Shown: one piece after another, positions 1 to 42,822 of the stretch
How the letters are laid out: each line of letters begins with the position of its first letter
Numbering within the stretch: the stretch's first letter is position 1
Origin: a phage
Length of the DNA: 42,822 bases
Reading direction: 5' to 3' (one strand)
NCBI GenBank assembly: GCA_018167975.1
Contig: GCA_018167975.1_4333.1
Position numbers and translations under genes: made by a program
The notes under the pieces: generated by a model
The model's database searches: none
Told to the model about the DNA's origin: nothing
The model's input: the letters and a program-made list of their open reading frames with translations, nothing else

Positions 1-32
1 AAAAAAAAATCCCGGCTGGGTCAGGGCCGGGA
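1..32 (-). terminator. Rho-independent terminator (minus strand): 7-bp GC stem TCCCGGC/GCCGGGA followed on the minus strand by a T9 run
   Basis: Inverted repeat 10-16 / 26-32 with A9 at 1-9 on the plus strand (= U9 after the hairpin on the minus-strand transcript); downstream of the leftward lysis operon. Confidence 0.6.
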
Positions 33-103
33 TAAAACTGGAGAGCAGAGGGATGGAACAGGAGGTGATTTAAGTATCGTCGGATTGGTCTTATGTGTCA
101 ATT

Positions 104-135
104 GGTAAAATAAAACCCGGATTCGCGGTCCGGGT
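104..135 (-). terminator. Rho-independent terminator (minus strand), first of a tandem pair
   Basis: Stem ACCCGGA (115-121) / TCCGGGT (129-135), loop TTCGCGG; plus-strand AAAATAAA immediately upstream gives a U-rich tail on the minus transcript. Confidence 0.5.
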
Positions 136-264
136 TTCGGTCATAAGCCCCTGAACCCCACGCAGTCTCCACCGCTTGGGCTGCTGCTTCAGGTTTACCA
201 GGGCTTAGTATGTGGGCACAAACAGCGTGGAAGTAAGTTTACTAAACGCCTTCGTATTCGTCCA

Positions 265-750
265 TCATTTAACAGCCCTCCCGATAGCCTCCGCCTCCTG
301 CCACGGTTTACCGTCGAACAGCGCCAGACGGCCAGCTGTACGGCGGCGCAGGCCAAGTAACGGTTTGCCGTTCTGGTTGATGAACAGCGCCAGCTTAGCC
401 CGCAGCGTCGTGGTATCGCCAGAACGCAGCGCCTTACCCGTGCCTGTAGTAGCTGCAATCACACCAGCACCTGCGTTGTAGACCAGGTCGCAAATTGCGT
501 CAAACTGTGCCTGTGTTAATGAATGGTGGGCTGCTGCATCAACCGCAGCTACGGCCTTAGCCATATCACGATTCAGTAACAGGAGGCCCTGACCGGGTGT
601 GATGGTCTTGCCTGGCGTTACGTCAGGCCCGTAGTGCCCGTAACCGATAGTCAGGTACTTCTCATTCGGCGTAGCGCGGTACGCGGTTCCGCGGAACCCC
701 TCAAACGCAGCGGTGAAATGCAGTCCATTATCTGAAATGTTTCGAGACAC
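265..750 (-). CDS. Endolysin, GH24 (T4/lambda-type) lysozyme
   Basis: ORF 265..801; translation contains FEGFRGTAY...TIGYGH...LNRD, typical of phage lysozymes; probable GTG start at 750 preceded by GGAGG (rc of 759-763); alternative TTG at 801. Confidence 0.8.
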   Translation of the reverse strand: MSRNISDNGLHFTAAFEGFRGTAYRATPNEKYLTIGYGHYGPDVTPGKTITPGQGLLLLNRDMAKAVAAVDAAAHHSLTQAQFDAICDLVYNAGAGVIAATTGTGKALRSGDTTTLRAKLALFINQNGKPLLGLRRRTAGRLALFDGKPWQEAEAIGRAVK

Positions 751-1000
751 GCTTATGTCCTCCGTACGATAACCACGCCTGGCGAATCTGGCGTAGCGCA
801 ACTAATGTGATTAATGTCTCGGGCAGTGTTGGTGACATGCTGCCCTGTAACAGGTGGATGCATCCGGCAGCGCAGACGATAGCGGTCAGGATATAGAGCA
901 CCCGGCCAAATAATCCGTCGTCCACGCTGGGGTGGTATACATTAAAAAGCGATGTGCCCCCGATTGCCAGCATACCGCCGAACCAGAATAACTCATTCAT
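728..1000 (-). CDS. Holin/antiholin-like small membrane protein (2 predicted TM helices)
   Basis: Internal ATG at 998-1000 with GGAGG RBS 5 nt upstream; hydrophobic stretches FWFGGMLAIGGTSLF and VLYILTAIVCAAGCIHLL; located between the other holin-like gene and the endolysin, overlapping both. Confidence 0.55.
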   Translation of the reverse strand: MNELFWFGGMLAIGGTSLFNVYHPSVDDGLFGRVLYILTAIVCAAGCIHLLQGSMSPTLPETLITLVALRQIRQAWLSYGGHKRVSKHFR

Positions 1001-1301
1001 CTGTGCCTCCTCGACGTGCGATGTATTCTCCGGCGACGATACCAGAGAGACGGGAATAGATAGGCATCCAGAGAATAGCGATAATGAAGCCGAGGCCAGC
1101 GATTTCACGGTCGCCCGTGATTCCAAACCATTGAGCGGCAAGAGGTGCGCCAAATACAGCGCAAGTGAAGCCAGTTGCGATAAAGCAGAATCCGTCGATA
1201 GGGCCGGAAATAGCGGACTTATGTTGCCTTAGCCCGATTACCCCTCCGGCTAGCGCGGCAGCGAGAAGCCAGCCTGTCACTGTTTCAGTAAATTTATCCA
1301 A
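993..1301 (-). CDS. Holin-like membrane protein (3 predicted TM helices)
   Basis: TTG start at 1301 with GGAGG RBS 7 nt upstream; three hydrophobic segments (WLLAAALAGGVIGL, GFCFIATGFTCAVFGAPLAA, IAGLGFIIAILWMPIY); first gene of the lysis cassette. Confidence 0.55.
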   Translation of the reverse strand: MDKFTETVTGWLLAAALAGGVIGLRQHKSAISGPIDGFCFIATGFTCAVFGAPLAAQWFGITGDREIAGLGFIIAILWMPIYSRLSGIVAGEYIARRGGTDE

Positions 1302-1360
1302 GATGAATCCTCCAGGTGCGTATTAAGTATGCAGTAACTGGAGGATACCACGGCTAGGAA

Positions 1361-1801
1361 TTATCCTAATAGTTGTTTGGTAATAATCTTGCCACCGGTG
1401 TTAGTGTCGAACTTCGAGGCAACAGCTACGCCACCATGTGCCGAATACCCGCATTCCATAGCCGCTAATGCATAAGGAGAACCGGAACCAACGGCGGCAA
1501 AGCTATCGGCAACTGGAATAACCGAACTAAGTGCACAATCCCATGATTTATAAAATGCGACTTTATACACCTTTTCTGTGTCTTTCACGAACACCAGGGC
1601 TTCGAAATCGAAGTCGTAGTGCTGTGGCCAAAGAATATCGGGACGATCGATAAGCATAGTCCCTACCCCAGCATCACCAGCCACCCCGATAACGGCAAAA
1701 TTATTCTCATATATCTTTGTGTCTGTGTTGTAACAGTTGCTCCCGCACACAACACGGGTGTCACAAGCCATTGTCTTTCCGTCAAACGCGATAGTAGTCA
1801 T
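1361..1801 (-). CDS. HslV-like Ntn-hydrolase (proteasome-type threonine peptidase homolog)
   Basis: N-terminus MTTIAF (Thr directly after Met, as in HslV MTTIVSV) and AVGSGSPYALAA matching the HslV GSGGPYAQAA signature; GGAG RBS 8 nt upstream of the ATG at 1801. Confidence 0.55.
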   Translation of the reverse strand: MTTIAFDGKTMACDTRVVCGSNCYNTDTKIYENNFAVIGVAGDAGVGTMLIDRPDILWPQHYDFDFEALVFVKDTEKVYKVAFYKSWDCALSSVIPVADSFAAVGSGSPYALAAMECGYSAHGGVAVASKFDTNTGGKIITKQLLG

Positions 1802-2090
1802 TTATGTCTCCAGATGTATTGTCGTCTCTGCGGTTTCGTCGGAATATCTTCATACCCAGCGATTTCCAGTAATTAAATAACCGATTAGCAATAGCCGCCC
1901 GTTCCTTTGTCTTGAACTCGCCGAGGTTCACGGCCTTCCCGTTCTGGAATCCACAGGCGCGGACAGCCTTGCGTCTGGCCTGAATCTCGGTGTACAGCGC
2001 ATTACGGCGGCGCTTGTATATCTGTGTTTTAGCTCTCGGCGACAGCGGCGCAAGGCCGCTTCGTTTCAGGATGTCAGTTGCAAGAGTCAT
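1782..2090 (-). CDS. Hypothetical basic protein
   Basis: ATG at 2088-2090 with GGGGTGA RBS; Arg/Lys-rich 102-aa product; no recognisable motif. Confidence 0.5.
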   Translation of the reverse strand: MTLATDILKRSGLAPLSPRAKTQIYKRRRNALYTEIQARRKAVRACGFQNGKAVNLGEFKTKERAAIANRLFNYWKSLGMKIFRRNRRDDNTSGDINDYYRV

Positions 2091-2096
2091 TTTACA

Positions 2097-2552
2097 TCAC
2101 CCCACAACCCGGTACGCAATAATGTCATAATCTCGTTCGCCGTTACATAACCACCAGCGATAAATACACGAATCGTCCTTATATGCGATGGTACCGTCGC
2201 GGAATTTAACATCGACAAGCCTCCCCGGAACAGGGTTTTCACCTCCGGGCCATACTGTCCACGCAGACTCCTTCCCGTTATGTTCCACCCCTTCCACATG
2301 TGTAATTGACCCGCGGTTCGCGCACTCGACGTAATCCGGGAACTGGTCTTTGTATTTCTGTAACTCGGCTTTTACTTCTGCCAGTCTCGCCACGAGTCCC
2401 TCGATTTCCATGTCCGTAGTGGTTATGTAGTCCTGGAAATCGTCATCCAGTTCCTTGTAATCTCCATAACGCACCCAGTCACCGTCTGCGTCTTTCTCTA
2501 AGTCAATATGCCCCGTAACACAGTCTTCTTTTAAATCGTATCTCTGTACCAT
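2097..2552 (-). CDS. Hypothetical protein
   Basis: ORF 2097..2558; ATG at 2550-2552 preceded by AGGAGAA at 9-nt spacing; acidic N-terminal half. Confidence 0.5.
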   Translation of the reverse strand: MVQRYDLKEDCVTGHIDLEKDADGDWVRYGDYKELDDDFQDYITTTDMEIEGLVARLAEVKAELQKYKDQFPDYVECANRGSITHVEGVEHNGKESAWTVWPGGENPVPGRLVDVKFRDGTIAYKDDSCIYRWWLCNGERDYDIIAYRVVG

Positions 2553-2554
2553 AA

Positions 2555-2758
2555 TCACTTCTCCTGTTTACCAAGTCGCTTAGGTGAGCAGATAGCGCGT
2601 ACCTCTGAATCGTTGGGCTTGTCGCCCTGAAACAGGAAGTGCGCGTTCTCTGCGGCGCGTGCCGCTGACTGGCACGCCTCCATCGAGTAAAACGTTTCTG
2701 ATGCCGCGAGTTGCATCTGACCCGCGGACAGTACCCAGATAAATAAGATGCTGGTCAT
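2555..2758 (-). CDS. Small putative secreted protein (N-terminal signal-peptide-like segment, 3 Cys)
   Basis: ATG at 2756-2758 overlapping the upstream stop (ATGA); MTSILFIWVLSAGQMQLAASE resembles a signal peptide; stop overlaps the next start. Confidence 0.4.
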   Translation of the reverse strand: MTSILFIWVLSAGQMQLAASETFYSMEACQSAARAAENAHFLFQGDKPNDSEVRAICSPKRLGKQEK

Positions 2759-3219
2759 AAGTTTATTACCCCGCGTTTGGCGCAACGCCTGTACTCTTCT
2801 CCGTTAGGATAATAATAATCCCACTCGTGTTTGCATTTCTGCGTATCGTTTTTAGGTTTATATTCCTTGTCGTCCCACTCACGCGCACCCCATTCACAGC
2901 AAAACCGACTACCAGGCACGTTATCCTTGTGGCCTTCCGCAATAAACAATCCGGGAGCGATAATCCAATTGTGGTCGCATTCCTGAACGTCTTCTTTACG
3001 GCAACCGGATTGCTCCTGTTTGCGTAGAACTTTGTAAGCCTCAACGTCCCCGTTCATTAACGTTATAGTCCCCATCAACTCGTCAACCACCTCTGACACA
3101 TCACGTAACTGATTCTTAAGTGACTGCACCTCGTGCGCCAGGTCTTCGCACTGGTTGCTATTTACCTGCTGCCGTAACTGGTCAATCAGGTACTCGAATA
3201 CTTCGTTTTTAGTGTTCAT
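2755..3219 (-). CDS. Hypothetical protein with coiled-coil N-terminus and Cys/His-rich C-terminal domain (possible zinc binding)
   Basis: ATG at 3217-3219; C-terminal half has CRKEDVQECDH...FCCEW...CKHEW...RRC pattern. Confidence 0.5.
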   Translation of the reverse strand: MNTKNEVFEYLIDQLRQQVNSNQCEDLAHEVQSLKNQLRDVSEVVDELMGTITLMNGDVEAYKVLRKQEQSGCRKEDVQECDHNWIIAPGLFIAEGHKDNVPGSRFCCEWGAREWDDKEYKPKNDTQKCKHEWDYYYPNGEEYRRCAKRGVINL

Positions 3220-3337
3220 ATTCTTCGCTCACTCCGTTATAGACGCCGTTGTAATCCCCGTCGCAGATGAACGGGCAGAGCATATCTTCGTACTCGTCCT
3301 GCAACTCACCTAAAGTCACTTCGCTATAATCTTTCAT
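3209..3337 (-). CDS. Small hypothetical protein (42 aa, acidic)
   Basis: Below the ORF-track length cutoff; ATG at 3335-3337 preceded by GAGAGGAGAGA RBS; stop overlaps the start of the 2755..3219 gene; first gene downstream of the promoter at 3369-3397. Confidence 0.35.
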   Translation of the reverse strand: MKDYSEVTLGELQDEYEDMLCPFICDGDYNGVYNGVSEEYEH

Positions 3338-3368
3338 CTTTTGTCTCTCCTCTCGTTTGTGTAAATGA

Positions 3369-3397
3369 ATAGTAGCCTATTCTATCTTAGCGTGCAA
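3369..3397 (-). promoter_or_regulatory. Sigma70-like promoter (minus strand): -35 TTGCAC, 17-bp spacer, -10 TACTAT, with AATAG-N4-CTATT palindrome in the spacer
   Basis: rc of 3392-3397 = TTGCAC; rc of 3369-3374 = TACTAT; spacer 17 nt; same design as the promoters at 4831, 26106, 35159 and 37018. Confidence 0.5.
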
Positions 3398-3557
3398 GTA
3401 AATTTTATTGGTGTTTGTATTGTTGCATCTCCTGCAATAGTCGCTTCGATTGTTGCGTTTGGTGAAATAGAACAAAAATGAGAAAAATGATACGCTGCTG
3501 TGTAGCAGCGTAAGTCACAAAGCCAAATAGTAACCTATTGACCTGTTACACCACCTG

Positions 3558-3755
3558 CTACACCAGCGACGGCGGCTCAGGTAACGGCATCCAGTGAGTC
3601 ACTTCATCACGTGAAAACCACCCAACCCCTGTAACATACCAGGCGTCATTTCTATCGTTGAACCATGCCACTCTGCAAACCATATCCATGTCGGTTATTA
3701 TTACGTCACGGCATGCCGTAGGCATCCGCCCACTACACTTAACCCACTCGCTCAT
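3558..3755 (-). CDS. Hypothetical phage protein, DUF551-like (C-terminal HWMPLPEPP)
   Basis: C-terminal WYVTGVGWFSRDEVTHWMPLPEPP resembles the DUF551 pattern common in enterobacterial phages. Confidence 0.45.
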   Translation of the reverse strand: MSEWVKCSGRMPTACRDVIITDMDMVCRVAWFNDRNDAWYVTGVGWFSRDEVTHWMPLPEPPSLV

Positions 3756-3913
3756 AAATCACCTCTCTTCTCAAATGCACCAGCCATTACATTTGCACCA
3801 GCTTTCCACGCCCGCCACGCCAGACGCGTCTTAACGTTCAGGTACTCTTTCTTCGAACCCTTGTTAACCGGCAGGCCCTCGACGACGGCCCACCGTTCAA
3901 ATGCTTCTCTCAT
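3752..3913 (-). CDS. Small hypothetical protein (53 aa)
   Basis: Below track cutoff; ATG at 3911-3913; stop overlaps the ATG of the 3558..3755 gene (ATGA); fills the gap between flanking genes. Confidence 0.3.
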   Translation of the reverse strand: MREAFERWAVVEGLPVNKGSKKEYLNVKTRLAWRAWKAGANVMAGAFEKRGDL

Positions 3914-3916
3914 AAC

Positions 3917-4183
3917 TTAGCCCATCTTCTCTTTAACGTGTACCCAGAATTCACCGCAATACCAACACCACATAAGATTAGGTGTCTCGCGAACCCAACC
4001 GTAATCCCCGCGTGCGCGAATCGGGATAATGCCTTTAATGAAATAATAACCTGTTCGCAGAAACTCAGGGTCGCGCGTCGCGGTGCGCCACATGTTATAA
4101 AACTGCTCCAGCCCGGCACCCCGACGCATGACCCGTACCTTATGAAGGGTGTCAGAGACTTTTTCCAGTTCAGTATTATTCAT
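3917..4183 (-). CDS. Hypothetical protein
   Basis: ORF 3917..4231; ATG at 4181-4183 with GGAG RBS about 10 nt upstream. Confidence 0.4.
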   Translation of the reverse strand: MNNTELEKVSDTLHKVRVMRRGAGLEQFYNMWRTATRDPEFLRTGYYFIKGIIPIRARGDYGWVRETPNLMWCWYCGEFWVHVKEKMG

Positions 4184-4385
4184 AACTAATAACTCCGATA
4201 ACTTTAGATTTCTCGCGCCGGGTGCAACCATGTTCGATGTAGTAGCGCGCCTGCTTGACGCTTTCGCAACGGGTCAGAGTAACCCACCAGAAAAAGCCAA
4301 CGCGAACCTGCACGGCAGGTGTAATTCGTTTCTCACCGAAGGCGGTAACCCACTCTTCGCTAACTATGCGGTATTTACTTAACAC
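4176..4385 (-). CDS. Hypothetical protein
   Basis: ORF 4176..4421; GTG at 4383-4385 preceded by GGGAGG (rc of 4391-4396) at 5-nt spacing. Confidence 0.35.
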   Translation of the reverse strand: MLSKYRIVSEEWVTAFGEKRITPAVQVRVGFFWWVTLTRCESVKQARYYIEHGCTRREKSKVIGVISYE

Positions 4386-4617
4386 GGCAACCTCCCTCAG
4401 AGTCGTCGGCACTGGCATCATGATTCGATGCCGTTGTGAATAACGCTAACCATCTCCAGGTATAAACACCCATACGCCCTTCATACACATCCTCGTCAGT
4501 TACCCGATAATCATCGCCATCATCAGAGGTAACGTACCCATCGATACTTAACGTATAACGCTTTCCTTCTGTGAAGTAATCGCAGAGACTGGTAACGCAA
4601 ATTAATTCTTCCATCAC
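4375..4617 (-). CDS. Hypothetical acidic protein
   Basis: ORF with Asp/Glu-rich middle (TSDDGDDYRVTDEDVYEG); start overlaps the upstream stop. Confidence 0.4.
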   Translation of the reverse strand: MMEELICVTSLCDYFTEGKRYTLSIDGYVTSDDGDDYRVTDEDVYEGRMGVYTWRWLALFTTASNHDASADDSEGGCRVK

Positions 4618-4796
4618 TTCGCCCCTTTGAATTTAAAATTGTTGCCGATGAGTGTTAGCTCGTCTTCACGCACCCCCACGTCAAAGTCCCATTCTGGGTG
4701 CGTGAGATGGTACGACCCTGGAACTTTATTCGGAACTCGTTTAATAATTCCATATTGGCCCTGTACAGTTTTAACCAACTGACCACGTTTAAACAT
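4614..4796 (-). CDS. Hypothetical protein (first gene of leftward accessory operon)
   Basis: ORF 4614..4805; ATG at 4794-4796 preceded by GAGGAG; lies about 30 nt downstream of the leftward promoter at 4831-4859. Confidence 0.45.
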   Translation of the reverse strand: MFKRGQLVKTVQGQYGIIKRVPNKVPGSYHLTHPEWDFDVGVREDELTLIGNNFKFKGAK

Positions 4797-4830
4797 AACC
4801 CTCACTCCTCTGTCTCGTTTCGATAAGTGA

Positions 4831-4859
4831 ATAGTATCCTATTATGTTGGGGTGTGCAA
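4831..4859 (-). promoter_or_regulatory. Sigma70-like promoter (minus strand): -35 TTGCAC, 17-bp spacer, -10 TACTAT, with embedded AATAG-N4-CTATT palindrome
   Basis: rc of 4854-4859 = TTGCAC, rc of 4831-4836 = TACTAT; the 37 nt 4824-4860 are an exact reverse-complement copy of 26105-26141. Confidence 0.55.
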
Positions 4860-5195
4860 GAGAATAGTTACGTTGCCGTTGTGATTCTTTCGTGTAATAG
4901 GATAGCGAGCGAAACGAAACGAACGTGGTGCCGAAGGCACCAAGAGTGAGTGAGTGAGCTTGCGAATCAATAACTTATATCATGTGGTAAAATTTAAATA
5001 GACGGGGGCTTTCTTGCGACTTGCTGTTACTTTGAGGAAACTTAGATACTAACGTTGTCGAAGTGACTCTCAGCGCCCGTCCTTCATTGGCCGGGCTTTG
5101 GTCACCAGAGACTTAATAATAATGTTTCTAAGTAATTCTAAACTAAAGTCCTTCGATACGTTGATTTTACAGCTACATTTTATTTTGTCAACAGG

Positions 5196-5224
5196 TTGTG
5201 TTTAGCTATCGTGGGTGTTATAGT
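5196..5224 (+). promoter_or_regulatory. Candidate early rightward promoter: -35 TTGTGT, 17-bp spacer, -10 TATAGT
   Basis: TATAGT at 5219-5224 (the -10 hexamer shared by the plus-strand promoters at 8656, 10943 and 15053); weak -35; 30 nt upstream of the HTH gene start. Confidence 0.35.
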
Positions 5225-5253
5225 TGTTTCACTTGATAAAGAGGGCGCGTAAA

Positions 5254-5433
5254 ATGACACAGAAAGAAGTAGCAGACTTAATAGGGGTATCTCCTATGAC
5301 GCTTAATCGCTGGTTACGGTCTGGTAAGTTCCCGGAGTGTTGCCGGGTTATTAATGGCTACCGGCAGCCCGGTACTTTTGACCGCGCTACTGTGGAGGAG
5401 TGGATTAAGGAGAACGTGAAAGATGTTAACTAA
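5254..5433 (+). CDS. Small helix-turn-helix DNA-binding protein (AlpA/Xis/MerR-like HTH)
   Basis: MTQKEVADLIGVSPMTLNRWLRSGKFP is a classic HTH segment; ATG at 5254 with GAGGG RBS; first gene of the rightward early operon. Confidence 0.55.
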   Translation: MTQKEVADLIGVSPMTLNRWLRSGKFPECCRVINGYRQPGTFDRATVEEWIKENVKDVN

Positions 5434-5698
5434 ATTCCAGAAACACATATTAATGTGCGCACGCAGACTTACCGAGGCGAACGGTGCTTTTACAGTAGAC
5501 GGGCTTCGGAGATACCGGTTAGATAATTACGGTGTAAACCCGCTTAAACATGCTTTAGATGTTCTCGAGCGGCACGGGGAAATTCTTAATAAAGGAAAGT
5601 TTTATCGGGCTACAAGAGCAACGCCGATTACAGAGAAAGCGAGAAGTATTGGAAAAGTGTTGGTCCCCGAGGGTAATATCTCCCGCGACCTGGAATAA
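5423..5698 (+). CDS. Hypothetical protein
   Basis: ATG at 5423 with AAGGAG 10 nt upstream; overlaps the upstream stop by 11 nt. Confidence 0.5.
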   Translation: MLTKFQKHILMCARRLTEANGAFTVDGLRRYRLDNYGVNPLKHALDVLERHGEILNKGKFYRATRATPITEKARSIGKVLVPEGNISRDLE

Positions 5699-5756
5699 AA
5701 GAAAGCCCCGACGCGGTGAACGCCGAGGCCAAATTACTTGCTGAAGGAAATACAAC

Positions 5757-8027
5757 ATGTCCGATGTAATTTTATCCTACTCGTGGTCTCGTCGCAACGC
5801 GCGGGCAGAGAAAAAGGATATAAACGTCAGAACAACACACACGGCAACACTGGACAACCTGAAAGAGTTAATCCAGCCGCTCGATGCCGTTCGTGACGGA
5901 ATTAACCCGAAGACCGCGCCGGGCTATATCACTGCCGCGTGCGATTCTACGCACAGCACCGTAAAAGACCCGGAAACCGGTGACTTTAAGCAAGCGCGTA
6001 AAGGCTTCTTCTATCGCTGTGATGCGTCTGTAAGCAAATCGTCGCTGGCGTACCTGGACTTCGACAGTGCAACGCCGGAAGAGTATCAGGAAGCGGTGCG
6101 CCTGGTTAAGCGCAGCCGCCGGGCGATGTGCCTCTACACCACGGCATCTCATACCGATGAGTCTCCACGCTTTCGCGTCGTCATGCCACTGGGCCGTCCT
6201 GTTGAAGGTGGTGACATCATCCGCATTCGTCATGGATTGCTGGAGCACTTCTTCGAAGGCATGGGTGCTGACCGCAGCGGGTTCACTCTGTCCCAGCCGA
6301 TGTACCTGCCGCCGGTTGGCTCTCAGGTTATCTGGTCGCGTCGCAATGACCTGATTGACCCGGACGAGTTACTGGAAGGCATCCCGGATTACGAGGTGAG
6401 CAGCGCGTCTGACTACCAGATACCGGAAGAACTGCGCACCTCGTTCACGGATGCGTTCGAAGCACTGGCGTTCGAGTACGGTGGCATCATGACGCCGCGT
6501 GGCCTTAAGATACCAGCTACGCCAGAACACGCAGAGAACTACAGCGACCCGACCCCGCGCCCGGACGACTTCCTGCTGTGTTTCCCGCGCGAGGGGTATG
6601 AAGCGCCGAACGTAACCATGATTCACGACACCGACATTACGGCAACAGAAGGCATGTCACCGAAAGAGGTGTGGAAGTATGCGTGTGATGCGACCGGTCT
6701 GCCGTTCAGTGAGGTCGCTGAGGCTATTGGCTGGGGCGCACGTGAATCTATTTCATGCAGTCTCGATGACCTGGAGGACGACGAGGACTCAGAGGTGGAC
6801 GAGTTACCTGAACCGGTAAAGGCTGATTTCGTCGTCGAGGGGTACATGCCGTCAGATTGTATCTGGGATATCGTCGGGGAATCCGGCACGTACAAATCAT
6901 TCTATACGCTGGGGATGATGTACCTTAGCGCCGCCGGATACCGGTTCGCGGGGGCCGATACCCAGCGTTGCCACCATTTCTATGTCGACGGTGAGGGTGG
7001 CGCTGCTACACGTACCCGTATTGATGCGCTCGCGGCTAAATATGGCGAGGAAGGTAAAGATTATGTACATGTCATTGATATGGGCGAAGTCGGAAAACTG
7101 AAAAACCTGATTAAGCTAATGCGCGAAACTGCGGGCGATGAACCAATCGGCATGGTTGCGTTCGACACCCTTAACCAGACGCTGGCCCTGACGATTGATA
7201 AGTTCGACGAGAACAGTTCATCAACGGCAATCGGTATGGGTAAAGTTATCGCCATCCTGAAAGAAGTACGCGACGCGACTAAAGCCGCGGTAGGCGTTGT
7301 GCACCACACACCGAAAGGCGGAAAGAAAGCCCGAGGTAGCGGCGCTCTGTATGCAGGCGTAGACGTTGAACTGACAATTGAACGTGCCACCGAACGTCAG
7401 ATAAACGTATACCACTCTAAATTTAAGCACGGGCCTCAACAGAAAACGGTTGGCATGGTGTTGGAGTCAGTACAGTTCCGCGAAGCCCCGCCACCGAAAG
7501 AGTACCGCGCGGTTGAGTTCCTCGGTAGCACAGAGGAATACGGCACAATCGTAAACCTCGACCTGCCGGAACCGCACAAGGCGCTTGTGCTGATGCCGTG
7601 GGGCTTCGAACCGTTCAAAACTGACGAGGAGAAAGAGCGGGAAGAAGGGCTGACAAAGGAAGGTAAAGCGGCCATTAAAGAAAAGGTAGGTCAGTTCGAG
7701 AAACTTGATACCAAAGAAGCTACGGTTATTTACGCATTGGGTAAATTGCAGGAGCAGGGTGACGACAAGCGAGGGTTTTCTATGTCAGCTATCGTCAAAG
7801 CCGCGAAAGAAGATAGTTACGGCGTACCAATTAACGCTAATAACGACCTTCGAAAGAAACTGGAAGAGATGCACGAGGCTGGGGTTATCGTCTCGGGTCT
7901 GGATAACAACAACAGACCTATCCCTAAGCAGTACCGGTTGCCGTGGGGTATAAACGACAACAAAATACCGAAGACAATATACGAACCGAATGAGATGTTA
8001 ACAGTGACAGAGGAGGATTTGGAATGA
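5757..8027 (+). CDS. Replication primase-helicase (primase-like N-terminal domain fused to a RecA-like/AAA_25 ATPase domain)
   Basis: 756 aa; N-terminal region with LAYLDFD...CLYTTASHTDESPRFRVVMPLG (prim-pol-like); C-terminal region with GESGTYKS (P-loop-like), VAFDTLNQ and VVHHTPKGG segments typical of RepA/DnaB-type RecA folds; GAAGGAAA RBS. Confidence 0.6.
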   Translation: MSDVILSYSWSRRNARAEKKDINVRTTHTATLDNLKELIQPLDAVRDGINPKTAPGYITAACDSTHSTVKDPETGDFKQARKGFFYRCDASVSKSSLAYLDFDSATPEEYQEAVRLVKRSRRAMCLYTTASHTDESPRFRVVMPLGRPVEGGDIIRIRHGLLEHFFEGMGADRSGFTLSQPMYLPPVGSQVIWSRRNDLIDPDELLEGIPDYEVSSASDYQIPEELRTSFTDAFEALAFEYGGIMTPRGLKIPATPEHAENYSDPTPRPDDFLLCFPREGYEAPNVTMIHDTDITATEGMSPKEVWKYACDATGLPFSEVAEAIGWGARESISCSLDDLEDDEDSEVDELPEPVKADFVVEGYMPSDCIWDIVGESGTYKSFYTLGMMYLSAAGYRFAGADTQRCHHFYVDGEGGAATRTRIDALAAKYGEEGKDYVHVIDMGEVGKLKNLIKLMRETAGDEPIGMVAFDTLNQTLALTIDKFDENSSSTAIGMGKVIAILKEVRDATKAAVGVVHHTPKGGKKARGSGALYAGVDVELTIERATERQINVYHSKFKHGPQQKTVGMVLESVQFREAPPPKEYRAVEFLGSTEEYGTIVNLDLPEPHKALVLMPWGFEPFKTDEEKEREEGLTKEGKAAIKEKVGQFEKLDTKEATVIYALGKLQEQGDDKRGFSMSAIVKAAKEDSYGVPINANNDLRKKLEEMHEAGVIVSGLDNNNRPIPKQYRLPWGINDNKIPKTIYEPNEMLTVTEEDLE

Positions 8028-8338
8028 ATATCTACGATTTTATAGATAACCCGTTTAAGGCAGTGAAGGCAGGATACCGCCCGTCATACCTGACATGTGT
8101 TTCCGCGGTAAGCGGCCACTGGTGGACTTTTTGGGTTTACACGGCGGGGATTTTTGCGGAGTTTAAAGACATTTTAGATATGACGCTGGCGGAGATTATA
8201 AAGTGCCTTTTCAAGTTGATTATCGCGATAGCTATTGTAATAAGTTTTCCTGTAAGTGTGTGGTTTCTGGCCTGGATTCAGTACCTGAACGTGCAACACA
8301 CGGTTAAGAATTTGGAAGAACTCGATAAGTTGAAATAA
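8024..8338 (+). CDS. Hypothetical membrane protein
   Basis: ATGA overlap with the primase-helicase stop; hydrophobic segments HWWTFWVYTAGIFA and LIIAIAIVISFPVSVWFLAWI. Confidence 0.5.
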   Translation: MNIYDFIDNPFKAVKAGYRPSYLTCVSAVSGHWWTFWVYTAGIFAEFKDILDMTLAEIIKCLFKLIIAIAIVISFPVSVWFLAWIQYLNVQHTVKNLEELDKLK

Positions 8339-8362
8339 AAAGAAAGGGGCGTTAAGCCCCTT
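8333..8362. terminator. Bidirectional hairpin terminator between convergent genes
   Basis: Stem AGGGGC (8345-8350) / GCCCCT (8356-8361), loop GTTAA; A-rich tract upstream on the plus strand gives a U-tract for the minus-strand (Cro-like gene) transcript. Confidence 0.5.
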
Positions 8363-8567
8363 CACCGAACGCCAGCCACTTGGCGTCTACTTCCAGCACT
8401 TCCGCCAGTTTAAACAGCGTCGCCGGGCGGACGTCCTGAGTTACTCCAAGTGCCAGCTGGTTAATTACGCCCTGGGAAACGCCAGCCAGGACAGCAAGAC
8501 GGCGCTGGGAGATGCCGAGTTCTTTACGACGTTGTTCTACACGGATGCCTAGTTCAGATGGTTGCAT
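8352..8567 (-). CDS. Cro/CI-type (XRE-family) HTH transcriptional regulator
   Basis: 71 aa; ELGISQRRLAVLAGVSQGVINQL is a canonical XRE HTH; AAGGAG RBS; divergently transcribed from the rightward early promoter at 8632-8661. Confidence 0.7.
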   Translation of the reverse strand: MQPSELGIRVEQRRKELGISQRRLAVLAGVSQGVINQLALGVTQDVRPATLFKLAEVLEVDAKWLAFGEGA

Positions 8568-8598
8568 GTCAATTACTCCTTAGTCAGTTGATATGTGA

Positions 8599-8627
8599 AT
8601 AGTACCATATTAATTATTTTAGAAAAG
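8599..8627 (-). promoter_or_regulatory. Candidate promoter of the Cro-like regulator gene (extended -10 TGGTACTAT, weak -35)
   Basis: rc of 8599-8607 = TGGTACTAT (TGn extended -10); spacer region carries a degenerate copy of the AATAG palindrome; back-to-back with the plus-strand promoter. Confidence 0.4.
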
Positions 8628-8631
8628 CCCA

Positions 8632-8661
8632 TTGACAACATGAATAGTTCGCTATTATAGT
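8632..8661 (+). promoter_or_regulatory. Sigma70-like promoter: -35 TTGACA, 18-bp spacer, -10 TATAGT, palindrome AATAGTTCGCTATT in spacer
   Basis: TTGACA 8632-8637, TATAGT 8656-8661; AATAG-N4-CTATT at 8643-8656; followed by GAGGAG RBS and the ATG at 8693. Confidence 0.6.
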
Positions 8662-8692
8662 TAGCGCATACCAAACGAGAGGAGAGAAACAA

Positions 8693-9214
8693 ATGTTAGA
8701 CCAATTCTTAAAATTACTGGAACGTTTCGTAGTTGCACATGAACTGATTGCTGCGAATAGTGCGAAACCACAAAACAGTAAATCAGTAGGTGAATTGACG
8801 GTTGACGTCGCGGTAACGGGGGTAGAAACAGTTAAAAAAGAACTGGCTAAAGCACTTGAAGAAGTCGAGAAGGCGAAAGAAACCCCGGTGGAAGGCGAAG
8901 ACATCATCGACACTAAACCGGCAGAAGAAGAGAAGCCGAAACGCAAGCCGCGTAAAGCTAAAGTAGAGGAACCGATGCCAGAACCGGAAGAAGAGAAAGA
9001 AGAGGTCGATTATAAGTCTCTGCGTGACCAGATTCAGGCTATCGACGATGCGATTAACGAAGGGCCCAGCGATGCCGCGTGCGATGACTCTGATGAACTG
9101 CTGGAAGAGTTCACCGGCAAGAAGATGAAGATTGCCGCGATTAAAGACGAAGACCTGGCTGAATACTTGGAACGCCTGACAGCGATCAAGAACAAGTATT
9201 TCGAAGAAGAATAA
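8693..9214 (+). CDS. Hypothetical acidic protein (Glu/Lys-rich, coiled-coil-like)
   Basis: 173 aa, highly charged (EEEKPKRKPRKAKVEEPMPEPEEEKEE); GAGGAG RBS; no recognisable catalytic motif. Confidence 0.55.
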   Translation: MLDQFLKLLERFVVAHELIAANSAKPQNSKSVGELTVDVAVTGVETVKKELAKALEEVEKAKETPVEGEDIIDTKPAEEEKPKRKPRKAKVEEPMPEPEEEKEEVDYKSLRDQIQAIDDAINEGPSDAACDDSDELLEEFTGKKMKIAAIKDEDLAEYLERLTAIKNKYFEEE

Positions 9215-9218
9215 CTAT

Positions 9219-9243
9219 CCCGCGGCCTTCGGGCCGCTTTAAC
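9219..9243 (+). terminator. Weak hairpin terminator or attenuator
   Basis: Stem GCGGCC (9222-9227) / GGCCGC (9232-9237), loop TTCG, followed by only TTT. Confidence 0.35.
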
Positions 9244-9257
9244 TGAGGGTCGGAATT

Positions 9258-9530
9258 ATGATTTACCAACTCTACCGCGCTATCGACAGGCGAGATAACA
9301 CGGAGGCGTTGTGGCTGTTGCGCGCACCGTCCGGCGCGCACCAGATGGAAGAGATGGCGTACTTAGGCAGAGTACCGCGGCCTAAAGATATAGGCCGTCA
9401 CGTGTCGCAGATTAAGCGCACGACTTTCGCAAAACCTGACTTTTATGTCTTCGAGTCTATGTATAGCTGGGCTATGCACTGCGAACATAAGACTCGGCAT
9501 TTAATTGACCAGTGGGAGAACAGGGTATGA
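9258..9530 (+). CDS. Hypothetical protein
   Basis: ATG at 9258 with GAGGG RBS; 90 aa; no recognisable motif. Confidence 0.5.
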   Translation: MIYQLYRAIDRRDNTEALWLLRAPSGAHQMEEMAYLGRVPRPKDIGRHVSQIKRTTFAKPDFYVFESMYSWAMHCEHKTRHLIDQWENRV

Positions 9531-10768
9531 TTTTAAAGGAACGCGGCGGTAATAACGATGTACACGCCTTACTATCGCCATCTGGCGCTAAAAAATGGCT
9601 TAGCTGTGCTGCATCCCTGGCCTGTGAAAAAGATATTCCTAACACGTCCGGTAAATCAGCCGTTACCGGGACTGCGTGCCACACTATAGCTGAGGTCCAT
9701 CTGAACCAGTACATCAGAGGCACTGCGTTGCCGTTAGAGCGGGAAGTTGGCGCGTACGTACTGGATGAAGGTAAAGGCCAGATTAAGGCGCTAATTAGCC
9801 CGATGAAAGGCGCGGTACTGATTACGGCGGACATGATTGAGCAGGTGCGCAAGTACACAGACTATTGCAAAGAGATTATCGATGTAGCGACTTACGCCAA
9901 ACTGGAAATGCGTGTCAATCTTACTGAGGTATTGCATCCGGGGTATGAAGGCGTTGAGACGTTCGGAACCGCTGACCTTGTTGCCGTTCAGGAACTAGCC
10001 AACACCGACGAGCACATGCTAATCATCGGCGACCTGAAAACAGGACGACATCGTGTCGAAGCGAAAGAAAACAAGCAGCTTATGCTTTACGCTCTCGGTG
10101 TTTATCGCCGACTCAAGAGACGTTATAACATCACAGTTGTTCGCCTGGTCATCTTTCAGCCATACGCTGGCGGTGCATCGGAGTGGGACATCTCGGTTGA
10201 AGGTCTGGAACTGTTTGCTAAGTTCGCACAGAAACGTGCGCTGTTGGCTCTTGATGCGTATTTCCGTGGCAAGAAGAACCTGAAAGCGTCGGACTTCAGG
10301 CCATCTGTAGACGGTTGCCAGTGGTGCCGTTTCTCAGAACAATGCGCCGCGCGTACAAAAACAGTTAACTCTGTACTGGCGGAAGAACTTGAGGACGATT
10401 TTGCACTGGAACTGACGCCTGAGCAACTCGTATCTGAGTATGAGAAGTTGCCGCTGTTGCGCCAGCACATCGACAAGGTTGAAAAAGCTATGGCCGCCGC
10501 GTTGCATTCCGGTAAGAAAGTGCCGGGGTATAAGATGGTAGAAGGTCGCCCGGGTAATCGTGCGTGGAAAGACACGGAGAAAGTAGCAGAACTCTACGGC
10601 GACAAGCTGACTAAAGAAGTGCTCATGACGCCTACCGAAGCAGTTAAAGTAATACCGGAAGAAGAACTGAAAGACTTCATTACCCGTAAACCGGGAGCGC
10701 CATGCGTTACAACGACAGACGACAAACGTCCTGAGTGGAATCAGGTGACAGAGGAGGATTTAGAATGA
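9527..10768 (+). CDS. PD-(D/E)XK nuclease, Cas4/RecB-like exonuclease with 4-Cys Fe-S cluster motif
   Basis: ORF 9512..10768; ATG at 9527 (ATGA overlap, GGGAGAA RBS); catalytic-type motifs ADLVAV, IIGDLKTG, QLMLYAL; Cys in LSCAASLAC plus C-x2-C-x5-C (CQWCRFSEQC). Confidence 0.7.
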   Translation: MILKERGGNNDVHALLSPSGAKKWLSCAASLACEKDIPNTSGKSAVTGTACHTIAEVHLNQYIRGTALPLEREVGAYVLDEGKGQIKALISPMKGAVLITADMIEQVRKYTDYCKEIIDVATYAKLEMRVNLTEVLHPGYEGVETFGTADLVAVQELANTDEHMLIIGDLKTGRHRVEAKENKQLMLYALGVYRRLKRRYNITVVRLVIFQPYAGGASEWDISVEGLELFAKFAQKRALLALDAYFRGKKNLKASDFRPSVDGCQWCRFSEQCAARTKTVNSVLAEELEDDFALELTPEQLVSEYEKLPLLRQHIDKVEKAMAAALHSGKKVPGYKMVEGRPGNRAWKDTEKVAELYGDKLTKEVLMTPTEAVKVIPEEELKDFITRKPGAPCVTTTDDKRPEWNQVTEEDLE

Positions 10769-10923
10769 TTCGTAAAATTAAATATTGGGGGCTGGTTTCC
10801 CCTTTTATCGTAATAGGCGCGTTTACTTCGTCTATCGCGTGGGTAGACCGTAAACTTAGCGACAGTGAAACAATCGAGCGTTATTTTCTTTGGTGTGAGA
10901 AAGTTTCTAAAATTAAGCGTTGA
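10765..10923 (+). CDS. Small membrane protein (52 aa, 1 TM)
   Basis: ATGA overlap with the nuclease stop; GGAGG RBS embedded in the upstream coding sequence; hydrophobic WGLVSPFIVIGAFTSSIAW. Confidence 0.4.
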   Translation: MIRKIKYWGLVSPFIVIGAFTSSIAWVDRKLSDSETIERYFLWCEKVSKIKR

Positions 10924-10948
10924 CACCTGAATAGTTAGCTATTATAGT
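10920..10948 (+). promoter_or_regulatory. Sigma70-like promoter: -35 TTGACA, 17-bp spacer, -10 TATAGT, palindrome AATAGTTAGCTATT in spacer
   Basis: TTGACA 10920-10925, TATAGT 10943-10948; upstream of the SSB-like gene. Confidence 0.6.
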
Positions 10949-11006
10949 TCTAATCACTGGCCGGGCAGTTCCCGGAGTAAACGAAACTTAAAAGCGAGAA
11001 ATCAAG

Positions 11007-11633
11007 ATGGGTATTAAACTGAATCTGCGTAAAGTAAACACTGCATGGGTTAACGTATTCGAACGCGAAAAAGACCGTGAAAACGATGATGGCTCAATCA
11101 CTAAAGGTCAGTACAGCGCGACTATCATCCTGCCGTCTGACCACGCTCAAATAGACGCGCTTTACGACACTGTTTATGCTGTAGTTGAAGAAGCGTTGGG
11201 TGCAGCCGCTGCCGAGAAGTGGATGAAGTCCAACTACGGCGAAGGTAAGCACATGGATAAATGCGCGATTAAAGACATTGCCGAGCGCGACAATCCATTT
11301 GAAGACTTCCCGGAAGGCTTCTACTTCAAAGCGAAAGCGCAGAAACAGCCGCTGATTGTAACCTCTAAAAAAGGTGAGACTCAGGTGGAGCAGGACTTCA
11401 ATGTAGACGGAGAACAGATTGAAGGTGAACAGGTTTACAGCGGCTGCGTGGCCAACGTAAGCGTCGAAATCTGGTTTAGCCAGAAATACAAAGTCCTCGG
11501 CGTTAACCTGCTGGCCATTAAATACGTCGGCGAAGGTAAAGCGTTCGGTGGTTCTAAAGTCGCCGCAAGTGTCGATGACCTGGAAGACGACGAAGAAGAT
11601 GAAGCACCGCGCCGCGAACGTCGCCGTCGTTAA
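11007..11633 (+). CDS. Putative single-stranded DNA-binding protein (T7 gp2.5-like architecture, acidic C-terminal tail)
   Basis: 208 aa; C-terminal GVNLLAIKYVGEGKAFGGS followed by acidic DDLEDDEEDE tail, reminiscent of gp2.5-type SSBs; own promoter and terminator. Confidence 0.5.
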   Translation: MGIKLNLRKVNTAWVNVFEREKDRENDDGSITKGQYSATIILPSDHAQIDALYDTVYAVVEEALGAAAAEKWMKSNYGEGKHMDKCAIKDIAERDNPFEDFPEGFYFKAKAQKQPLIVTSKKGETQVEQDFNVDGEQIEGEQVYSGCVANVSVEIWFSQKYKVLGVNLLAIKYVGEGKAFGGSKVAASVDDLEDDEEDEAPRRERRRR

Positions 11634-11652
11634 TATCTGAATCAATTTAACT

Positions 11653-11677
11653 AAGGCCCTTCATTGGGCCTTTTTAC
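11653..11677 (+). terminator. Rho-independent terminator
   Basis: Stem AGGCCC (11654-11659) / GGGCCT (11666-11671), loop TTCATT, followed by TTTTT. Confidence 0.6.
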
Positions 11678-11687
11678 CGGAGTCAGA

Positions 11688-12161
11688 ATGGAACATATAA
11701 AAGATTTTCTTAGCTATAACCGAGAAACCGGAATATTCACATGGATACAACCTACGTACAGACGAGGGAAACCTGGAGACATTGCGGGATGCATTAATAG
11801 TAGCGGATACTGGCGCATACCTTATATGGGTAGATATTACATGGCCCACAGGCTTGCTTGGTTTTTCGAGTACGGTGAATGGCCTGAGGGGCCGCTTGAC
11901 CACATAAACCGTGACAGGTTAGACAATAGGATTTCTAACCTAAGGAAAGCAACCACCGCAGATAATGTGCGAAACGCTAAAAATAAGGGAGCTAGAACGG
12001 GAGTTAAGGGAGTAGTTAAAACCGGCAACCGATTTTATGGGCGGGTACATTTTAACTACAAAAGTTATAATGCGGGTAGCTACGGAACTCTTGAAGAAGC
12101 AGAAAGCGCTGTAAAGAAATTAAGAGAAAAACTGCATAAGGAATTTTATTGCCATGACTAG
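11688..12161 (+). CDS. HNH homing endonuclease (HNH_3 catalytic motif plus AP2-like DNA-binding domain)
   Basis: ORF 11664..12161; ATG at 11688 with GGAG RBS; AHRLAWFFEYGEWPEGPLDHINRDRLDNRISNLR (HNH) and GVKGVVKTGNRFYGRV...GTLEEAESA (AP2-like). Confidence 0.75.
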   Translation: MEHIKDFLSYNRETGIFTWIQPTYRRGKPGDIAGCINSSGYWRIPYMGRYYMAHRLAWFFEYGEWPEGPLDHINRDRLDNRISNLRKATTADNVRNAKNKGARTGVKGVVKTGNRFYGRVHFNYKSYNAGSYGTLEEAESAVKKLREKLHKEFYCHD

Positions 12162-14424
12162 TTTATTATACCTGGATACCGAGACATTCTCCGAAGCAGA
12201 CTTAAAGAAAGTCGGGTCGTATGCGTATGCGGAGCACCCAACGACAGAGGTTATAATTTGTACATATGCCGTTGATGACGGCCCTGTAGAAGTATGGGAT
12301 TGCACTTCCGAACCAGTAATGCCAATAAGCCTCCGCGTAGCGCTCCGTAATGTTATGCGTGGACGTATGAAAATCGTGGGCCATAACTTTTTAATGTTCG
12401 ATCGTCTAATCCTGAAACACTGCTGGGACTTTGATATCCCGGTAAGCAACACCATTGATACGATGATTTGGGCGTTTCGTCACGCGCTGCCAGGGTCACT
12501 TGATGCGCTGTGTGAAGTGCTTGGCGTGTCCGCTGATAATGCGAAAGACAAACGCGGCAAGGCGCTGATTCAGCGTTTCTCTAAACCGACACCGAAGAAC
12601 TATAAAATCCGCCGCTACACCGCCGAAACGCACCCGGACGAATGGGCGCTGTTCATCAAGTACGCCGTGAGCGACATCACAGCGATGCGTGAAGTCTTCC
12701 ATAAGCTGCCACGTTGGGGTAACTCCGATTTCGAGGACCGTGTACTTGAACTTGACCAGTTAATCAACGACCGAGGCTTTTTTGTTGATGCAGCTCTTGC
12801 TGAGGCAGCGGTAGCGGCAGTTGAACGCCACAAGCAAGAGCTAAAAAACGAGGCCCGCGCGAAATTCGGGGGGAAACTAACGGGCAAAGACTTCCTGCCA
12901 ATCCTTCGGGAGCTGGCACCGGCCTACAATATCTATAATGCGCAGAAAGCGACGCTCGAAGGTTTGTTAGAGGACGACGACTTGCCCGACGATGCGCGTA
13001 CAATCATTGAGATGCGCCTCGGCGCGGCCTCCACGGCGTCAACAAAATATAAGCCGCTCCTGTTAGGACGGTCCAAAGACGGACGACGCCGTGGTTGCAT
13101 CCAGTATGGCGGCGCGAAGCGCACTTTACGGTTTGCGGGTAAAGGGTTCCAGCCGCAGAACCTGTCGCGCGGGTACTACCACGACGACCCGACTAACGAG
13201 GAAAAGAAACTTGTACGCCAGCCGTGGGAGTCCGACGAAGACTGGAACCGCAGGCTTAACCCGCTATCATTTGGCATCAATTTGCTTTTAAAGGGTCGGG
13301 CGCATCGCCGTTTCGATGTATCTAAGCTGACAGCTTCAACTGTTCGCAGCTGCATCATCCCTGAAAAGGGTAATAAGTTGCTCGTTGCCGACTACTCAAA
13401 CGTGGAAGGGCGCGGGTTGGCCTGGGCCGCCGGGGAGACATCCGCGCTTGAGACCTTCCGAGCAGGGATTGATATCTATTGCGCCACCGCGGGCAAGATG
13501 TTTGGCATGGACCCCGTAGAGCTAAAAGCCACCCGTAAGGACCTACGTCAGGTCGGGAAATGTTGCGAACTCGGCCTCGGCTACGAGGGGGGCGTAGGGG
13601 CCTTTATGACTATGGCTAAAACTTACGGGCTGGACCTCTTTAAAATGACGGAGACAATGCGGGGCACGTTCCCTGATCACATTTGGGCGGCTACTGCCAG
13701 GGGCTATGAATGGGCGCGGATTCAGGAGGCTAAGAGACCCCCGAAACCCGGTAAAAAGGATGAACGGGCCTCTTATGTGCTGCCTAAAGAAGTCTGGCGC
13801 ACCTGCGATGCTATCAAGCGCATGTGGCGTGAGGCCCATCCAGAAACAGTGAAATTCTGGAACGACCTTAAGGATTCGGTAATTGCCGCAATCAGAAATC
13901 CGGGACGAGAGTTTTGGGCGGGGGCCAGAGTCCGCCTTAACGGCGACAGAGCTATTCGCATCTGGCGTACTAAAGAGAAAGATAGTCAGGGTAGATTTGT
14001 GCCGGGTTGGTGGTTGTGTGTAGAACTGCCGTCAGGGCGCGTCATGTCGTACCCCGGCATAGGTCTGAGCGTTACTAAAGAAACTGACGAGGATGGGCGC
14101 GTAACAACTAACGTTCGCATTAAGTACCAGGGCGAAAACCAGACCACCCGCCAGTGGACAACTTTGTACACACACGGCGGAAAATTGTGTGAAAACATCA
14201 TCCAGGCGTTGTGCCGTGATTTACTGGTTAACGGACTCCTGACGGTCGAGGCGGCGGGCTACCCAATTGTACTCCACGTACATGACGAATGTGTTGCCGA
14301 AACGCCAGACACGCCAGAGTACACGGTTAAAGAGATGGGTGACCTGCTATGCTCATTACCCGAATGGGCCGAAGGGTTCCCGTTAACATGGGCTGGGGAA
14401 GAGGTGTACCGTTATGCTAAGTAA
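12154..14424 (+). CDS. DNA polymerase, family A (Pol I-like) with 3'-5' exonuclease domain
   Basis: 756 aa; exo motifs YLDTETFS, HNFLMFD, YAVSDITAM; polymerase motifs DYSNVEGRGLAW (A), RKDLRQVGKCCELGLGYEGG (B), VLHVHDECV (C). Confidence 0.85.
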   Translation: MTSLLYLDTETFSEADLKKVGSYAYAEHPTTEVIICTYAVDDGPVEVWDCTSEPVMPISLRVALRNVMRGRMKIVGHNFLMFDRLILKHCWDFDIPVSNTIDTMIWAFRHALPGSLDALCEVLGVSADNAKDKRGKALIQRFSKPTPKNYKIRRYTAETHPDEWALFIKYAVSDITAMREVFHKLPRWGNSDFEDRVLELDQLINDRGFFVDAALAEAAVAAVERHKQELKNEARAKFGGKLTGKDFLPILRELAPAYNIYNAQKATLEGLLEDDDLPDDARTIIEMRLGAASTASTKYKPLLLGRSKDGRRRGCIQYGGAKRTLRFAGKGFQPQNLSRGYYHDDPTNEEKKLVRQPWESDEDWNRRLNPLSFGINLLLKGRAHRRFDVSKLTASTVRSCIIPEKGNKLLVADYSNVEGRGLAWAAGETSALETFRAGIDIYCATAGKMFGMDPVELKATRKDLRQVGKCCELGLGYEGGVGAFMTMAKTYGLDLFKMTETMRGTFPDHIWAATARGYEWARIQEAKRPPKPGKKDERASYVLPKEVWRTCDAIKRMWREAHPETVKFWNDLKDSVIAAIRNPGREFWAGARVRLNGDRAIRIWRTKEKDSQGRFVPGWWLCVELPSGRVMSYPGIGLSVTKETDEDGRVTTNVRIKYQGENQTTRQWTTLYTHGGKLCENIIQALCRDLLVNGLLTVEAAGYPIVLHVHDECVAETPDTPEYTVKEMGDLLCSLPEWAEGFPLTWAGEEVYRYAK

Positions 14425-14545
14425 ACTGATTATCGCAGTACTGGCGGGATTTGCCGCCGGTGTCTACTGTCACGAGGGCCAATACGGCATGATTGTAGCC
14501 GTATTAGGTATGTTCATCGCAATTTATCTGTGGGTGCTGGAATGA
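14414..14545 (+). CDS. Small hydrophobic peptide (43 aa, 2 TM-like segments)
   Basis: Below track cutoff; ATG at 14414 with GAAGAGGTG RBS; overlaps the polymerase stop; ends in an ATGA overlap with the next micro-ORF. Confidence 0.3.
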   Translation: MLSKLIIAVLAGFAAGVYCHEGQYGMIVAVLGMFIAIYLWVLE

Positions 14546-14631
14546 AAATCTACTGGTTCTATGAAGAAGATTGCCGAATCTGTCCGCGCTGCGGGATTGA
14601 GCATACGAAACGTGAGGGGTGCGTATTATGA
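14542..14631 (+). CDS. Micro-ORF (29 aa) with CxxC...C pattern
   Basis: ATGA-coupled at both ends (start 14542, stop 14629-14631); product MKIYWFYEEDCRICPRCGIEHTKREGCVL. Confidence 0.2.
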   Translation: MKIYWFYEEDCRICPRCGIEHTKREGCVL

Positions 14632-14780
14632 CAATGTTTGTATTTTGGACGATAGTAACCATGCTCGCACTGTTACTCGGCGCAGGAATAGCTGCGATGT
14701 TCTGTTATGGCCTGTTCTTTAAGTTTGTCGGCGTTGCCGTTTTGGGTGGGGTGTTTATAACTTGGGTTCTGCGCTCATGA
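14628..14780 (+). CDS. Small hydrophobic peptide (50 aa, 2 TM-like segments)
   Basis: Below track cutoff; ATGA overlaps at both ends link it to the flanking ORFs. Confidence 0.3.
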   Translation: MTMFVFWTIVTMLALLLGAGIAAMFCYGLFFKFVGVAVLGGVFITWVLRS

Positions 14781-15091
14781 CCCCGGAAGGCAAGATTCAG
14801 AAATACGCAAAAGAGCAATTCGAGGCCATTGGTGGCCTCGTTCGCAAGATGGCATTTGAAGGTCGGCGAGCCGCTATGGACCTCCTGGTAATTCTCCCCG
14901 GAGGCATCATCTGGTTCGTTGAGGTGAAGAAAGACGAAAATACGAAGCCGGAGCCACACCAGCTACGCGAGCATGAAAGATTCCGAAAACGTGGCGCGAA
15001 TGTTTTTGTCGTTGGTTCGTTTAAACAGGTTGACACCCTAATAGCAGACTATTATAGTAAACACATACCCCAACAATATAAGGAATTATAA
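14777..15091 (+). CDS. VRR-NUC domain nuclease (PD-(D/E)XK fold)
   Basis: ORF 14762..15091; ATG at 14777; DLLVILPGGIIWFVEVKK (D...E-V-K catalytic pattern) and the small size fit VRR-NUC. Confidence 0.55.
   Translation: MTPEGKIQKYAKEQFEAIGGLVRKMAFEGRRAAMDLLVILPGGIIWFVEVKKDENTKPEPHQLREHERFRKRGANVFVVGSFKQVDTLIADYYSKHIPQQYKEL
15030..15058 (+). promoter_or_regulatory. Sigma70-like promoter: -35 TTGACA, 17-bp spacer, -10 TATAGT, palindrome AATAGCAGACTATT in spacer
   Basis: TTGACA 15030-15035, TATAGT 15053-15058; lies inside the 3' end of the VRR-NUC gene, upstream of the 15093 gene. Confidence 0.55.
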
Positions 15092-15092
15092 A

Positions 15093-15347
15093 ATGGCTAT
15101 CGAACTTCAACTGTCGGTAAACACCATGATTATGGGCTCAATCGATTCATCTGTTCGCATCGGTAAATACACGGGTGCGTCGGTCAATTACTCATGGTCT
15201 ATGAAGGTTTCGGAAGTAAACCGTATTCTCGGTTTCGGGTCAGTTGGTCGCAAGGTGCTTGCGGAAGACGTCGCTAAAGGGCTGTCTGTAGATTTCACAA
15301 CGGCTGGAGAACTTATTAAGCAAGTTCAAGCCGAATTATCTAACTAA
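15093..15347 (+). CDS. Hypothetical protein
   Basis: ATG with AAGGAA RBS; 84 aa. Confidence 0.5.
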   Translation: MAIELQLSVNTMIMGSIDSSVRIGKYTGASVNYSWSMKVSEVNRILGFGSVGRKVLAEDVAKGLSVDFTTAGELIKQVQAELSN

Positions 15348-15349
15348 TA

Positions 15350-15372
15350 CAGGCCCTTCGGGGCCTTAACTA
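15350..15372 (+). terminator. Hairpin (weak terminator/attenuator or RNA-stability element)
   Basis: AGGCCC-TTCG-GGGCCT at 15351-15366 followed by TAACTAT (poor U-tract). Confidence 0.3.
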
Positions 15373-15386
15373 TAAGGAATTGAGAA

Positions 15387-15578
15387 ATGAAACACGAATA
15401 TGACCGCAAGCCAGCACGTGACATCGTACCGGGCGACATGATTTTCAACGTTAAGACACGCCAACCTGTCGCCGTTGATACGGTGTTCGTAGAGTCGAAC
15501 GGTAAACTGGTTATCGAAGACGTAACAGGTAACGTTACGGCGTTCGGGCGTAAAGAGCTGGTTCTGGTGGCAAAATGA
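15387..15578 (+). CDS. Hypothetical protein
   Basis: ATG at 15387 with AAGGAA RBS; 63 aa. Confidence 0.5.
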   Translation: MKHEYDRKPARDIVPGDMIFNVKTRQPVAVDTVFVESNGKLVIEDVTGNVTAFGRKELVLVAK

Positions 15579-16999
15579 GTAAGTTTCAAAGGCGCGAATA
15601 CCAGAAGCTTATGACTTCGTTCATGCTGCAACACCCTCGCTGTAATATCTGGTGCGGTATGGGCGGCGGCAAGACCTCGTCGACAATGTGGGTGCTTAAC
15701 CGACTGTTCCGCAACGGTCAACTTAATGATGACGACCGCGTGTTAATCCTCGCCCCGCTGCGCGTTGCGTCGGGTACGTGGCCCGCAGAACAAGAGAAAT
15801 GGCAATTCCCATGTCTGAGCGTCGTCGATGCAACTGGTTCAGAAAAGCGCCGCATCGCGGCGCTGGAGTCTGACGCTAACGTGGTGTGCACGAACTACGA
15901 AGTTATCGAGTGGCTGATTGACTACTACGGCAAAGACGACTGGCCTTTTACGGTTATCGTCGCGGATGAAAGCACGAAGCTTAAATCCTTCCGCAGCCGT
16001 TCTGGTGGAAGCAAGCGGGCGAAGGCGCTTAGTAAAGTGGCATTCGGTAAGGTTAAGCGTTTTATCAACCTTACTGGCACCCCGTCGCCAAATGGCCTCA
16101 AAGACTTGTGGGGTCAGAACTGGTTTATCGACGCGGGCGAGCGCCTGGGGTCGTCGTACACGGCATTCACCGACCGCTGGTTTAACTCGGTACAGAAAGG
16201 TAAATCCGCGATGGCGCGGGAGTATCACGCTCGCCCGGGAGCGGATACCGAGATTCACCAGAAGATGAAGGACATTAGTCTAACGATTGATGCTGCCGAG
16301 TGGTTTGGATGTGAAGCGCCGATTATCGTCCCTGTTGAAATTGACCTGCCGAAGAAAGCGCGTCAGGCGTACATCGATATGGAGGAGAAGCTATTCGCAG
16401 AACTGGAAAGCGGGGAAGTTGAGGCGGCTAACGCTGCGGCGAAGACGTCGAAGTGCTTGCAGATTGCATCTGGTGCCGTGTATGTGTCAGGGCCAGACGG
16501 CGAAGCGACCAAAGACTGGGAGAAAGTGCACGACACGAAACTGGACGCACTGGAGTCCATTGTTGAGGAATTGCAGGGTGCGCCGTTACTGGTGGCCTAC
16601 CAGTTCAAGCATGAGCTTGAGCGCATCCTGAAACGATTCCCGCAGGCACAGGCGTTCGCCAAAGGTGCTAAGGGTAATAAACAGATGGAAGCGTGGAACA
16701 GAGGTGAAATCGAAATATTATGCGTTCATCCTGCGTCAGCCGGGCATGGTTTGAATTTACAGGACGGCGGGCATCATCTGGCGTTTATTTCGCAAGGCTG
16801 GAACCTTGAGCATTATTTACAGGTTGTAGAACGCATAGGGCCCGTTCGTCAGAAACAGGCCGGTCACGAGCGCCCGGTGTTCCTCTATCACATCGTCGCT
16901 AAAGACACGCTGGATGAGGTTGTTTCCGCGCGTACAGACGAGAAGAAATCAGTACAGGAAGAGTTGCTTAATTACATGAAGAGACGAGGTAAGAAATGA
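15575..16999 (+). CDS. SNF2/Rad54-family helicase (DEAD-like helicase N and C domains)
   Basis: 474 aa; Walker A GMGGGKTS, DExx box VIVADESTK, motif III NLTGTPSPN, C-terminal helicase block HPASAGHGLNLQDGGHHLAF...QVVERIGPVRQ. Confidence 0.8.
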   Translation: MSKFQRREYQKLMTSFMLQHPRCNIWCGMGGGKTSSTMWVLNRLFRNGQLNDDDRVLILAPLRVASGTWPAEQEKWQFPCLSVVDATGSEKRRIAALESDANVVCTNYEVIEWLIDYYGKDDWPFTVIVADESTKLKSFRSRSGGSKRAKALSKVAFGKVKRFINLTGTPSPNGLKDLWGQNWFIDAGERLGSSYTAFTDRWFNSVQKGKSAMAREYHARPGADTEIHQKMKDISLTIDAAEWFGCEAPIIVPVEIDLPKKARQAYIDMEEKLFAELESGEVEAANAAAKTSKCLQIASGAVYVSGPDGEATKDWEKVHDTKLDALESIVEELQGAPLLVAYQFKHELERILKRFPQAQAFAKGAKGNKQMEAWNRGEIEILCVHPASAGHGLNLQDGGHHLAFISQGWNLEHYLQVVERIGPVRQKQAGHERPVFLYHIVAKDTLDEVVSARTDEKKSVQEELLNYMKRRGKK

Positions 17000-17181
17000 A
17001 ACTTAATGTTGGCGATGAAATATACAGCGTACATTCGTTCAATACTTTCACCATTGAGTACATATCAAACGACGGCAACAGCTTTGTTTTGGTAAGCTCT
17101 GACGGGAAATATGAGAAGTCGAGATGCTACACGCTGCCAGATATAAAACGTAGCTTCAAGAAAAGTGATGGTAAGAAATGA
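16996..17181 (+). CDS. Hypothetical protein
   Basis: ATGA overlap with helicase stop; 61 aa. Confidence 0.45.
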   Translation: MKLNVGDEIYSVHSFNTFTIEYISNDGNSFVLVSSDGKYEKSRCYTLPDIKRSFKKSDGKK

Positions 17182-17315
17182 ACATCGTAGCCCCAATCCC
17201 AGCTTTACAGAAACGTATCAAGGAACTCGAAGAGGAAGTCCTAAGACTACGGCAACAGAGAGACGCCGCCAATGCGCAACTGGCGTTTATTCTGGAGAAG
17301 TTATCCGAAGAGTAG
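17178..17315 (+). CDS. Small coiled-coil protein (45 aa)
   Basis: Below cutoff; ATGA overlap with upstream gene; product LQKRIKELEEEVLRLRQQRDAANAQLAFILEKL is heptad-like; last gene before the convergent terminator. Confidence 0.3.
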   Translation: MNIVAPIPALQKRIKELEEEVLRLRQQRDAANAQLAFILEKLSEE

Positions 17316-17348
17316 AGAAAAGGCCCCGTTTGGGGCCTTAGTTTTATG
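17316..17348. terminator. Bidirectional Rho-independent terminator at convergence of replication (plus) and structural (minus) modules
   Basis: AAGGCCCC-GTTT-GGGGCCTT (17320-17339) followed by TAGTTTTATG on the plus strand and by TTTCTCTACT on the minus strand. Confidence 0.65.
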
Positions 17349-17365
17349 TTAAATTAAGCACAGGG

Positions 17366-17506
17366 CTACTCGCTCTTAGGCTCGCTCTTAGAATCAATCT
17401 CATGTTGCAGCGCCGACATGACCTTATTGAAGGCCGGAACTTCTTGACCTTTTAGATCTACGCGCATCATAAACTGCATAATTATCTTGATAATTTCTTC
17501 GCTCAT
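17366..17506 (-). CDS. Small hypothetical protein (46 aa) downstream of the tail fiber gene
   Basis: Below cutoff; ATG at 17504-17506 with GGGAGGT RBS 4 nt upstream. Confidence 0.3.
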   Translation of the reverse strand: MSEEIIKIIMQFMMRVDLKGQEVPAFNKVMSALQHEIDSKSEPKSE

Positions 17507-17520
17507 AGCCACCTCCCAAG

Positions 17521-18990
17521 TTAAGAAGGACCCATTATACCATGAGCAATCAGGGCGTCTGTAACCTTTTTAACATAACGGGCCAGTTCTTGCAGGGTAA
17601 CAGTCTCGGTGTTTTTTGAAACCCCGTCGGCGGTTCCGGTTAACTGGTTTATCCCCGTAACACGTGGCCCTAAAATTTTTGTCCCATTCAAGCGTATATT
17701 TAAATTAGAAAAATCAACCCACCCCTCGGACCGGTTAAACGCGAGATATGTGGTGTTTGCCGGACCAGTACCTACGGTAATTCGTTGGTTATCACCTAAT
17801 AAAATTGCGCAGTTTGAGGAAAACGTACTTTCTGTCAACGAAATACCGGTTCTAAATGCGCCACCGCGGAATCTTATACCGTTGGACACCAAAAGCACTG
17901 AACTCCCCTCGAGTCTAATAGCCTCCCCGTTCCCGACCTCTGTTAATGGCTCAGTTGGGGCAACAAAAGAGTTAGCCCGAAAAAGTGCACCGGTCCATAT
18001 ATAACCATTAGGGGCCGCGGAACCTCTCCCTATCACAAGCATCTGTGTTACCGGGTTACTATTGTCTTGGGTTACGCATACAAGCCCCCTTGTGCTCCCA
18101 CCAACAGCATTCTGCATCCACCCCATGTCTGGGCCGCGGTTATTTAGGTTAAACTCATGTGCAATAGTGCTTTTGGCACCTGTATCGATTGCTTCGCCAA
18201 GAACCGCGCCATATGACCACCCACCCCACGTCTCTGCATTACTGTGACGGGACTCACCGCGCATATGTTTAGCAATAAGTTGCCCTGTACCAGACGAATG
18301 GGTGGCTACTGAGGTATCTGTGGCCCCGTATGCAGAACCGCTAACTTTAGTGAGGGAGTGGTAAGAACAACCTTGCTCCCATCTTTTCACCTCGTCCTCG
18401 CGGGTAGCGGATGTAACCTTCTCGAGCCACTCTATTGGGAGAGGATTAGCGGTATCAGGTATTGAAAATCGCTGACGGAGGGCATTGTTGTAGGTTATAG
18501 TGTCGTTATCGTATATATTAGCACCTGCAGCATTTTCTCCGGTCCATCCACCACCACCGAAGAAATAACTCAGTCCCGTCCCGTCCGGGCCATTAAGCAC
18601 CGAGCGTATGGTAGCGTCGCCTACGTCAATCCAGTCCCCGTTTGGGTATATTCCGCCGGTTGACTGTGGAGTACTTCCAGCCGGTACTACCTTCGGCAGG
18701 GAACCGCGCCAGGTGTACACCGACCCACCCTCCTCCAACATGCCCTGATTTCTTGCAGTTACCGTACCTCCGTTCGTGAAGTCGCCGATTCGCTCGATGC
18801 CGATGTCGGAAATAACCTTAGGCACGGTCTTCTGTGTCTGACCAGTAACCTGATTTGTTGCGTAATCAATATCCGCGCCACCAGCAACGCCGCCGGATTT
18901 ACCGGTGATAACCTCAGCTTCGAAAATCTGGTGTTTCTTGGCGGTCTGTAAATCCGCCAGGCTTAAAACGTCACCGCATCCGCTTGACAT
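17521..18990 (-). CDS. Tail fiber / receptor-binding protein
   Basis: 489 aa, last large gene of the tail operon; Gly/Ser/Thr/Asn-rich with G-rich tracts (FFGGGGWTGENAAGAN); AAAGAGGA RBS; assignment by position and composition. Confidence 0.55.
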   Translation of the reverse strand: MSSGCGDVLSLADLQTAKKHQIFEAEVITGKSGGVAGGADIDYATNQVTGQTQKTVPKVISDIGIERIGDFTNGGTVTARNQGMLEEGGSVYTWRGSLPKVVPAGSTPQSTGGIYPNGDWIDVGDATIRSVLNGPDGTGLSYFFGGGGWTGENAAGANIYDNDTITYNNALRQRFSIPDTANPLPIEWLEKVTSATREDEVKRWEQGCSYHSLTKVSGSAYGATDTSVATHSSGTGQLIAKHMRGESRHSNAETWGGWSYGAVLGEAIDTGAKSTIAHEFNLNNRGPDMGWMQNAVGGSTRGLVCVTQDNSNPVTQMLVIGRGSAAPNGYIWTGALFRANSFVAPTEPLTEVGNGEAIRLEGSSVLLVSNGIRFRGGAFRTGISLTESTFSSNCAILLGDNQRITVGTGPANTTYLAFNRSEGWVDFSNLNIRLNGTKILGPRVTGINQLTGTADGVSKNTETVTLQELARYVKKVTDALIAHGIMGPS

Positions 18991-19002
18991 ATAGAGTCCT
19001 CT

Positions 19003-21630
19003 TTAACTAAAACCGTTGCTGAATCCGCCGGAGAAACCGCTACCGAAAGGTGCGACGCCGTCGTATTTATAGAAATCTGCTTCGTAGTTAATCCCCGTAA
19101 TCTTAACCGTTCTGTCGTCTCCTGGGTCAACTGTAGAAACAAGAATCATCTGAGCATTATGCCTTGCTTCGTTGCCGAATGAAAACTCAGTTTTTAGTGC
19201 GCTATTCCCTGTGTATATCGCCTCCTGAGGCGCAGAGAGCATAACCACTTCCCGTTCGTGACTTCCGGGAACTACCGCGACGCTCTGAACACCGCCGTCG
19301 CGCTTCTTAAGGATTAAAGAGTGGTCGTCACCCGGAGTAAATGTGACAGGCTGTGATAACGTCAGAGTAAGACCATTAACGGCAACAACATAGCCGTCTT
19401 GAGGCGCTACGCGCGAACCTTTAACGACGCTTATTGCGCGACCCGGCAGCACAAAAACTCCTTCTTCTGTCGCCGTAAAGGACACCGTGACTTTCTTCAA
19501 CAAGTTTTTCTGGTAACGTCGATAAGCTGCCCAATACGCCTGTCGATAGTTACGGATACCCTTAGAGTCGTACGTTTCGGTATTAACACCTCCTTCGGCC
19601 GGGATGCTAATAGTCTCTTTGACGTTAGTATCTGGGTCGATGTATGAAAACTTGAGACTATCGTATACCTGTGCGTCGTTGAATGTGCGCGTCCACTTTT
19701 CAGAAGCTGTGGTTTTGCTGCGGTGGGTGAATACCATCTCCGGCCCCATACGAGGGCGCTCGAAATCCAGTAATATGTCCTGCCCTTTACGATATGGAGT
19801 GCAGAAAATAGCATCAGCTATTGTGCTGATGATATCCTGCATGGTCATTTTATAATCGTCAAAAGTGTAGCAGAATTGGCCGGCCTCTGCGTTACCGAAA
19901 TAGTTTTCTATCTCGGTCTGAGTCGCTAACAACTTGTCCATATTGGATGTTGTTAGGTTGAGATTACCTACTGCCGGGTCGCGGGCAAGACGGATTAAGG
20001 ACTGAATCGCCTGAGTATTCGGCGTCATAACAGTGTCGAATGCGCCGTTGCCGAGGTATTTGTACACCATCTCTGTGGCAATCATACGTAGTTGCGGCTG
20101 CTTAATCTCCGCGGCCCGCGGCGTCTGCTTACGCGCAGAGTGTACTGTGGTACGATTGCCATAATGCGGCGTAGTGTCGCGGATCTGCCCATAAAGGTTG
20201 ATGTAGGAAACCTCGTCTACCACGGTCCCCTCGAAACTAAGGTCAAGGTTAGTAACACGGCGGGCGCGCACTCTAACTTTAGACCGCACGGGCAAGTCGG
20301 CGTAAATAGTAACACCTGTGTAATCCGCAGAACGACCTGATATAACGGCCTGTTTTGAGTAAACACCCCCGTACGGCACGCCAGTTTCATCAAGGAGTTG
20401 ATACTGAAGCTCGACAGTTACCGACGTGCGCAATTTACTGCCGTTGTCTTTATACATACCATTCGCGGCCGCGATGTTGGCTACTACGCGTTCAATTTCC
20501 AGGCGGTTTAAAGTGGTCCAGTCCGTTAACGACTTATCGTAGGTGTTAGATGGTGAAATCCATGCTTCGGTACCTTGCGTTAAAGGAGTGAATCCTGATG
20601 GCAATTTTTGCCATTCTGACAACATCCCTCCGGCGGCTACTCTTACCTCAAAGTCATCTACGTATGTAACGGTATAGCTACCACTGACGTTAGCCACGTC
20701 TTTTACCAGAATAAGGTTAAAAACAGCTATGTCCCCAACTGATAAAATCTCAGAGAAAGCAGAGTCGCCAGTGTTATCGCGGACGACACCAGTCGCCCCC
20801 TGCAATGAAATCTCCCCGGTATCACTGGGATTAACCCTGATGTCATTCTGCGCTTTAAGAACGACCCCATCTACCTCGTTCGAGGCAATAGTTATGAATA
20901 GATTTTGATTAATAGGATCCCCTACCAGAAGCTGAGGCGTATTTGTGTTGTTAGGGGACGTAAATGGGGCGTATACCGCTACAGAAGTTCCTGTAATCTC
21001 CTGTACTTTAGTATCGCCGTCGGTGATGTCTTCGGCTTTAATATCAAGATACCCGCGACCGGCGTCATAGTAGCCGTATTCAACTACCACACCTGCGTCG
21101 TTGAAGACCTTATACGTAGTCATGAGGTCATTAGGGATAGTCTGGACCCTGCCGCAAATATCATACGACCGTTCATACGGACGCGGTTTATTGTTTCGGT
21201 CCGTCAAGCTGTTGTTGGGGGACTCCGCCTGCTGGTTCGCTAAACTCGTTTTAGGCGTTTTCTGCGACGGAGAAATCAACTTGGTAACAAATTTAAGCAC
21301 ACCCAAAGGGTCCAGGAGTTTACCCAGAAAACCACCGCCGCCGCCAGCGCCCTCGATGATATGGAAAACGTCATCTTCTTTCAGCGCTTCGAAGTTTTCC
21401 GTTACGTCTGTATCATCACCAATCTCGCCGCGGTAAATACGCACAGGTACCCCGTCTGGGATGTTAGCAACGACGTATTCCGTCGGGGGTACGTTATACC
21501 GTTTGCGGTCAAAAGTACCGTCTTCGTTACGGGTGTAATGTAATATCAGCGCCAAAATTCTATCTCCGCATAAGTTTCGCGCAAGTCTTCCAGTCGGTCT
21601 AACCGTACCTGGCGACTCGCCAGCTCGCAA
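19003..21630 (-). CDS. Central tail fiber / host-specificity protein (lambda J-like) with fused I-like N-terminal domain
   Basis: 875 aa immediately after the K-like gene; N-terminal region resembles lambda gpI; true start uncertain (track start is TTG at 21630 overlapping the K-like gene by 85 nt). Confidence 0.6.
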   Translation of the reverse strand: MRAGESPGTVRPTGRLARNLCGDRILALILHYTRNEDGTFDRKRYNVPPTEYVVANIPDGVPVRIYRGEIGDDTDVTENFEALKEDDVFHIIEGAGGGGGFLGKLLDPLGVLKFVTKLISPSQKTPKTSLANQQAESPNNSLTDRNNKPRPYERSYDICGRVQTIPNDLMTTYKVFNDAGVVVEYGYYDAGRGYLDIKAEDITDGDTKVQEITGTSVAVYAPFTSPNNTNTPQLLVGDPINQNLFITIASNEVDGVVLKAQNDIRVNPSDTGEISLQGATGVVRDNTGDSAFSEILSVGDIAVFNLILVKDVANVSGSYTVTYVDDFEVRVAAGGMLSEWQKLPSGFTPLTQGTEAWISPSNTYDKSLTDWTTLNRLEIERVVANIAAANGMYKDNGSKLRTSVTVELQYQLLDETGVPYGGVYSKQAVISGRSADYTGVTIYADLPVRSKVRVRARRVTNLDLSFEGTVVDEVSYINLYGQIRDTTPHYGNRTTVHSARKQTPRAAEIKQPQLRMIATEMVYKYLGNGAFDTVMTPNTQAIQSLIRLARDPAVGNLNLTTSNMDKLLATQTEIENYFGNAEAGQFCYTFDDYKMTMQDIISTIADAIFCTPYRKGQDILLDFERPRMGPEMVFTHRSKTTASEKWTRTFNDAQVYDSLKFSYIDPDTNVKETISIPAEGGVNTETYDSKGIRNYRQAYWAAYRRYQKNLLKKVTVSFTATEEGVFVLPGRAISVVKGSRVAPQDGYVVAVNGLTLTLSQPVTFTPGDDHSLILKKRDGGVQSVAVVPGSHEREVVMLSAPQEAIYTGNSALKTEFSFGNEARHNAQMILVSTVDPGDDRTVKITGINYEADFYKYDGVAPFGSGFSGGFSNGFS

Positions 21631-21911
21631 TGGCTTACCATACCGTCATAGTATACTCCAGCGTGCCAGATTACACGGTTTCTGTGCCGTGTTGCCATCA
21701 GAACGGCATCGAAGTTTTGCGGAGTTTCTACGCGTACGAGGCCTTTGGCGTTTTTATGGCCTTCTTCAAATGCATCATTAATCTGTGTTGGCGATGCGAC
21801 GTTAAACTCAGGCGTGGACAGGCCCGCGTCCGCACGGACGTTACGCACATGGTGCCAGCAATTACGGCGGCGAAAGTCGTACGGAAGTCCGGTGTATACA
21901 CTAATGTTCAT
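21546..21911 (-). CDS. Tail assembly protein (lambda K-like) with NlpC/P60 peptidase domain
   Basis: 121 aa; Cys in RRRNCWHHV and His in HAGVYYDGMVSHC match the NlpC/P60 Cys-His pattern; position after the L-like gene. Confidence 0.65.
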   Translation of the reverse strand: MNISVYTGLPYDFRRRNCWHHVRNVRADAGLSTPEFNVASPTQINDAFEEGHKNAKGLVRVETPQNFDAVLMATRHRNRVIWHAGVYYDGMVSHCELASRQVRLDRLEDLRETYAEIEFWR

Positions 21912-22423
21912 GTAGACAAAACACCCCGTAACAATGGGATTACTGAAGGGGTCATTAACTCGCCAGTGGCTCTTTGGTTCAACATAGGAACGCCGACGTC
22001 GGCGGTAAATAGCCCCTTTTCCTGGTTGATCGACTGCAACTCGTACACAACAGGACCATCAGCCGGATAGGTTAAGTCCGTGCTGACGAAACGGCGGAAT
22101 ATAAACTTAGGCAACACGGTGTTATCGGGCGGTATACGGTCCATCTCATCGTCTAACTGGTTGCCGATGTCGGGTAATGCGAAGGACGCCCGCTGGTCCA
22201 TATCATTATTGTTAGCCGCGCCTTTAGCCTCCATAGGTGTAGCCTCGAACGTAACTACTTCTCCGGTCTCTAACGTTGCCGTCAGGTCAGAAGTTCCGCG
22301 CACAAGTAAATACCGCTTCGAAAGAAGCGGGTGAACTATCTCTAATGTAGTGTAGTCAATTTCGCCGTCTGGGTTAGAGGCCAGCTTACGGCGATAAGCG
22401 GCTTCTACTGATTCCTGGCTCAT
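21908..22423 (-). CDS. Minor tail protein (lambda L-like position)
   Basis: ORF 21908..22438; ATG at 22421-22423 in ATGA overlap with the upstream gene; assignment by synteny (TMP-M-L-K-J). Confidence 0.45.
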   Translation of the reverse strand: MSQESVEAAYRRKLASNPDGEIDYTTLEIVHPLLSKRYLLVRGTSDLTATLETGEVVTFEATPMEAKGAANNNDMDQRASFALPDIGNQLDDEMDRIPPDNTVLPKFIFRRFVSTDLTYPADGPVVYELQSINQEKGLFTADVGVPMLNQRATGELMTPSVIPLLRGVLST

Positions 22424-22914
22424 TGCATCGGGTCCCAAATTCGCGGAAACGTTGATTGCGCGGTTCCGTATGCTTTAAGGAATCCACCTAAGCAATCCCC
22501 ATAACAACCGAACAAATCCGGTAGATTCTTCGTAAGGCAGGTATCTTCCTGAATCGCAGTCCGCTCCGCGGTTGCTGTGAAAGTAATTACCCAGTTTTTA
22601 CCATCGTCGGTGCTGTCACTAATGTCCGACGTAATAAGTACCTGGTGGTCTTCGATACCTAAACCCGTATCGTGCGGCATGATAAATGAAGACGCACCGC
22701 CATCTATGTTGTTCAGGAAGCTATAGAACGCCTGTCGCCCGAGAGAAGATACGACAAGCGTAACGCTAATCGGCACTGGTTCAAAGTACGTGTCCCGCCC
22801 TTGACGGGGAACGCCGCCCTGAACTTCTGTACGCCAGATATTACTCCCTCGCGTCTGGGAGTACCCCTTCGACACTATTGGTCGAAGGGACATTGGGAAC
22901 CTTAAAGAAGACAT
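22420..22914 (-). CDS. Minor/distal tail protein (lambda M-like position)
   Basis: 164 aa directly downstream of the tape measure gene; assignment by synteny. Confidence 0.45.
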   Translation of the reverse strand: MSSLRFPMSLRPIVSKGYSQTRGSNIWRTEVQGGVPRQGRDTYFEPVPISVTLVVSSLGRQAFYSFLNNIDGGASSFIMPHDTGLGIEDHQVLITSDISDSTDDGKNWVITFTATAERTAIQEDTCLTKNLPDLFGCYGDCLGGFLKAYGTAQSTFPRIWDPMQ

Positions 22915-22917
22915 AGT

Positions 22918-31749: not shown

Positions 31750-31785
31750 GACCTTTCCTTATTACGGCCCCGAAGGGCCGTTGTA

Positions 31786-32136
31786 TTAAGATACAGTTGC
31801 TACGGTGCTGCTGGAGATAATATTACCATATACATCGTGAACAACCACTTTATACGTACCAGAATCGGCGGTAGTGGTTGACGCTTTAGCGTAGGTAGCC
31901 GCGGTAGCCCCGGCGATGGCATTGTTGTTCTTGTACCACTGGTAGGAATAGGGCTCCATACCGCCAGTTACCACTACGGTAAGAGTCATAGTCTGCCCTG
32001 CCGTAACTGCCGTTGTGGCGTTCAGTGCGGTAGAAAAAGACGCTGGCGAGATATTCGCCATGTCGATTTCAACCTGACCATCGGCAGGAGAATCGTCAGA
32101 AACACCGGTAATACGACGTTTGATTACATCAACCAT
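31786..32136 (-). CDS. Ig-like domain protein (probable capsid decoration/accessory)
   Basis: QTMTLTVVVTGGMEPYSYQWYKNN...SGTYKVVVHDVYGN shows the Ig-like YxW...GxY pattern. Confidence 0.5.
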   Translation of the reverse strand: MVDVIKRRITGVSDDSPADGQVEIDMANISPASFSTALNATTAVTAGQTMTLTVVVTGGMEPYSYQWYKNNNAIAGATAATYAKASTTTADSGTYKVVVHDVYGNIISSSTVATVS

Positions 32137-32148
32137 TTTTAAGCTCCT

Positions 32149-32448
32149 TTAGCTTACAGTTCCTGCGTTTTTAAGCGCAGTCAACAGATTTGCTACGGTA
32201 GTGCGCAGCGCGGTTACATCAGTTCGAAGTTTGTTGTACTCCGCTACAAGAGCATCGAACTCGGTCTTAGTCGGGGCATCAGCAGACTGCGCTCCTTCAC
32301 CAGCAGTAATGGCCGCGGGGGCGGCTACAGTAGCTGACTTTTTAACCCCGCCAACTACGCTGGTAGTAGCCGGCGTTACTGGGATGTCAAAGTCGCCGAA
32401 GTCGACATTCTGGAGACTACGCGGTAAGCCTTTTCCGGTCTTAGCCAT
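32149..32448 (-). CDS. Hypothetical head-associated protein (coiled-coil C-terminus)
   Basis: 99 aa immediately downstream of the major capsid gene. Confidence 0.4.
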   Translation of the reverse strand: MAKTGKGLPRSLQNVDFGDFDIPVTPATTSVVGGVKKSATVAAPAAITAGEGAQSADAPTKTEFDALVAEYNKLRTDVTALRTTVANLLTALKNAGTVS

Positions 32449-32507
32449 AATTTACCTCTTAGTAAATGAAAAGAGGGACCGAAGTCCCTCCCGATTATAG
32501 CTTAACC

Positions 32508-33557
32508 TTAAGCACCGACACCAGTTACCAGGAAGGCAATAGGTACATGCTTACGGTCAACAACGCGGTTCCAGTTGGAGGCGTTTGCCAGGTCCTGCCA
32601 GGAAGCAGAGCGTGCTACGGTTTCAGTACCGTTACCGGTGATTACCGCACTGGTGAAGCTGTAGCCCAGTGGGTGCAGCAACCAGGTCTTACGGGTCCAC
32701 AGGGTTTCAACACCGCCGCCGTTACCGCGAGACGCTTCACGCTCGTATTCCAGAGGGTTGGACGGGTTGCCCTCGCCGTAACCGATAGCACCGTTGCCGA
32801 AGATGATGGAGATGAACTTACGGCTAGGGCCAGTGCCGACTACGGTCATGCTGTCGTCAACAATCACGCGGTAGCCCTGGTAGGTGGCAAACATGGTGTT
32901 GTTGTCGGCATCACGGATGAAGTCGATGAGCTGTTGCTTACGCGCCTGTGCATACACAAAGCTGTGCATCGCGATAGCGCCCAGCACTTCACCACCGTTG
33001 CCCATCAGCGCATCGCCCATAGTCTGGGTAGCGTCGATGAATGCGCCAGCGTCGAAGCCCAGAGTAGCGGACACATCAACAACCATGTCGTTCTGCGTAT
33101 GGTATTCATCGGTAGCGGCTACGTTGTCGTTGTACAGACCGAGCGCGGTAGCAATCAGACGGCGTTGCGCCTGGCGCTGCCAGAAGTTATCCAGACGGGC
33201 CGCTACGGAGCGCAGCGGCTGCTGGCTGGTCAGTTCAACGGTCAGGTCTGCCTGTCCGAAGCCTTCGTTCAGATAAGCAACGCGCGCCATCATCTCACCG
33301 GTTTGCACATTACGCGGGGTAGCGATGTCCTGATACACGTCGTTCGAGTAATTAGGCTCGATAGACGTATCAATCGCTTTCCAGAAAGGAATGTTGGCGA
33401 TGCTGGACGGGCCGCGAGCAATCTCGGCAGCGTACGGAGTCGGGGTCAGGATACCGGACTGGAAGAATGCGGTTTTTTCCACCGGGTCCTCGGTCATGTA
33501 AGACGCCAGGACCGGGATGTTGCCAGTTACGATATCGCCGATAGTGGTAATTGCCAT
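32508..33557 (-). CDS. Major capsid protein
   Basis: 349 aa following the scaffold gene; TGAGGAAAT RBS; assignment by synteny and size. Confidence 0.7.
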   Translation of the reverse strand: MAITTIGDIVTGNIPVLASYMTEDPVEKTAFFQSGILTPTPYAAEIARGPSSIANIPFWKAIDTSIEPNYSNDVYQDIATPRNVQTGEMMARVAYLNEGFGQADLTVELTSQQPLRSVAARLDNFWQRQAQRRLIATALGLYNDNVAATDEYHTQNDMVVDVSATLGFDAGAFIDATQTMGDALMGNGGEVLGAIAMHSFVYAQARKQQLIDFIRDADNNTMFATYQGYRVIVDDSMTVVGTGPSRKFISIIFGNGAIGYGEGNPSNPLEYEREASRGNGGGVETLWTRKTWLLHPLGYSFTSAVITGNGTETVARSASWQDLANASNWNRVVDRKHVPIAFLVTGVGA

Positions 33558-33559
33558 TA

Positions 33560-34261
33560 TTATTTCCTCAGGGCTTTAAGTTGCCGTTCAAATTCGGCAG
33601 GGTTCGATTTATACAGAGCTAAACGCTCCGCTTCGCTCATGTCTTTAAACGCTGGTGCGGCCCCGCCGCCTTTGCTGCCGGAAGCCCCGCCGCCGGAAGC
33701 TGCATTTGCTTTAATCAAATGCGAAAACGCTTTGTGTTCGCGCAGGTATTTGCGGAACTGTTCCGGGTCAGTCGTGATTACGTTGCCATCTGCGCCTACA
33801 AACTTAGTAACCACGTCATCGCCTTCGAACTCAGTCTTAACGAACGGTGCGAGAATGTCCACTGCTTCCGGGGTGATAAAGTCACCTGCGAAAGAGCCTA
33901 ACACCGCTTTGCGTTCGCTGCCGAGGATGCGCTCTGCCATTCTGGAGATGCGACCATCTTTCTCGGCTAACACCGGGTCATACTGGCTACGAATCGTTTT
34001 TTCAAACTCGTCCATCTTACCAGCGGCTTTTAATGCCTCCTGGTGTGCGCGCTGCCGTTCTTCTTCGGCCTCTTTTGCTTTGCGAGCGGCTTCTTTCTTC
34101 TCCGCCAGCAATGCTTCCTGGTTGGCCTTAAGCCCGGCAACTTCTTTCTCAATCAGCGCCTGAACTTCTTCAGCGGTGAACATTTTCGGCGCGTCACCGC
34201 CACCGGCTTTATCTTCTGCTCCAGCTTCTTCCTGGAACGGATAACGTAAAAAACGATTCAT
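33560..34261 (-). CDS. Capsid scaffolding protein
   Basis: ORF 33560..34315; ATG at 34259-34261; charged, Ala/Glu/Lys-rich coiled-coil protein immediately upstream of the major capsid gene. Confidence 0.6.
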   Translation of the reverse strand: MNRFLRYPFQEEAGAEDKAGGGDAPKMFTAEEVQALIEKEVAGLKANQEALLAEKKEAARKAKEAEEERQRAHQEALKAAGKMDEFEKTIRSQYDPVLAEKDGRISRMAERILGSERKAVLGSFAGDFITPEAVDILAPFVKTEFEGDDVVTKFVGADGNVITTDPEQFRKYLREHKAFSHLIKANAASGGGASGSKGGGAAPAFKDMSEAERLALYKSNPAEFERQLKALRK

Positions 34262-34343
34262 AGTCAGTATGTCCCCTGGACGTTGGAACCCGGGCCACCC
34301 GGATTTACATGTCAAGAATAAATTATTCCAACATGCAAGGCAA

Positions 34344-34607
34344 CTATTCCAGAATATTCCTCACGTAATCCTGCAACATGAACACCTTCAGCCTCAGTTG
34401 CCGTACGCATTCTGCATTCTGAACGTCGGTAGCCAAATCCTCGTCCGCGTCGCTACTTGGTAGTGCCAGTTTGCACGGCGGCTGCATCATCGTCGTATCC
34501 GGGGATGGAATTGGCGTTTGCGACGGCGCGGGACTTGAGCAGGACGCGAGCATCATCGAAAGTGCACACGCTGCGGCCAGGCGTTTTAACGTACTTAACG
34601 ACTTCAC
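34344..34607 (-). CDS. Outer-membrane spanin (Rz1-like lipoprotein), overlapping the i-spanin gene in another frame
   Basis: GTG start at 34605-34607 with GAGGTGA RBS; signal peptide ending in lipobox LASC; Pro-rich mature region SSPAPSQTPIPSPD. Confidence 0.6.
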   Translation of the reverse strand: MKSLSTLKRLAAACALSMMLASCSSPAPSQTPIPSPDTTMMQPPCKLALPSSDADEDLATDVQNAECVRQLRLKVFMLQDYVRNILE

Positions 34608-34839
34608 GGGTGATCACCTCTGATTTCGTCTTGCCTTCGTTGTCAGCGGCTGCGGCCTTCGATTCATCCTGCTGCTGCCGTTGTGTTTTCTTCGCTAACT
34701 CAGCCTGTGCTTTCTGCTGTTGCTGCGAAACGAGATTCGCCTGGCCTTCGTGCCACCCGCTGTGGTATTGAAAGTAGCCGTGTGCGTATAACAGGATGAT
34801 GAAACATGCTCCTGCTACGACAGTTGCTTTAAGATTCAT
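34453..34839 (-). CDS. Inner-membrane spanin (Rz-like)
   Basis: N-terminal TM (VVAGACFIILLYA) followed by Gln/Ala/Lys-rich coiled coil; AAGGAG RBS; contains the out-of-frame Rz1-like ORF. Confidence 0.65.
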   Translation of the reverse strand: MNLKATVVAGACFIILLYAHGYFQYHSGWHEGQANLVSQQQQKAQAELAKKTQRQQQDESKAAAADNEGKTKSEVITREVVKYVKTPGRSVCTFDDARVLLKSRAVANANSIPGYDDDAAAVQTGTTK

Positions 34840-35090
34840 GTTTCTCCTTTCTCGATAAGTAAAGCCCCGCCATAAAGCGGGGCGCTAGTCCTTATCATTT
34901 AAACATAGAAACGGCGTAATCTCAGTAAACCAGTTACTTTTTACACAAGCAATAGAGTATGGCCCTTCCGAACGCGTCAGCGTAACTACACTCAGGACTT
35001 ACGTCCCGCTTCGTTACCTGCCCGCGCCGCGGTCGCTTGTTCATACTTCACAAGCTCAGGTGAAGCTTAGCATATTTTTAGTGAAAAGTC

Positions 35091-35106
35091 AACTATTCGA
35101 ATAGTT
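35091..35106. promoter_or_regulatory. Perfect 16-bp palindrome AACTATTCGAATAGTT (candidate regulator binding site)
   Basis: Self-complementary; shares the GAATAG/CTATTC half-site with the promoter-embedded palindromes; lies in the 380-bp intergenic region upstream of Rz and the 35222 moron. Confidence 0.4.
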
Positions 35107-35158
35107 TATTCCGACATTTACAATTGAGGGTAATAACTGGAATACGTAAACAAATAGT

Positions 35159-35187
35159 TTGCACACCCCAACATAATAGGGTACTAT
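35159..35187 (+). promoter_or_regulatory. Sigma70-like promoter: -35 TTGCAC, 17-bp spacer, -10 TACTAT, palindrome AATAGGGTACTATT
   Basis: TTGCAC 35159-35164, TACTAT 35182-35187; near-identical to the promoters at 26106 and 4831 (rc). Confidence 0.6.
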
Positions 35188-35221
35188 TCATTACATCGAA
35201 ACGAGAGATAAGGAATTTAGA

Positions 35222-35441
35222 GATGAACAAAGCTACCGCAAACGTGGTCCGCGCTATCGAAGAACTTTACGGCATTGATATCGCGAGCCGTGTGCTTATC
35301 GGAAACAAACGTAACTTTTTTACCTTTTGCACGGATGGTATGGAAGAGAACGATTTTAACAACGTTCAACGTTTTGCTAACGAACACGGTCTACGCAACG
35401 AGCCAGCAGGTTACAAGAAATTCGCTATATTCTTTAAATAA
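35222..35441 (+). CDS. Hypothetical protein encoded by a rightward moron
   Basis: ORF 35124..35441; ATG at 35222 with AAGGAA RBS; own promoter and terminator; opposite in orientation to the flanking head genes. Confidence 0.5.
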
Positions 35442-35470
35442 AACTAAGGCCCCGAAAGGGGCCTTTTATC
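35442..35470. terminator. Bidirectional Rho-independent terminator between convergent genes
   Basis: AAGGCCCC-GAAA-GGGGCCTT (35446-35465), U-tracts on both strands. Confidence 0.65.
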
Positions 35471-35930
35471 ATTCCGGCTTAGTGACCTTCGCCGCTTTAC
35501 TCACAGCCTCTACACCATCGGCATCAGTAACTTTAACGAAGTATTCGCCCGCAGCGTTAACCGTCAGAGACAAAGCCTCTTCCGGGGCGTTTACCACTTC
35601 CTTACCGTCTTTGTACCAGGTCAGCGCATACGGTGCTTTGCCTGCCTTAACTTCGACAGTGATAGTTGCGCTGCCGTCTGCCAGTTCAGCGTCTTTCGGT
35701 TGCACAGAGAAATACACATCGCCTGCGTCCACCAGATACGGAATCTCGTAAAGCATACCCGCTGCGGGTAGTGCAATACCGGTTTTATCTGCAAAAGGCA
35801 TGTCGTCTACTGGTGTACCTAGTACACTTTCGTCCCCAATAGACACCACGTTCTCACCGGAGCCAGACACACGAGCAAACTGGACTACACGACGTGAAGG
35901 CACATCAGTTACTTTGAAAAAGCCCATCAT
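35469..35930 (-). CDS. Ig-like domain structural protein
   Basis: ATITVEVKAGKAPYALTWYKDGKEV...AGEYFVKVTDADG shows Ig-like pattern; ATGA-type coupling with the head morphogenesis gene. Confidence 0.5.
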   Translation of the reverse strand: MMGFFKVTDVPSRRVVQFARVSGSGENVVSIGDESVLGTPVDDMPFADKTGIALPAAGMLYEIPYLVDAGDVYFSVQPKDAELADGSATITVEVKAGKAPYALTWYKDGKEVVNAPEEALSLTVNAAGEYFVKVTDADGVEAVSKAAKVTKPE

Positions 35931-36973
35931 TAATCCCCTTTCAGATAATCAGCGACACGTTTATCGAGTTCCGCCATCTGCTTAAGCGTGAGCGGATTCC
36001 CGAAACCATCTACAGATATTACGCGAAACTCTTCCGGCGATATACCGCTGTTACGGAAAATCTTACCGCGAACAGGGCCGAGTGCCTCATCGATAAACCA
36101 CGCCGGTTGTTGTTTCAGGAACTCGTAATAGGTTGTGTCCGCGCTTACCTGGGTTCCACCTTCTGCACCCTTAGCTGCGCGTTTTGCGCCCTTATCGAGG
36201 AAGTCGAACTCTGAACTGATTACCGGTGCCGTGGTGCTTCTGCACCCAAAATGGGCCGGAGGCATCGGCCCTTTCCCAATTTCCCACGTCATTCCGTCTC
36301 TCGCCCTGCAAATCGTACTGGTACGGCTGTCCAGTGTTGACACCCACTCGTACCTCTCGATGATATCGTCGTTCTGGCGGTACGTCTCGTTACGTGCTTC
36401 GTTGGATACGTGAGACAGCGCGGTGCGGATTACTGTAGCAGCGTATTTCTCTGATACGTCAGCCAGCCCACCTTTACCGACTACTTCTGTAACAATCTGT
36501 CGTGTTGTCTTACCCTGAACAAAGCCCATCTTAACTCCGGTTACAAGACGTGCTACTTCGGTTTCACCCCATCCCGACATCAGTTTAGTGAAGTCAACAG
36601 GCTTGCCACTTAACGATAACGGCTGAAACTCGGCAGCAGCCCACACCTGTTCGGCGGTAGGAGTAACAAATTCCGTGTCTACGTTGGTGGCCAGCGTCTT
36701 TACGTTCCACTCAGCCTCATACGCCGCCAGCTCCTTAAGGTCTTCTGTCAGCTTTGTTTGCCAGTCACCTGTAAGCCCGGTCAGTGCTTCTTCCAGGTCG
36801 CGTAATAGTTTATTCAGTCGCGAGGTGCTTCGCCCGTCGTCACCGAATAGCAGCACCTGCCGTTTGATTTCATCTCGCATTTCCTGAATGAAGGGTGTGA
36901 GGTCTTTCACTTCCCCGGACGCGGTGCGTTGCATCCATATCTGGTGACTGATTAGAGATGTAAGTAAGCTCAT
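35930..36973 (-). CDS. Head morphogenesis protein (SPP1 gp7 / Mu F-like minor capsid protein)
   Basis: ORF 35930..37030; ATG at 36971-36973 with GGAGG RBS; C-terminal TSTICRARDGMTWEIGKGPMPPAHFGCRSTT is the family hallmark. Confidence 0.75.
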   Translation of the reverse strand: MSLLTSLISHQIWMQRTASGEVKDLTPFIQEMRDEIKRQVLLFGDDGRSTSRLNKLLRDLEEALTGLTGDWQTKLTEDLKELAAYEAEWNVKTLATNVDTEFVTPTAEQVWAAAEFQPLSLSGKPVDFTKLMSGWGETEVARLVTGVKMGFVQGKTTRQIVTEVVGKGGLADVSEKYAATVIRTALSHVSNEARNETYRQNDDIIERYEWVSTLDSRTSTICRARDGMTWEIGKGPMPPAHFGCRSTTAPVISSEFDFLDKGAKRAAKGAEGGTQVSADTTYYEFLKQQPAWFIDEALGPVRGKIFRNSGISPEEFRVISVDGFGNPLTLKQMAELDKRVADYLKGD

Positions 36974-37017
36974 ATGCCCTCCTATAGTACCGCCAGTGTA
37001 ACGCATAAAAATAGTAT

Positions 37018-37046
37018 TTGCAGGCACCAATATAATAGGGTACTAT
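37018..37046 (+). promoter_or_regulatory. Sigma70-like promoter: -35 TTGCAG, 17-bp spacer, -10 TACTAT, palindrome AATAGGGTACTATT
   Basis: TTGCAG 37018-37023, TACTAT 37041-37046; followed by CAGGAGGG RBS and the ATG at 37072. Confidence 0.55.
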
Positions 37047-37071
37047 TCAGTTAACTTAAACAGGAGGGTGT

Positions 37072-37317
37072 ATGCAGGAATTACCTAGTTGCGAACGTGA
37101 GTTCATTGGCGGGTTCATACCGGTTAATAATCTCAGTATATCGGACTTATTTGACCTAAGAGAAAATGGCAGACTTTGGGTGTGCAATGCGAAAGATGCT
37201 TCAAAAGCTAGAGTATGGAACTTTAGTTTAATGCGCCGTCCGAACAAATCTGGCGAAGGTGCTGTCGGTATGGATTTGTTGCAACGCAAAGGTAAGCTAT
37301 TTATGAGAGTGCGATAA
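37072..37317 (+). CDS. Hypothetical protein encoded by a rightward moron
   Basis: 81 aa; own promoter, RBS AGGAGGG and terminator; sits between portal and head morphogenesis genes on the opposite strand. Confidence 0.5.
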   Translation: MQELPSCEREFIGGFIPVNNLSISDLFDLRENGRLWVCNAKDASKARVWNFSLMRRPNKSGEGAVGMDLLQRKGKLFMRVR

Positions 37318-37318
37318 A

Positions 37319-37348
37319 ACTAAGGCCCCTTACGGGGCCTTTTCTCTA
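37319..37348. terminator. Bidirectional Rho-independent terminator
   Basis: AAGGCCCC-TTAC-GGGGCCTT (37322-37341) followed by TTCTCT on plus; overlaps the portal stop codon. Confidence 0.6.
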
Positions 37349-38815
37349 CTCCTGTTGCTGTGCTGACTGCGGAATCTCCCCCGCCACCTGAGTAACAGCG
37401 CCTAACGGCACAGGTGCGTCCTCAATCGCCGTTGTAATCTCCTCGTCGGTCCAGTCAGTTACCCCGGCCTTACGCAGCGCGGAGTAGTAGGCGGTTGCTG
37501 GCAGTAAACCAGCGTTAATGTCTGCCATCCACTGTGCGCGGTCTTGCGCCGTCATCGGTTGCAGGAAGAACTCCATGTTCAGCTTGAACTCAATTTCCGT
37601 GCCTTCGCGCAAGCCCAGCATAGCAGCCACCCAACGCAACGCCTCTGTGTATGCCATGCTTACGTTACGCGCAATGGTTGCCATTACGGATGTATCAGCG
37701 CCACGTTGCAGGCGGGCTGATTCAGCGGTAATCTGCTGCGTCGGCGTGATAAGCTGCGCACCAATCTGGATGGCCTGATTCTCTTTATCCAGCATGTTCT
37801 GTTTGGCGAGGTTGTTCTCTCCGGCCTGAACCAGAAACGCATTGCCGCCGTAACCGATGTTATGGCCTGAGCGCGACCCCATGCGCACGCCGTGAGGGTT
37901 GGCTTCCGCCCACTGTTCCATGCTCATGTTCTCGCCCGGGGCAATAAACAGAGTCGGCTGGCCTACGACAAAGCTGGATTCCTCATTATCTGCGCTGTTG
38001 CGGAAATGCCCAATATTAAGCTCCGCCAACGGCAGCAAAGGGGCGTCGTCGATAGTAGCGTCGTTGTTGCTTGCGCCAATGAACGTGAACGGGATTTTGC
38101 CGCGTAACTGTTCGCCGAGTTCCGGGAAGATTTCGATTACTTCGTCCTGAGCGCCACCCTCGGCATCGAAGCGGTAAATGCGCTGGCGGTAGCGACCATC
38201 AATCAGGTCGAGGACACGATATTGCTCACCGAACTTGGTTTCGAACTCTGCACCAGGTTCTGAGTATTCCCATACTTCGCGCAACACGACCATAGTCACA
38301 CGGTTAACTGAACCGACGCGTGTCAGCCGCCAGTTGATGATGTTCTCCGCGGTATAGAATGCGATGACCGGGTTTAATAATCCCGCGTTCTGCTCCGCCG
38401 CCGTTGCTGCGGCTGTCTCCGGGGCGTCCACCAGCAACCCACCGCGGCCTACCGAGTCAATCTCCATTAGCGTATCCTGCGCGTGCTGCCACAGCCCGAC
38501 GCCCGAACCGTCGGCATTACGTAACAGGTACCCCAGTTCAGGCGGAATAATCTGTTCAGGGTCTTTGCGCATCACCGACCCAACCATCCCCGCCAGGGTA
38601 CGTTTGGTGAAGTTGTAGCAGATAGCGCCGTTCTCGTATTCTTCCTGGCGCTGCGCCGCGTAGGTAGGGTCAGGCTCGTTCTTCCCGACATTGCGCAGAT
38701 AACGAATAAGGTCGCCTTCCAGCGCATGACGTACCTTCTGCCATTTATCGAAGTGATGCAGCCATTCCCGGTGTTTTGTCTTAACACCCTGATTCTGACC
38801 GTTCATAGTTAACAT
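37346..38815 (-). CDS. Portal protein
   Basis: 489 aa directly downstream of the large terminase gene; AGAGGA RBS; assignment by synteny and size. Confidence 0.75.
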   Translation of the reverse strand: MLTMNGQNQGVKTKHREWLHHFDKWQKVRHALEGDLIRYLRNVGKNEPDPTYAAQRQEEYENGAICYNFTKRTLAGMVGSVMRKDPEQIIPPELGYLLRNADGSGVGLWQHAQDTLMEIDSVGRGGLLVDAPETAAATAAEQNAGLLNPVIAFYTAENIINWRLTRVGSVNRVTMVVLREVWEYSEPGAEFETKFGEQYRVLDLIDGRYRQRIYRFDAEGGAQDEVIEIFPELGEQLRGKIPFTFIGASNNDATIDDAPLLPLAELNIGHFRNSADNEESSFVVGQPTLFIAPGENMSMEQWAEANPHGVRMGSRSGHNIGYGGNAFLVQAGENNLAKQNMLDKENQAIQIGAQLITPTQQITAESARLQRGADTSVMATIARNVSMAYTEALRWVAAMLGLREGTEIEFKLNMEFFLQPMTAQDRAQWMADINAGLLPATAYYSALRKAGVTDWTDEEITTAIEDAPVPLGAVTQVAGEIPQSAQQQE

Positions 38816-38827
38816 TGAATAATCCTC

Positions 38828-40078
38828 TTAAAGTGCGAAAGTCACCGGGATGTTGATTACTGGTTTAACCACCGGCATCTCGTAAACTACAGGATAGCCG
38901 AGAGCATCCGCCATATGGTCGATGATGCCGTCTTTGGACGGCTCCCCGTTATCGTCGTAAGCCTGCTGCTCCAGCGTCTTGGCTATCTCAGGGCATAAGT
39001 GGTCGTTAACCCACAGCTTACCTTTTTCCAGCGCTGTATTCACGGCCAAAACACGGTCTTTAACCGGGGGGTTGGCAGATTTAGCGCGAACATCGAACCC
39101 GGCCTGCTGGAGTAACGCAATATCAGAGATTGACGCCGAGTTGGTTTTGCGGTTCTTGCCGCTTGCGTCAGGGTAAACGACGATGCGGTGACCTTGCGAC
39201 TTCCACTTCTCGGTAATTACGCGCACGGTGTCCGGCGTATCGAACAGGCCTTTCAGTTCTGCCACCGCGTGCCAGCCGTCTTTACGCTGCACATACACGG
39301 CGCTGGCGTTCTTCGTAACGTTGAAGTCCTGCCCGATGTACAGCGTGTCGCCAGGTTGAATTGTCTCTTTGCTGCGGTGCTTACGGCGGTCGTACGCGTA
39401 ATACACGCTGCCGGATGTCAGGTTGACGAACTCACCGTTCAGATATGCGTTAATCAACTGCGCCGGGTAAGTCTCTGTCAGCGAGCTAATGTAATCCGGC
39501 GGCAGGAATCGCGCGTTCTCATGAGTTGATGCCTGCACCATCGAGTAGCTCGGCGTCGGATTCTCTTTGAACTTGGCGTAGACGAACTTGAACCCTTCCG
39601 GCGTCGTGGTTACAGAGATGTGGTTGGTTACGCCAGGAATAACAAGACGCATACGGGCTACGATTTTGTTCCACGCCAGCTCGGCTTTCTCGCGGCTCAG
39701 TACATCTAGCTCATCCACGACCGCAGCGGCGATTTTGAAACCCACAATCGAACCAGGGTTATCCATCGAACGGCAGATAACGGTCCCGAGCACAGTCTTA
39801 CCGCGAGTAACCACGACTTCTTTGTCGCCGGATTTAACCAGCACATCGAGGCCTAGCAGGTTAGCCGCTTCCTCAAATGTCGGGTAGAAGATGTCACGAA
39901 TAGCTGGGTATGTTGGGCCGAAGTAGCCCAGGCGCGTACCTGGATGCTTGAGCATAAACGTAAGCAGGTCAAGGCAGCCTACGAATGTCTTTCCGCTGCC
40001 GAAGCCCCCGACATAGGCTTTGTACTTGTTATCGCAATTCAGGAACAGTGCCTGTGGTGCGGATAGCTGAATACTCAT
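38828..40078 (-). CDS. Terminase large subunit
   Basis: Walker A VGGFGSGKT, Walker B AAVVDELD, C-terminal nuclease region; 416 aa. Confidence 0.9.
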   Translation of the reverse strand: MSIQLSAPQALFLNCDNKYKAYVGGFGSGKTFVGCLDLLTFMLKHPGTRLGYFGPTYPAIRDIFYPTFEEAANLLGLDVLVKSGDKEVVVTRGKTVLGTVICRSMDNPGSIVGFKIAAAVVDELDVLSREKAELAWNKIVARMRLVIPGVTNHISVTTTPEGFKFVYAKFKENPTPSYSMVQASTHENARFLPPDYISSLTETYPAQLINAYLNGEFVNLTSGSVYYAYDRRKHRSKETIQPGDTLYIGQDFNVTKNASAVYVQRKDGWHAVAELKGLFDTPDTVRVITEKWKSQGHRIVVYPDASGKNRKTNSASISDIALLQQAGFDVRAKSANPPVKDRVLAVNTALEKGKLWVNDHLCPEIAKTLEQQAYDDNGEPSKDGIIDHMADALGYPVVYEMPVVKPVINIPVTFAL

Positions 40079-40620
40079 TCCTCTACCTCGCCCATGTTCG
40101 TTGTTACAATTTTACCTACAGGCTCTGCGACACTGAAAACAATCTCGGTCGGTGCTGTTTCTTCGGCGGATTCGACCGGTTTCTCTTTGTTGAGGCCCAG
40201 CTTAGCGGCAGCAAACGTGGCCGAGATACCCGCAGCCCCTGTCTCAGTGAAGTATGCCTCTTCAAGCGCCTGTGCGGTCTCCCAGGCTTCCGCAAATGCG
40301 GGAATCTCACGCAGCCACAGCTTAATAATCGGGATAGTGACGCCGATGTGTAAGGCAAAGCGAGCCAGAGACGGGGGTTTATCCTGAATCAACGGGCGTT
40401 CGTCACCCTTAGACGTAGGCACAAGCTCCCATGACGTGCGGTCGAAGAACTCGATTAACGCGTCGCAATAGTCCGGGTCCCACAACGCGGCGGAATTACG
40501 GGATGATTGATAAAGGCTCTGTTTACCGCGCGGTCGTTTACGGCGACGGTTTGCGCTAACAGCTTCTTCATGCGCAGCTTGCACCACCTCTGGCGATGGC
40601 TGCTTGAGTTTCAGCTTCAT
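40075..40620 (-). CDS. Terminase small subunit
   Basis: ORF 40075..40659; ATG at 40618-40620 with AAGGGGA RBS; overlaps the TerL start; basic N-terminus. Confidence 0.55.
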   Translation of the reverse strand: MKLKLKQPSPEVVQAAHEEAVSANRRRKRPRGKQSLYQSSRNSAALWDPDYCDALIEFFDRTSWELVPTSKGDERPLIQDKPPSLARFALHIGVTIPIIKLWLREIPAFAEAWETAQALEEAYFTETGAAGISATFAAAKLGLNKEKPVESAEETAPTEIVFSVAEPVGKIVTTNMGEVEE

Positions 40621-40685
40621 AGAATCCCCTTGCATATGCGTCTGACCATCAGAGCGCACCAGACGCGCCCTACGCGCCTAAAGGG

Positions 40686-40715
40686 ATTATATAAGGGTAT
40701 TGGGCGGGATGTACA
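40686..40715 (-). promoter_or_regulatory. Candidate late-operon promoter upstream of TerS (-10 TATAAT, weak -35)
   Basis: rc of 40686-40691 = TATAAT; -35 region is poor (GTACAT), suggesting activator dependence or read-through. Confidence 0.3.
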
Positions 40716-40740
40716 GAAAAGCCCTCCGTAGAGGGCTTGT
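40711..40740 (-). terminator. Hairpin terminator separating the right-arm small-gene block from the packaging operon
   Basis: AAGCCCTC-CGTA-GAGGGCTT (40719-40738); on the minus strand followed by TTCTGTA. Confidence 0.4.
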
Positions 40741-40842
40741 ATTAGTTATATAGACCGTGGCGTGGTGCTCTTTTACCATCGCCGCCGTAGTGGTCGTTAG
40801 CTACAGCGATTACCCAGGCGTTCGGGATGATTAGTAGTCTCA

Positions 40843-41043
40843 TCAGCAGATATCTACCAATACATCGTAATTATCGCTTAAATACTGGAATGCATCCCCT
40901 CTTTCTACAAACTCGTCGCCAATAGCAAATGTTCCATCAGAGACATCAATTAGGAGGTCATCGCGCCCGATAAACTGGAAGACCACCTGCCCGTCGTCAT
41001 CAAGAAGCGTATGCAGCATAAGTAACAATAGTTTTTCGCTCAT
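40843..41043 (-). CDS. Hypothetical acidic protein
   Basis: ATG with GAGAGGAGAG RBS; 66 aa. Confidence 0.45.
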   Translation of the reverse strand: MSEKLLLLMLHTLLDDDGQVVFQFIGRDDLLIDVSDGTFAIGDEFVERGDAFQYLSDNYDVLVDIC

Positions 41044-41276
41044 CCCTCACTCTCCTCTCGTGCAATACGTTGCTCTGTTTTAGTGATACCACGGCGCGTG
41101 AATAACACCGGGCTTGTCTTAACGTGCGTCATCAGCCGGTTGTTATAAACTACATGGCGCTCACAGTTAACGTCTTTACTGTACTTCGCAATCGTCATTT
41201 CGTTGATGCCTGTTTGACGGCATGTCTCCGCCATCGTGCCGAATTCTTTAATCAGGTTCGGAATGCTGGTAATCAA
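41040..41276 (-). CDS. Hypothetical protein with HTH-like segment
   Basis: TTG start with AAGGGAG RBS; MAETCRQTGINEMTIAKY resembles an HTH. Confidence 0.4.
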   Translation of the reverse strand: MITSIPNLIKEFGTMAETCRQTGINEMTIAKYSKDVNCERHVVYNNRLMTHVKTSPVLFTRRGITKTEQRIAREESEG

Positions 41277-41554
41277 TTAGGCTCTCCCTTAATAACCGTT
41301 ATATCTTTCTTGTTAAGGTCTACAAATACAGTGTGTGCACCGTGAGTGAGAACCAGACACTGTGGCACAAGCCCTTCTGTTGACCATACAAACTCCTGTG
41401 GACGGCAGGCGCGAACCCTACGTGTTTCGAACATACCGTTAACTGAAATTACGCCGTAATTCTGTGTTTCGCTGGCGTTCGCGTATTTACGATAGACGGC
41501 CTCTTCTATAGCTGATTCAATGTCCGTAAACTTTGATGTAACGGTACGCGCCAT
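41273..41554 (-). CDS. Hypothetical protein
   Basis: 93-aa ORF, coupled to neighbours. Confidence 0.45.
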   Translation of the reverse strand: MARTVTSKFTDIESAIEEAVYRKYANASETQNYGVISVNGMFETRRVRACRPQEFVWSTEGLVPQCLVLTHGAHTVFVDLNKKDITVIKGEPN

Positions 41555-41557
41555 ACT

Positions 41558-41791
41558 CTACCCCACTATCTCATCACCAAGCCACGCCGTTTCTCGTATA
41601 TCGTCGACCACACAGGCGGCGTGTTCACGGCTAATTGCAAAAATGTAGAAGCTGAACTTCTTCCCGTCGGCGTCGATGTGGTTAACCGAGTAGGGTTTCC
41701 ACAGGACGCCATCAATGACTACGGGTTTAGGCGACTCCATATGCTTTACCACATTTAATGCACGTGGCTCGATGTAATCCACCAACCACAT
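41558..41791 (-). CDS. Hypothetical protein
   Basis: 77-aa ORF; start uncertain (ATG at 41791 or 41740), weak RBS. Confidence 0.35.
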   Translation of the reverse strand: MWLVDYIEPRALNVVKHMESPKPVVIDGVLWKPYSVNHIDADGKKFSFYIFAISREHAACVVDDIRETAWLGDEIVG

Positions 41792-41966
41792 GTAGGTAGT
41801 AATCGTGCTCGCAAGGCTTTTCGTCTGCCTTCAACTTATCAAGAAGCAACTTAAACGCCTCCAGTTGAAACTCACCGTTAATTGACAGTTGCCCGCCTAA
41901 CGTCTGTTTCTCTGACTCAAGCACCAGAATACGGCGCTCAAGTGATGTGATTGTGATTTTAGGCAT
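41727..41966 (-). CDS. Hypothetical protein (coiled-coil N-terminus, C-terminal CxxC)
   Basis: ORF 41727..41975; ATG at 41964-41966 with AAGGTGG RBS. Confidence 0.35.
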   Translation of the reverse strand: MPKITITSLERRILVLESEKQTLGGQLSINGEFQLEAFKLLLDKLKADEKPCEHDYYLHVVGGLHRATCIKCGKAYGVA

Positions 41967-42144
41967 CGCTGCCACCTTTGTTCAGATTGAAGCGGTTAAT
42001 CAGTTCACGGCGAGTCTCGTAAAGCGACTCAACCATCTGCTCTGCTACTGCGATTTTAGTATTCAGGACGTACATCACGTGTCCGATGTCTACGCCGTTG
42101 TTAACGGCCTCTACCATCATCTTTTCATATTCACGGTCAGTCAT
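41959..42144 (-). CDS. Hypothetical protein
   Basis: 61-aa ORF, ATGA-type coupling to the upstream micro-ORF. Confidence 0.4.
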   Translation of the reverse strand: MTDREYEKMMVEAVNNGVDIGHVMYVLNTKIAVAEQMVESLYETRRELINRFNLNKGGSDA

Positions 42145-42297
42145 TTTTACGCTCTCCCCACATGCGATTGAGATACTTGTTCTTGTCCGGCCCCGGGAAA
42201 CTGTTACGTTTCATAAGTTCCTCGCGTGTCGGGAACGGGGTGTGACTGACCTTACGGCCTACTCGTAACGGTTGGCTTACTTGACCTTGTTCGCTCA
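42139..42297 (-). CDS. Small hypothetical protein (52 aa)
   Basis: Below cutoff; ATG at 42295-42297 with GGGAGG RBS; stop overlaps the next start. Confidence 0.3.
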
Positions 42298-42492
42298 TTC
42301 TACAACCTCCCATTTAACGCCGTGGAAACCATCACCTTCATCGTTACCAAAGTCTATGAAAATATCGCAGTCGTCGTCGGCGACTATATAACCGAAACCA
42401 GTAGCTGTCGGGTTATATACATCATACACTTTACCCTCTGTCACATAGTCAAGGGCGGCTAACCAGAGAATTTTAGCGGCTTTAACTTTCAT
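42295..42492 (-). CDS. Hypothetical acidic protein
   Basis: 65-aa ORF with Asp-rich C-terminal half. Confidence 0.4.
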   Translation of the reverse strand: MKVKAAKILWLAALDYVTEGKVYDVYNPTATGFGYIVADDDCDIFIDFGNDEGDGFHGVKWEVVE

Positions 42493-42737
42493 TTCTTCTC
42501 TCCTGCATAAGCGGCCTTCAGGGTCTGCATCGCAGCGAACCAGAACGCGTCCGCAGGGATGCTATTGCTCAGGTTACTAACGGCGATGCGTGCCATCAAT
42601 TGTGCGTCTTTGAATGCTTCGGTATCTGTGATTTTCATTGGAAATTTACGCATAGCAACCGGGTCATTATTCATAGCCCATGCGATGCATTTAGCTTCGA
42701 GTTCTTCGGTTATTTCTATCGTCGATATGTTGCCCAT
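42489..42737 (-). CDS. Hypothetical protein (first gene of right-arm leftward operon)
   Basis: ATG at 42735-42737 with GGAG upstream; 82 aa. Confidence 0.45.
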   Translation of the reverse strand: MGNISTIEITEELEAKCIAWAMNNDPVAMRKFPMKITDTEAFKDAQLMARIAVSNLSNSIPADAFWFAAMQTLKAAYAGEKK

Positions 42738-42772
42738 TTCTCTCTACTCCGTTCTCGTTGTCGATGAAGTAA

Positions 42773-42801
42773 ATATAATAGGGTCGTAGGTAATAGTCAA
42801 C
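42773..42801 (-). promoter_or_regulatory. Candidate leftward promoter: -35 TTGACT, 17-bp spacer, -10 TATATT
   Basis: rc of 42796-42801 = TTGACT; rc of 42773-42778 = TATATT; region contains AATAGGG/TAATAG motif relatives. Confidence 0.35.
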
Positions 42802-42822
42802 TAGTCATTACAGAAAACATAT

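Follow-up and report, generated by a model that had tools for sequence, protein, structure and literature searches.

In phage T7, gene 5 (DNA polymerase) and gene 6 (exonuclease) are separated by genes 5.3, 5.5, 5.7 and 5.9. The products of these small genes act on host factors, and one of them, gp5.9, inhibits RecBCD (PMC9836394). Among phage membrane proteins, the small early protein Gp11 of the Staphylococcus phage PhiNM1 binds MurG and DivIC (PMC11237401), and the phi29 proteins p1 and p16.7 anchor and organize viral DNA replication (PMC4974454). Here we describe a polymerase-nuclease junction in a Guernseyvirinae siphophage, analyzed as a single stretch of 42,822 nt (the window), in which the gap between the genes for a family-A DNA polymerase (pol) and a VRR-NUC nuclease is tiled by three micro-ORFs joined through one 11-nt overlap and three ATGA overlaps (Table 1). 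The three ORFs are already catalogued as hypothetical proteins in Kagunavirus/Jerseyvirus records. They are the same genes as the PHROG families phrog_10404 (ORF1), phrog_38225 (ORF2) and phrog_14925 (ORF3), which are without functional annotation, and in Escherichia phage BUCT789 they appear as 'hypothetical protein' CDSs (XQU49907, XQU49906 and XQU49905) with order and overlaps unchanged, the proteins being 100% identical for ORF1 and ORF2 and 94% identical for ORF3. Literature searches on Guernseyvirinae turned up no transcriptome, proteome or functional work on ORF1-ORF3.

The layout proposed by the first-pass annotation was recovered in full: three micro-ORFs of 43, 29 and 50 aa are linked by ATGA overlaps, and the first starts within the end of pol behind a ribosome-binding site. 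The pol product matches Pfam DNA_pol_A (2.1e-12), with an additional sub-threshold match to a 3′-5′ exonuclease, and is labelled DNA polymerase I in the records of relatives. The downstream neighbor had been named as a VRR-NUC nuclease, and this assignment holds, since its residues 2-93 match PDB 4QBN_A (E 2.5e-48), which its depositors called 'Nuclease' and which we take to be a phage VRR-NUC, and its annotation in relatives is VRR-NUC domain protein or Holliday junction resolvase. It also matches PHROG endonuclease and Holliday-junction resolvase families; the Pfam VRR-NUC family was absent among its matches at E up to 1. The promoter-like site that follows the terminator-like hairpin probably marks the beginning of the slot-containing operon, as judged from its match to the consensus. 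The strict pattern of the second promoter-like site was found at the equivalent place in only 10 of 51 relatives, and no promoter-like pattern was detected inside the slot in the loci of 51 relatives.

Table 1. Features of the pol/nuclease slot and its surroundings (positions in the window).
Feature	Position	Strand	Details
Terminator-like hairpin	10787-10802		just upstream of the promoter-like site at 10920-10948
Promoter-like site TTGACA-17-TATAGT	10920-10948	+	11/12 matches; consensus scan only
Family-A DNA polymerase (pol), upstream anchor of the slot	12154-14424	+	756 aa; TAA stop 14422-14424
Shine-Dalgarno of ORF1, GAAGAGGTG	14398-14406	+	within the final pol codons; anti-SD duplex -7.1 kcal/mol
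ORF1	14414-14545	+	43 aa; ATG 14414; TGA stop 14543-14545; overlaps pol by 11 nt
ORF2	14542-14631	+	29 aa; ATG 14542 (ATGA overlap); stop 14629-14631
Shine-Dalgarno GAGGGGTG	14614-14621	+	in ORF2 codons R-E-G-C; serves any gene after ORF2; -8.5 kcal/mol
ORF3	14628-14780	+	50 aa; ATG 14628 (ATGA overlap); stop 14778-14780
VRR-NUC nuclease, downstream anchor of the slot	14777-15091	+	104 aa; ATG 14777; ATGA-coupled to ORF3
Promoter-like site	15030-15058	+	11/12 matches; consensus scan; 3′ end of the nuclease gene, before the next gene block

Comparison with relatives confirmed, at the level of sequence, that all three ORFs are real, conserved protein-coding genes under purifying selection. The dN/dS values in the proposed frames were 0.215 for ORF1, 0.063 for ORF2 and 0.172 for ORF3, compared to 0.096 for pol and 0.114 for the nuclease, so that constraint on ORF2 is no weaker than on either enzyme. 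Not one in-frame stop was found among 38 (ORF1), 42 (ORF2) and 25 (ORF3) distinct sequences, and the idea that the stretch might be a non-coding spacer was not borne out. The other two frames of each ORF gave dN/dS values of 0.8-3.3, and four of these six frames carried stops in all or nearly all sequences. All three ORFs also showed an excess of changes at third positions, the mean pairwise differences at the first, second and third codon positions being 3.1, 1.7 and 7.2 for ORF1, 0.8, 0.9 and 7.0 for ORF2, and 4.5, 1.6 and 10.3 for ORF3. In-frame indel variants are present in the databases (P0064, P0082, P0184, P0185 and P0106), and rare frameshifted or fused variants also occur, which could be assembly errors or could reflect an occasional, cost-free loss of ORF1 and ORF3. 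We rejected programmed frameshifting from ORF1 into ORF2, because the ORF2 frame is open only from position 14530 and inspection of positions 14530-14545 revealed no slippery heptamer, and because the ORF1′-ORF2 fusion proteins in the databases arise from indels at varying positions.

The gene content of the slot differed among 54 close-relative loci: all three ORFs were present in 25, ORF1 and ORF2 in 22, ORF2 and ORF3 in two, and ORF2 alone in five. ORF2 was thus found in 54 of 54 and is, alone among the three, the core gene of the slot and universal in the clade, whereas ORF1 and ORF3 come and go independently of each other, so that the chain seen in the window is not an obligate unit. Wherever ORF1 is deleted, ORF2 persists as an exact in-frame fusion to the first six codons of ORF1. 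The slot measures 0 bp in distant relatives and 86-1125 bp elsewhere, where its cargo includes HNH homing endonucleases, a methyltransferase, SprT-like proteins and genes of 23-64 aa; the same TTATGA junction after ORF2 opens into five different genes. Another HNH gene is located immediately upstream of pol in the window. A further 22 more distant relatives have a homologous pol (about 60% identity) and nuclease (44-64% identity) and none of the three ORFs, and in seven of them pol is coupled straight to the nuclease. The placement had been described in the first-pass annotation as one without obvious function; on this comparison, the junction is a hypervariable gene-insertion hot spot of Kagunavirus/Jerseyvirus-type phages with varied cargo, empty in distant relatives, and genes enter and leave it by recombination at shared start/stop junctions. 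At the pol/ORF1 boundary, identity rises abruptly from 67% to 92%.

The junction offsets of -11, -4, -4 and -4 were repeated in nearly all loci. GTGA takes the place of ATGA in L012, L023, L024 and L046; in L023 and L024 it is the ORF2 ATG that is replaced by GTG, with the 4-nt overlap retained. Along the chain, the Shine-Dalgarno (SD) energies alternate between strong and weak. Against a background mean of -2.1 kcal/mol, the mean duplex energy before ORF1 was -6.7 over 19 distinct upstream sequences, while that of ORF2 was near background (mean -3.6). The mean after ORF2 was -8.3 before ORF3, -9.4 before a 64-aa gene and -9.2 before a directly following nuclease, and the SD of the nuclease was -3.1 kcal/mol in the window and averaged -3.3 wherever the nuclease follows ORF3. 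These features suggest that ORF1-ORF3 would be transcribed together with pol from the upstream sigma-70-type promoter and that the three ORFs and the nuclease would be translated as a relay, in which ORF1 and ORF3 would use strong SD sites within the 3′ codons of the gene before, and ORF2 and the nuclease would most likely rely on reinitiation after termination at the ATGA overlaps. The coupled operon of membrane micropeptides that had been proposed therefore stands in part: the genes are co-oriented and start/stop-coupled within the pol operon, but the products are not all membrane peptides, as ORF2 is hydrophilic. Nor does the tight ATGA packing mark out the chain, since overlaps and small genes are frequent throughout the closest relative, where an overlap joins 31 of 61 same-strand neighbor pairs (exactly 4 nt long in 18) and 16 of 67 genes encode 60 aa or fewer; it is a genome-wide style.

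The products of ORF1 and ORF3 had been noted as strongly hydrophobic, in agreement with their GRAVY values of +1.53 and +1.81, and both were modeled with AF2. ORF1 matches phrog_10404 over residues 1-43 of 43 (E 9.1e-31) and forms 84 protein clusters, nearly all of 43 aa. Its model contains helices at residues 2-20 and 22-42 (pLDDT 93.8), and it is predicted to be a two-helix inner-membrane hairpin peptide with a conserved polar turn, VYCHEGQYG; its first hydrophobic stretch extends over only some 14 residues. In a PDB fold search the model superposed on transmembrane hairpins with TMq up to 0.77, all E-values being above 5, and the search served only as a check on the hairpin shape. ORF3, with 103 protein clusters, matches phrog_14925 over residues 1-50 of 50 (E 6.4e-33). 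It was modeled as one continuous 48-residue helix spanning residues 2-49 (pLDDT 90.5) rather than as a hairpin, and Gly18, Gly20, Gly35 and Gly41 are invariant in its alignment; we predict a very hydrophobic, glycine-studded, fully helical membrane peptide. None of ORF1-ORF3 reaches a Pfam or NCBIfam threshold, and the matches to EMC6, MARVEL, SPC12 and PufX in these databases were sub-threshold and driven by composition, and were not taken as evidence of membership. A common AG[FI]AA...VAVLG...WVL pattern and a natural ORF1-ORF3 recombinant (P0186) hinted at paralogy between ORF1 and ORF3. However, this was dropped because the alignment score was not significant (Smith-Waterman score 37; z 1.9 with plain and 1.8 with segment-preserving shuffles; 286 of 5000 shuffles as good).

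ORF2 encodes the 29-aa protein MKIYWFYEEDCRICPRCGIEHTKREGCVL, which has a GRAVY of -0.43 and is predicted to be a soluble, hydrophilic mini-protein. The CxxC...C pattern reported for it is present and is richer than claimed, reading C11-x2-C14-x2-C17-x3-H21-x5-C27. Residues 1-28 align with positions 5-32 of the 36 in the phrog_38225 profile (E 2.5e-22). An exhaustive phmmer search with the 33-aa GTG-extended frame of the window, together with tblastn against phage records, located ORF2 in 445 phage records by tblastn, often unannotated. The sole phmmer match outside the family, P0189 (341 aa, E 3e-4), is a translated tandem repeat and was set aside as spurious. The candidate ligands are CCCHC in 41 of 51 copies, and at least four of the five positions are kept in 51 of 51; since seven of the 51 have Arg or Phe in place of C11 and one database sequence carries C27R, the exact ligand set is uncertain. 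There is one canonical CPRCG knuckle (C14 and C17), preceded by an aromatic stretch, and most of the sub-threshold PDB matches are to zinc-ribbon knuckles (COX5B, Nop10, RpoM and S27ae). The best match to a solved structure in the PDB was not significant (E 0.4), the best in Pfam was below threshold (zf_C2H2_ZNF598, E 0.22), and NCBIfam returned nothing. It is most likely, judging from the residue pattern, that the CPRCG knuckle together with C27 and either H21 or C11 holds a zinc ion.

We consider it reasonably probable that ORF1-ORF3 are three separate accessory micro-genes lodged in an insertion hot spot between pol and the VRR-NUC gene, translated as a relay, with ORF1 and ORF3 directed at the host. 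ORF1 and ORF3 would then be dispensable, independently exchangeable cassettes that most likely act on host inner-membrane components, like other small phage membrane proteins, and ORF2 would be the fixed core gene of the slot, most likely binding a nucleic acid or protein partner. Superinfection immunity is a less likely role for the ORFs, because the phage already has an Imm-type superinfection-immunity protein, encoded at 26176-26367 (PF14373, E 6e-14, 52.1 bits against a cut-off of 27.9). Alternatively, ORF2 could be a zinc-binding cofactor or regulator of pol or the VRR-NUC resolvase, with ORF1 and ORF3 tethering the replication or recombination machinery to the inner membrane. The position of the ORFs between the two enzymes and their co-translation with both would fit such a role, as would the presence of ORF2 in the whole clade, its dN/dS below that of either enzyme, and the phi29 precedent of small early membrane proteins that anchor replication (PMC4974454). 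Nonetheless, we judge it unlikely, since 22 distant relatives keep pol and the nuclease without the ORFs, seven of them in direct coupling, while ORF1 and ORF3 are each missing from many similar phages in independent patterns, HNH endonucleases, a methyltransferase and other unrelated cargo occupy the same slot, and homology to p1 or p16.7 is absent. A module linked to replication and recombination rather than generic host-takeover cargo, with ORF2 as a clade-wide, hitherto unrecognized 29-residue zinc-knuckle microprotein that works directly with pol or the resolvase or controls their expression and ORF1 and ORF3 as exchangeable tethers or modulators of the same process, is in our view distinctly unlikely.

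The presence of HNH endonuclease genes in the same slot at several loci, including a 40-aa HNH remnant in L051, and just upstream of pol in the window raises the possibility that the ORFs are selfish passengers or leftovers of homing-endonuclease traffic, kept similar by gene conversion. The unusually low synonymous divergence of ORF1 (0.22) and ORF3 (0.28) compared to pol (0.63) and the sharp mosaic boundary at the pol/ORF1 junction, where identity steps from 67% to 92%, are consistent with this, but the ORFs have no sequence similarity to HNH proteins, dN/dS is well below 1 with no in-frame stops, conversion alone would not favor synonymous over non-synonymous differences, and ORF2 combines a normal synonymous divergence of 0.43 with a very low pN, which makes such an origin quite improbable. 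It is very unlikely that functionless peptides serve only to carry ribosomes from pol to the nuclease, as might be proposed from the conserved start/stop overlaps and the near-background SD sites of ORF2 and of the nuclease after ORF3, because selection acts on the amino acids while synonymous sites diverge (pN 0.04 against pS 0.43 in ORF2), a nuclease directly after ORF2 has a strong SD, and the direct pol-nuclease coupling in distant relatives shows that relay peptides are not needed. ORF1 and ORF3 are small, very hydrophobic and helical and, since holins and type-I toxins too are membrane peptides of small size, might be holin-, antiholin-, pinholin- or type-I-toxin-like peptides that cause lysis or damage the membrane. 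However, the endolysin homologue lies on the minus strand at 268-762, about 13 kb from the ORFs in the pol operon, neither peptide has the charged, hydrophilic tail with which holins typically end (the last residues are YLWVLE in ORF1 and TWVLRS in ORF3), no holin family was matched in Pfam, NCBIfam or the function-annotated PHROGs, and expression together with the polymerase would probably be too early for a lysis effector, so that we hold this role to be highly improbable. Finally, the shortness of the ORFs, the frequent lack of annotation of ORF2 and a nucleotide conservation of the ORF1-ORF3 stretch above that of the neighboring genes could point to chance frames in a spacer, or to an RNA or DNA cis-element behind the conservation. 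This is almost certainly wrong, being effectively refuted by the codon-position pattern and dN/dS; moreover, when the 367 nt were shuffled 20,000 times with dinucleotides preserved and the first ATG retained, only 31 shuffles could be tiled end to end by coupled ATG-ORFs of 20 codons or more, Rfam gave no match at E up to 1, the folding z-scores were +0.10 and +1.25, and the only repeats were two weak inverted ones, neither of them significant.

The value of the accessory micro-gene reading lies mainly in annotation and method, as many genome annotations skip a 29-codon gene that is constrained like pol and that hundreds of Salmonella and E. coli phage genomes carry, and many of these phages are under study as candidates for therapy or biocontrol. 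The slot also displays the swapping of accessory genes at exact start/stop junctions, each gene bringing the ribosome-binding site of the next. Should specific partners in the host or in replication be identified for the products, these would join the short list of characterized phage microproteins. The result is sound and fairly ordinary, and it does not challenge current understanding.

With the zinc-ribbon and zinc-knuckle mini-domains (CPxCG and CCHC-type), ORF2 shares the CPRCG knuckle, the aromatic stretch and extra Cys and His residues; zinc ribbons and knuckles have four conserved Cys/His metal ligands, usually in two knuckles, whereas ORF2 has only one canonical knuckle and no significant match. 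Small zinc-finger regulators of phages include P2 Ogr (about 72 aa) and Mu Com (about 62 aa), and ORF2 is far shorter than either at 29 aa. The T4 Imm-type proteins (PF14373) are small two-segment inner-membrane phage proteins, and ORF1 and ORF3 fall outside this family, with no PF14373 match at E up to 1. The phi29 proteins p1 and p16.7 resemble ORF1 and ORF3 in being membrane proteins encoded with replication genes, but they are larger, belong to protein-primed replication and have no homology to them, and close relatives can dispense with ORF1 and ORF3. PhiNM1 Gp11 has no homology to ORF1 or ORF3 either, and its host is different and its targets are known; it resembles them in being a small membrane protein whose gene lies with early or replication genes, outside the lysis cassette. 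The T7 genes 5.3-5.9 differ from the ORFs in having no sequence similarity and in encoding soluble, acidic or DNA-mimicking proteins rather than hydrophobic or Cys-rich ones, yet they too are small, tightly packed accessory genes between a phage DNA polymerase and a nuclease, and a host-directed role is only inferred for the ORFs.

The chain of three micro-ORFs (43, 29 and 50 aa; ORF1-ORF3) that the first-pass annotation had described between the DNA polymerase (pol) and the nuclease was found in the sequence as claimed, in its coordinates, its ATGA overlaps and its hydrophobicity. GRAVY values of +1.53 for ORF1 and +1.81 for ORF3 mark both products as strongly hydrophobic; the ORF2 product is hydrophilic (-0.43) and carries the Cys/His pattern C11-x2-C14-x2-C17-x3-H21-x5-C27. 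Full tiling arose by chance in 31 of 20,000 dinucleotide-preserving shuffles. The tight packing of these genes is not unusual; Escherichia phage BUCT789, the closest relative, has 61 pairs of same-strand neighbours, of which 31 overlap (18 by 4 nt), and its 67 genes include 16 that encode 60 aa or fewer. The distinctive feature of the slot, as we term this junction, is its composition and not its packing: the only strongly hydrophobic proteins among annotated BUCT789 genes of up to 80 aa are ORF1 and ORF3, and a comparably hydrophobic 17-residue stretch is found in only five of the window's ORFs of 25-130 aa.

Positions of the slot genes, their neighbours and further ORFs in the window
Feature	Position	Strand	Details
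38-aa ORF	3365-3481	+	putative; strongly hydrophobic segment
104-aa ORF	8024-8338	+	putative; strongly hydrophobic segments; directly after helicase/primase gene
Promoter-like site	10920-10948		consensus scan, 11/12 matches
Enc34-type ssDNA-binding protein	11007-11633	+	upstream of pol
HNH_3 endonuclease	11664-12161	+	165 aa, E 2.5e-15; between ssDNA-binding protein gene and pol; overlaps pol start by 8 nt
pol	12154-14424	+	family-A DNA polymerase; stop TAA at 14422-14424
GAAGAGGTG	14398-14406		upstream of ORF1 start
ORF1	14414-14545	+	43 aa; starts 11 nt inside pol 3' end
ORF2	14542-14631	+	29 aa; ATGA on ORF1 stop
ORF3	14628-14780	+	50 aa; ATGA on ORF2 stop
Nuclease	14777-15091	+	104 aa; ATGA on ORF3 stop
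Promoter-like site	15030-15058		consensus scan, 11/12 matches
SNF2-type helicase	15575-16999	+	downstream of nuclease
63-aa ORF	26176-26367	+	two membrane segments; Imm_superinfect (PF14373), E 6.2e-14
376-aa ORF	26406-27536		directly downstream of the 63-aa ORF

The region matched 251 phage records, all of them Guernseyvirinae (Kagunavirus and Jerseyvirus; hosts Escherichia and Salmonella), with BUCT789 as the top match at 92.5% identity. The 104-aa nuclease matches the solved nuclease 4QBN (E 2.5e-48) and is annotated in relatives as VRR-NUC or Holliday junction resolvase; scanned against Pfam at E up to 1, however, it matched NERD alone, weakly, and no VRR-NUC family, which looks like a profile-sensitivity gap for this phage subgroup. 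Consensus scans of 51 relatives found no promoter-like pattern within the slot, suggesting that the micro-ORFs are, most simply, part of the pol transcript.

With the polymerase C-terminus as anchor, we compared 7 loci from GenBank and 73 from IMG/VR and found no in-frame stops among 38 distinct sequences of ORF1, 42 of ORF2 and 25 of ORF3, with dN/dS values of 0.215, 0.063 and 0.172 (pS 0.22, 0.43 and 0.28), respectively. The corresponding values were 0.096 for the last 146 codons of pol (pS 0.63; 46 distinct sequences) and 0.114 for codons 3-87 of the nuclease (pS 0.41; 47 distinct sequences). Differences in ORF1-3 concentrate at third codon positions, the remaining two frames give dN/dS of 0.8-3.3, and in four of the six alternative frames all or almost all sequences are interrupted by stops. 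In-frame indel variants among database protein sequences (P0064, P0082, P0106, P0184 and P0185) provide independent support for coding. Furthermore, every locus with ORF1 deleted retains ORF2 through an exact in-frame fusion to the first six ORF1 codons (MLSKLI-IYYF...), and two loci (L023 and L024) use GTG as the ORF2 start with the 4-nt overlap intact. On this comparative evidence ORF1-3 are coding; the broken frames in relatives that, by the first-pass annotation's own criterion, would have pointed to a non-coding spacer were not seen. Frameshifted or fused variants make up ~8-9% of database clusters, mostly singletons from read-level assemblies; they may reflect either assembly errors or occasional loss, as natural loss-of-function alleles. 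The fused forms, rare in public assemblies (ORF1'-ORF2, ORF2-ORF3 and ORF1(1-15)-ORF3(23-50); P0074, P0079-P0081, P0084, P0154, P0172, P0176 and P0186), originate from indels or deletions, and contigs of near-full length carry some of them.

Pol and the nuclease are separated by a slot of variable content, measured here from the pol stop to the nuclease start. Seven more distant relatives join pol straight to the nuclease (overlap -1 or -4), and the slot measures 86 bp with ORF2 alone, 202 bp with ORF1 and ORF2, 352 bp with all three ORFs, as in the window, and 543 bp with an additional 64-aa gene. Across 76 distinct loci, all three ORFs were present in 25, ORF1 and ORF2 in 22, ORF2 and ORF3 in two, ORF2 only in five and none of them in 22. 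On these counts ORF2 is the slot's constant core in this clade (54/54), and ORF1 and ORF3 are optional cassettes, each occurring independently of the other. The slot can also hold HNH endonucleases (152-231 aa), a methyltransferase (215 aa), SprT-like HExxH proteins, a protein of 63 aa or hydrophobic peptides of 23-25 aa. The junctions are exact, with one sequence after ORF2, ...TG[CT] GTA TTATGA, leading into ORF3, the 64-aa gene, an HNH gene, tiny peptides or the nuclease. The conserved 63-64-aa gene (MSNKPFSKKLAALVDMPEWEF...CAGCTHKG...), which lies between ORF2 and ORF3 or the nuclease and is absent from the window, was seen in loci L005, L008, L013, L017, L018, L030, L036, L044 and L056, and its one Pfam match, to an A2L zinc ribbon, is below threshold (E 0.005). 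In three outgroup loci (L058, L067 and L079) the slot holds a 110-120-aa protein whose HExxH motif (AHEMTHVALN-like) suggests a SprT-like metalloprotease; Pfam returned nothing for it at E up to 1.

Shine-Dalgarno (SD) strength alternates between strong and weak along the slot genes. The sites before ORF1 and ORF3 are strong (mean duplex energies with the anti-SD of -6.7 and -8.3 kcal/mol) and are embedded in the final codons of the preceding gene, and those of ORF2 (-3.6 kcal/mol) and of the nuclease after ORF3 (-3.3 kcal/mol) are near the background mean of -2.1 kcal/mol. Judging from these energies, ORF2 and the nuclease after ORF3 probably start by reinitiation at the ATGA overlap. The sequence GAGGGGTG inside the R-E-G-C codons of ORF2 may serve as a portable ribosome-binding site for any next gene; the energy at this site is -9.2 kcal/mol for the nuclease and -9.4 kcal/mol for the 64-aa gene.

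Similarity to the window changes sharply at the pol/ORF1 boundary (pol stop; window 14414; loci L003-L056), with median nucleotide identities of 67% for the last 300 nt of pol, 92% for ORF1, 87% for ORF2, 88% for ORF3 and 81% for the nuclease. The pol genes fall into three allele groups, whose last 600 nt are ~90-100%, ~70% and ~62% identical to the window at nucleotide level. ORF1-3 are present in each group at ~90% identity, and three divergent groups thus share an almost identical cassette. Synonymous divergence in ORF1 (0.22) and ORF3 (0.28) is likewise far below that of pol (0.63). RNA structure was rejected as the cause of this conservation (folding z +0.10 and +1.25), and neither Rfam nor repeats explained it. 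We infer that recombination is the likelier cause; co-conversion around a homing-endonuclease site would be a guess. The HNH_3 homing-endonuclease gene upstream of pol, together with related HNH genes in the slot of other phages, makes it appear that homing sites flank pol on both sides. At the HNH_3 position BUCT789 has only a 58-nt gap.

All three ORFs have full-length PHROG matches (phrog_10404, phrog_38225 and phrog_14925 for ORF1, ORF2 and ORF3), to families without assigned function, and none reached a Pfam or NCBIfam family. They are annotated as hypothetical proteins in BUCT789, whose ORF1 and ORF2 are 100% identical to those of the window; ORF2, found in 445 records, is skipped in the annotation of many others, with no feature under the match in 14 of 40 sampled. 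ORF1 and ORF3 form 84 and 103 clusters; identity among full-length members is about 76% or more, and no member comes from a contig longer than about 46 kb. For ORF2, 1.84 billion representatives were scanned exhaustively with phmmer, and only its own family was found. The three families are lineage-restricted. The feature is real, but it had already entered public annotations and family catalogues and is ordinary for phages. What this analysis adds is modest: ORF2 is universal, under strong constraint and often left unannotated, and the slot swaps cassettes at exact junctions.

The proposal that the chain encodes coupled membrane micropeptides is partly supported: it stands for the coding frames and, as a prediction, for the hydrophobic ORF1 and ORF3, but not for ORF2, which is hydrophilic, nor for a fixed unit, as ORF1 and ORF3 are optional. 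The AlphaFold model of ORF1 (pLDDT 93.8, pTM 0.66) has helices at 2-20 and 22-42 separated by a break, and superposition on transmembrane hairpins gives TMq values of up to 0.77 (rmsd 1.7 Å), a statistically non-significant match; its most conserved segment is the polar turn VYCHEGQYG. ORF3 is modelled as a single helix (2-49; pLDDT 90.5) with invariant Gly18, Gly20, Gly35 and Gly41, and could form either a hairpin or a single span with an interfacial helix. A test for paralogy of ORF1 with ORF3 gave no significant result. ORF2 contains a canonical CPRCG knuckle, and the full set of five candidate ligands, CCCHC, is present in 41 of the 51 copies, with at least four kept in every copy; C11 would not be essential, and one database sequence has C27R. 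Zinc binding is plausible from this pattern, and ORF2 probably has a conserved binding role.

Accessory, host-directed functions are favoured for ORF1 and ORF3, because these genes are optional, independently distributed and lineage-restricted, and because the slot also takes selfish and accessory cargo. The main rival is a replication-linked role for ORF1-3, proposed by analogy with phi29 p1 and p16.7 (PMC4974454), but this is weakened by relatives that have homologous pol and nuclease genes and lack all three ORFs. A holin-type role for ORF1 and ORF3 fails on location and tail features, and superinfection immunity was discarded since the Imm-family gene at 26176-26367 already covers that function. 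This gene scores 52.1 bits against PF14373 (cut-off 27.9), which identifies it as a T4 Imm-like gene for superinfection immunity; its strand is not that of the structural genes but the opposite one, and the 376-aa ORF that follows is, from size and position, probably the counterpart of the BUCT789 calcineurin-like phosphoesterase. The putative 104-aa ORF after the helicase/primase gene gave only sub-threshold Pfam matches (DUF4750 and TatC).

Among known systems, ORF1-3 are members of three catalogued, uncharacterised PHROG families. Their closest analogue in layout is the group of small host-directed T7 genes 5.3-5.9, which sit between polymerase and exonuclease. The product of one of these, gp5.9, inhibits RecBCD (PMC9836394). 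The host-directed role favoured for ORF1 and ORF3 may likewise be likened to that of PhiNM1 Gp11, a small early phage membrane protein (PMC11237401).

Follow-up and report, generated by a model that had tools for sequence, protein, structure and literature searches.

The window, that is, the whole stretch of 42,822 nucleotides analysed here, represents a Kagunavirus (Guernseyvirinae), a lytic siphovirus of E. coli with a 43-kb genome. At four junctions between convergent ORFs, J1 to J4, it carries the same hairpin, AAGGCCCC-N4-GGGGCCTT, placed 3-4 nt from either stop codon (Table 1). The exact copies lie at 17320-17339, 27937-27956, 35446-35465 and 37322-37341 with, in this order, the + strand loops GTTT, TTTC, GAAA and TTAC. 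Each hairpin is built from a perfect 8-bp stem, comprising a 6-bp core of six G-C pairs and two A-U pairs, and a 4-nt loop. The first-pass annotation had described four hairpins with one 8-bp stem and differing tetraloops, situated where the direction of transcription changes; it was right at all four sites, loops included. No exact copy arose in 100 dinucleotide-preserving shuffles. When up to three mismatches were allowed, the window contained six matches (0.12 expected), the two additional ones being a sequence at 11653-11672 with two mismatches and a weak match at 35572, inside a coding region.

The copies had also been said to differ only in the tetraloop. The stem is indeed common to all, but the shared part is longer and has a direction: it is a unit of about 30-38 nt that reads (G)AG-stop-(A)GAA(A)-hairpin-AGTTTTAT. 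Once oriented, J1 and J4 agree in 36 of 38 nt, and J2 and J3 have identical 30-mers (30/30 nt). Identity between copies extends 8-10 nt past the stem on each side and covers the last codon and the stop of unrelated genes, and the reverse complement of the tail, ATAAAACT, holds the TAA stop of the opposing gene at J2, J3 and J4. Comparison between genomes shows that the four copies are paralogs of one such unit and not independent inventions. The hairpin tail at J3 and J4 contains two in-frame stop codons. An Rfam scan of the whole window (E <= 1) returned nothing at gathering score, J3 matching the histone 3' stem-loop model at chance level, and a full-text literature search for the stem sequence retrieved unrelated primer and plasmid sequences only.

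Table 1. Hairpin units, promoter repeats and islands in the window
Feature	Position	Strand	Sequence or content	Neighbouring genes
J1 unit	17310..17347	+	GAGTAGAGAA-AAGGCCCC-GTTT-GGGGCCTT-AGTTTTAT	Left, end of rightward replication operon (45-aa ORF, 17178-17315); right, leftward tailspike operon (48-aa ORF, 17366-17512; tailspike, 17521-18990)
J2 unit	27927..27964	+	GAGTGAGAAA-AAGGCCCC-TTTC-GGGGCCTT-AGTTTTAT	Last gene of island A (27756-27932, +); tail tube gene (27961-29133, -), its TAA stop within the tail
J3 unit	35438..35475	-	Read on - strand: GGAATGATAA-AAGGCCCC-TTTC-GGGGCCTT-AGTTTTAT	Ig-like head decoration gene (35469-35930, -); island B gene (35223-35441, +)
J4 unit	37314..37351	-	Read on - strand: GAGTAGAGAA-AAGGCCCC-GTAA-GGGGCCTT-AGTTTTAT	Portal gene (37346-38815, -); island C gene (37072-37317, +)
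Diverged fifth member	11645..11680	+	AAGGCCC-TTCATT-GGGCCTT, then TTTTTACC; - strand tail AGTTAAAT	
Predicted promoter repeat (class II)	26106..26137	+	TTGCAC-17 nt-TACTAT with AATAG-N4-CTATT palindrome	Island A, 5' end
Predicted promoter repeat (class II)	35159..35190	+		Island B, 5' end
Predicted promoter repeat (class II)	37018..37049	+	Five mismatches to the other copies	Island C, 5' end
Predicted promoter repeat (class II)	4828..4859	-		Head of leftward early operon
Island A	26176..27932	+	Reverse-oriented within late structural region	
Island B	35223..35441	+	One 72-aa gene, 42.5% GC	
Island C	37072..37317	+	One 81-aa gene, 42.7% GC	

Further hairpins were considered as possible relatives of this family. 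Among the three shorter ones proposed earlier, the sequence at 11653-11672 belongs to it, having the family flank and a AGTTAAAT tail. This diverged fifth member lies just 3' of the ssDNA-binding protein gene (11007-11633), between co-directional genes, is conserved in other Kagunaviruses and is probably a one-way terminator or attenuator. Two others, at 15351-15366 and 31764-31781, were rejected as members; their stems and flanks are different, and both have a C(UUCG)G tetraloop on the sense strand and no U-tract, as does a further UUCG hairpin at 32473. The earlier suggestion that the hairpin at 31764-31781 acts in RNA stability or processing instead of termination is plausible because of its UUCG tetraloop and the lack of a U-tract. 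A fifth convergent junction (8344-8362) has an unlike hairpin, AAGGGGC-GTTAA-GCCCCTT.

The shared hairpins are predicted bidirectional terminators

All four hairpins are stable, the cores folding at -14.9 to -15.8 kcal/mol and the hairpins with 15-nt flanks at -15.5 to -19.8 kcal/mol (z = -2.5 to -4.2). On the tail strand, the stem is followed at its 3' side by a U-tract that is broken by AG (GGGGCC-UUAGUUUUAU), and on the opposite strand by GGGGCC-UUUUCUCU, UUUUUCUC or UUUUAUCA. The U-tracts previously noted on both strands are present as U-rich tails on either side. A simple scan for a strict T-run passes five of the eight strand-sides and fails three, in which UUUUCUCU-type tails start inside the A-U end of the stem.

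The junctions thus combine convergent genes with a hairpin and a U-tract on either strand, as in bidirectional terminators, and have every sequence feature of an intrinsic terminator: a GC-rich stem-loop, a U-rich tract, a position downstream of the stop codon and pairing that is kept in relatives. Existing annotation agrees. ARNold calls the same hairpin a terminator on both strands in Kagunavirus fBC-Eco01 (Table S2), and Serratia phage eta has, at the equivalent position, a hairpin annotated as a rho-independent terminator for both strands. We infer from these features that J1 to J4 are bidirectional intrinsic (Rho-independent) terminators. Host RNA polymerase would read all four as two-way stops, the A-rich flank of one strand doubling as the U-tract of the other. 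They would keep transcription of the rightward replication operon and of the three reverse islands (see below) from antisense entry into the late structural genes, and vice versa.

J4, J3 and J2 place predicted strong terminators within the late structural genes, interrupting their cluster. We searched the late strand for restart promoters after each island and saw none that was convincing, the only shared motif being the palindromic operator core; this applies above all to the 42 nt that separate island C from the head-morphogenesis gene. Hence, some read-through, unrecognised promoters or antitermination must exist. A literature search for transcript mapping in this phage group yielded only coarse temporal RNA-seq without 3' ends, from a Kagunavirus study that reports temporal classes only (PMC12645636).

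Predicted promoter repeats and hairpins bracket three low-GC islands

Three low-GC, reverse-oriented islands (A, B and C) are each bracketed by a repeated, predicted early promoter at the 5' end and the hairpin, a predicted terminator, at the 3' end. The two elements occupy opposite cassette ends, separated by the cassette genes (220-1800 nt). The repeat is inferred to be a sigma-70-type promoter with a palindromic, operator-like core, and the leftward early operon behind the copy at 4828..4859 has both promoter and leader sequence in common with the islands. Island A encodes a superinfection-immunity protein, a metallophosphoesterase-type 'DNA repair exonuclease' and two small proteins without assigned function. 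The GC content of the islands is 38-43% (38.5% for gene A1 and 41.2% for A4) as compared with 51-56% in the flanking core genes; their base composition differs from that of their neighbours except for the exonuclease gene A2 (50.4% GC), which is not atypical. Among close relatives the islands are present, absent or replaced, between conserved core genes.

The stem is conserved across genera while the loop inverts

Conservation was assessed in 16 genomes picked by BLAST and not by motif. The stem is identical at J1 to J4 in Kagunavirus and Jerseyvirus, though the anchor proteins are 67-80% identical, and recurs at two of the four junctions in Cornellvirus. Of the 14 compared genomes with the anchor gene, 13 have the J1 hairpin, the stem of the Klebsiella phage being a variant. 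The J2 position also has a hairpin in Cornellvirus, Klebsiella phage VLCpiS11a (AAGGGGCC/GGCCCCTT) and Serratia phage eta. Compensated stems occur at the same junction positions (AAAGCCCC/GGGGCTTT, GAAGCCCC/GGGGCTTT and AAGGGGCC/GGCCCCTT); these are few events, and the stem is mostly invariant. Stem variants were tabulated directly; MAFFT, applied to 31 junction hairpins, offset the 5' arm of sequences with a 5-nt loop by one column. Variants of the G-U type, GAGGCCCC...GGGGCCTT in LM08P1 and AGGGCCCC at J3 of Cornellvirus, retain RNA pairing and lose DNA pairing. For comparison, a control hairpin of unrelated sequence located after the capsid gene (GAGGGAC-TTCG-GTCCCTC) is as invariant between Kagunavirus and Jerseyvirus as J1 to J4, and is compensated in Cornellvirus.

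The unit does not always point the same way with respect to the island. In Kagunavirus J2 is inverted relative to J3 and J4, and the J2 units of Kagunavirus and Jerseyvirus have opposite orientations, an arrangement at odds with a simple duplication of entire cassettes. Jerseyviruses retain the J3 hairpin without an island, and their islands have no closely similar promoter repeat. Both the J4 hairpin and island C are missing in Ivi, LM02P1, LM08P2 and BUCT823, where a short AGCCCC-GAAA-GGGGCT hairpin is found. Outside this group, the matches listed (at least 120 loci) include single copies of the bare stem, with T-rich sequence around them, from over 100 unrelated viral contigs, so that the stem alone could recur by convergence. 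A 27-nt pattern of the unit (23 specified bases) is confined to two contigs in 185,579 bacterial species genomes, one of them phage-like (Jerseyvirus-like). We rejected a host origin of the unit, the pattern being absent from bacterial genomes save those two contigs.

Between relatives the loop repeatedly changes to its reverse complement. At J2 we counted GAAA 12 times and TTTC 25 times, along with the pairs GGAA/TTCC and GTTT/AAAC; J1 likewise shows three reverse-complement pairs. These flips occur with identical flanks in at least three separate flank groups, a recurrent pattern that is new here. Minute inversions at hairpins are known from non-coding hairpins of chloroplasts. As in minute inversions made by template switching, the loop becomes its reverse complement and stem and flanks stay the same, and the process can keep stems perfectly paired; unlike the known cases, the inversions here recur at one phage terminator across close genomes, for which we found no description at phage terminators. 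Template switching has been published as giving rise both to loop inversions and to stems that stay perfect (PMC8794818). The palindrome loop would accordingly undergo small inversions at the DNA level, most likely caused by template switching during replication.

Cassette contents turn over between the shared ends

Across relatives, the gene next to the hairpin belongs to at least 9, 10 and 4 unrelated families at J2, J3 and J4, respectively. Most of these island genes stop at the same 4-nt offset, and unrelated ones have a stop-AACT joint in common. Two gene families occupy either J3 or J4, depending on the genome. The whole cassette of island C (37001-37346) shares 92% identity with one that the Kagunavirus LM08P2 carries in the island B position, and NTEC3 and phiSD1 have the island C gene family in the early-left operon as well. 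In Ivi, LM02P1, LM08P2 and BUCT823, the segment of island B from the promoter repeat to the hairpin tail contains unrelated genes instead; homology to these four relatives stops at 35189-35205, in the promoter repeat and leader, and restarts at 35433-35438, in the hairpin tail. Island B is absent from PDP21P8, K1ind1-sized contigs and Jerseyviruses. The flanks of J1, J2 and J3 diverge directly past the unit, and at J1 at least 17 different tailspike 3' ends start directly after AGTTTTAT. A homologue of the small gene adjacent to J1 is also present, along with the same hairpin unit, on an unrelated viral contig of 73 kb.

The first-pass annotation had offered two sources for the uniformity of the hairpins, namely spread together with morons and recognition by a common factor. 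The former gains support from the bracketing by promoter and hairpin, the breakpoints at both repeats and the presence of the same gene at different sites. We consider it likely that the hairpins are two-way terminators as well as paralogous cassette ends, alike through recombination and selection, with loops that invert. The standard Kagunavirus cassette has the promoter repeat as its 5' end, the hairpin unit as its 3' end and low-GC accessory early genes inside. Recombination within the shared ends would swap cassette contents between phages and between sites, and purifying selection on the stem would act as well, the two together keeping all copies the same. The breakpoints at the hairpin could partly reflect selection and not mechanism, because only intergenic joints are viable.

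Alternative explanations

Under the second source, a dedicated phage or host factor (an antiterminator or terminator RNA-binder, a processing nuclease or a DNA-binding protein) would recognise the hairpin and thereby keep the copies identical. This agrees with the 16 stem bases being invariant at four paralogous sites in two to three genera while loops and neighbours diverge, with the many early proteins without known function and with the need of late transcription to get past the terminators somehow. However, the loops invert and are of different sequences and lengths (4 or 5 nt), the same junctions in other genomes have compensated stems, and the bare stem occurs in the unrelated viral contigs described above. 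Family scans of 20 early proteins and the Ivi annotation revealed no antiterminator or RNA-binding family. Because the unrelated capsid hairpin is equally invariant, conservation between genomes needs no special factor. Common recognition is thus neither needed nor supported, and we regard it as improbable. A role mainly as RNA 3'-end stabilisers or processing sites, with the hairpins protecting mRNAs after termination elsewhere, seems unlikely as well. Stable GC hairpins at mRNA 3' ends protect from 3' exonucleases, and the UUCG hairpins without U-tract in the window may do so; J1 to J4, by contrast, have U-rich tracts directly 3' of the stem on both strands and sit exactly at convergent junctions. 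RNase III needs about 20 bp or more, whereas the stem has 8 bp and at most about 14 pairs if weak A/G-U flank pairs are included. Stabilisation is in any case compatible with termination, as RNA released at a terminator is itself stabilised by the hairpin.

The copies might also have converged independently on an optimal compact two-way terminator, without shared ancestry or any role in recombination. The recurrence of the bare stem with T-rich flanks in unrelated viral contigs and the functional requirement for A-rich and U-rich flanks speak for this, but they leave aside the identity that runs past the stem into the last codon and stop of unrelated genes, the stop-AACT joint, the near-identical cassette at another hairpin site in LM08P2 and the rarity of the 27-nt pattern in bacterial species genomes; convergence appears very improbable. 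We give equally little weight to a primary role in DNA, in which the hairpins would be cruciform or hairpin sites of recombination, replication or packaging (attC-like or origin-like) and termination would be incidental. The flip-flop of the loop does show that the palindrome is processed as DNA, and cassette boundaries coincide with it. Replication of any short, perfect palindrome is, though, expected to invert the loop as a by-product (PMC8794818), the copies are found solely at gene ends and with U-tracts, and the G-U-type variants in LM08P1 and Cornellvirus retain pairing in RNA and not in DNA. The Ivi annotation and partial family scans contained no integrase or site-specific recombinase.

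Relation to known elements and implications

The hairpin is a known kind of element and not a new molecular machine. As in other bidirectional intrinsic terminators at convergent genes, a GC hairpin stands between an A-tract and a U-tract, and the mechanism is no different; what differs from the usual case is that four or five sites per genome use one sequence of about 30 nt, fixed across genera. Two repeat classes were considered and rejected. At an integron attC-like site a tyrosine recombinase (IntI) would be expected, and no integrase or recombinase was found (Ivi annotation, partial scans); the palindrome is moreover perfect, without extrahelical bases. The unit does not resemble REP- or MITE-like repeats, as only 4-5 copies exist, all at gene ends, and the pattern is found in just the two bacterial-set contigs.

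A moron, a concept attributed to Hendrix and Juhala, is said to be a unit of promoter, gene and terminator inserted between core phage genes. The islands resemble this arrangement, yet they depart from known morons in that their ends are standardised (one promoter repeat and one terminator unit, shared by all), their phage group is strictly lytic and one gene can be found in different slots. In Serratia phage eta, genes 45 and 60 were termed morons (PMC3918226), and their positions match islands A and B.

A further parallel is the PeSL (promoter-early stem-loop) of T4-like phages, which mediates modular shuffling (PMC2839356, PMC4122927). In both systems a repeated terminator stem-loop and an early promoter mark the breakpoints of accessory-gene exchange, which occurs by homologous recombination in PeSL; in our comparison, breakpoints fall in the motif at island B and at the J1, J2 and J3 flanks. 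A PeSL combines terminator and promoter in a single composite motif, which lies between co-directional genes in the hyperplastic regions of large myoviruses. Here, instead, promoter and hairpin stand at opposite ends of a reverse-oriented cassette, the terminator is bidirectional and shared by a late gene, and only 4-5 copies exist in a 43-kb siphovirus. Guernseyvirinae might possess a PeSL-like 'plug-and-play' system, in which the promoter/operator and the terminator unit serve as homology arms that shuffle early genes and the tailspike module between slots and phages, occasionally involving unrelated phages, while template switching keeps the palindrome perfect and flips the loop. We advance this tentatively and give it slightly less than an even chance. 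If true, the uniformity of the hairpins would be the footprint of an active recombination mechanism and not of termination alone.

Kagunaviruses and Jerseyviruses are widely isolated as candidates for phage therapy and biocontrol directed at E. coli and Salmonella. The three or four insulated slots, each with a predicted promoter, a payload and a two-way terminator, tolerate gene replacement and may serve as landing sites for engineering. The J1 unit is the outer boundary of the host-range tailspike module, which predicts the joints for natural or designed swaps of receptor-binding proteins. These genomes also offer natural material for the study of loop inversion in a functional palindrome, and a small-genome example of how shared regulatory ends can organise the turnover of accessory genes outside the T4-like phages.

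A hairpin family at convergent junctions

The pattern AAGGCCCC-N4-GGGGCCTT has four exact matches in the window and none in 100 dinucleotide-preserving shuffles, confirming the four copies reported in the first-pass annotation. Allowing up to three mismatches gave six matches (0.12 expected), the extra ones being 11653-11672 and a weak match within coding sequence. Reading the flanks showed that the repeat exceeds the stem originally reported and has an orientation: one flank is AGTTTTAT in all four copies, the other is (G)AG-stop-(A)GAA(A), which at J3 becomes GAA-TGA-TAA. In self-comparisons of these units (stop codon, hairpin and conserved tail), J1 (17310-17347) and J4 (37351-37314) shared 36 of 38 positions, and J2 (27935-27964) and J3 (35467-35438) all 30. 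Folding, proposed earlier as a check, gave stable structures, with -14.9 to -15.8 kcal/mol for the cores and -15.5 to -19.8 kcal/mol (z = -2.5 to -4.2) with flanks. The observation holds up and has a good explanation.

The window represents a lytic E. coli siphovirus of the genus Kagunavirus (Guernseyvirinae) and has 92% identity to Kagunavirus LM02P1 across 97% of a 24-kb query. On a gene map built from the annotated relative Ivi and ORF lists, the four junctions carrying the hairpin (J1-J4) are all convergent, so that the long copies do lie, as first described, where transcription changes direction. The stem is 3-4 nt from the stop codons of both convergent genes, and the conserved tail (ATAAAACT) includes the opposing gene's TAA at J2, J3, and J4. 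Islands A, B, and C are small + strand blocks within the - strand structural region. At a fifth convergent junction the hairpin is another one (AAGGGGC-GTTAA-GCCCCTT) and overlaps the HTH regulator's stop codon; the family therefore occupies four of five such junctions. The Klebsiella relative VLCpiS11a carries AAGGGGC(C)-type stems at several junctions. A 48-aa - strand ORF (17366-17512) separates J1 from the tailspike stop codon (region 17340-17520); it is also present in LM02P1 and absent from Ivi, whose tailspike end adjoins the hairpin.

Positions of the hairpins, islands, and associated repeats in the window
Feature	Position	Strand	Context
J1 hairpin (start)	17320	+ (by tail)	Oriented loop GTTT; end of rightward replication operon, facing leftward tailspike and tail operon
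J2 hairpin (start)	27937	+ (by tail)	Oriented loop TTTC
J3 hairpin (start)	35446	- (by tail)	Oriented loop TTTC
J4 hairpin (start)	37322	- (by tail)	Oriented loop GTAA
Island A	26176-27932	+	Ends at J2, facing tail tube gene
Island B	35223-35441	+	Ends at J3, facing Ig-like decoration gene
Island C	37072-37317	+	Ends at J4, facing portal gene
Fifth convergent junction	8344-8362		Between 8024-8338(+) and HTH regulator gene 8352-8567(-)
Promoter repeat, islands	26106, 35159, 37018	+	
Promoter repeat, further copies	4859-4828 (leftward early operon head), 3383-3366		Shared leader
TGAATAGTAnCCTATTAT	3366-3383, 4828-4845, 8596-8613, 8641-8658, 10928-10945	+	
TGAATAGTAnCCTATTAT	26120-26137, 35173-35190, 37032-37049	-	
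C(UUCG)G hairpins, sense strand	15351-15366(+), 31764-31781(-), 32471-32492(-)		Between co-directional genes

Predicted bidirectional termination

The hairpins have a GC core and sit at the ends of transcription units. Their A-U stem ends continue into U-rich tracts on both strands, as the first reading had it, with UUAGUUUUAU on one strand and UUUUCUCU, UUUUUCUC or UUUUAUCA on the other; a simple terminator scan flagged five of the eight strand-sides. The fBC-Eco01 paper has this hairpin in its supplement among the ARNold terminators, on both strands (e.g., GTAAAGAAAAAGGCCCCACTACGGGGCCTTAGTTTTATTT). Serratia phage eta, which has a related structural module, carries rho-independent terminators on either strand of the J2-equivalent position in its GenBank annotation. 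These two independent annotations agree with a bidirectional reading, and the J1-J4 hairpins show every sequence-level feature of bidirectional intrinsic terminators. The late structural cluster is interrupted by J4, J3, and J2. Convincing late-strand restart promoters were not found, and one is least evident in the 42 nt separating island C from the head-morphogenesis gene; family scans (20 early proteins) found no recognisable antiterminator. The sole Kagunavirus transcriptome paper found (PMC12645636) gives temporal classes only.

Among the C(UUCG)G hairpins, the one following the capsid gene has a U-tract, is kept from Kagunavirus to Jerseyvirus and is probably an attenuator; the other two, without U-tracts, may be mRNA stabilisers. 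An ORF-free stretch of about 320 nt (34840-35158) separates the start of the spanin gene from the island B promoter; among Kagunaviruses it shows 95.7-97.8% identity, against about 87% for the flanking genes. The - strand of this stretch carries a perfect palindrome (AACTATTCGAATAGTT), a promoter-like TTGACT-17-TGcTAAGCT, a leader of about 200 nt (fold z = -2.3) and, immediately 5' of the first late gene, a terminator-like hairpin (34883-34864). This candidate late leader or non-coding RNA resembles a promoter-proximal terminator under antitermination control.

Identity between paralogous sites

For comparison, 16 genomes were picked by BLAST independently of the motif (seven Kagunavirus-like, six Jerseyvirus, Cornellvirus SP-031, Klebsiella phage VLCpiS11a, and Serratia phage eta), and the regions directly 3' of the helicase operon, tail tube, Ig-like, and portal genes were inspected. 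The search of relatives suggested earlier was productive: Kagunavirus and Jerseyvirus have the identical stem AAGGCCCC/GGGGCCTT at all of J1-J4, and Cornellvirus has it at J1 and J2, beside anchor proteins of only 67-80% identity. Loops vary in sequence and measure 4 or 5 nt. Paired stem variants occur at J3 in BUCT823 (AAAGCCCC/GGGGCTTT) and PDP21P8 (GAAGCCCC/GGGGCTTT), and at J2 in VLCpiS11a (AAGGGGCC/GGCCCCTT) and phage eta (AAAGGCCC/GGGCCTTT). IMG/VR loci were chosen by pattern, from which the stem identity of the searched copy follows. A 13-kb scaffold of a Bacteroidota assembly ('Taishania pollutisoli' scaffold23, NZ_JACVEL010000023.1; L188) encodes the C-terminus of a Jerseyvirus-type tail tube protein (73.6% identity), with the Jerseyvirus J2 unit after it, and is most likely Salmonella-phage contamination.

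Recognition by a common factor had been offered as one reason for the uniformity of the copies in the window. An unrelated hairpin after the capsid gene (GAGGGAC-TTCG-GTCCCTC) is equally invariant between Kagunavirus and Jerseyvirus, and compensated in Cornellvirus (GAGGGGC/GCCCCTC). Terminators of this group are thus normally conserved between genomes, for which no special recognition factor is needed; what needs explaining is the identity between paralogous sites.

Recurrent loop inversion

At J2 (n = 43), each loop is found along with its reverse complement: GAAA (12) and TTTC (25), GGAA (1) and TTCC (2), GTTT (2) and AAAC (1). J1 has three such pairs. The flanks are unchanged by these flips, and both orientations occur inside at least three separate flank groups; examples at J1/J2 among the collected loci are L008 versus the window, L003, L037, and L016 versus L028, and L058 versus L057. 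Three complementary pairs would arise from six random distinct tetramers with a chance of about 8e-7, and their origin by four simultaneous substitutions, several times over, is implausible. Loop toggling is the product of recurrent small inversions of the terminator palindrome. The inversions match the pattern that would be expected of replication template switching, a process also able to preserve perfect pairing in stems (PMC8794818); alternatively, the loops may have flipped by short-patch conversion between inverted paralogues.

Cassette ends and gene turnover

A second repeat family lies at the opposite end of each island. This promoter repeat, TTGCACACCCCAACATAATAGG(A/G)TACTATTCA, reads as a sigma-70-type TTGCAC-17-TACTAT with an AATAG-N4-CTATT palindrome, and the fBC-Eco01 paper lists the motif as 'phage promoter'. 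The palindrome-containing TGAATAGTAnCCTATTAT has eight copies in the window (0.06 expected); five have TTGCAC-17-TACTAT on the opposite strand, and those at 8641 and 10928 occupy the spacer of strong rightward TTGACA...TATAGT promoters. The predicted TTGCAC-17-TACTAT promoters would drive the leftward early operon and the islands, and a phage HTH regulator probably uses TGAATAGTAnCCTATTAT as its operator, with 8352-8567(-) and 5224-5433(+) as candidates for the regulator. On the - strand, 26023-26087 gives a sub-threshold Rfam match to int-alpA RNA (32.4 bits; gathering score 35.8; E = 0.0055); the match falls in the untranslated region that separates the tail assembly chaperone gene from the island A promoter region. 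Elsewhere, 8004-8027 and 10745-10768 (GTGACAGAGGAGGATTTGGAATGA, 23 of 24 identical) form the final 24 nt of the unrelated + strand genes 5757-8027 and 9512-10768; since they include a Shine-Dalgarno sequence and an ATGA stop/start overlap, they look like a duplicated translational-coupling joint.

The islands have 38-43% GC (neighbours, 51-56%) and encode a superinfection-immunity protein, a metallophosphoesterase-type exonuclease, and small proteins without known function. Against four other Kagunaviruses, island B homology breaks off at 35189-35205 and returns at 35433-35438, coinciding exactly with the promoter repeat and the hairpin tail, and the intervening gene is replaced. Across all loci containing the anchor genes, hairpin-adjacent genes fall into at least nine families at J2, ten at J3, and four at J4, most with the stop codon at the same 4-nt offset. 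Two families occur at J3 in some genomes and at J4 in others. The island C cassette (37001-37346) is 92% identical to one in the island B slot of LM08P2, its gene also occupies that slot in GZMU_E2010, and NTEC3 and phiSD1 carry more distant homologues in their early-left operon. Where island C is missing, hairpin 4 is missing too, and a short AGCCCC-GAAA-GGGGCT hairpin takes its place. Low GC, accessory functions, replacement, and slot changes are together evidence that the islands act as accessory cassettes. At J1, AGTTTTAT is directly followed by any of at least 17 different tailspike 3' ends; tailspike modules of relatives diverge from exactly the hairpin tail onward.

Breakpoints at the repeats, gene turnover, and genes changing slots support modular spread with the morons, the other explanation put forward at first. 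The hairpin breakpoints may partly reflect which recombinants survive rather than sites of recombination, and unit orientation relative to the island is not constant, J2 being flipped between genera. An otherwise dissimilar 73-kb viral contig (IMGVR_UViG_3300045988_020372, L010) encodes at 13300-13560 a homologue of the J1-adjacent 45-aa coiled-coil protein (LRQQRDAxNAQL motif), followed at a convergent junction by the same AAGGCCCC hairpin and ATAAAACT tail; a gene and its terminator possibly moved together between phage groups. T4-like phages provide the closest described analogue in their PeSL, where shared regulatory ends mediate shuffling, although the architecture here differs.

The hairpins are a paralogous family of predicted bidirectional intrinsic terminators; they also serve as the standard 3' terminus of moron-like early cassettes and delimit the tailspike module on its outer side. 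They exemplify already known kinds of element and provide a neat case of loop inversion, and the finding has practical value for engineering these phages.

Follow-up and report, generated by a model that had tools for sequence, protein, structure and literature searches.

In phage lambda, the spanin pair Rz/Rz1 combines an inner-membrane type II protein with an outer-membrane lipoprotein translated in the +1 frame; Rz1 is fully embedded, its mature form has 40 aa, and the S-R-Rz/Rz1 cassette behind PR' has this pair as its final cistron. The LysB/LysC pair of phage P2 lies within the P2 lysis cluster. It belongs to the overlapped class, in a sequence family different from that of phage Jersey (Kongari et al., 2018; PMC6139136). 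The T4 spanin genes PseT.3/PseT.2 are also unlinked from the holin (t) and endolysin (e) genes (PMC6139136), which makes linkage unnecessary for spanin function. The closest described system is the Jersey i-/o-spanin family (Kongari et al., 2018, BMC Bioinformatics 19:326; PMC6139136), which is of the overlapped class, with a 155-bp overlap and conserved Cys45/Cys67, and includes Jersey, SETP3, wksl3, SE2, K1G, K1H, K1ind1-3, AG11, FSL SP-031, HK578, and SO-1. Among these members, K1G, K1H, and K1ind1-3 are Kagunavirus phages. The separation of the spanins from holin and endolysin is already in print for the Guernseyvirinae (phage Schulenberg), and the papers on Golestan and fBC-Eco01 place the spanins near the head genes, with holins and endolysin toward the other end of the map (fBC-Eco01: PMC9825357).

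The locus analyzed here lies in a stretch of phage DNA of 42,822 nt (GCA_018167975.1, contig GCA_018167975.1_4333.1), referred to below as the window. The open reading frames, their signals, their homology, the conserved placement and the circular map are observations made in this analysis. Region 33500-36000 finds its best matches in Escherichia Kagunavirus genomes at 93-96% identity (484 phage records matched). Judged by its joined ends, the window comprises the whole of a circularly permuted Kagunavirus genome (Guernseyvirinae), opened at an arbitrary point, because a 471-nt query made of the window end and start aligns unbroken to relatives (BUCT825: 100% coverage, 95.3% identity) and the related record Bas76 is circular. 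The lysis and head genes relevant to the comparison are the following.

265 to 750, minus strand: endolysin gene, Phage_lysozyme PF00959 (E=1e-26; listed ORF 265-801)
728 to 1000, minus strand: second holin/antiholin gene, phrog_2508 (listed ORF 728-1153; ATG at 1000 probable)
993 to 1301, minus strand: holin gene, phrog_2359 (E=1e-29)
32508 to 33557: major capsid gene, flanking the spanin pair
33560 to 34261/34315: scaffold gene, flanking the spanin pair
34344 to 34607, minus strand: Rz1-like o-spanin gene, 87 aa, GTG start, +1 frame of Rz
34453 to 34839, minus strand: Rz-like i-spanin gene, 128 aa, ATG start with Shine-Dalgarno sequence AAGGAG (from the ORF list, phrog_2536, and homologues)
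34614 to 34620, minus strand: Shine-Dalgarno sequence GAGGTGA of the o-spanin gene, read from the sequence within the Rz coding sequence, 6 nt before the GTG
35469 to 35930: Hoc-like decoration gene, flanking the spanin pair
35930 to 37030: head morphogenesis gene, flanking the spanin pair

The second holin/antiholin gene has a homologue annotated at 273 nt in Bas76. An earlier note on this DNA had placed the spanin pair between head morphogenesis and scaffold genes, with the holins and the endolysin at 265-1301, and this arrangement stands; its distance of 33 kb from holin and endolysin holds on the linear window only. Once the circle is closed, 8,247 nt (~8.2 kb) across the window junction separate the endolysin stop (265) from the Rz start (34839) downstream of it on the same strand, and apart from small genes the interval contains just terminase, portal, and two head genes. 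The equivalent distance in Bas76 is ~8.0 kb. The window does not carry a classical contiguous cassette with holin, endolysin, and spanin in one operon, as the 8.2-kb gap and a canonical terminator behind the endolysin gene intervene.

The i-spanin matches phrog_2536 ('Rz-like spanin', E=5e-55), and against Pfam no family scored above cut-off (best DUF2514, 17.4 bits vs. a cut-off of 26). Its residues 1-19 are the most hydrophobic 19-mer (Kyte-Doolittle 1.76) with K4 on the N-side, and a single-sequence AlphaFold (AF2) model has helices at 3-64 and 69-83, at a mean pLDDT of 61 that falls below 50 in the C-terminal half. The protein is thus predicted to be of type II, with one N-terminal transmembrane domain and a mainly helical periplasmic domain, the latter predicted to carry Cys92. 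Rz1 begins 232 nt into Rz, shares 155 nt with it and extends 109 nt beyond its stop, which places the adjacent genes in the overlapped class. By reading, the signal peptide MKSLSTLKRLAAACALSMMLAS ends before Cys23, from which the sequence continues as CSSPAPSQTPIPSPD; it has K/R in the n-region, an uncharged h-region, the lipobox LASC and Ser, not Asp, at +2, as expected of a signal peptidase II signal with outer-membrane sorting. This signal presumably fits the PROSITE PS51257-type rule. The predicted mature lipoprotein has 65 aa, a Pro-rich N-terminal part and Cys45/Cys67; the whole protein counts 8 prolines. Two Rz-like spanin families match it, phrog_1267 with E=1e-17 at residues 8-86 and phrog_5672 with E=2e-29 at residues 41-87, and it has no match in Pfam. 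Cysteines for intermolecular disulfides are thereby present on both sides (Rz Cys92; Rz1 Cys45 and Cys67), and the two of Rz1 are kept in all relatives listed and in a Klebsiella homologue. The earlier description of the pair is borne out in its main elements: the overlapped architecture, with both ORFs in place, PHROG matches and the 155-nt overlap; the start of Rz1 inside Rz and its 109-nt extension; the predicted N-terminal transmembrane segment; and the Pro-rich lipoprotein with its LASC lipobox.

Set against the Jersey family, the window pair shows no difference of substance and is another member of it, with which it shares the sequence family, the exact 155-nt overlap, Cys45/Cys67 of the o-spanin, and a short i-spanin of 128 aa. 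By tblastn, its Rz is 65% identical to AG11, 61% to Ent3, 63% to wksl3, and 53% to FSL SP-031, with a partial match in SO-1. Guernseyvirinae pairs of this family lie between head-morphogenesis and scaffold genes as in the window. In comparison with lambda, the types of protein and their reading frames correspond and the mechanism is presumed to be the same, whereas the genes are overlapped instead of embedded, the pair stands ~8.2 kb from the endolysin gene instead of closing its cassette, and the mature o-spanin is longer (65 aa against 40) with a predicted C-terminal helix. There is no detectable sequence similarity between the two pairs, and no Pfam match above threshold; on these comparisons, the window pair is an analogue of lambda Rz/Rz1 and not a sequence relative. 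The T4 genes, of 'separated' architecture and situated among early and nucleotide-metabolism genes, are unrelated in sequence to the window pair, and P2 LysB/LysC has the overlapped arrangement in common with it. The pair, its family, its architecture, and its split from holin and endolysin are therefore already known and ordinary for the Guernseyvirinae.

The same placement recurs in relatives, a check that the earlier note had asked for. We compared 48 related IMG/VR loci whose Rz is 61-94% identical to that of the window, and all those that include the flanks run terL, portal, morphogenesis, Hoc-like, Rz, Rz1, scaffold, and MCP. A variable island separates the Hoc-like gene from Rz and differs in content among relatives; in the window, it holds an opposite-strand ORF (35223-35441) that matches phrog_7673. 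Nearly all Kagunavirus-type loci examined have a +1-frame ORF with a start codon and a valid lipobox, and an o-spanin ORF with lipobox was also recovered in the diverged, Jersey-like Rz loci L035, L038, L039, and L043, in a listing whose Pro-count filter excluded several other Jersey-type loci. The lipoboxes among the ORFs so listed are LASC, LSAC, LTSC, MSAC, LSGC, and ITGC, and none of these ORFs has Asp at +2. At the level of sequence comparison, the pattern across relatives shows that the second reading frame is under selection, because start codon and lipobox survive even a replacement of the signal-peptide sequence.

The head-module placement is annotated in Golestan, Bas76, fBC-Eco01, Ent3, FSL SP-031, Shemara, and GeorgBuechner. 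In the Cornellvirus phages FSL SP-031 and Shemara, the placement is the same, with 'separated' spanin genes and the pair bracketed by opposite-strand genes; in the Dhillonvirus GeorgBuechner, the i-spanin gene overlaps the end of the minor capsid gene. The lambdoid Klebsiella phage Kp4884-1 carries the same spanin family (phrog_2536, E=3e-45, and phrog_5672) in overlapped genes, with an o-spanin 45% identical to that of the window and a lipobox LCSC. Its gene order, however, is that of a classical contiguous cassette (Q-like antiterminator, holin, endolysin, Rz/Rz1, terS), unlike the window. Since one family occurs both in head modules and in a lambdoid lysis cassette, it is, on the genomes compared, a movable module, and its head-module position appears as a lineage trait of Guernseyvirinae and Dhillonvirus.

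We therefore regard the locus as very probably a two-component spanin of a Kagunavirus, of the Jersey family, placed normally for its subfamily and gated post-translationally by peptidoglycan. The N-terminal helix would fix the i-spanin in the inner membrane, with a mostly helical domain reaching into the periplasm. The o-spanin would be translated in the +1 frame from the GTG inside the i-spanin gene, processed by signal peptidase II, lipidated at Cys23 and sorted to the outer membrane, the last because its +2 residue is Ser rather than Asp. The two proteins would then bind via their C-terminal parts, and the complex would span the periplasm through the peptidoglycan mesh. Spanin complexes accumulate harmlessly through the late period, restrained by peptidoglycan until the endolysin acts. 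Holin-mediated release or activation of the endolysin, followed by degradation of the wall, would set the complexes free to act, and they would disrupt (fuse) the outer membrane as the last lysis step. We infer topology, complex formation, membrane disruption, and gating from established spanin biology. The spanin genes would head the scaffold/capsid unit of the late structural block, and the spanins would need only late synthesis alongside the virion proteins, because peptidoglycan gates their action after translation. Likewise, since it is the removal of peptidoglycan by endolysin that releases the complexes, the holin would set the timing of lysis wherever the spanin genes sit. The claim that the split location implies a separate regulation of outer-membrane disruption does not follow, in view of peptidoglycan gating and of the unlinked T4 spanins (PMC6139136).

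A regulatory role of the upstream intergenic region had also been proposed, and the signals in and around it are listed here. On the minus strand, the order toward Rz is the 20-mer, the palindrome, the promoter-like site, a three-helix domain of ~110 nt, an A/U-rich stretch, and the hairpin.

1 to 33, minus strand: predicted canonical intrinsic terminator directly after the endolysin gene (8-bp stem and U9)
42800 to 42772: predicted near-consensus promoter TTGACT-17-TATATT, after the endolysin terminator
37341 to 37322: predicted terminator after the portal gene
35446 to 35465, strand-neutral: predicted bidirectional terminator AAGGCCCC-N4-GGGGCCTT, at the end of both the head-morphogenesis/Hoc-like unit and the ORF on the opposite strand
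35171 to 35190, minus strand: copy of the genome-wide 20-mer TGAATAGTACCCTATTATGT, promoter/operator-like
35091 to 35106, strand-neutral: perfect 16-bp palindrome AACTATTCGAATAGTT, operator-like, overlapping the -35 hexamer by 2 bp
35064 to 35092, minus strand: predicted sigma70-like promoter with -35 TTGACT, a 17-nt spacer ending in TGn, and -10 TAAGCT (predicted start ~35057)
34955 to 35063, minus strand: conserved, apparently structured three-helix domain with P1, a long P2, and an apical P3 with a GNRA-like loop (covariance model)
34864 to 34883, minus strand: terminator-like hairpin, G+C-rich (GCCCCGC-N6-GCGGGGC), 24 nt away from the Rz ATG, with UUUACUUAU behind it
32492 to 32471: predicted terminator after the capsid gene

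The bidirectional terminator motif has 4 exact copies against 0.01 expected by chance, and the 20-mer has 7 against 0.01. The latter is identical to the consensus that PHIRE gave as a 'phage promoter' in fBC-Eco01 (PMC9825357); a role for it in linking the late units of all Guernseyvirinae was rejected, as it occurs in Ent3 only in early-type promoters. At the promoter-like site, the -35 hexamer and TGnTA(A/C)GCT are kept in the alignment of Kagunavirus and Jersey types, and a 'host promoter' has been predicted at the homologous place in fBC-Eco01. Exact copies of TAGTTGACTWTT occur only there and at 42792-42803. The perfect palindrome described earlier is present, although its presence alone means little, because ~0.65 such palindromes are expected by chance in 42.8 kb (arithmetic estimate). 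In phages of the Jersey type, however, another dyad that is nearly perfect, TACTTTAT-TC-AAAAAGTA, keeps this register with respect to the -35 hexamer, and dyads of different sequence in one register suggest a protein-binding site. A single further near-match to the palindrome, with 3 mismatches at 1359-1374, lies immediately upstream of the holin gene; it was considered as an operator common to holin and spanin and is treated as chance, because it is conserved in neither Bas76 nor Ent3. Separate transcription of the spanin pair from the intergenic region is plausible, given the predicted terminators after the endolysin gene and between the head modules and the promoter-like site upstream of Rz. 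This part of the earlier proposal thus gains predicted support, from the terminators and from a promoter-like element that overlaps the palindrome, while separate control of outer-membrane disruption is not implied by it.

The leader that follows the promoter-like site is highly conserved and apparently structured. Its 261 nt are shared at 95-99% identity by 178 phage records of Escherichia and Salmonella phages. Most relatives have no better-conserved segment among those compared, with the leader at 96-99%, Rz at 90-95%, and Hoc at 85-95%; L007 (93%) and L028 (84%) are the exceptions. In L035, L036, L038, and L049, the leader reaches ~96-97% against only 76-83% for Rz. The covariance model R1, built from Kagunavirus-type sequences, matches Jersey-type leaders at the homologous place (31-38 bits, E ~1e-5 to 1e-7) and finds the leader exactly once per genome; in Cornellvirus and Dhillonvirus loci the model found no copy, and blastn-short found no other copy within the window. 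In the alignment, which is fitted to the model and comprises few independent lineages, 96.8% of cells are paired as compared to 26-41% in slid-partner controls, and 14 of the 29 pairs have double-sided changes. An Rfam scan of 34700-35600 at E<=10 gave nothing at gathering score; its best match, Histone3 (E=1.3e-4), was set aside as merely the bidirectional terminator hairpin. The hairpin before Rz (-23 kcal/mol, z=-4.9) carries compensatory changes in three lineages, namely GCCCTGC/GCAGGGC in L017, GCCCGGC/GCCGGGC in the Jersey type, and GCCCGAC/GTCGGGC in L045. In fBC-Eco01, ARNold scored the hairpin as a terminator. The U-tract behind it is weak, above all in the Jersey type (UUAGCGUAU), and no antiterminator sequence complementary to the hairpin arms was seen by eye. 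The leader is a real and conserved element that probably acts at the RNA level; it may stabilize the 5' end of the scaffold/capsid message, which is heavily expressed, or serve as a conditional terminator, as an antitermination leader, or as a small RNA.

These elements invite a reading in which the spanins are under a dedicated checkpoint, that is, a promoter with a palindromic operator, the ~200-nt leader and the hairpin would set the timing or amount of transcription into Rz/Rz1 and scaffold/capsid, so that outer-membrane disruption would be regulated apart from holin and endolysin. The canonical terminator behind the endolysin gene and the terminators that cut the head block (37341-37322 and 35465-35446) are in line with it, as are the conserved promoter-like site with its dyad, a structured and covarying leader, better conserved than any other stretch in the majority of the relatives compared, and the compensatory changes in a hairpin only 24 nt before Rz. 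In Cornellvirus, moreover, the pair forms an isolated two-gene unit between opposite-strand genes, also with a long leader. We nevertheless consider such a checkpoint unlikely. Termination may fail at the poor U-tract behind the hairpin, especially that of the Jersey type, and the Dhillonvirus i-spanin gene, overlapping the minor-capsid gene before it, has no leader. The spanin family does not need control of this kind, because the lambdoid Klebsiella phage has it in an ordinary lysis cassette. Peptidoglycan would gate spanin action regardless of expression, and the leader of the window phage stands just as much before the scaffold and capsid genes, which have the greatest need of high expression.

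With about the same low probability, the ~200 nt between 35092-35064 and 34883-34864 might be an undescribed regulatory RNA of the Guernseyvirinae, either a leader that gates read-through or a small RNA of ~200 nt ending at the hairpin. As a gating leader, it would resemble lambda PR'/6S RNA/tR' or the put RNA of HK022, in a promoter-proximal position and with read-through into spanin, scaffold, and capsid genes. Were this the case, the last lysis step and the capsid shell genes would come under one RNA-based checkpoint, apart from holin and endolysin. The leader is not needed to explain the spanin pair, for which the peptidoglycan-gated Jersey-family spanin remains the preferred reading.

It is far less probable that the conserved stretch before Rz encodes a small protein of 36-39 aa, as Bas76 and fBC-Eco01 have it annotated, and is not an RNA element. 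A small ORF does exist at 34934-35044, is annotated as hypothetical in those two records, and contains a short peptide stretch, AFGRA.LYC, that recurs in several variants. Its start codon, frame, and C-terminus, however, are not conserved: indels shift the frame in L003, L007, L011, and L018, the start differs in L028, and the Jersey-type ends differ. It has no Shine-Dalgarno sequence, and the substitutions in the leader are pairwise-compensatory in the predicted helices. As a gene, it was rejected for its frameshifts and non-conserved ends.

A last question concerns the start of the o-spanin. The RefSeq records of Golestan (NC_042084) and Ent3 (NC_024204), as well as Bas76 (PQ850632) and fBC-Eco01 (OM272052), annotate it at only 144-147 nt, from Met41. 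This 47-aa fragment (MMQPPCK...) is without a signal peptide, and phrog_5672, a profile of 47 residues, was built from it. That only this short ORF of the RefSeq/Pharokka annotation is real, so that 'Rz1' would be a non-lipoprotein and something other than an o-spanin, has in its favor these four annotations and the length of the profile and is scarcely credible against the 40 codons upstream of it, which are open in every relative listed and always carry a start codon and a valid lipobox there even if their sequence is replaced, the good Shine-Dalgarno sequence before the GTG, the phrog_1267 alignment over residues 8-86, a 45%-identical homologue alignable from the signal peptide onward, and the very frequent mis-calling of o-spanin starts (Kongari et al.; PMC6139136). 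The 87-aa ORF is the biologically sensible version.

Altogether, the finding itself changes little, as the family, its architecture, and its separation from the other lysis genes have been published and can be seen in dozens of annotated genomes. Its consequences are partly practical: many public records, including RefSeq, as well as PHROG 5672, carry a truncated 47-aa o-spanin without its lipoprotein signal, and distances on linearized, circularly permuted phage genomes can mislead, here 33 kb as compared to 8.2 kb. The conserved structured leader upstream of Rz, unannotated and without an Rfam match, is the only element that could repay experiments. For the spanins themselves, the occurrence of one family both in a lambdoid cassette and in head modules provides a clean natural example of their uncoupling from the lysis cassette.

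The Rz gene of the overlapped spanin pair is preceded by a structured leader that combines a promoter-like site with a helical domain and a terminator-like hairpin:

34855-35092, minus strand: leader of about 200 nt, comprising a promoter-like site, a three-helix domain of about 110 nt and a terminator-like hairpin

Counterparts occupy homologous places in the related phage loci L003-L049, L055 and L056. Across 178 phage records the leader is 95-99% identical. It exceeds most of the flanking genes in conservation, and compensatory changes are present within it. It contains no conserved open reading frame, and a search of Rfam with its sequence returned no match. Inspection by eye revealed that the leader also carries a short direct repeat, with copies about 105 nt apart (approximately 35054-35041 and 34945-34928, minus strand), whose sequence varies from clade to clade yet is duplicated inside each clade. 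Two copies of GCTTGTG..AAGTA are present in Kagunavirus-type leaders and two of GCTTTCAG..TA in the Jersey-type leaders of L039-L048. Judged by eye from the sequence, the ACAAGC of Kagunavirus-type leaders can pair with either copy, which would permit alternative structures.

The promoter-like region of the leader shares an extended -35 motif, TAGTTGACT(A/T)TT, with only one other place in the genome; both exact matches lie on the late strand, immediately 3' of a terminator:

42772-42803, minus strand: site with the extended -35 motif, preceding small genes and terminase
35084-35095, minus strand: extended -35 motif preceding the spanin leader

In four related loci (L035, L036, L038 and L049) the decoration gene Hoc and the leader are of Kagunavirus type, with 87-97% nucleotide identity to the window, and are joined to Jersey-like Rz/Rz1 genes at 73-83%. 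This places a recombination junction at the start of Rz or immediately before it, adjoining the conserved hairpin and ribosome-binding site. A Jersey-family overlapped spanin pair also occurs in the unannotated Klebsiella phage Kp4884-1 (L177), a lambdoid phage in which it belongs to a classical contiguous lysis cassette that is followed by an HNH endonuclease gene and terS:

L177, 1156-3960: Q-like antiterminator, holin, endolysin and spanin pair

In public annotations and in phrog_5672 the o-spanin is given as a fragment of 47-48 aa starting at Met41, without the lipoprotein signal peptide. Two RefSeq records are among those affected:

L001, 4845-4988; L002, 4845-4988; L056, 6339-6482; L051, 2110-2256: shortened o-spanin annotations

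The borders of the structural-gene units are marked by a repeated bidirectional terminator hairpin, which adjoins slots that in relatives hold inserted genes on the opposite strand (amidase, PAPS reductase, phosphatase and HNH endonuclease):

17320-17339, 27937-27956, 35446-35465 and 37322-37341: AAGGCCCC-N4-GGGGCCTT, then AGTTTTAT
11653-11672: weaker copy of the AAGGCCCC-N4-GGGGCCTT hairpin

Separating the Hoc-like gene from the spanin leader is a variable island with an opposite-strand reading frame that had no match in Pfam; in relatives the slot is filled by unrelated genes:

35223-35441, plus strand: 72-aa ORF, phrog_7673 'internal head protein' (E=1.5e-25)

A further stable hairpin lies directly 5' of the holin start at 1301:

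1302-1345, minus strand: hairpin of -20.8 kcal/mol (z=-3.6)

In its predicted fold AUCCUCCAG pairs with CCUGGAGGAU, which would sequester the holin Shine-Dalgarno sequence. Ent3, a related phage, has a different hairpin with a U-run at the equivalent place. The element may control the holin at the level of translation or of termination.

To our knowledge, these phages have no RNA polymerase gene. A 20-mer, TGAATAGTA(C/T)CCTATTAT(A/G)T, occurs seven times in the window, where 0.01 copies would be expected; every copy is on the coding strand and 5' of a gene block:

3366-3385, 4828-4847, 8596-8615 and 8641-8660, plus strand: 20-mer, sequence match
26118-26137, 35171-35190 and 37030-37049, minus strand: 20-mer, sequence match

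It contains the dyad AATAG-N4-CTATT, and in three early promoters (8632, 10920 and 15030) the TTGACA-TATAGT spacer is filled by a related dyad. The 20-mer is identical to the 'phage promoter' consensus published for the related phage fBC-Eco01 (PMC9825357). It probably represents a class of operators or promoters that serves a phage regulator.

Follow-up and report, generated by a model that had tools for sequence, protein, structure and literature searches.

A perfect palindrome upstream of the spanin genes of a Kagunavirus phage and its place beside a predicted promoter for a structured leader RNA

The phage contig GCA_018167975.1_4333.1 (assembly GCA_018167975.1), whose full 42,822 nucleotides we call the window, carries a perfect 16-bp palindrome in the non-coding DNA upstream of the spanin gene Rz. 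A sequence-only reading of this DNA proposed that the palindrome may be a high-affinity operator, with no spacer between its half-sites, for the regulator of the palindromes embedded in the phage's promoters, and that it may control spanin or moron expression. This raises the question of whether the palindrome is itself a binding site or a by-product of other elements at this locus. The window phage is a Kagunavirus of the subfamily Guernseyvirinae, and the region matches hundreds of genomes of Kagunavirus and Jerseyvirus, two genera of virulent siphophages that infect E. coli and Salmonella. The Guernseyvirinae of these two genera are among the most often isolated E. coli and Salmonella phages for therapy and biocontrol, and their transcription program is essentially unmapped so far. 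The only RNA-seq paper on Kagunavirus gives gene-level classes only (PMC12645636). Our literature search found no description of the 16-bp palindrome or of the ~200-nt leader RNA discussed below.

Direct inspection confirmed that AACTATTCGAATAGTT lies at exactly 35091-35106, is exactly self-complementary (AACTATTC/GAATAGTT), and sits, as had been noted, in a non-coding gap upstream of Rz. This gap is 383 nt long and extends from the Rz start codon (34839, minus strand) to a small plus-strand ORF (35223-35441). The spanin genes Rz (34453-34839) and, embedded in it, Rz1 (34344-34607) are both on the minus strand. No other perfect palindrome of at least 16 bp occurs in the window. In 300 dinucleotide-preserving shuffles of the window the mean number of such palindromes was 0.74, and 52% of the shuffles contained at least one, ruling out that the palindrome is statistically significant by itself. 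Since the symmetry is no more than chance gives, any significance must come from position and conservation. A stable hairpin or cruciform was also ruled out: the predicted energy amounts to just -2.5 to -2.8 kcal/mol, and the z-scores are unremarkable.

Conservation was examined in 38 unique Kagunavirus-type and nine Jerseyvirus-type sequences; the deep clades at hand number two, and many contrasts between conserved and variable positions rest on few independent events. A metagenome scan with the 16-base pattern returned soil and marine contigs that were mostly chance matches, and yielded no more than a few 44-kb phage contigs of use. Of the 38 Kagunavirus-type sequences, 33 have a perfect palindrome and the other five each carry one uncompensated substitution in it. 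Within Kagunavirus no block varies less than the palindrome, and this low variability could mean that the full symmetric site is itself under selection. It is absent from all nine Jerseyvirus-type sequences, which have TACTTTTTGAATAAAG or TATTTTTGGAATAAAG at this position, neither of them palindromic, between flanks that are still recognizable. Conservation in relatives, one of the checks proposed along with the operator idea, thus went against it as far as sequence can tell: Jerseyvirus keeps the flanking promoter and the upstream motifs without the palindrome. As judged from these alignments, the palindrome is not conserved as a unit across the subfamily.

The flanking promoter is a predicted sigma-70 promoter with an extended -10 that is directed leftward, toward the spanin genes (35064-35092, minus strand). 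It consists of TTGACT (35092-35087), a 17-nt spacer that includes TG (35072-35071), and TAAGCT (35069-35064), with a predicted start site at ~35057. The palindrome overlaps the predicted -35 hexamer by 2 bp and spans -34 to -49 of the predicted start, with its center at -41.5. The 38 Kagunavirus-type sequences all agree in the -35, the TG and the -10; no block of the region varies more than the spacer, which is nonetheless constant in length, and the n of TGn is C, A or G. The Jerseyvirus counterpart reads TAGACT-N17-TGT-TACGCT and its spacer is equal in length to that of Kagunavirus and unrelated in sequence (5/14 identical). Invariant hexamers and TG combined with a variable spacer of fixed length are typical of sigma-70 promoters of the extended -10 type. 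Accordingly, the predicted promoter has a -35-like hexamer, a spacer of 17±1, a TGn, and a -10 with A2 and T6. A simple consensus scanner did not list it because its -10 matches at only 3/6 positions and relies on the TG extension. The plus-strand promoter that the scanner did list, TTCACA-18-CATATT, was ruled out because its -35 region is deleted in Jerseyvirus. The conserved leftward promoter supports the earlier view that the palindrome lies in regulatory DNA. The palindrome is real and part of functional regulatory DNA, and its perfect symmetry is most likely incidental; in itself it is ordinary promoter-proximal cis-regulatory DNA.

Downstream of this promoter lies a GC-rich segment that had been suspected of being structured RNA. 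This suspicion was borne out, with the RNA on the minus strand. RNAalifold, pair counts and covariation define an unannotated structured leader or small RNA of ~200 nt (34852-35057, minus strand) whose fold, from ~35057 to 34852, has six helices. In 33 distinct sequences, 98.8% of the cells of this fold were standard pairs compared with 29-50% in controls in which the partners were slid by 1-3 columns. Both partners had changed in nine pairs (0-3 in the slid controls), and the covariation score was 0.172, where the slid controls reached 0.036 at most. One internal hairpin occurs with at least four different sequences. In the closing helix, the 5' end pairs with the tail just past a terminator-like hairpin, a few bases before the ribosome-binding site of Rz. 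This GC hairpin (34864-34883, minus strand) is followed by UUUACUUAU and then by the Rz ribosome-binding site, and its stem shows compensatory exchanges of CG to GC, CG to UA, and GC to AU. In Kagunavirus it has a GC stem of 7-8 bp followed by UUUACUUAU, a moderate U-tail, and passes a terminator scan. In Jerseyvirus the stem is kept with compensatory changes but the tail, UUAGCGUA, is poor in U. Based on these moderate and poor U-tails, we interpret the RNA as a partially terminated leader rather than as a small RNA with clean termination.

A search of Rfam 15 at a permissive threshold gave no credible match to the leader RNA (34885-35060); the best overlap, wcaG at 34871-34961, was at chance level (E 6.8; 15.7 bits compared with a gathering score of 42). 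ARAGORN found no tRNA or tmRNA in the window, ruling out either for the GC-rich segment. A 36-aa ORF on the minus strand (35044-34934) was rejected as a gene, with 1-nt indels in several Kagunavirus sequences and its start region deleted in Jerseyvirus; the records of some relatives annotate a spurious ORF of 36-39 aa inside the leader RNA. A sequence-profile search for the RNA in St162 and Klebsiella relatives, whose gaps upstream of Rz are not alignable, found nothing. Within the window, a 32-nt stretch at 41438-41469 has 84% similarity to the 3' part of the RNA, lies in a minus-strand ORF, and was treated as a chance match.

Some Kagunaviruses have a second copy of the promoter and RNA. In Golestan (37602-37778) and in two other genomes, L009 (~11805-11951) and L029 (~12237-12383), an early intergenic region contains TTGACT-N17-TGG-TAAGCT and the first ~130 nt of the transcript. 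The homology ends exactly at the equivalent of 35092, the outer edge of the -35, and excludes the palindrome. A search of the window for a second copy found none. The early region of the window phage has a different leader instead (~5210-4860, minus strand), in which a (CTCA)n microsatellite, present in three copies (~4945-4965; six copies in Golestan, 37800-37826), is followed by a GGTGCC-TTCG-GCACC hairpin. An unannotated RNA of ~200 nt that is found in two genera and duplicated in some genomes is more interesting than the palindrome.

The other elements at the locus are half-sites of a repeated motif. The sequence-only reading had noted that the palindrome has its half-site in common with promoter-embedded palindromes, and this is correct: the window contains ten other, promoter-associated copies of (G/T)AATAG-N4-CTATT(C/A), at 3367, 4829, 8597, 8642, 10929, 15039, 26121, 35174, 37033 and 42791. 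Each lies over part of a promoter beside a gene start, in one of three layouts: on the spacer, on the -10 or on the -35. Allowing up to one mismatch, there are 20 strand-matches at 11 places compared with 0.33 expected per window. The family consensus, tgAATAGTa-ccTATTat-T, was given in the paper on fBC-Eco01 as PHIRE-predicted promoters (PMC9825357). The half-site of that consensus is identical to the one studied here and dyad A, described below, fits it with one mismatch; neither dyad A nor the 16-bp palindrome, whose half-sites have the opposite orientation and no spacer, was described with it (PMC9825357). The consensus was read there as a promoter for a phage RNA polymerase, and the feature tables of two complete relatives annotate no RNA polymerase gene. 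This repeated "phage promoter" motif looks more like an operator family than like phage RNA polymerase promoters and is, we predict, better read as such.

The palindrome does not belong to this family as a unit. Its half-sites, CTATTC and GAATAG, face outward, whereas those of the family face inward, and it has a spacer of 0 (5 bp from center to center), whereas the spacer is N4 (11 bp) in 10/10 reference sites. The true family match at the locus is dyad A (35083-35098), the eleventh of the places counted above, which reads GAAAAG-TCAA-CTATTC or, on the minus strand, GAATAG-TTGA-CTTTTC. Dyad A has inward-facing half-sites separated by N4, with one mismatch, covers the predicted -35, and uses the left half of the palindrome (CTATTC, 35093-35098). 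A position weight matrix (PWM) built from the other family sites placed its match at 35081-35100, not on the palindrome, and dyad A was its best non-training match genome-wide both in the window and in Golestan, a score of which part may be inherited promoter sequence, since the paralogous promoter, which lacks the left half of dyad A, has its right half (CTTTTC) too. A PWM from six sites of the Jerseyvirus Ent3 had its best non-training match, AAGTAG-ACTT-CTATTA, at the equivalent promoter, shifted by 3 nt. The layout of dyad A recurs at the family site 42791-42806, where TTGACT lies inside the family palindrome and is followed by N17-TATATT.

The right half of the palindrome is the first arm of dyad B, GAATA-GTT-TATTC(C) (35099-35112), which is kept in Jerseyvirus as GGAATA-N3-TATTC. 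Farther from the promoter, a direct repeat of two TGGAATA units, 9 bp in period (35129-35144; the first unit is GGTAATA in the window), is also kept in both genera, and hypervariable positions lie between these blocks. The dyad type GAATA-N3-TATTC recurs in the gap between Rz1 and the scaffold gene, where a second GAATA/TATTC cluster adjoins the predicted scaffold promoter, which would serve the capsid genes as well (34315-34360, minus strand): GGAATATTCTGGAATAG, then TTGCCT (34343-34338), N17, and TATTCT (34320-34315). GGAATATTCTGGAATAG overlaps the last codons of Rz1, and across 47 loci of both genera it does not vary, synonymous sites included; in the same loci the hexamers of the scaffold promoter are invariant and the first part of its spacer is variable. 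The window contains just two exact copies of the 12-mer GAATAGTTGNCT, one at 35087-35098 and one at the scaffold promoter. Genome-wide, the two 65-bp intervals that are densest in GAATA/TATTC are the gaps flanking Rz/Rz1, with five and four half-sites in the window phage, five and five in Golestan, and four and four in Ent3. The simulated maximum was 2-3 and reached four once in 300 runs. These features identify predicted regulatory DNA upstream of the capsid-lysis block and suggest that two conserved host-type promoters flank the spanin genes.

Based on this anatomy, the palindrome is probably, by our estimate from sequence, the junction of two dyads in a GAATA/TATTC array that overlaps the -35 of a leftward promoter for the leader RNA. 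Dyads A and B would be the protein-binding dyads, and the palindrome between them would not be a unit itself. Its promoter-proximal half, CTATTC, would act as a half-site of dyad A, sitting on the -35, and its promoter-distal half, GAATAG (35099-35104), as an auxiliary half-site that is also the start of dyad B. The palindrome is perfect in Kagunavirus because these two half-sites lie tail to tail without a gap. We infer that a dimeric DNA-binding regulator sets the access of RNA polymerase to the -35. The promoter would transcribe the ~200-nt leader RNA and, by read-through of the leaky terminator hairpin, probably Rz and Rz1 as well. As to the mode of regulation, repression, by occlusion through dyad A, is our first but tentative choice; the main alternative, class-II-type activation from a site centered at -41.5, is somewhat less plausible. 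The obvious candidate for the regulator is the early Cro-like HTH_3 protein of 71 aa encoded at 8352-8567, which is flanked by the family sites at 8597 and 8642; the homologous HTH gene was classed as early in Kagunavirus RNA-seq (PMC12645636). An HTH_17 protein is encoded at 5254-5433. Of the known consensus sites of the host transcription factors ArgR, TyrR, OxyR, RcsB, CpxR, Fur and TrpR, none fits the spacing.

The proposal from which we started, a zero-spacer and high-affinity operator for the regulator of the promoter-embedded palindromes, draws on half-site hexamers that are identical to those of the family and on a cluster of regulator sites at the equivalent locus of the distant relative VLCpiS11a. 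It is nonetheless improbable. The outward arrangement at 5 bp differs from the inward one at 11 bp seen in all ten family sites, and a small rigid HTH dimer would not be expected to bind both alike. Besides placing the family match on dyad A, the sequence data show the palindrome to be lost in Jerseyvirus, where the family exists as TAATAG-N4-CTATTA, and the uncompensated changes in 5/38 Kagunavirus-type sequences likewise tell against a symmetric unit site. We give about the same low probability to the opposite extreme, that the symmetry is a chance by-product without any role and that the bases are kept only because the whole 300-nt block is conserved. The shuffling result and the weak hairpin agree with this, as does the block itself (34840-35144), which is 92-98% identical among Kagunavirus-type loci and is flanked by less conserved genes. 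On the origin of the symmetry it does not differ from the junction of two dyads; the sole difference is that the bases would have no function, and these lie within the densest half-site cluster region of the genome, adjoin a -35, and match the family half-site far above chance.

In class II activation, CRP and FNR bind at -41.5 and lambda CI at OR2 activates PRM. The palindrome resembles these sites in having its center at -41.5 and in touching the -35 hexamer, and it, or the outward pair TATTC-GAATAG, could be a dimer site from which a regulator activates via sigma region 4. A like site would then serve the scaffold promoter, where TATTC-TG-GAATAG abuts the -35 with its center at ~-42.5 and shares the 12-mer, and the N4 family may be bound by a different protein. 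The invariance of the scaffold block, including synonymous sites of the Rz1 C-terminus, and the low variability of the palindrome in Kagunavirus are consistent with such a site. We consider it unlikely, though less so than the two readings above. The spacing is unequal at the two promoters (0 compared with 2 bp), five single changes among Kagunavirus-type sequences are uncompensated, and the pair is lost in Jerseyvirus, which has AAAAAG or CAAAAA as its promoter-proximal arm. In addition, the start used for this geometry is a predicted one, and a promoter with a good -35 and an extended -10 looks strong unaided and should need no activation.

The idea that the palindrome controls spanin or moron expression found support in its first half only: the adjoining promoter points at the spanin genes, and control of the moron is unlikely since a separate promoter, 68 bp further right (35159-35190), serves it. 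The moron cassette (35159-35465, plus strand) consists of that promoter, TTGCAC-N17-TACTAT, with an embedded family palindrome at 35174-35189, the ORF at 35223-35441, which matches PHROG 7673 "internal head protein" (E 3e-25), and a bidirectional terminator (35446-35465). Other genomes have different cassettes at this spot: two small ORFs in fBC-Eco01, a DNA polymerase III beta-like gene in fEg-Eco19, and a methyltransferase gene in dunkel. The Jerseyvirus gap, from the head-decoration gene to Rz, is ~317 nt long and has no moron. It is conceivable, and in our estimate very improbable, that AACTAT in the palindrome serves as the -10-like hexamer of a rightward promoter, TTAGCA-N18-AACTATTC, which would add to moron transcription or make a short rightward RNA. 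Its layout parallels the TTGCAC-N17-TACTATTC promoters of the phage, and the palindrome accompanies moron cassettes in Kagunavirus-type gaps and is missing from the moron-less Jerseyvirus-type gaps, a co-occurrence that rests on two clades only. However, both hexamers are poor, the spacer is 18 nt, and the conserved 35064-35066 lies outside the rightward -35 and inside the leftward -10. The moron, moreover, already has a strong promoter of its own.

The Klebsiella phage VLCpiS11a, whose spanin is 50% identical, bears on whether the regulator upstream of Rz is the one that acts at the early sites. No GAATA motifs were found in this phage. It has 14 copies of CTCGCAA/TTGCGAG, of which 12 are in the early control region (5036-5286) and in the gap upstream of Rz (35684-35907). 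The gap upstream of Rz contains a perfect 22-bp palindrome, GACTCGCAAAATTTTGCGAGTC, and the early control region contains its 16-bp core. This palindrome has the same genomic position as the one in the window phage, shares its motif with the early control region, and is surrounded by extra single half-sites. It differs in that its sequence is unrelated and that the arrangement there is identical in both regions. A cluster of regulator motifs upstream of Rz, with a full palindrome and extra half-sites, thus seems to be an old architecture whose sequence is specific to each lineage. The presence of the VLCpiS11a palindrome in both regions favors the part of the earlier proposal that invoked the same regulator as at early sites; the zero-spacer unit site did not hold up.

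The operator family invites comparison with OR and OL of lambdoid phages, where dimers of Cro/CI-type HTH proteins bind. As there, short dyads are repeated at several promoters, overlapping the -35, the spacer or the -10, and two of them flank a small HTH_3 gene. Unlike lambdoid phages, the window phage is virulent, without CI or integrase, and its predicted sites are scattered over ~10 promoters and form no tripartite operator. In lambda, the PR'-6S RNA-tR' unit, and in HK022, put, place a promoter-proximal RNA followed by a terminator ahead of the lysis and head genes. The locus studied here has the same order of promoter, structured RNA of ~200 nt, terminator hairpin, and spanin and head genes, and the extra copy that some relatives have where the early operon begins matches in layout. 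It differs in having no sequence or Rfam similarity to these systems and in that no Q-like gene was identified; by analogy, put-like or Q/qut-type antitermination fits in layout only.

The half-site array, the promoter and the ~200-nt RNA might together constitute a previously undescribed control module of the Guernseyvirinae, in which a regulator gates the promoter and the RNA, as a leader in cis or as a small RNA in trans, gates transcription and translation of the spanin, scaffold and capsid genes. We regard this as speculative and rather unlikely. The leader of such a module could work, for example, by put-like read-through of the terminator or by pairing of its 5' end with the tail beside the Rz ribosome-binding site, and the paralogous copy could act likewise at the early operon of some relatives.

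Two further observations concern the relatives. In fEg-Eco19 (651-1157), an HNH homing endonuclease gene is inserted inside the spanin region. In some Jerseyvirus records (L036, 1850-1928; L168, 869-946), an annotated tRNA-Ser coincides in part with the bidirectional terminator and with the end of the head-decoration gene. Of three Jerseyvirus loci, only one has this tRNA-Ser called by ARAGORN, and the annotation is probably a false positive.

Follow-up and report, generated by a model that had tools for sequence, protein, structure and literature searches.

An Ip9-family gene without the capsid-targeting sequence occupies a promoter-marked cassette among the head and lysis genes of a Kagunavirus: a candidate inhibitor of E. 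coli defence

The closest described relatives of the protein considered here are the Ip9 internal proteins (IPs) of T-even phages such as RB15, IME08 and VR20, which belong to the ipI locus of the Straboviridae. An N-terminus of the MKTYQEFIAE type is the capsid-targeting sequence (CTS) of the T4 internal proteins (PMC3012670; PMC12373910). Ip1, Ip2, Ip3 and Bas37_0260, whose genes are neighbours of Ip9-type genes in the ipI locus, are likewise small, variable and non-essential T-even proteins of this class and provide the sole functional precedent. The type IV restriction enzymes blocked by T4 Ip1, Ip2 and Ip3 are GmrSD enzymes, a different one for each protein (PMC12373910), and Bas37_0260, an IP of the ipI locus, inhibits McrBC (bioRxiv 10.1101/2025.11.20.689424), which means that the four characterised T-even IPs are all inhibitors of type IV restriction. 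Tests of ip4 to ip10 against GmrSD variants gave no reproducible inhibition. With regard to its architecture, the locus can be compared to the lambdoid morons, which in the work of Juhala and Hendrix on HK97 and HK022 are reportedly extra genes with their own promoter and terminator, located between genes that are adjacent in relatives. It can also be compared to PeSL (promoter-early stem-loop) cassettes, which are mobile and shuffle ORFans in the T4-type phages RB49 and phi1 (PMC2839356).

The cassette described here (35159-35470) is located in a stretch of phage DNA of 42,822 nucleotides, the whole of which is referred to as the window, and its features and neighbours are collected in Table 1. 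In a nucleotide comparison the window DNA at 34840-35480 matches 183 phage records with 90-97% identity, nearly all of which are Escherichia Kagunavirus or Salmonella Jerseyvirus (Guernseyvirinae), small virulent siphoviruses, and by this comparison the window is a Kagunavirus, that is a virulent E. coli siphophage. The full annotation of a close relative contains no integrase, and Kagunaviruses are described as lytic siphoviruses. The minus strand carries the structural and lysis genes. The cassette occupies a slot between the Rz-like and the Hoc-like gene, the latter being convergent to the cassette ORF and forming the right border of the slot. An Rfam scan of 34780-35520 finds nothing but the terminator hairpin, which scores below threshold.

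Table 1. Positions in the window of the cassette, its flanking genes and related elements.
Feature	Position	Strand	Basis or remark
Class-A promoter-like block TTGCACACCCCAACATAATAGGGTACTATTCA	35159-35190	+	TTGCAC (-35), 17 nt, TACTAT (-10, 35182-35187)
5'UTR (TTACATCGAAACGAGA and GATAAGGAATTTAGAG)	35191-35222	+	RBS AAGGA at 35210-35214
Ip9-family CDS without capsid-targeting sequence, 72 aa	35223-35441	+	PHROG 7673, tblastn, AF2, dN/dS
Bidirectional intrinsic terminator AAGGCCCC-GAAA-GGGGCCTT	35446-35465	both	terminator call
Rz-like i-spanin gene	34453-34839	-	left neighbour; homologous genes annotated in K1H, fBC-Eco01, Bas70
o-spanin, embedded	34344-34607	-	Rz/Rz1 together 34344-34839; annotations of homologous genes
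Conserved non-coding block	34886-35140		highly conserved, fixed left flank of the slot; sequence comparison
Hoc-like (Ig-like) head decoration gene	35469-35930	-	PHROG 3945, E 1.5e-84; annotations in K1H, K1ind2
Mu-F/SPP1-gp7-like head morphogenesis gene	35930-37030	-	
Sister cassette, same promoter and terminator type	37018-37341	+	81-aa ORF 37072-37317
Portal gene	37346-38815	-	
Promoter copy of the small-gene operon	4828-4859	-	alternative insertion site, ip9-like gene there in 10 relatives
Promoter copy of the third plus-strand cassette (Imm-like gene, SbcD-like exonuclease)	26106-26137	+	
Cro/C1-type HTH regulator gene	8355-8567		HTH_3, E 5e-12

The first-pass annotation, made from the letters of the window, described a plus-strand gene of 73 aa starting at 35222 whose product had no recognisable motif. 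The plus-strand gene is confirmed, but it starts from the ATG at 35223 and encodes 72 aa, position 35222 being out of frame, and the product does have relatives. It matches PHROG 7673 ('internal head protein') with an E-value of 2.9e-25, where protein residues 2-72 cover only positions 20-90 of the 90 profile positions, and tblastn finds a homologue in 171 phage records, of which 12 are of Kagunavirus type (78-95% identity) and about 158 are T4-like (51-56%), with an E-value of about 1e-21 to the T-even homologues. The mature domain is 46-56% identical to Ip9 of RB15 and its relatives, the family name being taken from the UniRef and GenBank entries of RB15, IME08 and VR20. Judged by this full-length similarity over the mature domain, the 72-aa product belongs to the Ip9 sequence family, so that the supposed lack of a motif does not survive a sensitive profile search. 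The AF2 model, for which an alignment of 24 sequences served as input, is compact and confident (pLDDT 90.8, pTM 0.77) with a predicted alpha-beta-beta-alpha-beta-beta fold composed of a helix (3-16), two strands (24-26 and 32-36), a second helix (42-54) and two further strands (58-61 and 66-70). A Pfam search with the 72-aa protein returns no family and a profile search against PDB sequences no relevant match at E<=10 (the solved IPI* structure being assumed present), while Foldseek against BFVD gives one match below 1e-3, an unnamed viral protein of 535 aa, and recovers no nucleic-acid-binding fold.

The DNA of the window copy is 77% identical to that of the Bas70 copy, with a dN of 0.129 and a dS of 1.67, and the resulting dN/dS of about 0.08 indicates strong and long-standing purifying selection on the 72-aa gene. 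Basic or polar residues are conserved at K29, R30, R50, R58, K65 and K66, and invariance across the wider family is limited to R50 and G63. The gene has a GC content of 42.5%, which lies between that of a T-even homologue (34%) and those of the window (50.6%) and the neighbouring genes (51-57%) and would fit an origin in an AT-rich gene pool. A longer ORF from a TTG at 35124 (105 aa) was rejected, as the promoter falls inside it and the homologues all begin with MNKAT, and the minus-strand ORFs within the cassette (35217-35387 and others) receive no support from conservation.

The relationship with the T-even proteins is best illustrated by the homologue of the Mosigvirus SF, an 87-aa protein that is encoded directly after dNMP kinase, 57A and 57B and beside another IP, which is the classical ipI locus. 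It begins with MKTFNEFISE, followed by SSGVK and then INKAVNQV, and it is only this last segment that aligns to the window N-terminus MNKATANV. The neighbouring IP of SF (SF gp049) and Bas37_0260 both start with the canonical MKTYQEFIAE. In the alignment of 24 sequences the CTS (MKT[YF]xEFIxE) is present in all 12 complete T-even sequences and in none of the 11 Kagunavirus sequences, all 11 of which begin at the residue that follows the CTS and linker. Of the features that mark T-even IPs the window protein thus has neither the CTS nor a location in an ipI, ipII or ipIII locus, and the absence of the CTS argues against packaging of the protein into the head and its injection. Like T-even Ip9, the window gene is non-essential, sporadic and located in a hyperplastic locus, and the two proteins resemble each other in mature-domain homology, size and predicted fold. 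Unlike T-even Ip9, the window protein has no CTS or linker, its gene is equipped with a putative promoter and a terminator of its own in a Guernseyvirinae siphovirus rather than in the ipI locus of the Straboviridae, and it is presumably made after infection instead of being injected. It has no sequence similarity to Ip1, Ip2, Ip3 or Bas37_0260, with which T-even Ip9 has nothing in common beyond the CTS according to the PDB profile search and hhalign, and the CTS is the very element that the window protein is missing. The possibility that Bas37_0260, the McrBC inhibitor of the ipI locus, is itself an Ip9 was considered and rejected, since hhalign pairs it only with the 12-residue CTS of the T-even rows.

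Beyond these phages the family appears to be small and typical of fast-evolving proteins. A word-indexed protein search finds close relatives only, and an exhaustive profile search covering 1.84 billion representatives returns just 26 clusters, one of which is a LysM false positive. Some of the clusters have CTS-like N-termini and some have none, and in a few the domain is embedded in larger phage proteins, of which one of 861 aa (PHROG 3867) gives no clue to function. CTS-less members are also found among the small early genes of the Seuratvirus (Queuovirinae) phages KS_A3 and ECP2304, where they are stand-alone proteins of 71-79 aa. They differ from the window protein in being only about 30-41% identical to it, in belonging to the Queuovirinae lineage and in lying outside any promoter- and terminator-delimited slot of a structural module. 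The existence of these CTS-less members suggests that in two or more other lineages the domain does not need injection to work.

The class-A promoter-like block upstream of the gene contains a palindrome, AATAGGGTACTATT, at 35175-35188 and is identical at 31 of 32 positions both to 26106-26137 and to the minus-strand copy at 4859-4828. Together with further related copies at 37018-37049, 3368(-) and 8598(-) there are six class-A copies in total, each located 30-70 nt upstream of a start codon, and six gene starts are headed in this way. The window contains 13 copies of the core palindrome AATAG-N4-CTATT where 1.0 would be expected, and no shuffle reached this count. TTGCAC-17-TACTAT agrees with the sigma-70 consensus at 7 of 12 positions only and a generic sigma-70 promoter scan makes no call at 35159-35190, but at the homologous site of fBC-Eco01 a PHIRE 'phage promoter' is annotated. 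The recurrence before six gene starts, the position and the annotation in fBC-Eco01 all point to a promoter function, and from these sequence features we infer a putative promoter along with its activity and timing. In the 5'UTR the RBS AAGGA ends 8 nt upstream of the ATG, which is a good spacing; the first half of the 5'UTR is common to the early-locus promoter copy at 4830(-) and the second half, containing the RBS, to the early-locus ip9-like gene of Bas70.

The genes served by class-A copies are the small-gene operon, the Cro/C1-type HTH gene and three cassettes antisense to late genes, and never a structural gene. A second promoter class with the consensus-like sequence TTGACA-17-TATAGT is found at 8643, 10930 and 15040 before replication genes, with the same palindrome in reverse orientation. 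The HTH gene is located between divergent promoters of both classes, which is the typical layout of a regulator and its operators. The use of the class-A type and the position of the HTH gene lead us to expect early, regulator-controlled transcription by the host RNA polymerase, and the cassette is presumably transcribed early as well. At the other end of the cassette the terminator (local fold of -16.6 kcal/mol) belongs to a repeated family of four GGCCCC-N4-GGGGCC copies, two of which are found at 35438-35470 and 37314-37346 and two in reverse orientation at 17318-17348 and 27935-27965. The stop codon of the Hoc-like gene (35469-35471, minus strand) is only 3 nt away from the terminator stem, and the bidirectional terminator is expected to insulate the cassette from this convergent gene. 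Copies of promoter and terminator border three plus-strand cassettes and the small-gene operon.

The ip9-like gene is present in 12 of 302 related phage records and absent from about 96% of them. The slot in which it resides is hypervariable: across an even sample of 33 relatives the distance between the Rz and Hoc flanks is anywhere between about 1190 bp and 2342 bp, with 12 of the 33 having the empty form of 1190 bp and at least nine other lengths being represented. The cargos annotated in the slot include DpnA/adenine methyltransferase, RusA with an HNH endonuclease, and hypothetical proteins (ORFans). In a multiple alignment, the empty slot of K1ind2 retains the conserved left flank and a terminator without promoter or cargo, those of K1H and fBC-Eco01 contain the promoter together with different ORFs, and that of BCH953P1 carries the same ip9-like gene as the window, in one BCH953P1 assembly with what looks like a frameshift in its T-run. 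The late-slot arrangement is also seen on three metagenomic contigs.

In 10 of the 12 Kagunavirus records, however, the gene is located not among head genes but in the small-gene operon beside the replication genes. In these phages (Bas70, JSSK01, SHAK7858, CR01, SXAU_B4, UTEC10, M01, AMO_3701M, D1 and EC3-1) it comes first behind the promoter at the head of the operon, divergent from the replication genes. Comparison of Bas70 with the early locus of the window places the gene and its RBS exactly between '...TATTCACTTATCGAAACGAGA' and 'CAGAGGAGTGAGGGTTATG', an insertion between the early-locus 5'UTR 'cgaaacgaga' and the RBS of the next gene, and the gene is missing at this point from more than 100 relatives as well as from the window. 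The window copy has sequence specific to the late slot upstream of its -35 element and, downstream, the 5'UTR and RBS ATCGAAACGAGA-GATAAGGAATTTAGAGATG as in the early-locus copy of Bas70. The simplest reading of this combination of late-type upstream and Bas70-type downstream sequence is recombination within the repeated promoter and 5'UTR, by which the gene appears to have reached the slot between Rz and Hoc. It is proposed that other cargos may travel among the promoter-marked slots by the same route. The 81-aa ORF of the sister cassette has homologues with 94-96% identity in the Rz-Hoc slot of GZMU_E2010, LM08P2 and RP180 and one with 77% identity directly after the early promoter of EP-B-K_E2, and is thus found in three different slots across phages, while the ip9-like gene is found behind two promoter copies.

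These observations bear out most of the architecture proposed in the first-pass annotation. A moron-like insertion agrees with flanks that are adjacent in relatives of the K1ind2 type, with the variable cargo of the slot and with the AT-rich gene; the bidirectional terminator, said to close the convergent minus-strand gene too, is called on both strands and lies next to the stop codon of that gene; and a gene carried by 12 of some 300 related records does not show the universal presence with a structural role that would have spoken against accessory cargo. The promoter-like block is indeed a near-identical copy of another in the window, but it is not specific to morons, as it also heads the operon at 4859(-) and the Cro/C1-type gene. 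The architectural reading is right, and the product, far from being an orphan, is an Ip9-family protein without the CTS, encoded in a hot spot that is marked by promoters and apparently prone to recombination. Like lambdoid morons, the cassette lies between genes that are direct neighbours in relatives and deviates in base composition, and it has the layout of a putative promoter, a gene and a terminator. Unlike them, it uses a promoter from a family employed throughout the genome and is carried by a virulent phage, for which reason the term moron applies by architecture only and neither prophage expression nor lysogenic conversion would take place. The likeness to PeSLs is that ORFans are bordered by GC-rich stem-loop terminators and by repeated promoter motifs that contain an inverted repeat, and that one and the same cargo can follow different motif copies from genome to genome, which suggests recombination between repeats. 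The motif sequences differ from those of PeSLs, the window promoter does not conform to the sigma-70 consensus, and the terminator hairpin forms an element of its own at the 3' end; the likeness consists of comparative footprints, mini-circles and indels at the motifs being a feature of PeSLs.

With the anatomy, homology, absence of the CTS, sporadic distribution, purifying selection and two insertion sites of the gene in place, a counter-defence function is what we infer by analogy with the T-even IPs. It seems reasonably probable that the cassette is a self-contained accessory unit and that its product, a small CTS-less Ip9 protein, inhibits an E. coli defence in a stoichiometric manner. In this scenario the bare Ip9 domain would be made in the cytoplasm from a promoter used by the host RNA polymerase, presumably early, whereas in T-evens the domain is fused to MKT[YF]xEFIxE, packed in the head and injected; the protein would block a defence factor that threatens the incoming or replicating phage DNA. 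The Ip9 identity strengthens the idea of an anti-defence cargo, but with no sequence shared with Ip1-3 or Bas37_0260 beyond the CTS, the analogy is one of locus and delivery mode and not of homology. As to the target, hypermodified DNA is not known from Kagunaviruses, which makes an enzyme dependent on glucosyl-hmC unlikely. The three coliphage lineages carrying the family belong to groups reported to differ in DNA chemistry, so that the target, if the function is counter-defence, is probably an enterobacterial system independent of glucosyl-hmC. The published plating data of Bas70 make the classical type I-III RM systems an unlikely target. An altered defence sensitivity of Bas70 was looked for in these data and rejected, its RM sensitivity being the same as that of Bas71 and Bas72 and the variation in Old sensitivity having no clear connection with the gene; RexAB, PifA, Fun/Z and Tin are without effect on the Bas phages compared. 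The three window ORFs that occupy the place of the Bas70 DNA methyltransferase contain no methyltransferase domain. A broader proposal, which can be put forward only tentatively, is that the Ip9 domain is a delivery-agnostic counter-defence module of T-evens, Seuratvirus and Kagunavirus with a modification-independent target, the CTS being a module gained or lost at horizontal transfer. T-evens would then add the capsid-targeting tag, and siphoviruses would express the domain early from recombination-prone, promoter-marked slots.

By analogy, a cytoplasmic counter-defence inhibitor is the most likely function, and its main rival is an accessory protein for host takeover or nucleic-acid binding that has nothing to do with immunity and would bind DNA or RNA, or modulate a factor of DNA metabolism, to give a growth advantage in some hosts. 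This alternative, which we consider rather unlikely, would account for the several conserved basic or polar residues and the invariant R50 and G63, and for the lack of protection of Bas70 against the RM systems tested; T4 internal proteins, moreover, touch packaged DNA via lysines (PMC3012670). The charged residues of the window protein, however, add up to a net charge near zero, which makes it neither a DNA mimic nor a strongly basic protein, the structure searches recovered no nucleic-acid-binding fold, and a sporadic spread, rapid divergence (26 clusters) and a hot-spot site are more typical of arms-race genes. The presence of the family in three lineages of coliphages that share hosts could be taken to suggest a factor for inter-phage competition or superinfection, directed for example against co-infecting T-even or other coliphages, and a gene resembling Imm_superinfect (PF14373) is the cargo of a sister cassette that has the same promoter. 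Such a role is improbable, given that injection together with the DNA in T-evens fits the protection of an incoming genome better than the exclusion of a competitor, and that the predicted 72-aa soluble fold has no membrane or exclusion-type features.

That the gene encodes a genuine internal head protein of the Kagunavirus virion is suggested by the PHROG 7673 label, by the annotation 'internal head protein' in Bas70 and SHAK7858 and by the head genes that it adjoins in the window. The label, however, is transferred from CTS-bearing T-even members, and the protein is without the CTS that defines T-even IP packaging. The gene is also antisense to the head genes and behind the promoter type of small non-structural genes, about 96% of related phages do without it, and in 10 of the 12 Kagunavirus records it is found in the small-gene operon, away from head genes. 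A virion role is accordingly judged very improbable, and from these sequence comparisons the label is very probably misleading for the CTS-less siphovirus copies. It is more improbable still that the ORF is a decaying, non-functional hitch-hiker in a slot that matters solely for transcription termination or insulation: the apparent T-run frameshift in one BCH953P1 assembly would fit such decay, but a dN/dS of 0.08 with saturated synonymous sites, the retention of full-length copies in three phage lineages and a confidently predicted fold speak for a functional protein.

T-even IPs are emerging as a diverse injected anti-restriction arsenal. Untagged Ip9 homologues in small, tractable siphoviruses provide a simple experimental handle on the function of Ip9, as sister phages with and without the gene, for example Bas70 versus Bas71-76, are available in the public BASEL collection. 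The presence of the domain in these phages suggests a target that is not tied to glucosyl-hmC DNA and presents the capsid-targeting tag as a separable module, and it is this tractable route to Ip9 function, together with the modularity of the tag, that gives the finding a moderate interest. In addition, the locus documents a PeSL-like, promoter-mediated shuffling of cargo for the Guernseyvirinae, phages which are employed in therapy and synthetic biology.

The cassette carrying the Ip9-like gene, a relative of the T-even internal head proteins (IPs), has two counterparts in the window (see table). The sister cassette uses the same promoter and terminator types, and its 81-aa ORF has no match in Pfam or PHROG. 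Homologues of this ORF occupy the hypervariable site between the Rz and Hoc-like genes in phages GZMU_E2010, LM08P2 and RP180, while in EP-B-K_E2 a homologue is found in the early-promoter slot, the site behind the promoter copy that heads the small-gene operon. The cargo between the head-morphogenesis and portal genes differs in other relatives, with record L010 carrying DUF7170 and a 114-aa ORF. In the third cassette, a 63-aa product resembles Imm_superinfect (PF14373, E 6e-14) and another, of 376 aa, is an SbcD-like DNA repair exonuclease (PHROG 704); this cassette also has ORFs of 76 aa and 72 aa, and is closed by a terminator of the same family as that of the Ip9-like cassette but in reversed orientation.

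Features of the window discussed in this section
Feature	Position	Strand	Setting
71-aa Cro/C1-type HTH protein (HTH_3)	8355-8567	-	between divergent promoters
Divergent promoter at HTH gene	8598	-	
Divergent promoter at HTH gene	8643	+	
Third cassette	26106-27965	+	within tail module, behind near-identical promoter copy
Terminator	34864-34883	-	end of non-coding block, just upstream of Rz
Non-coding block, ~255 nt	34886-35140		left of Ip9-like cassette
Annotated 36-38-aa ORF	34934-35044	-	inside non-coding block
Sister cassette	37018-37341		between head-morphogenesis and portal genes
81-aa ORF	37072-37317		cargo of sister cassette

Ip9-family genes lacking the N-terminal capsid-targeting sequence (CTS) also occur in the Queuovirinae siphoviruses KS_A3 (Seuratvirus, L018, 3992-4216) and ECP2304 (Seuratvirus, L019, 3001-3219, a match without gene annotation), where their neighbours are small early genes and the primase lies close by. 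Phage Av-05 (L005, NC_025830) encodes a CTS-bearing Ip9 protein that differs in one residue from the protein of Mosigvirus SF, in a T4-like neighbourhood of nudix hydrolase, lysozyme-type hydrolase and HNH endonucleases. The record is 121 kb long and classified as Vequintavirinae/Avunavirus, a label that looks inconsistent with its gene content. The 'Ip7' of phage OLB35 (P0041 in the Ip9-family alignment A1) is, judged by its sequence, a chimera: its C-terminal 40 residues are Ip9-like and its N-terminal half resembles the other IP of the SF ipI locus, a T-even IP site, with which it shares the KGSKAKIKS motif. This two-part resemblance indicates that IP genes have recombined within the T-even locus. 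In one assembly of BCH953P1 (L007, OZ035754) the T-run AACTTTTTTACC of the Ip9-like gene (corresponding to window 35311-35316) is 2 bases longer, which breaks the tblastn match into two pieces and reflects either a homopolymer sequencing error or a frameshifted allele.

The non-coding block is 94-97.5% conserved in more than 130 relatives, whereas the flanking Rz and Hoc-like genes reach about 91-92%, and it is retained even where the slot between these genes is empty in the relatives compared. The ORF annotated within it is ruled out as coding because 1-nt indels separate the relatives. An Rfam search of the block gave no match and its fold z-score is modest (-2.1); the block may serve as a late-promoter/leader region or encode a small RNA.

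Both divergent promoters around the HTH gene contain the quasi-palindrome TGAATAG-N4-CTATTAT, which is found in both promoter classes genome-wide, at 13 sites against 1 expected; further positions include 3368, 3526, 4830, 10930, 15040, 26122, 35175 and 37034. The HTH protein and the palindrome are a candidate global regulator/operator pair that would control the early and the cassette promoters.

Follow-up and report, generated by a model that had tools for sequence, protein, structure and literature searches.

Between its portal and head-morphogenesis genes this Kagunavirus-type genome has, on the plus strand, an 81-codon gene that forms a genuine and self-contained accessory-gene unit. It is one of three such units with a repeated promoter and a two-way terminator in common, and relatives have the gene in other slots. 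The interval 37017-37348 of the window (the whole 42,822-nucleotide stretch that was analysed) is probably an autonomous opposite-strand moron cassette of a Kagunavirus-type (Guernseyvirinae) phage, working and shuffling in the manner proposed below. The promoter-like site, ribosome-binding site, 81-residue open reading frame and hairpin named in the original prediction were all found where it had placed them. Its reading of a compact single-gene moron is supported by relatives that have no insert at this junction, by the repetition of promoter and terminator, and by the occurrence of the gene in other positions. The site is called slot A here, and the sites of the two sister cassettes slots B and C. 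The features of the unit, its neighbors and its repeats are the following.

35930..36973, minus strand: head-morphogenesis (Mu F-like) gene, 347 aa, left neighbor (Pfam Phage_Mu_F, 8.9e-12; phrog_241, 1e-149)
36974..37016, no strand assigned: left arm of occupied slot A, from an end comparison of the 19 regions in which the slot is filled
37017..37049, plus strand: cassette promoter (predicted), one of five full copies in the window, each upstream of a Shine-Dalgarno sequence and ATG
37062..37068, plus strand: Shine-Dalgarno sequence AGGAGGG, read from the sequence, 3 nt before the ATG
37072..37317, plus strand: 81-aa ORFan accessory gene, no significant match in Pfam, PHROGs, NCBIfam or PDB sequences
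37314..37348, no strand assigned: predicted two-way intrinsic-terminator module, from sequence, fold and repeat copies
37346..38815, minus strand: portal gene, 489 aa, right neighbor (DUF4055, 4.8e-24; phrog_145, 3e-147)
35158..35465, plus strand: sister cassette B, between the Hoc-like and i-spanin genes, with the repeated promoter (35158-35190), a 72-aa gene (35223-35441, phrog_7673) and the hairpin (35446-35465)
26105..27956, plus strand: sister cassette C, flanked by the genes for the tail chaperone and the tail tube, with the repeated promoter (26105-26137), four plus-strand genes (63-aa Imm_superinfect, 376-aa metallophosphatase-like, 76 aa and 72 aa) and the hairpin (27937-27956)
17320..17339, no strand assigned: fourth hairpin copy, where the replication and tail modules converge
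4828..4860, minus strand: promoter copy predicted to drive the small-ORF operon, from the repeat search; NTEC3-type phages carry the homologue of the 81-aa gene here
3366..3398, minus strand: further promoter copy inside the small-ORF/lysis strand, from the repeat search

Within the structural module, the repeated promoter and hairpin delimit three cassettes that run on the opposite strand. In slot A the terminator module takes in the cargo stop codon (TAA, 37315-37317), continues through AACT, the stem arm AAGGCCCC (37322-37329), the loop TTAC, the second arm GGGGCCTT (37334-37341) and TTCT, and closes with CTA (37346-37348), the portal stop (TAG, 37348-37346). The hairpin itself (37322-37341) has an 8-bp stem and a 4-nt loop, and for a 51-nt segment that includes it the folding energy is -18.3 kcal/mol for the plus strand (z = -4.1) and -20.6 kcal/mol for the minus strand (z about -3.5). 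It had been described as overlapping the portal stop codon; this holds for the plus-strand U-tract (TTTTCTCT, 37340-37347) but not for the stem, which ends 4 nt short of it. Four copies with the exact stem occur in the window, against 0.01 expected for the pattern at up to two mismatches, and the extended flanks ATAAAACT...TTTTCTCTAC are common to the other copies.

The two-way character proposed for the hairpin is borne out to the extent that a GC-rich hairpin followed by a U-run is predicted on both transcribed strands; the minus-strand terminator was called by the scan and the plus-strand one was read from the sequence. The stem begins 4 nt past the cargo stop and is followed on the plus strand by the U-tract UUUUCUCU. 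This stronger tract faces the cargo strand, and the weaker one, UUAGUUUUAU, faces the late strand (scores of 3.72 and 2.72, respectively). By these sequence features the hairpin is the cargo's own putative factor-independent terminator, and the inequality of the tracts would fit a leaky attenuator on the late strand.

The slot A promoter consists of a -35 element TTGCAG (37018-37023), a 17-nt spacer and a -10 element TACTAT (37041-37046). It is a weak match to the sigma-70 consensus (3/6 at -35 and 4/6 at -10), a generic sigma-70 scan of the window did not report it, and only the repeat analysis revealed it to be non-random. With up to three mismatches allowed, its 18-mer core ATAATAGGGTACTATTCA occurs 8 times in the window, where 0.07 would be expected. 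Five sites are full copies of TTGCAx-N17-TACTAT-TCA (3366 and 4828 on the minus strand; 26105, 35158 and 37017 on the plus strand), each with a Shine-Dalgarno sequence and ATG about 20-45 nt downstream, an arrangement suggesting that the repeat functions as a promoter. Spanning the -10 element of the cassette promoter is an inverted repeat, AATAG-N4-CTATT (37034-37047), which is a candidate operator and occurs in 9 copies against 0.04 expected. The same promoter motif was found by PHIRE in fBC-Eco01 (PMC9825357) and is present in Shashou, a well-annotated relative. Since no RNA polymerase gene is annotated in Shashou, the host polymerase is the likely user of the repeated promoters. An alternative reading of the class I promoters in reverse, as TTGACA-type sites, was ruled out because the -35 element is absent in that orientation.

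The temporal class of these promoters is uncertain, because on the Shashou map the operons downstream of two promoter copies reach the lysis genes as well. The one Kagunavirus RNA-seq study found puts the superinfection-immunity gene, a cargo of the slot C type, in a 'late' class (PMC12645636), which fits poorly with a plain 'early promoter' label; the time resolution and annotation of that transcriptome are too coarse to place the cassette.

Comparison with relatives supports slot A as a site of insertion. The portal and head-morphogenesis genes are separated by 372 bp in the window, and by 69 bp in most of the 32 of 51 related loci that are insert-free. The other 19 loci hold 197-1473 bp of varied opposite-strand cargo, with the promoter in 14 and the hairpin in 17. 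The left arm (36974..37016) comprises the 5' untranslated region and Shine-Dalgarno sequence of the head-morphogenesis gene on the minus strand (AGGAGGG, reverse complement of 36977-36983, preceding the ATG at 36973) and an AT-rich stretch that precedes the cassette promoter. Slot A cassettes with unrelated cargo have this arm in conserved form, and it is unlike the 69-bp insert-free junction; megablast of 36900-37066 gives 89-96% identity to phages with other cargo. Of 43 loci, 33 have cargo in slot B, 27 with the promoter and 32 with the hairpin, and five cargo families are found in slots A and B alike. Among the cargo of these slots are an N6/N4 DNA methylase, a Vut_1 transporter, a T4 Imm-type superinfection immunity protein and, by sub-threshold matches only, PAPS-reductase, KilA-N and metallophosphatase domains. 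In insert-free slots an apparent degenerate promoter core adjoins a hairpin (TTAATAGCATACTAT...AGCCCCTTTCGGGGCT).

The 81-aa gene is itself found in several places. It occupies slot B in GZMU_E2010, RP180 and the metagenome contig L063 (96%, 94% and 98% protein identity, respectively, with an overall range given as 93-98%). Homology between the slot A and slot B units runs from the -35 element to the end of the hairpin; the 5' untranslated region follows the slot, and the AGGAGGG sequence is retained in the slot B copies. NTEC3, phiSD1 and VIPECOMC04 have a 76-78% homologue as the second gene in their operon of small ORFs, and in Salmonella phage TS6 a homologue of about 36% identity forms a single-gene unit, with promoter, Shine-Dalgarno sequence, reading frame and hairpin, at yet another position. 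The identical protein is encoded on 24 independent metagenome contigs; in the six whose contexts are shown, the exact protein is always in slot A and the slot B cargo differs.

The homology search that the original prediction had proposed as a check returned relatives in other phages and no matching family or fold. The protein groups with 18 clusters at 78-98% identity and with a branch at about 35%, and dN/dS between the slot A and RP180 copies is 0.09. It is basic (pI 9.9) and has a confident predicted small alpha/beta model, for which no fold match was found; a search for a paralogue elsewhere in the window found none. The family is a mobile, conserved ORFan. Our guess is that the phage can dispense with the product, which most probably acts in host interaction, anti-defence or exclusion, a guess based on the other cargo in these slots rather than on properties of the protein itself.

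The coding strand requires comment, for RP180 annotators chose the opposite one. An antisense frame of 77 codons (37289-37056) is open in all homologues and could be co-transcribed with the portal and head genes, which would make the 81-aa frame a shadow. Codon-position counts are uninformative, because the two frames share their third positions, and the choice was decided by cross-lineage identity and context. Both make a late-strand gene very improbable. Identity to the NTEC3-type copies is 76-78% in the sense frame and 62-68% in the antisense frame, and the distant TS6 homologue is detected by the sense frame only. In NTEC3, phiSD1 and VIPECOMC04 the sense frame is co-directional with more than 10 neighboring genes and its start overlaps the upstream stop. 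The sense frame has an ATG and AGGAGGG, whereas the antisense frame has a TTG start and no Shine-Dalgarno sequence, and the orientations of the promoter and of the stronger terminator both favor the sense strand. By these comparisons the sense frame is the coding frame, better conserved than the antisense shadow frame.

It had been argued that leftward late transcription must read through the hairpin or reinitiate beyond it to express the head-morphogenesis gene, which hinted at antitermination or an internal late promoter. In insert-free relatives a hairpin with a U-tract still lies 3' of the portal gene (AGCCCC-GAAA-GGGGCU followed by UUCUUAUAGU, late strand), so the moron did not create the read-through problem. 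A conserved internal promoter-like site is present on the late strand at slot B, about 1.9 kb further down and ahead of the spanin-scaffold-capsid genes; directly upstream of the head-morphogenesis gene only a weak candidate was found (CTGCAA-N17-TACACT, 7/12). Expression of the head-morphogenesis and Hoc genes from a dedicated late-strand promoter in the left arm, with the hairpin as an efficient portal stop, seems unlikely, although the case for it has several parts. The candidate (CTGCAA at 37023-37018, 17 nt, TACACT at 37000-36995) would stand back to back with the cargo promoter, in an arm (36974-37016) that is conserved across occupied slot A with differing cargo and that gives the head-morphogenesis gene a much stronger Shine-Dalgarno sequence (AGGAGGG, versus CAGGG at the insert-free junction); the phage has an internal late-strand promoter-like site elsewhere, at slot B. 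However, the candidate matches 7 of 12 consensus positions and was missed by the scan, and the insert-free relatives, with 69 bp, a hairpin and no recognizable promoter, must nonetheless express the gene.

Processive antitermination, mediated by a protein or an RNA as in lambda Q/N or HK022 put, would account for passage through the hairpins with U-tracts, at least four in number, that interrupt the late strand, and it could draw on a conserved structured leader (34884-35058) at slot B, between a promoter-like site and a terminator, ahead of the spanin-scaffold-capsid genes. Four compensatory pair changes were counted in this leader, in the main-lineage core alone, since the full RNAalifold alignment was degraded by misaligned divergent lineages. 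All four stem from one lineage, and the leader has no match in Rfam; a sub-threshold Rfam hit of the Histone3 stem-loop to the GGCCCC hairpin of slot B is regarded as spurious. On the late strand slot A precedes the leader, which for that reason cannot affect polymerase coming from the terminase promoter, and the Shashou annotation includes no Q- or N-like protein. Antitermination is accordingly judged doubtful, more so than a left-arm promoter. Less probable again is that the cassette is a decaying, unexpressed relic, or that the hairpin is mainly a stabilizer of the 3' end of the portal mRNA and not a terminator. The apparent degenerate promoter core beside a hairpin in insert-free slots does indicate that such units decay; here, however, promoter, Shine-Dalgarno sequence, reading frame and hairpin are all intact, and neither the dN/dS of 0.09 nor the identical protein on 24 independent contigs is expected of a relic.

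The preferred reading is thus an expressed cassette whose hairpin is leaky to late transcription. Host sigma-70 RNA polymerase would initiate at TTGCAG-N17-TACTAT, with a start near 37053, to give a monocistronic transcript about 290 nt long that carries a strong Shine-Dalgarno sequence, from which the basic alpha/beta protein of 81 residues would be translated; transcription of the cargo would end at the GC hairpin, with its better U-tract facing the cargo. The inverted repeat across the -10 element probably puts the cassette under a regulator common to the phage's other promoters, for which a Cro-like HTH protein (8352-8567, 71 aa) is a low-confidence candidate suggested by its position only. 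On the late strand the hairpin, with its poorer U-tract, is most likely a leaky attenuator, and by analogy with the arrangement in relatives part of the terminase-portal transcript would continue through it into the head-morphogenesis and Hoc genes. The repeated promoter, the 5' untranslated and Shine-Dalgarno region and the terminator arms probably serve as recombination arms for the exchange of cargo, both with the operon of small ORFs and among the opposite-strand slots of the structural module, of which there are at least three.

A more general proposal can be offered tentatively. It is quite possible that Kagunavirus/Guernseyvirinae phages have a plug-and-play system, in which one operator-bearing promoter type and one 'double-stop' two-way terminator control expression and at the same time act as recombination arms, so that accessory genes hop between several antisense landing pads within the structural operon and the small-ORF operon and are automatically wired to phage regulation, with the Cro-like HTH protein as the candidate acting at AATAG-N4-CTATT. 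If so, these phages would possess a siphovirus counterpart of the T4 PeSLs, with antisense placement and shared operator control in addition. The logic of the cassette, if true, would account for the turnover of accessory genes in small virulent coliphages (DNA methylases, candidate DNA-modification genes, superinfection exclusion and ORFans) with the essential operon undisturbed. The slots would be natural, tolerated insertion sites with ready promoter and terminator arms, useful for engineering Kagunavirus phages, which already serve as small chassis for synthetic biology and therapy. The 81-aa family merits attention for anti-defence or host-takeover activity.

Taken by itself, the slot A locus is an ordinary moron. 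Such elements were reportedly described by Juhala, Hendrix et al. in 2000 in lambdoid and HK97-like phages. As with morons, extra DNA lies between genes that are adjacent in related phages, and a putative promoter, one gene and a predicted terminator are placed in the late or structural region with cargo unrelated to virion assembly. The moron's own promoter is represented, on sequence grounds, by a copy of the five-fold repeated motif properly placed before a Shine-Dalgarno sequence and ATG. Unlike those of the classic examples, its promoter and terminator do not belong to the unit alone but are copies of genome-wide phage repeats. The host phage, moreover, is virulent (no integrase is annotated in Shashou, and no lysogeny genes are reported for Golestan or fBC-Eco01), and the rationale that expression from a repressed prophage benefits the host is thus probably inapplicable.

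By analogy, this moron-type unit resembles the cassette shuffling of T4-type phages, in which mobile regulatory cassettes known as PeSLs (promoter-early stem-loops) bring about the shuffling of modules (Arbiol et al. 2010, PMC2839356; Comeau et al. 2014, PMC4122927). In both systems repeated sigma-70-like promoter and GC stem-loop motifs adjoin ORFans or variable genes, breakpoints of insertion, deletion and replacement fall at the motifs, the stem-loop is a likely terminator or attenuator insulating neighboring genes, and some of the copies are found within virion modules, with hoc among the neighboring genes. There are also differences. Here promoter and stem-loop flank the cargo, and occupied slots contain no contiguous composite; the closest approach to one is the 69-bp insert-free slot, where the degenerate promoter core directly precedes a hairpin. 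The cassettes run antisense to the operon around them, both convergent genes have their stop codons within the terminator arms, a palindromic, operator-like repeat lies in the promoter, and the host is a 43-kb siphovirus rather than a T4-like myovirus. No prior description of such shuffling in the Kagunavirus group was found in the literature.

Bidirectional intrinsic terminators are known at convergent gene junctions in bacteria and phages. The hairpin described here shares with them a GC-rich stem of 6-8 bp, a tetraloop and an A-tract or T-tract on either side. It departs from the usual form in the inequality of its U-tracts, UUUUCUCU versus UUAGUUUUAU, and in being part of a module of about 35 nt, with embedded stop codons, that is repeated four times in a single 43-kb genome.

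The window is the genome of a Kagunavirus-type (Guernseyvirinae) siphovirus, and cassette A lies in it between the portal and head-morphogenesis genes. Every element of the original prediction, namely promoter, AGGAGGG, 81-codon ORF and hairpin, was found in the sequence. Its description of the unit as a moron was right: the unit is inserted between genes that adjoin each other elsewhere, and it has a terminator and, at the sequence level, a promoter. On these three counts cassette A qualifies as a moron in Hendrix's sense; the prophage-expression aspect of that concept is probably inapplicable to this virulent Kagunavirus-type group. By megablast, 36900-37450 matches 76 phage records, mainly Escherichia and Salmonella Kagunavirus-like phages, and none of these covers at least 80% of the query.

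Cassette A and neighboring genes
38828-40078, - strand: terminase large subunit
37346-38815, - strand: portal (DUF4055/phrog_145)
37322-37341, both strands: hairpin AAGGCCCC-TTAC-GGGGCCTT
37072-37317, + strand: 81-codon ORF, ATG start
37062-37068, + strand: Shine-Dalgarno (SD) AGGAGGG, read from the sequence
37018-37023 and 37041-37046, + strand: promoter, TTGCAG and TACTAT spaced by 17 nt, read from the sequence
35930-36973, - strand: head-morphogenesis protein, Mu-F-type (phrog_241)
35469-35930, - strand: Hoc-like decoration protein

Neighboring genes were anchored in 48 IMG/VR loci that have a gene for the head-morphogenesis protein, four GenBank relatives and the window, and the portal/head-morphogenesis junction (slot A) was measurable in 51 loci. 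It is without an insert in 32 of them, where most junctions are 69 bp and 26 carry a weaker hairpin, AGCCCC-TTTC-GGGGCT; an insert of 197-1473 bp is present in 19. In occupied slots the cargo runs antisense to the structural genes. The conserved left arm of occupied slot A contains a new strong SD for the head-morphogenesis gene and the promoter (14 of 19), while the right arm, ATAAAACTAAGGCCCC-N4-GGGGCCTTTT, is conserved in 17 of 19, with one additional imperfect copy. Slot B, the Hoc-like/i-spanin junction, is similar, being occupied in 33 of 43 loci, with the promoter in 27 and the hairpin in 32.

Comparative evidence indicates that the 81-codon ORF is a real gene. The original prediction called for a homology search of its product, and the search revealed a conserved protein, with 18 homologous clusters at 78-98% identity and a second branch at ~35%. 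Invariant residues common to both branches include the motif M-R-x-P-N-K-S-G-x-G, and dN/dS is 0.09 against the copy in phage RP180. The gene is overlapped by a 77-aa antisense ORF, whose strand is the one called by the RP180 annotators. Codon-position statistics are uninformative here because the third codon positions of the two frames coincide. However, identity to the NTEC3-type copies is 76-78% in the sense frame and 62-68% in the antisense frame, and only the sense frame detects the homologue in Salmonella phage TS6. The sense frame also has an ATG and SD, and in three phages it is co-directional within a multi-gene operon, its start overlapping the upstream stop.

The protein encoded by the sense frame has a mass of 9.3 kDa and a pI of 9.9. 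An AlphaFold model (16-sequence alignment, both branches; pLDDT 86, pTM 0.73) displays an α-β-α-β-β-α-β domain. Pfam, PHROGs, NCBIfam and PDB sequences contain no matches, only two clusters match in an exhaustive HMMER search of 1.84 billion representatives, and Foldseek against BFVD retrieves uncharacterised phage proteins (best E = 3.9e-3). A role in host takeover, anti-defence or exclusion is a guess, prompted only by the genes that accompany it in the slots. Among the recognisable cargo genes are those for an N6/N4 DNA methylase, a Vut_1 transporter and Imm; PAPS-reductase and KilA-N domains match below threshold. The 1473-bp slot A insert of contig L035 holds three genes, one for a Vut_1-family transporter and another for a protein of 244 aa that matches nothing in Pfam; as a guess only, the latter may belong to a 7-deazaguanine DNA-modification pathway.

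The hairpin AAGGCCCC-N4-GGGGCCTT occurs in the window as four exact-stem copies (17320, 27937, 35446 and 37322), and at ≤2 mismatches there are 5 matches against 0.01 expected. The copies have extended flanks in common, which hold the stop codons of convergent genes: TAA lies in the ATAAAACT arm of three of the four, and the other arm of all four carries CTA/TCA (reverse complement TAG/TGA) or, in two oppositely oriented copies, direct TAG/TGA. Folding of a 51-nt segment around the cassette A hairpin gives -18.3 kcal/mol (z = -4.1) for the + strand; for the - strand the energy is -20.6 kcal/mol (z = -3.5). A scan classes the - strand reading as terminator-like; the + strand reading, a stem followed by TTTTCTCT, comes from the sequence itself. 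The proposed overlap with the portal stop holds for the + strand U-tract (37340-37347) but not for the stem, which ends 4 nt before it, since the stop codon is 37348-37346. Promoter and hairpin together bound three opposite-strand cassettes.

Cassettes bounded by promoter and hairpin
37017-37343, + strand: cassette A, 81 aa
35158-35465, + strand: cassette B, 72 aa, phrog_7673
26105-27956, + strand: cassette C, four genes between tail-chaperone and tail-tube (T4 Imm-type superinfection-immunity, 376-aa metallophosphatase-like, two small ORFs)

The 376-aa metallophosphatase-like gene is also found in slot B of contigs L043 and L044. An Rfam hit to the Histone3 stem-loop at 35427-35468 (-), on the slot B GGCCCC hairpin, scores 25.2 bits, below the gathering threshold of 34, and is regarded as a chance resemblance.

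The promoter is likewise repeated. At ≤3 mismatches the 18-mer ATAATAGGGTACTATTCA matches the window 8 times (0.07 expected), and five full copies of (c/t)TTGCAx-N17-TACTAT-TCA are each followed ~20-45 nt downstream by an SD and ATG.

Promoter copies and additional repeat sites
3366 and 4828, - strand: full promoter copies
26105, 35158 and 37017, + strand: full promoter copies
8596-8613, 8641-8658, 10928-10945 and 15040-15053: AATAG-N4-CTATT sites associated with the HTH_3 gene and replication-strand promoters

Inside the promoter motif lies an inverted repeat, AATAG-N4-CTATT, with 9 copies in the window (0.04 expected) and 8 in phage Shashou. Three further copies fall within the spacer of near-consensus TTGACA-N17/18-TATAGT promoters of the replication strand, and two flank a 71-aa Cro-like HTH_3 gene (8352-8567, -). 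The HTH_3 protein is therefore, from its position, an obvious candidate to bind the repeat. The distribution suggests one regulator/operator circuit that touches every promoter class. In phage fBC-Eco01 the same promoter repeat was reported by PHIRE and ascribed to a phage RNA polymerase (PMC9825357). Because no RNA polymerase is annotated in Shashou, a carefully annotated relative, use of the promoters by the host sigma-70 polymerase is more likely. The KilA-N-like cassettes in slot A of L011 and L037 have a different promoter of their own, overlapped by long palindromes such as AATTCTACATTCAAATGTAGAATT, which suggests a separately regulated unit.

The cargo moves between sites. In GZMU_E2010 (96% protein identity) and RP180 (94%) the 81-aa unit is found in slot B instead of slot A, and a 98%-identical protein occupies slot B of contig L063 (slot A gap ~69 bp) and slot A of L064-L067. 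The exact window protein is encoded on 24 metagenome contigs, in slot A in all six contexts listed, among which the slot B cargo differs. Five cargo families are found in both slots. Aligned with each other, slot A and slot B copies are homologous from the -35 element across the cargo as far as the hairpin's end; the 5'UTR segment from -10 to SD goes with the slot rather than the cargo, and some slot A cassettes have the slot B-type UTR. Such a mosaic is what homologous recombination at differing points in repeated regulatory DNA would be expected to produce.

More distant copies occupy other sites. A 76-78% homologue takes second place in the small-ORF operon diverging from the helicase gene (NTEC3, phiSD1, VIPECOMC04); in the window, the promoter copy at 4828 stands at the head of that operon. 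In TS6 the ~36% homologue forms a single-gene unit of TTGACA-N17-TAATAT, a AACTTAAACAGGAG leader, ORF and hairpin, which from gene order appears to lie between the scaffold and spanin genes, both of which carry just a hypothetical annotation. The hairpin itself supplies the last codons of the ORF (...V-K-A-P-stop). Several unrelated cargo ORFs (L019, L035, L026, L004 slot A cargo, and L007 3200-3235) also end in ...K-A-P-stop, their final codons forming the 5' hairpin arm (AAG GCC CCn) with the stop in the loop. These shared endings point to the hairpin as a recombination junction, within which the ORFs were evidently joined to the terminator.

Insert-free relatives carry a hairpin and U-tract directly after the portal gene, so the moron is not the cause of the obstacle on the late strand, that of the structural genes. 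No promoter is recognisable in the remaining ~40 nt of the insert-free junction, though the head-morphogenesis gene must be expressed, and the original inference that late transcription has to pass the hairpin is reasonable. U-tract scores, with weights of the d'Aubenton-Carafa style, provide a rough ranking only: the insert-free late-strand tail UUUCUUAUAGU scores 3.47, and the window hairpin at 37322 presents a weaker tail, UUAGUUUUAU (2.72), to the late strand and a stronger one, UUUUCUCU (3.72), to the cargo. The hairpins at 17320 and 27937, where late transcription units end, direct their strong side toward the late strand. Partial read-through at the cassette A hairpin would be the most economical reading for the late strand. 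A late-strand promoter in the left arm, CTGCAA-N17-TACACT, is possible but weak, matching the consensus at 7 of 12 positions.

The idea of an internal late promoter, hinted at as an alternative to antitermination, gains support in general but not at the position proposed. The constant part of slot B (34864-35105, -) has a well-conserved late-strand promoter-like site, TTGACT-N14-TGn-TAAGCT, abutted by a perfect 16-bp palindrome, AACTATTCGAATAGTT. Downstream are a GC-rich leader of ~180 nt, in which a CGGAAGG core is invariant, and a hairpin with U-tract at 34883-34864 (-), ~25 nt before the i-spanin start. The leader displays four compensatory pair changes, all in one lineage, a level attained by 0 of 500 shuffles, and has no matches in Rfam. 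These features suggest that the spanin-scaffold-capsid operon is preceded by a leader of the attenuator or antitermination type. Given the slot B site, the structural module would therefore be split into several transcription units.

Among described systems, the PeSL cassette of T4-type phages (PMC2839356, PMC4122927) comes closest in mechanism. In PeSL the signals form one composite, whereas here they flank the cargo; the present cassettes differ also in being antisense to an essential operon, in terminator arms that embed both stop codons, and in a promoter that carries an operator-like palindrome. No description of such a cassette system for Kagunavirus or Guernseyvirinae was found in the literature searched. 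The individual cassette A locus is ordinary; the genus-wide system around it is a moderately interesting variant.

The neighboring genes vary as well. The head-morphogenesis gene has a 347-aa form (window 35930-36973, Shashou, UTEC10) and a ~600-620-aa form (RP180, GZMU_E2010, several contigs), the latter accompanying insert-free slot A in L001, L002 and L046-L049. The same module has further variable positions in L059 (4249-4863), L062 (665-1234), L029 and L031-L033. One contig has an HNH_3 endonuclease gene at the terminase/portal junction. In other contigs the head-morphogenesis/Hoc gap holds an additional same-strand gene, of 189 aa where called (L062).
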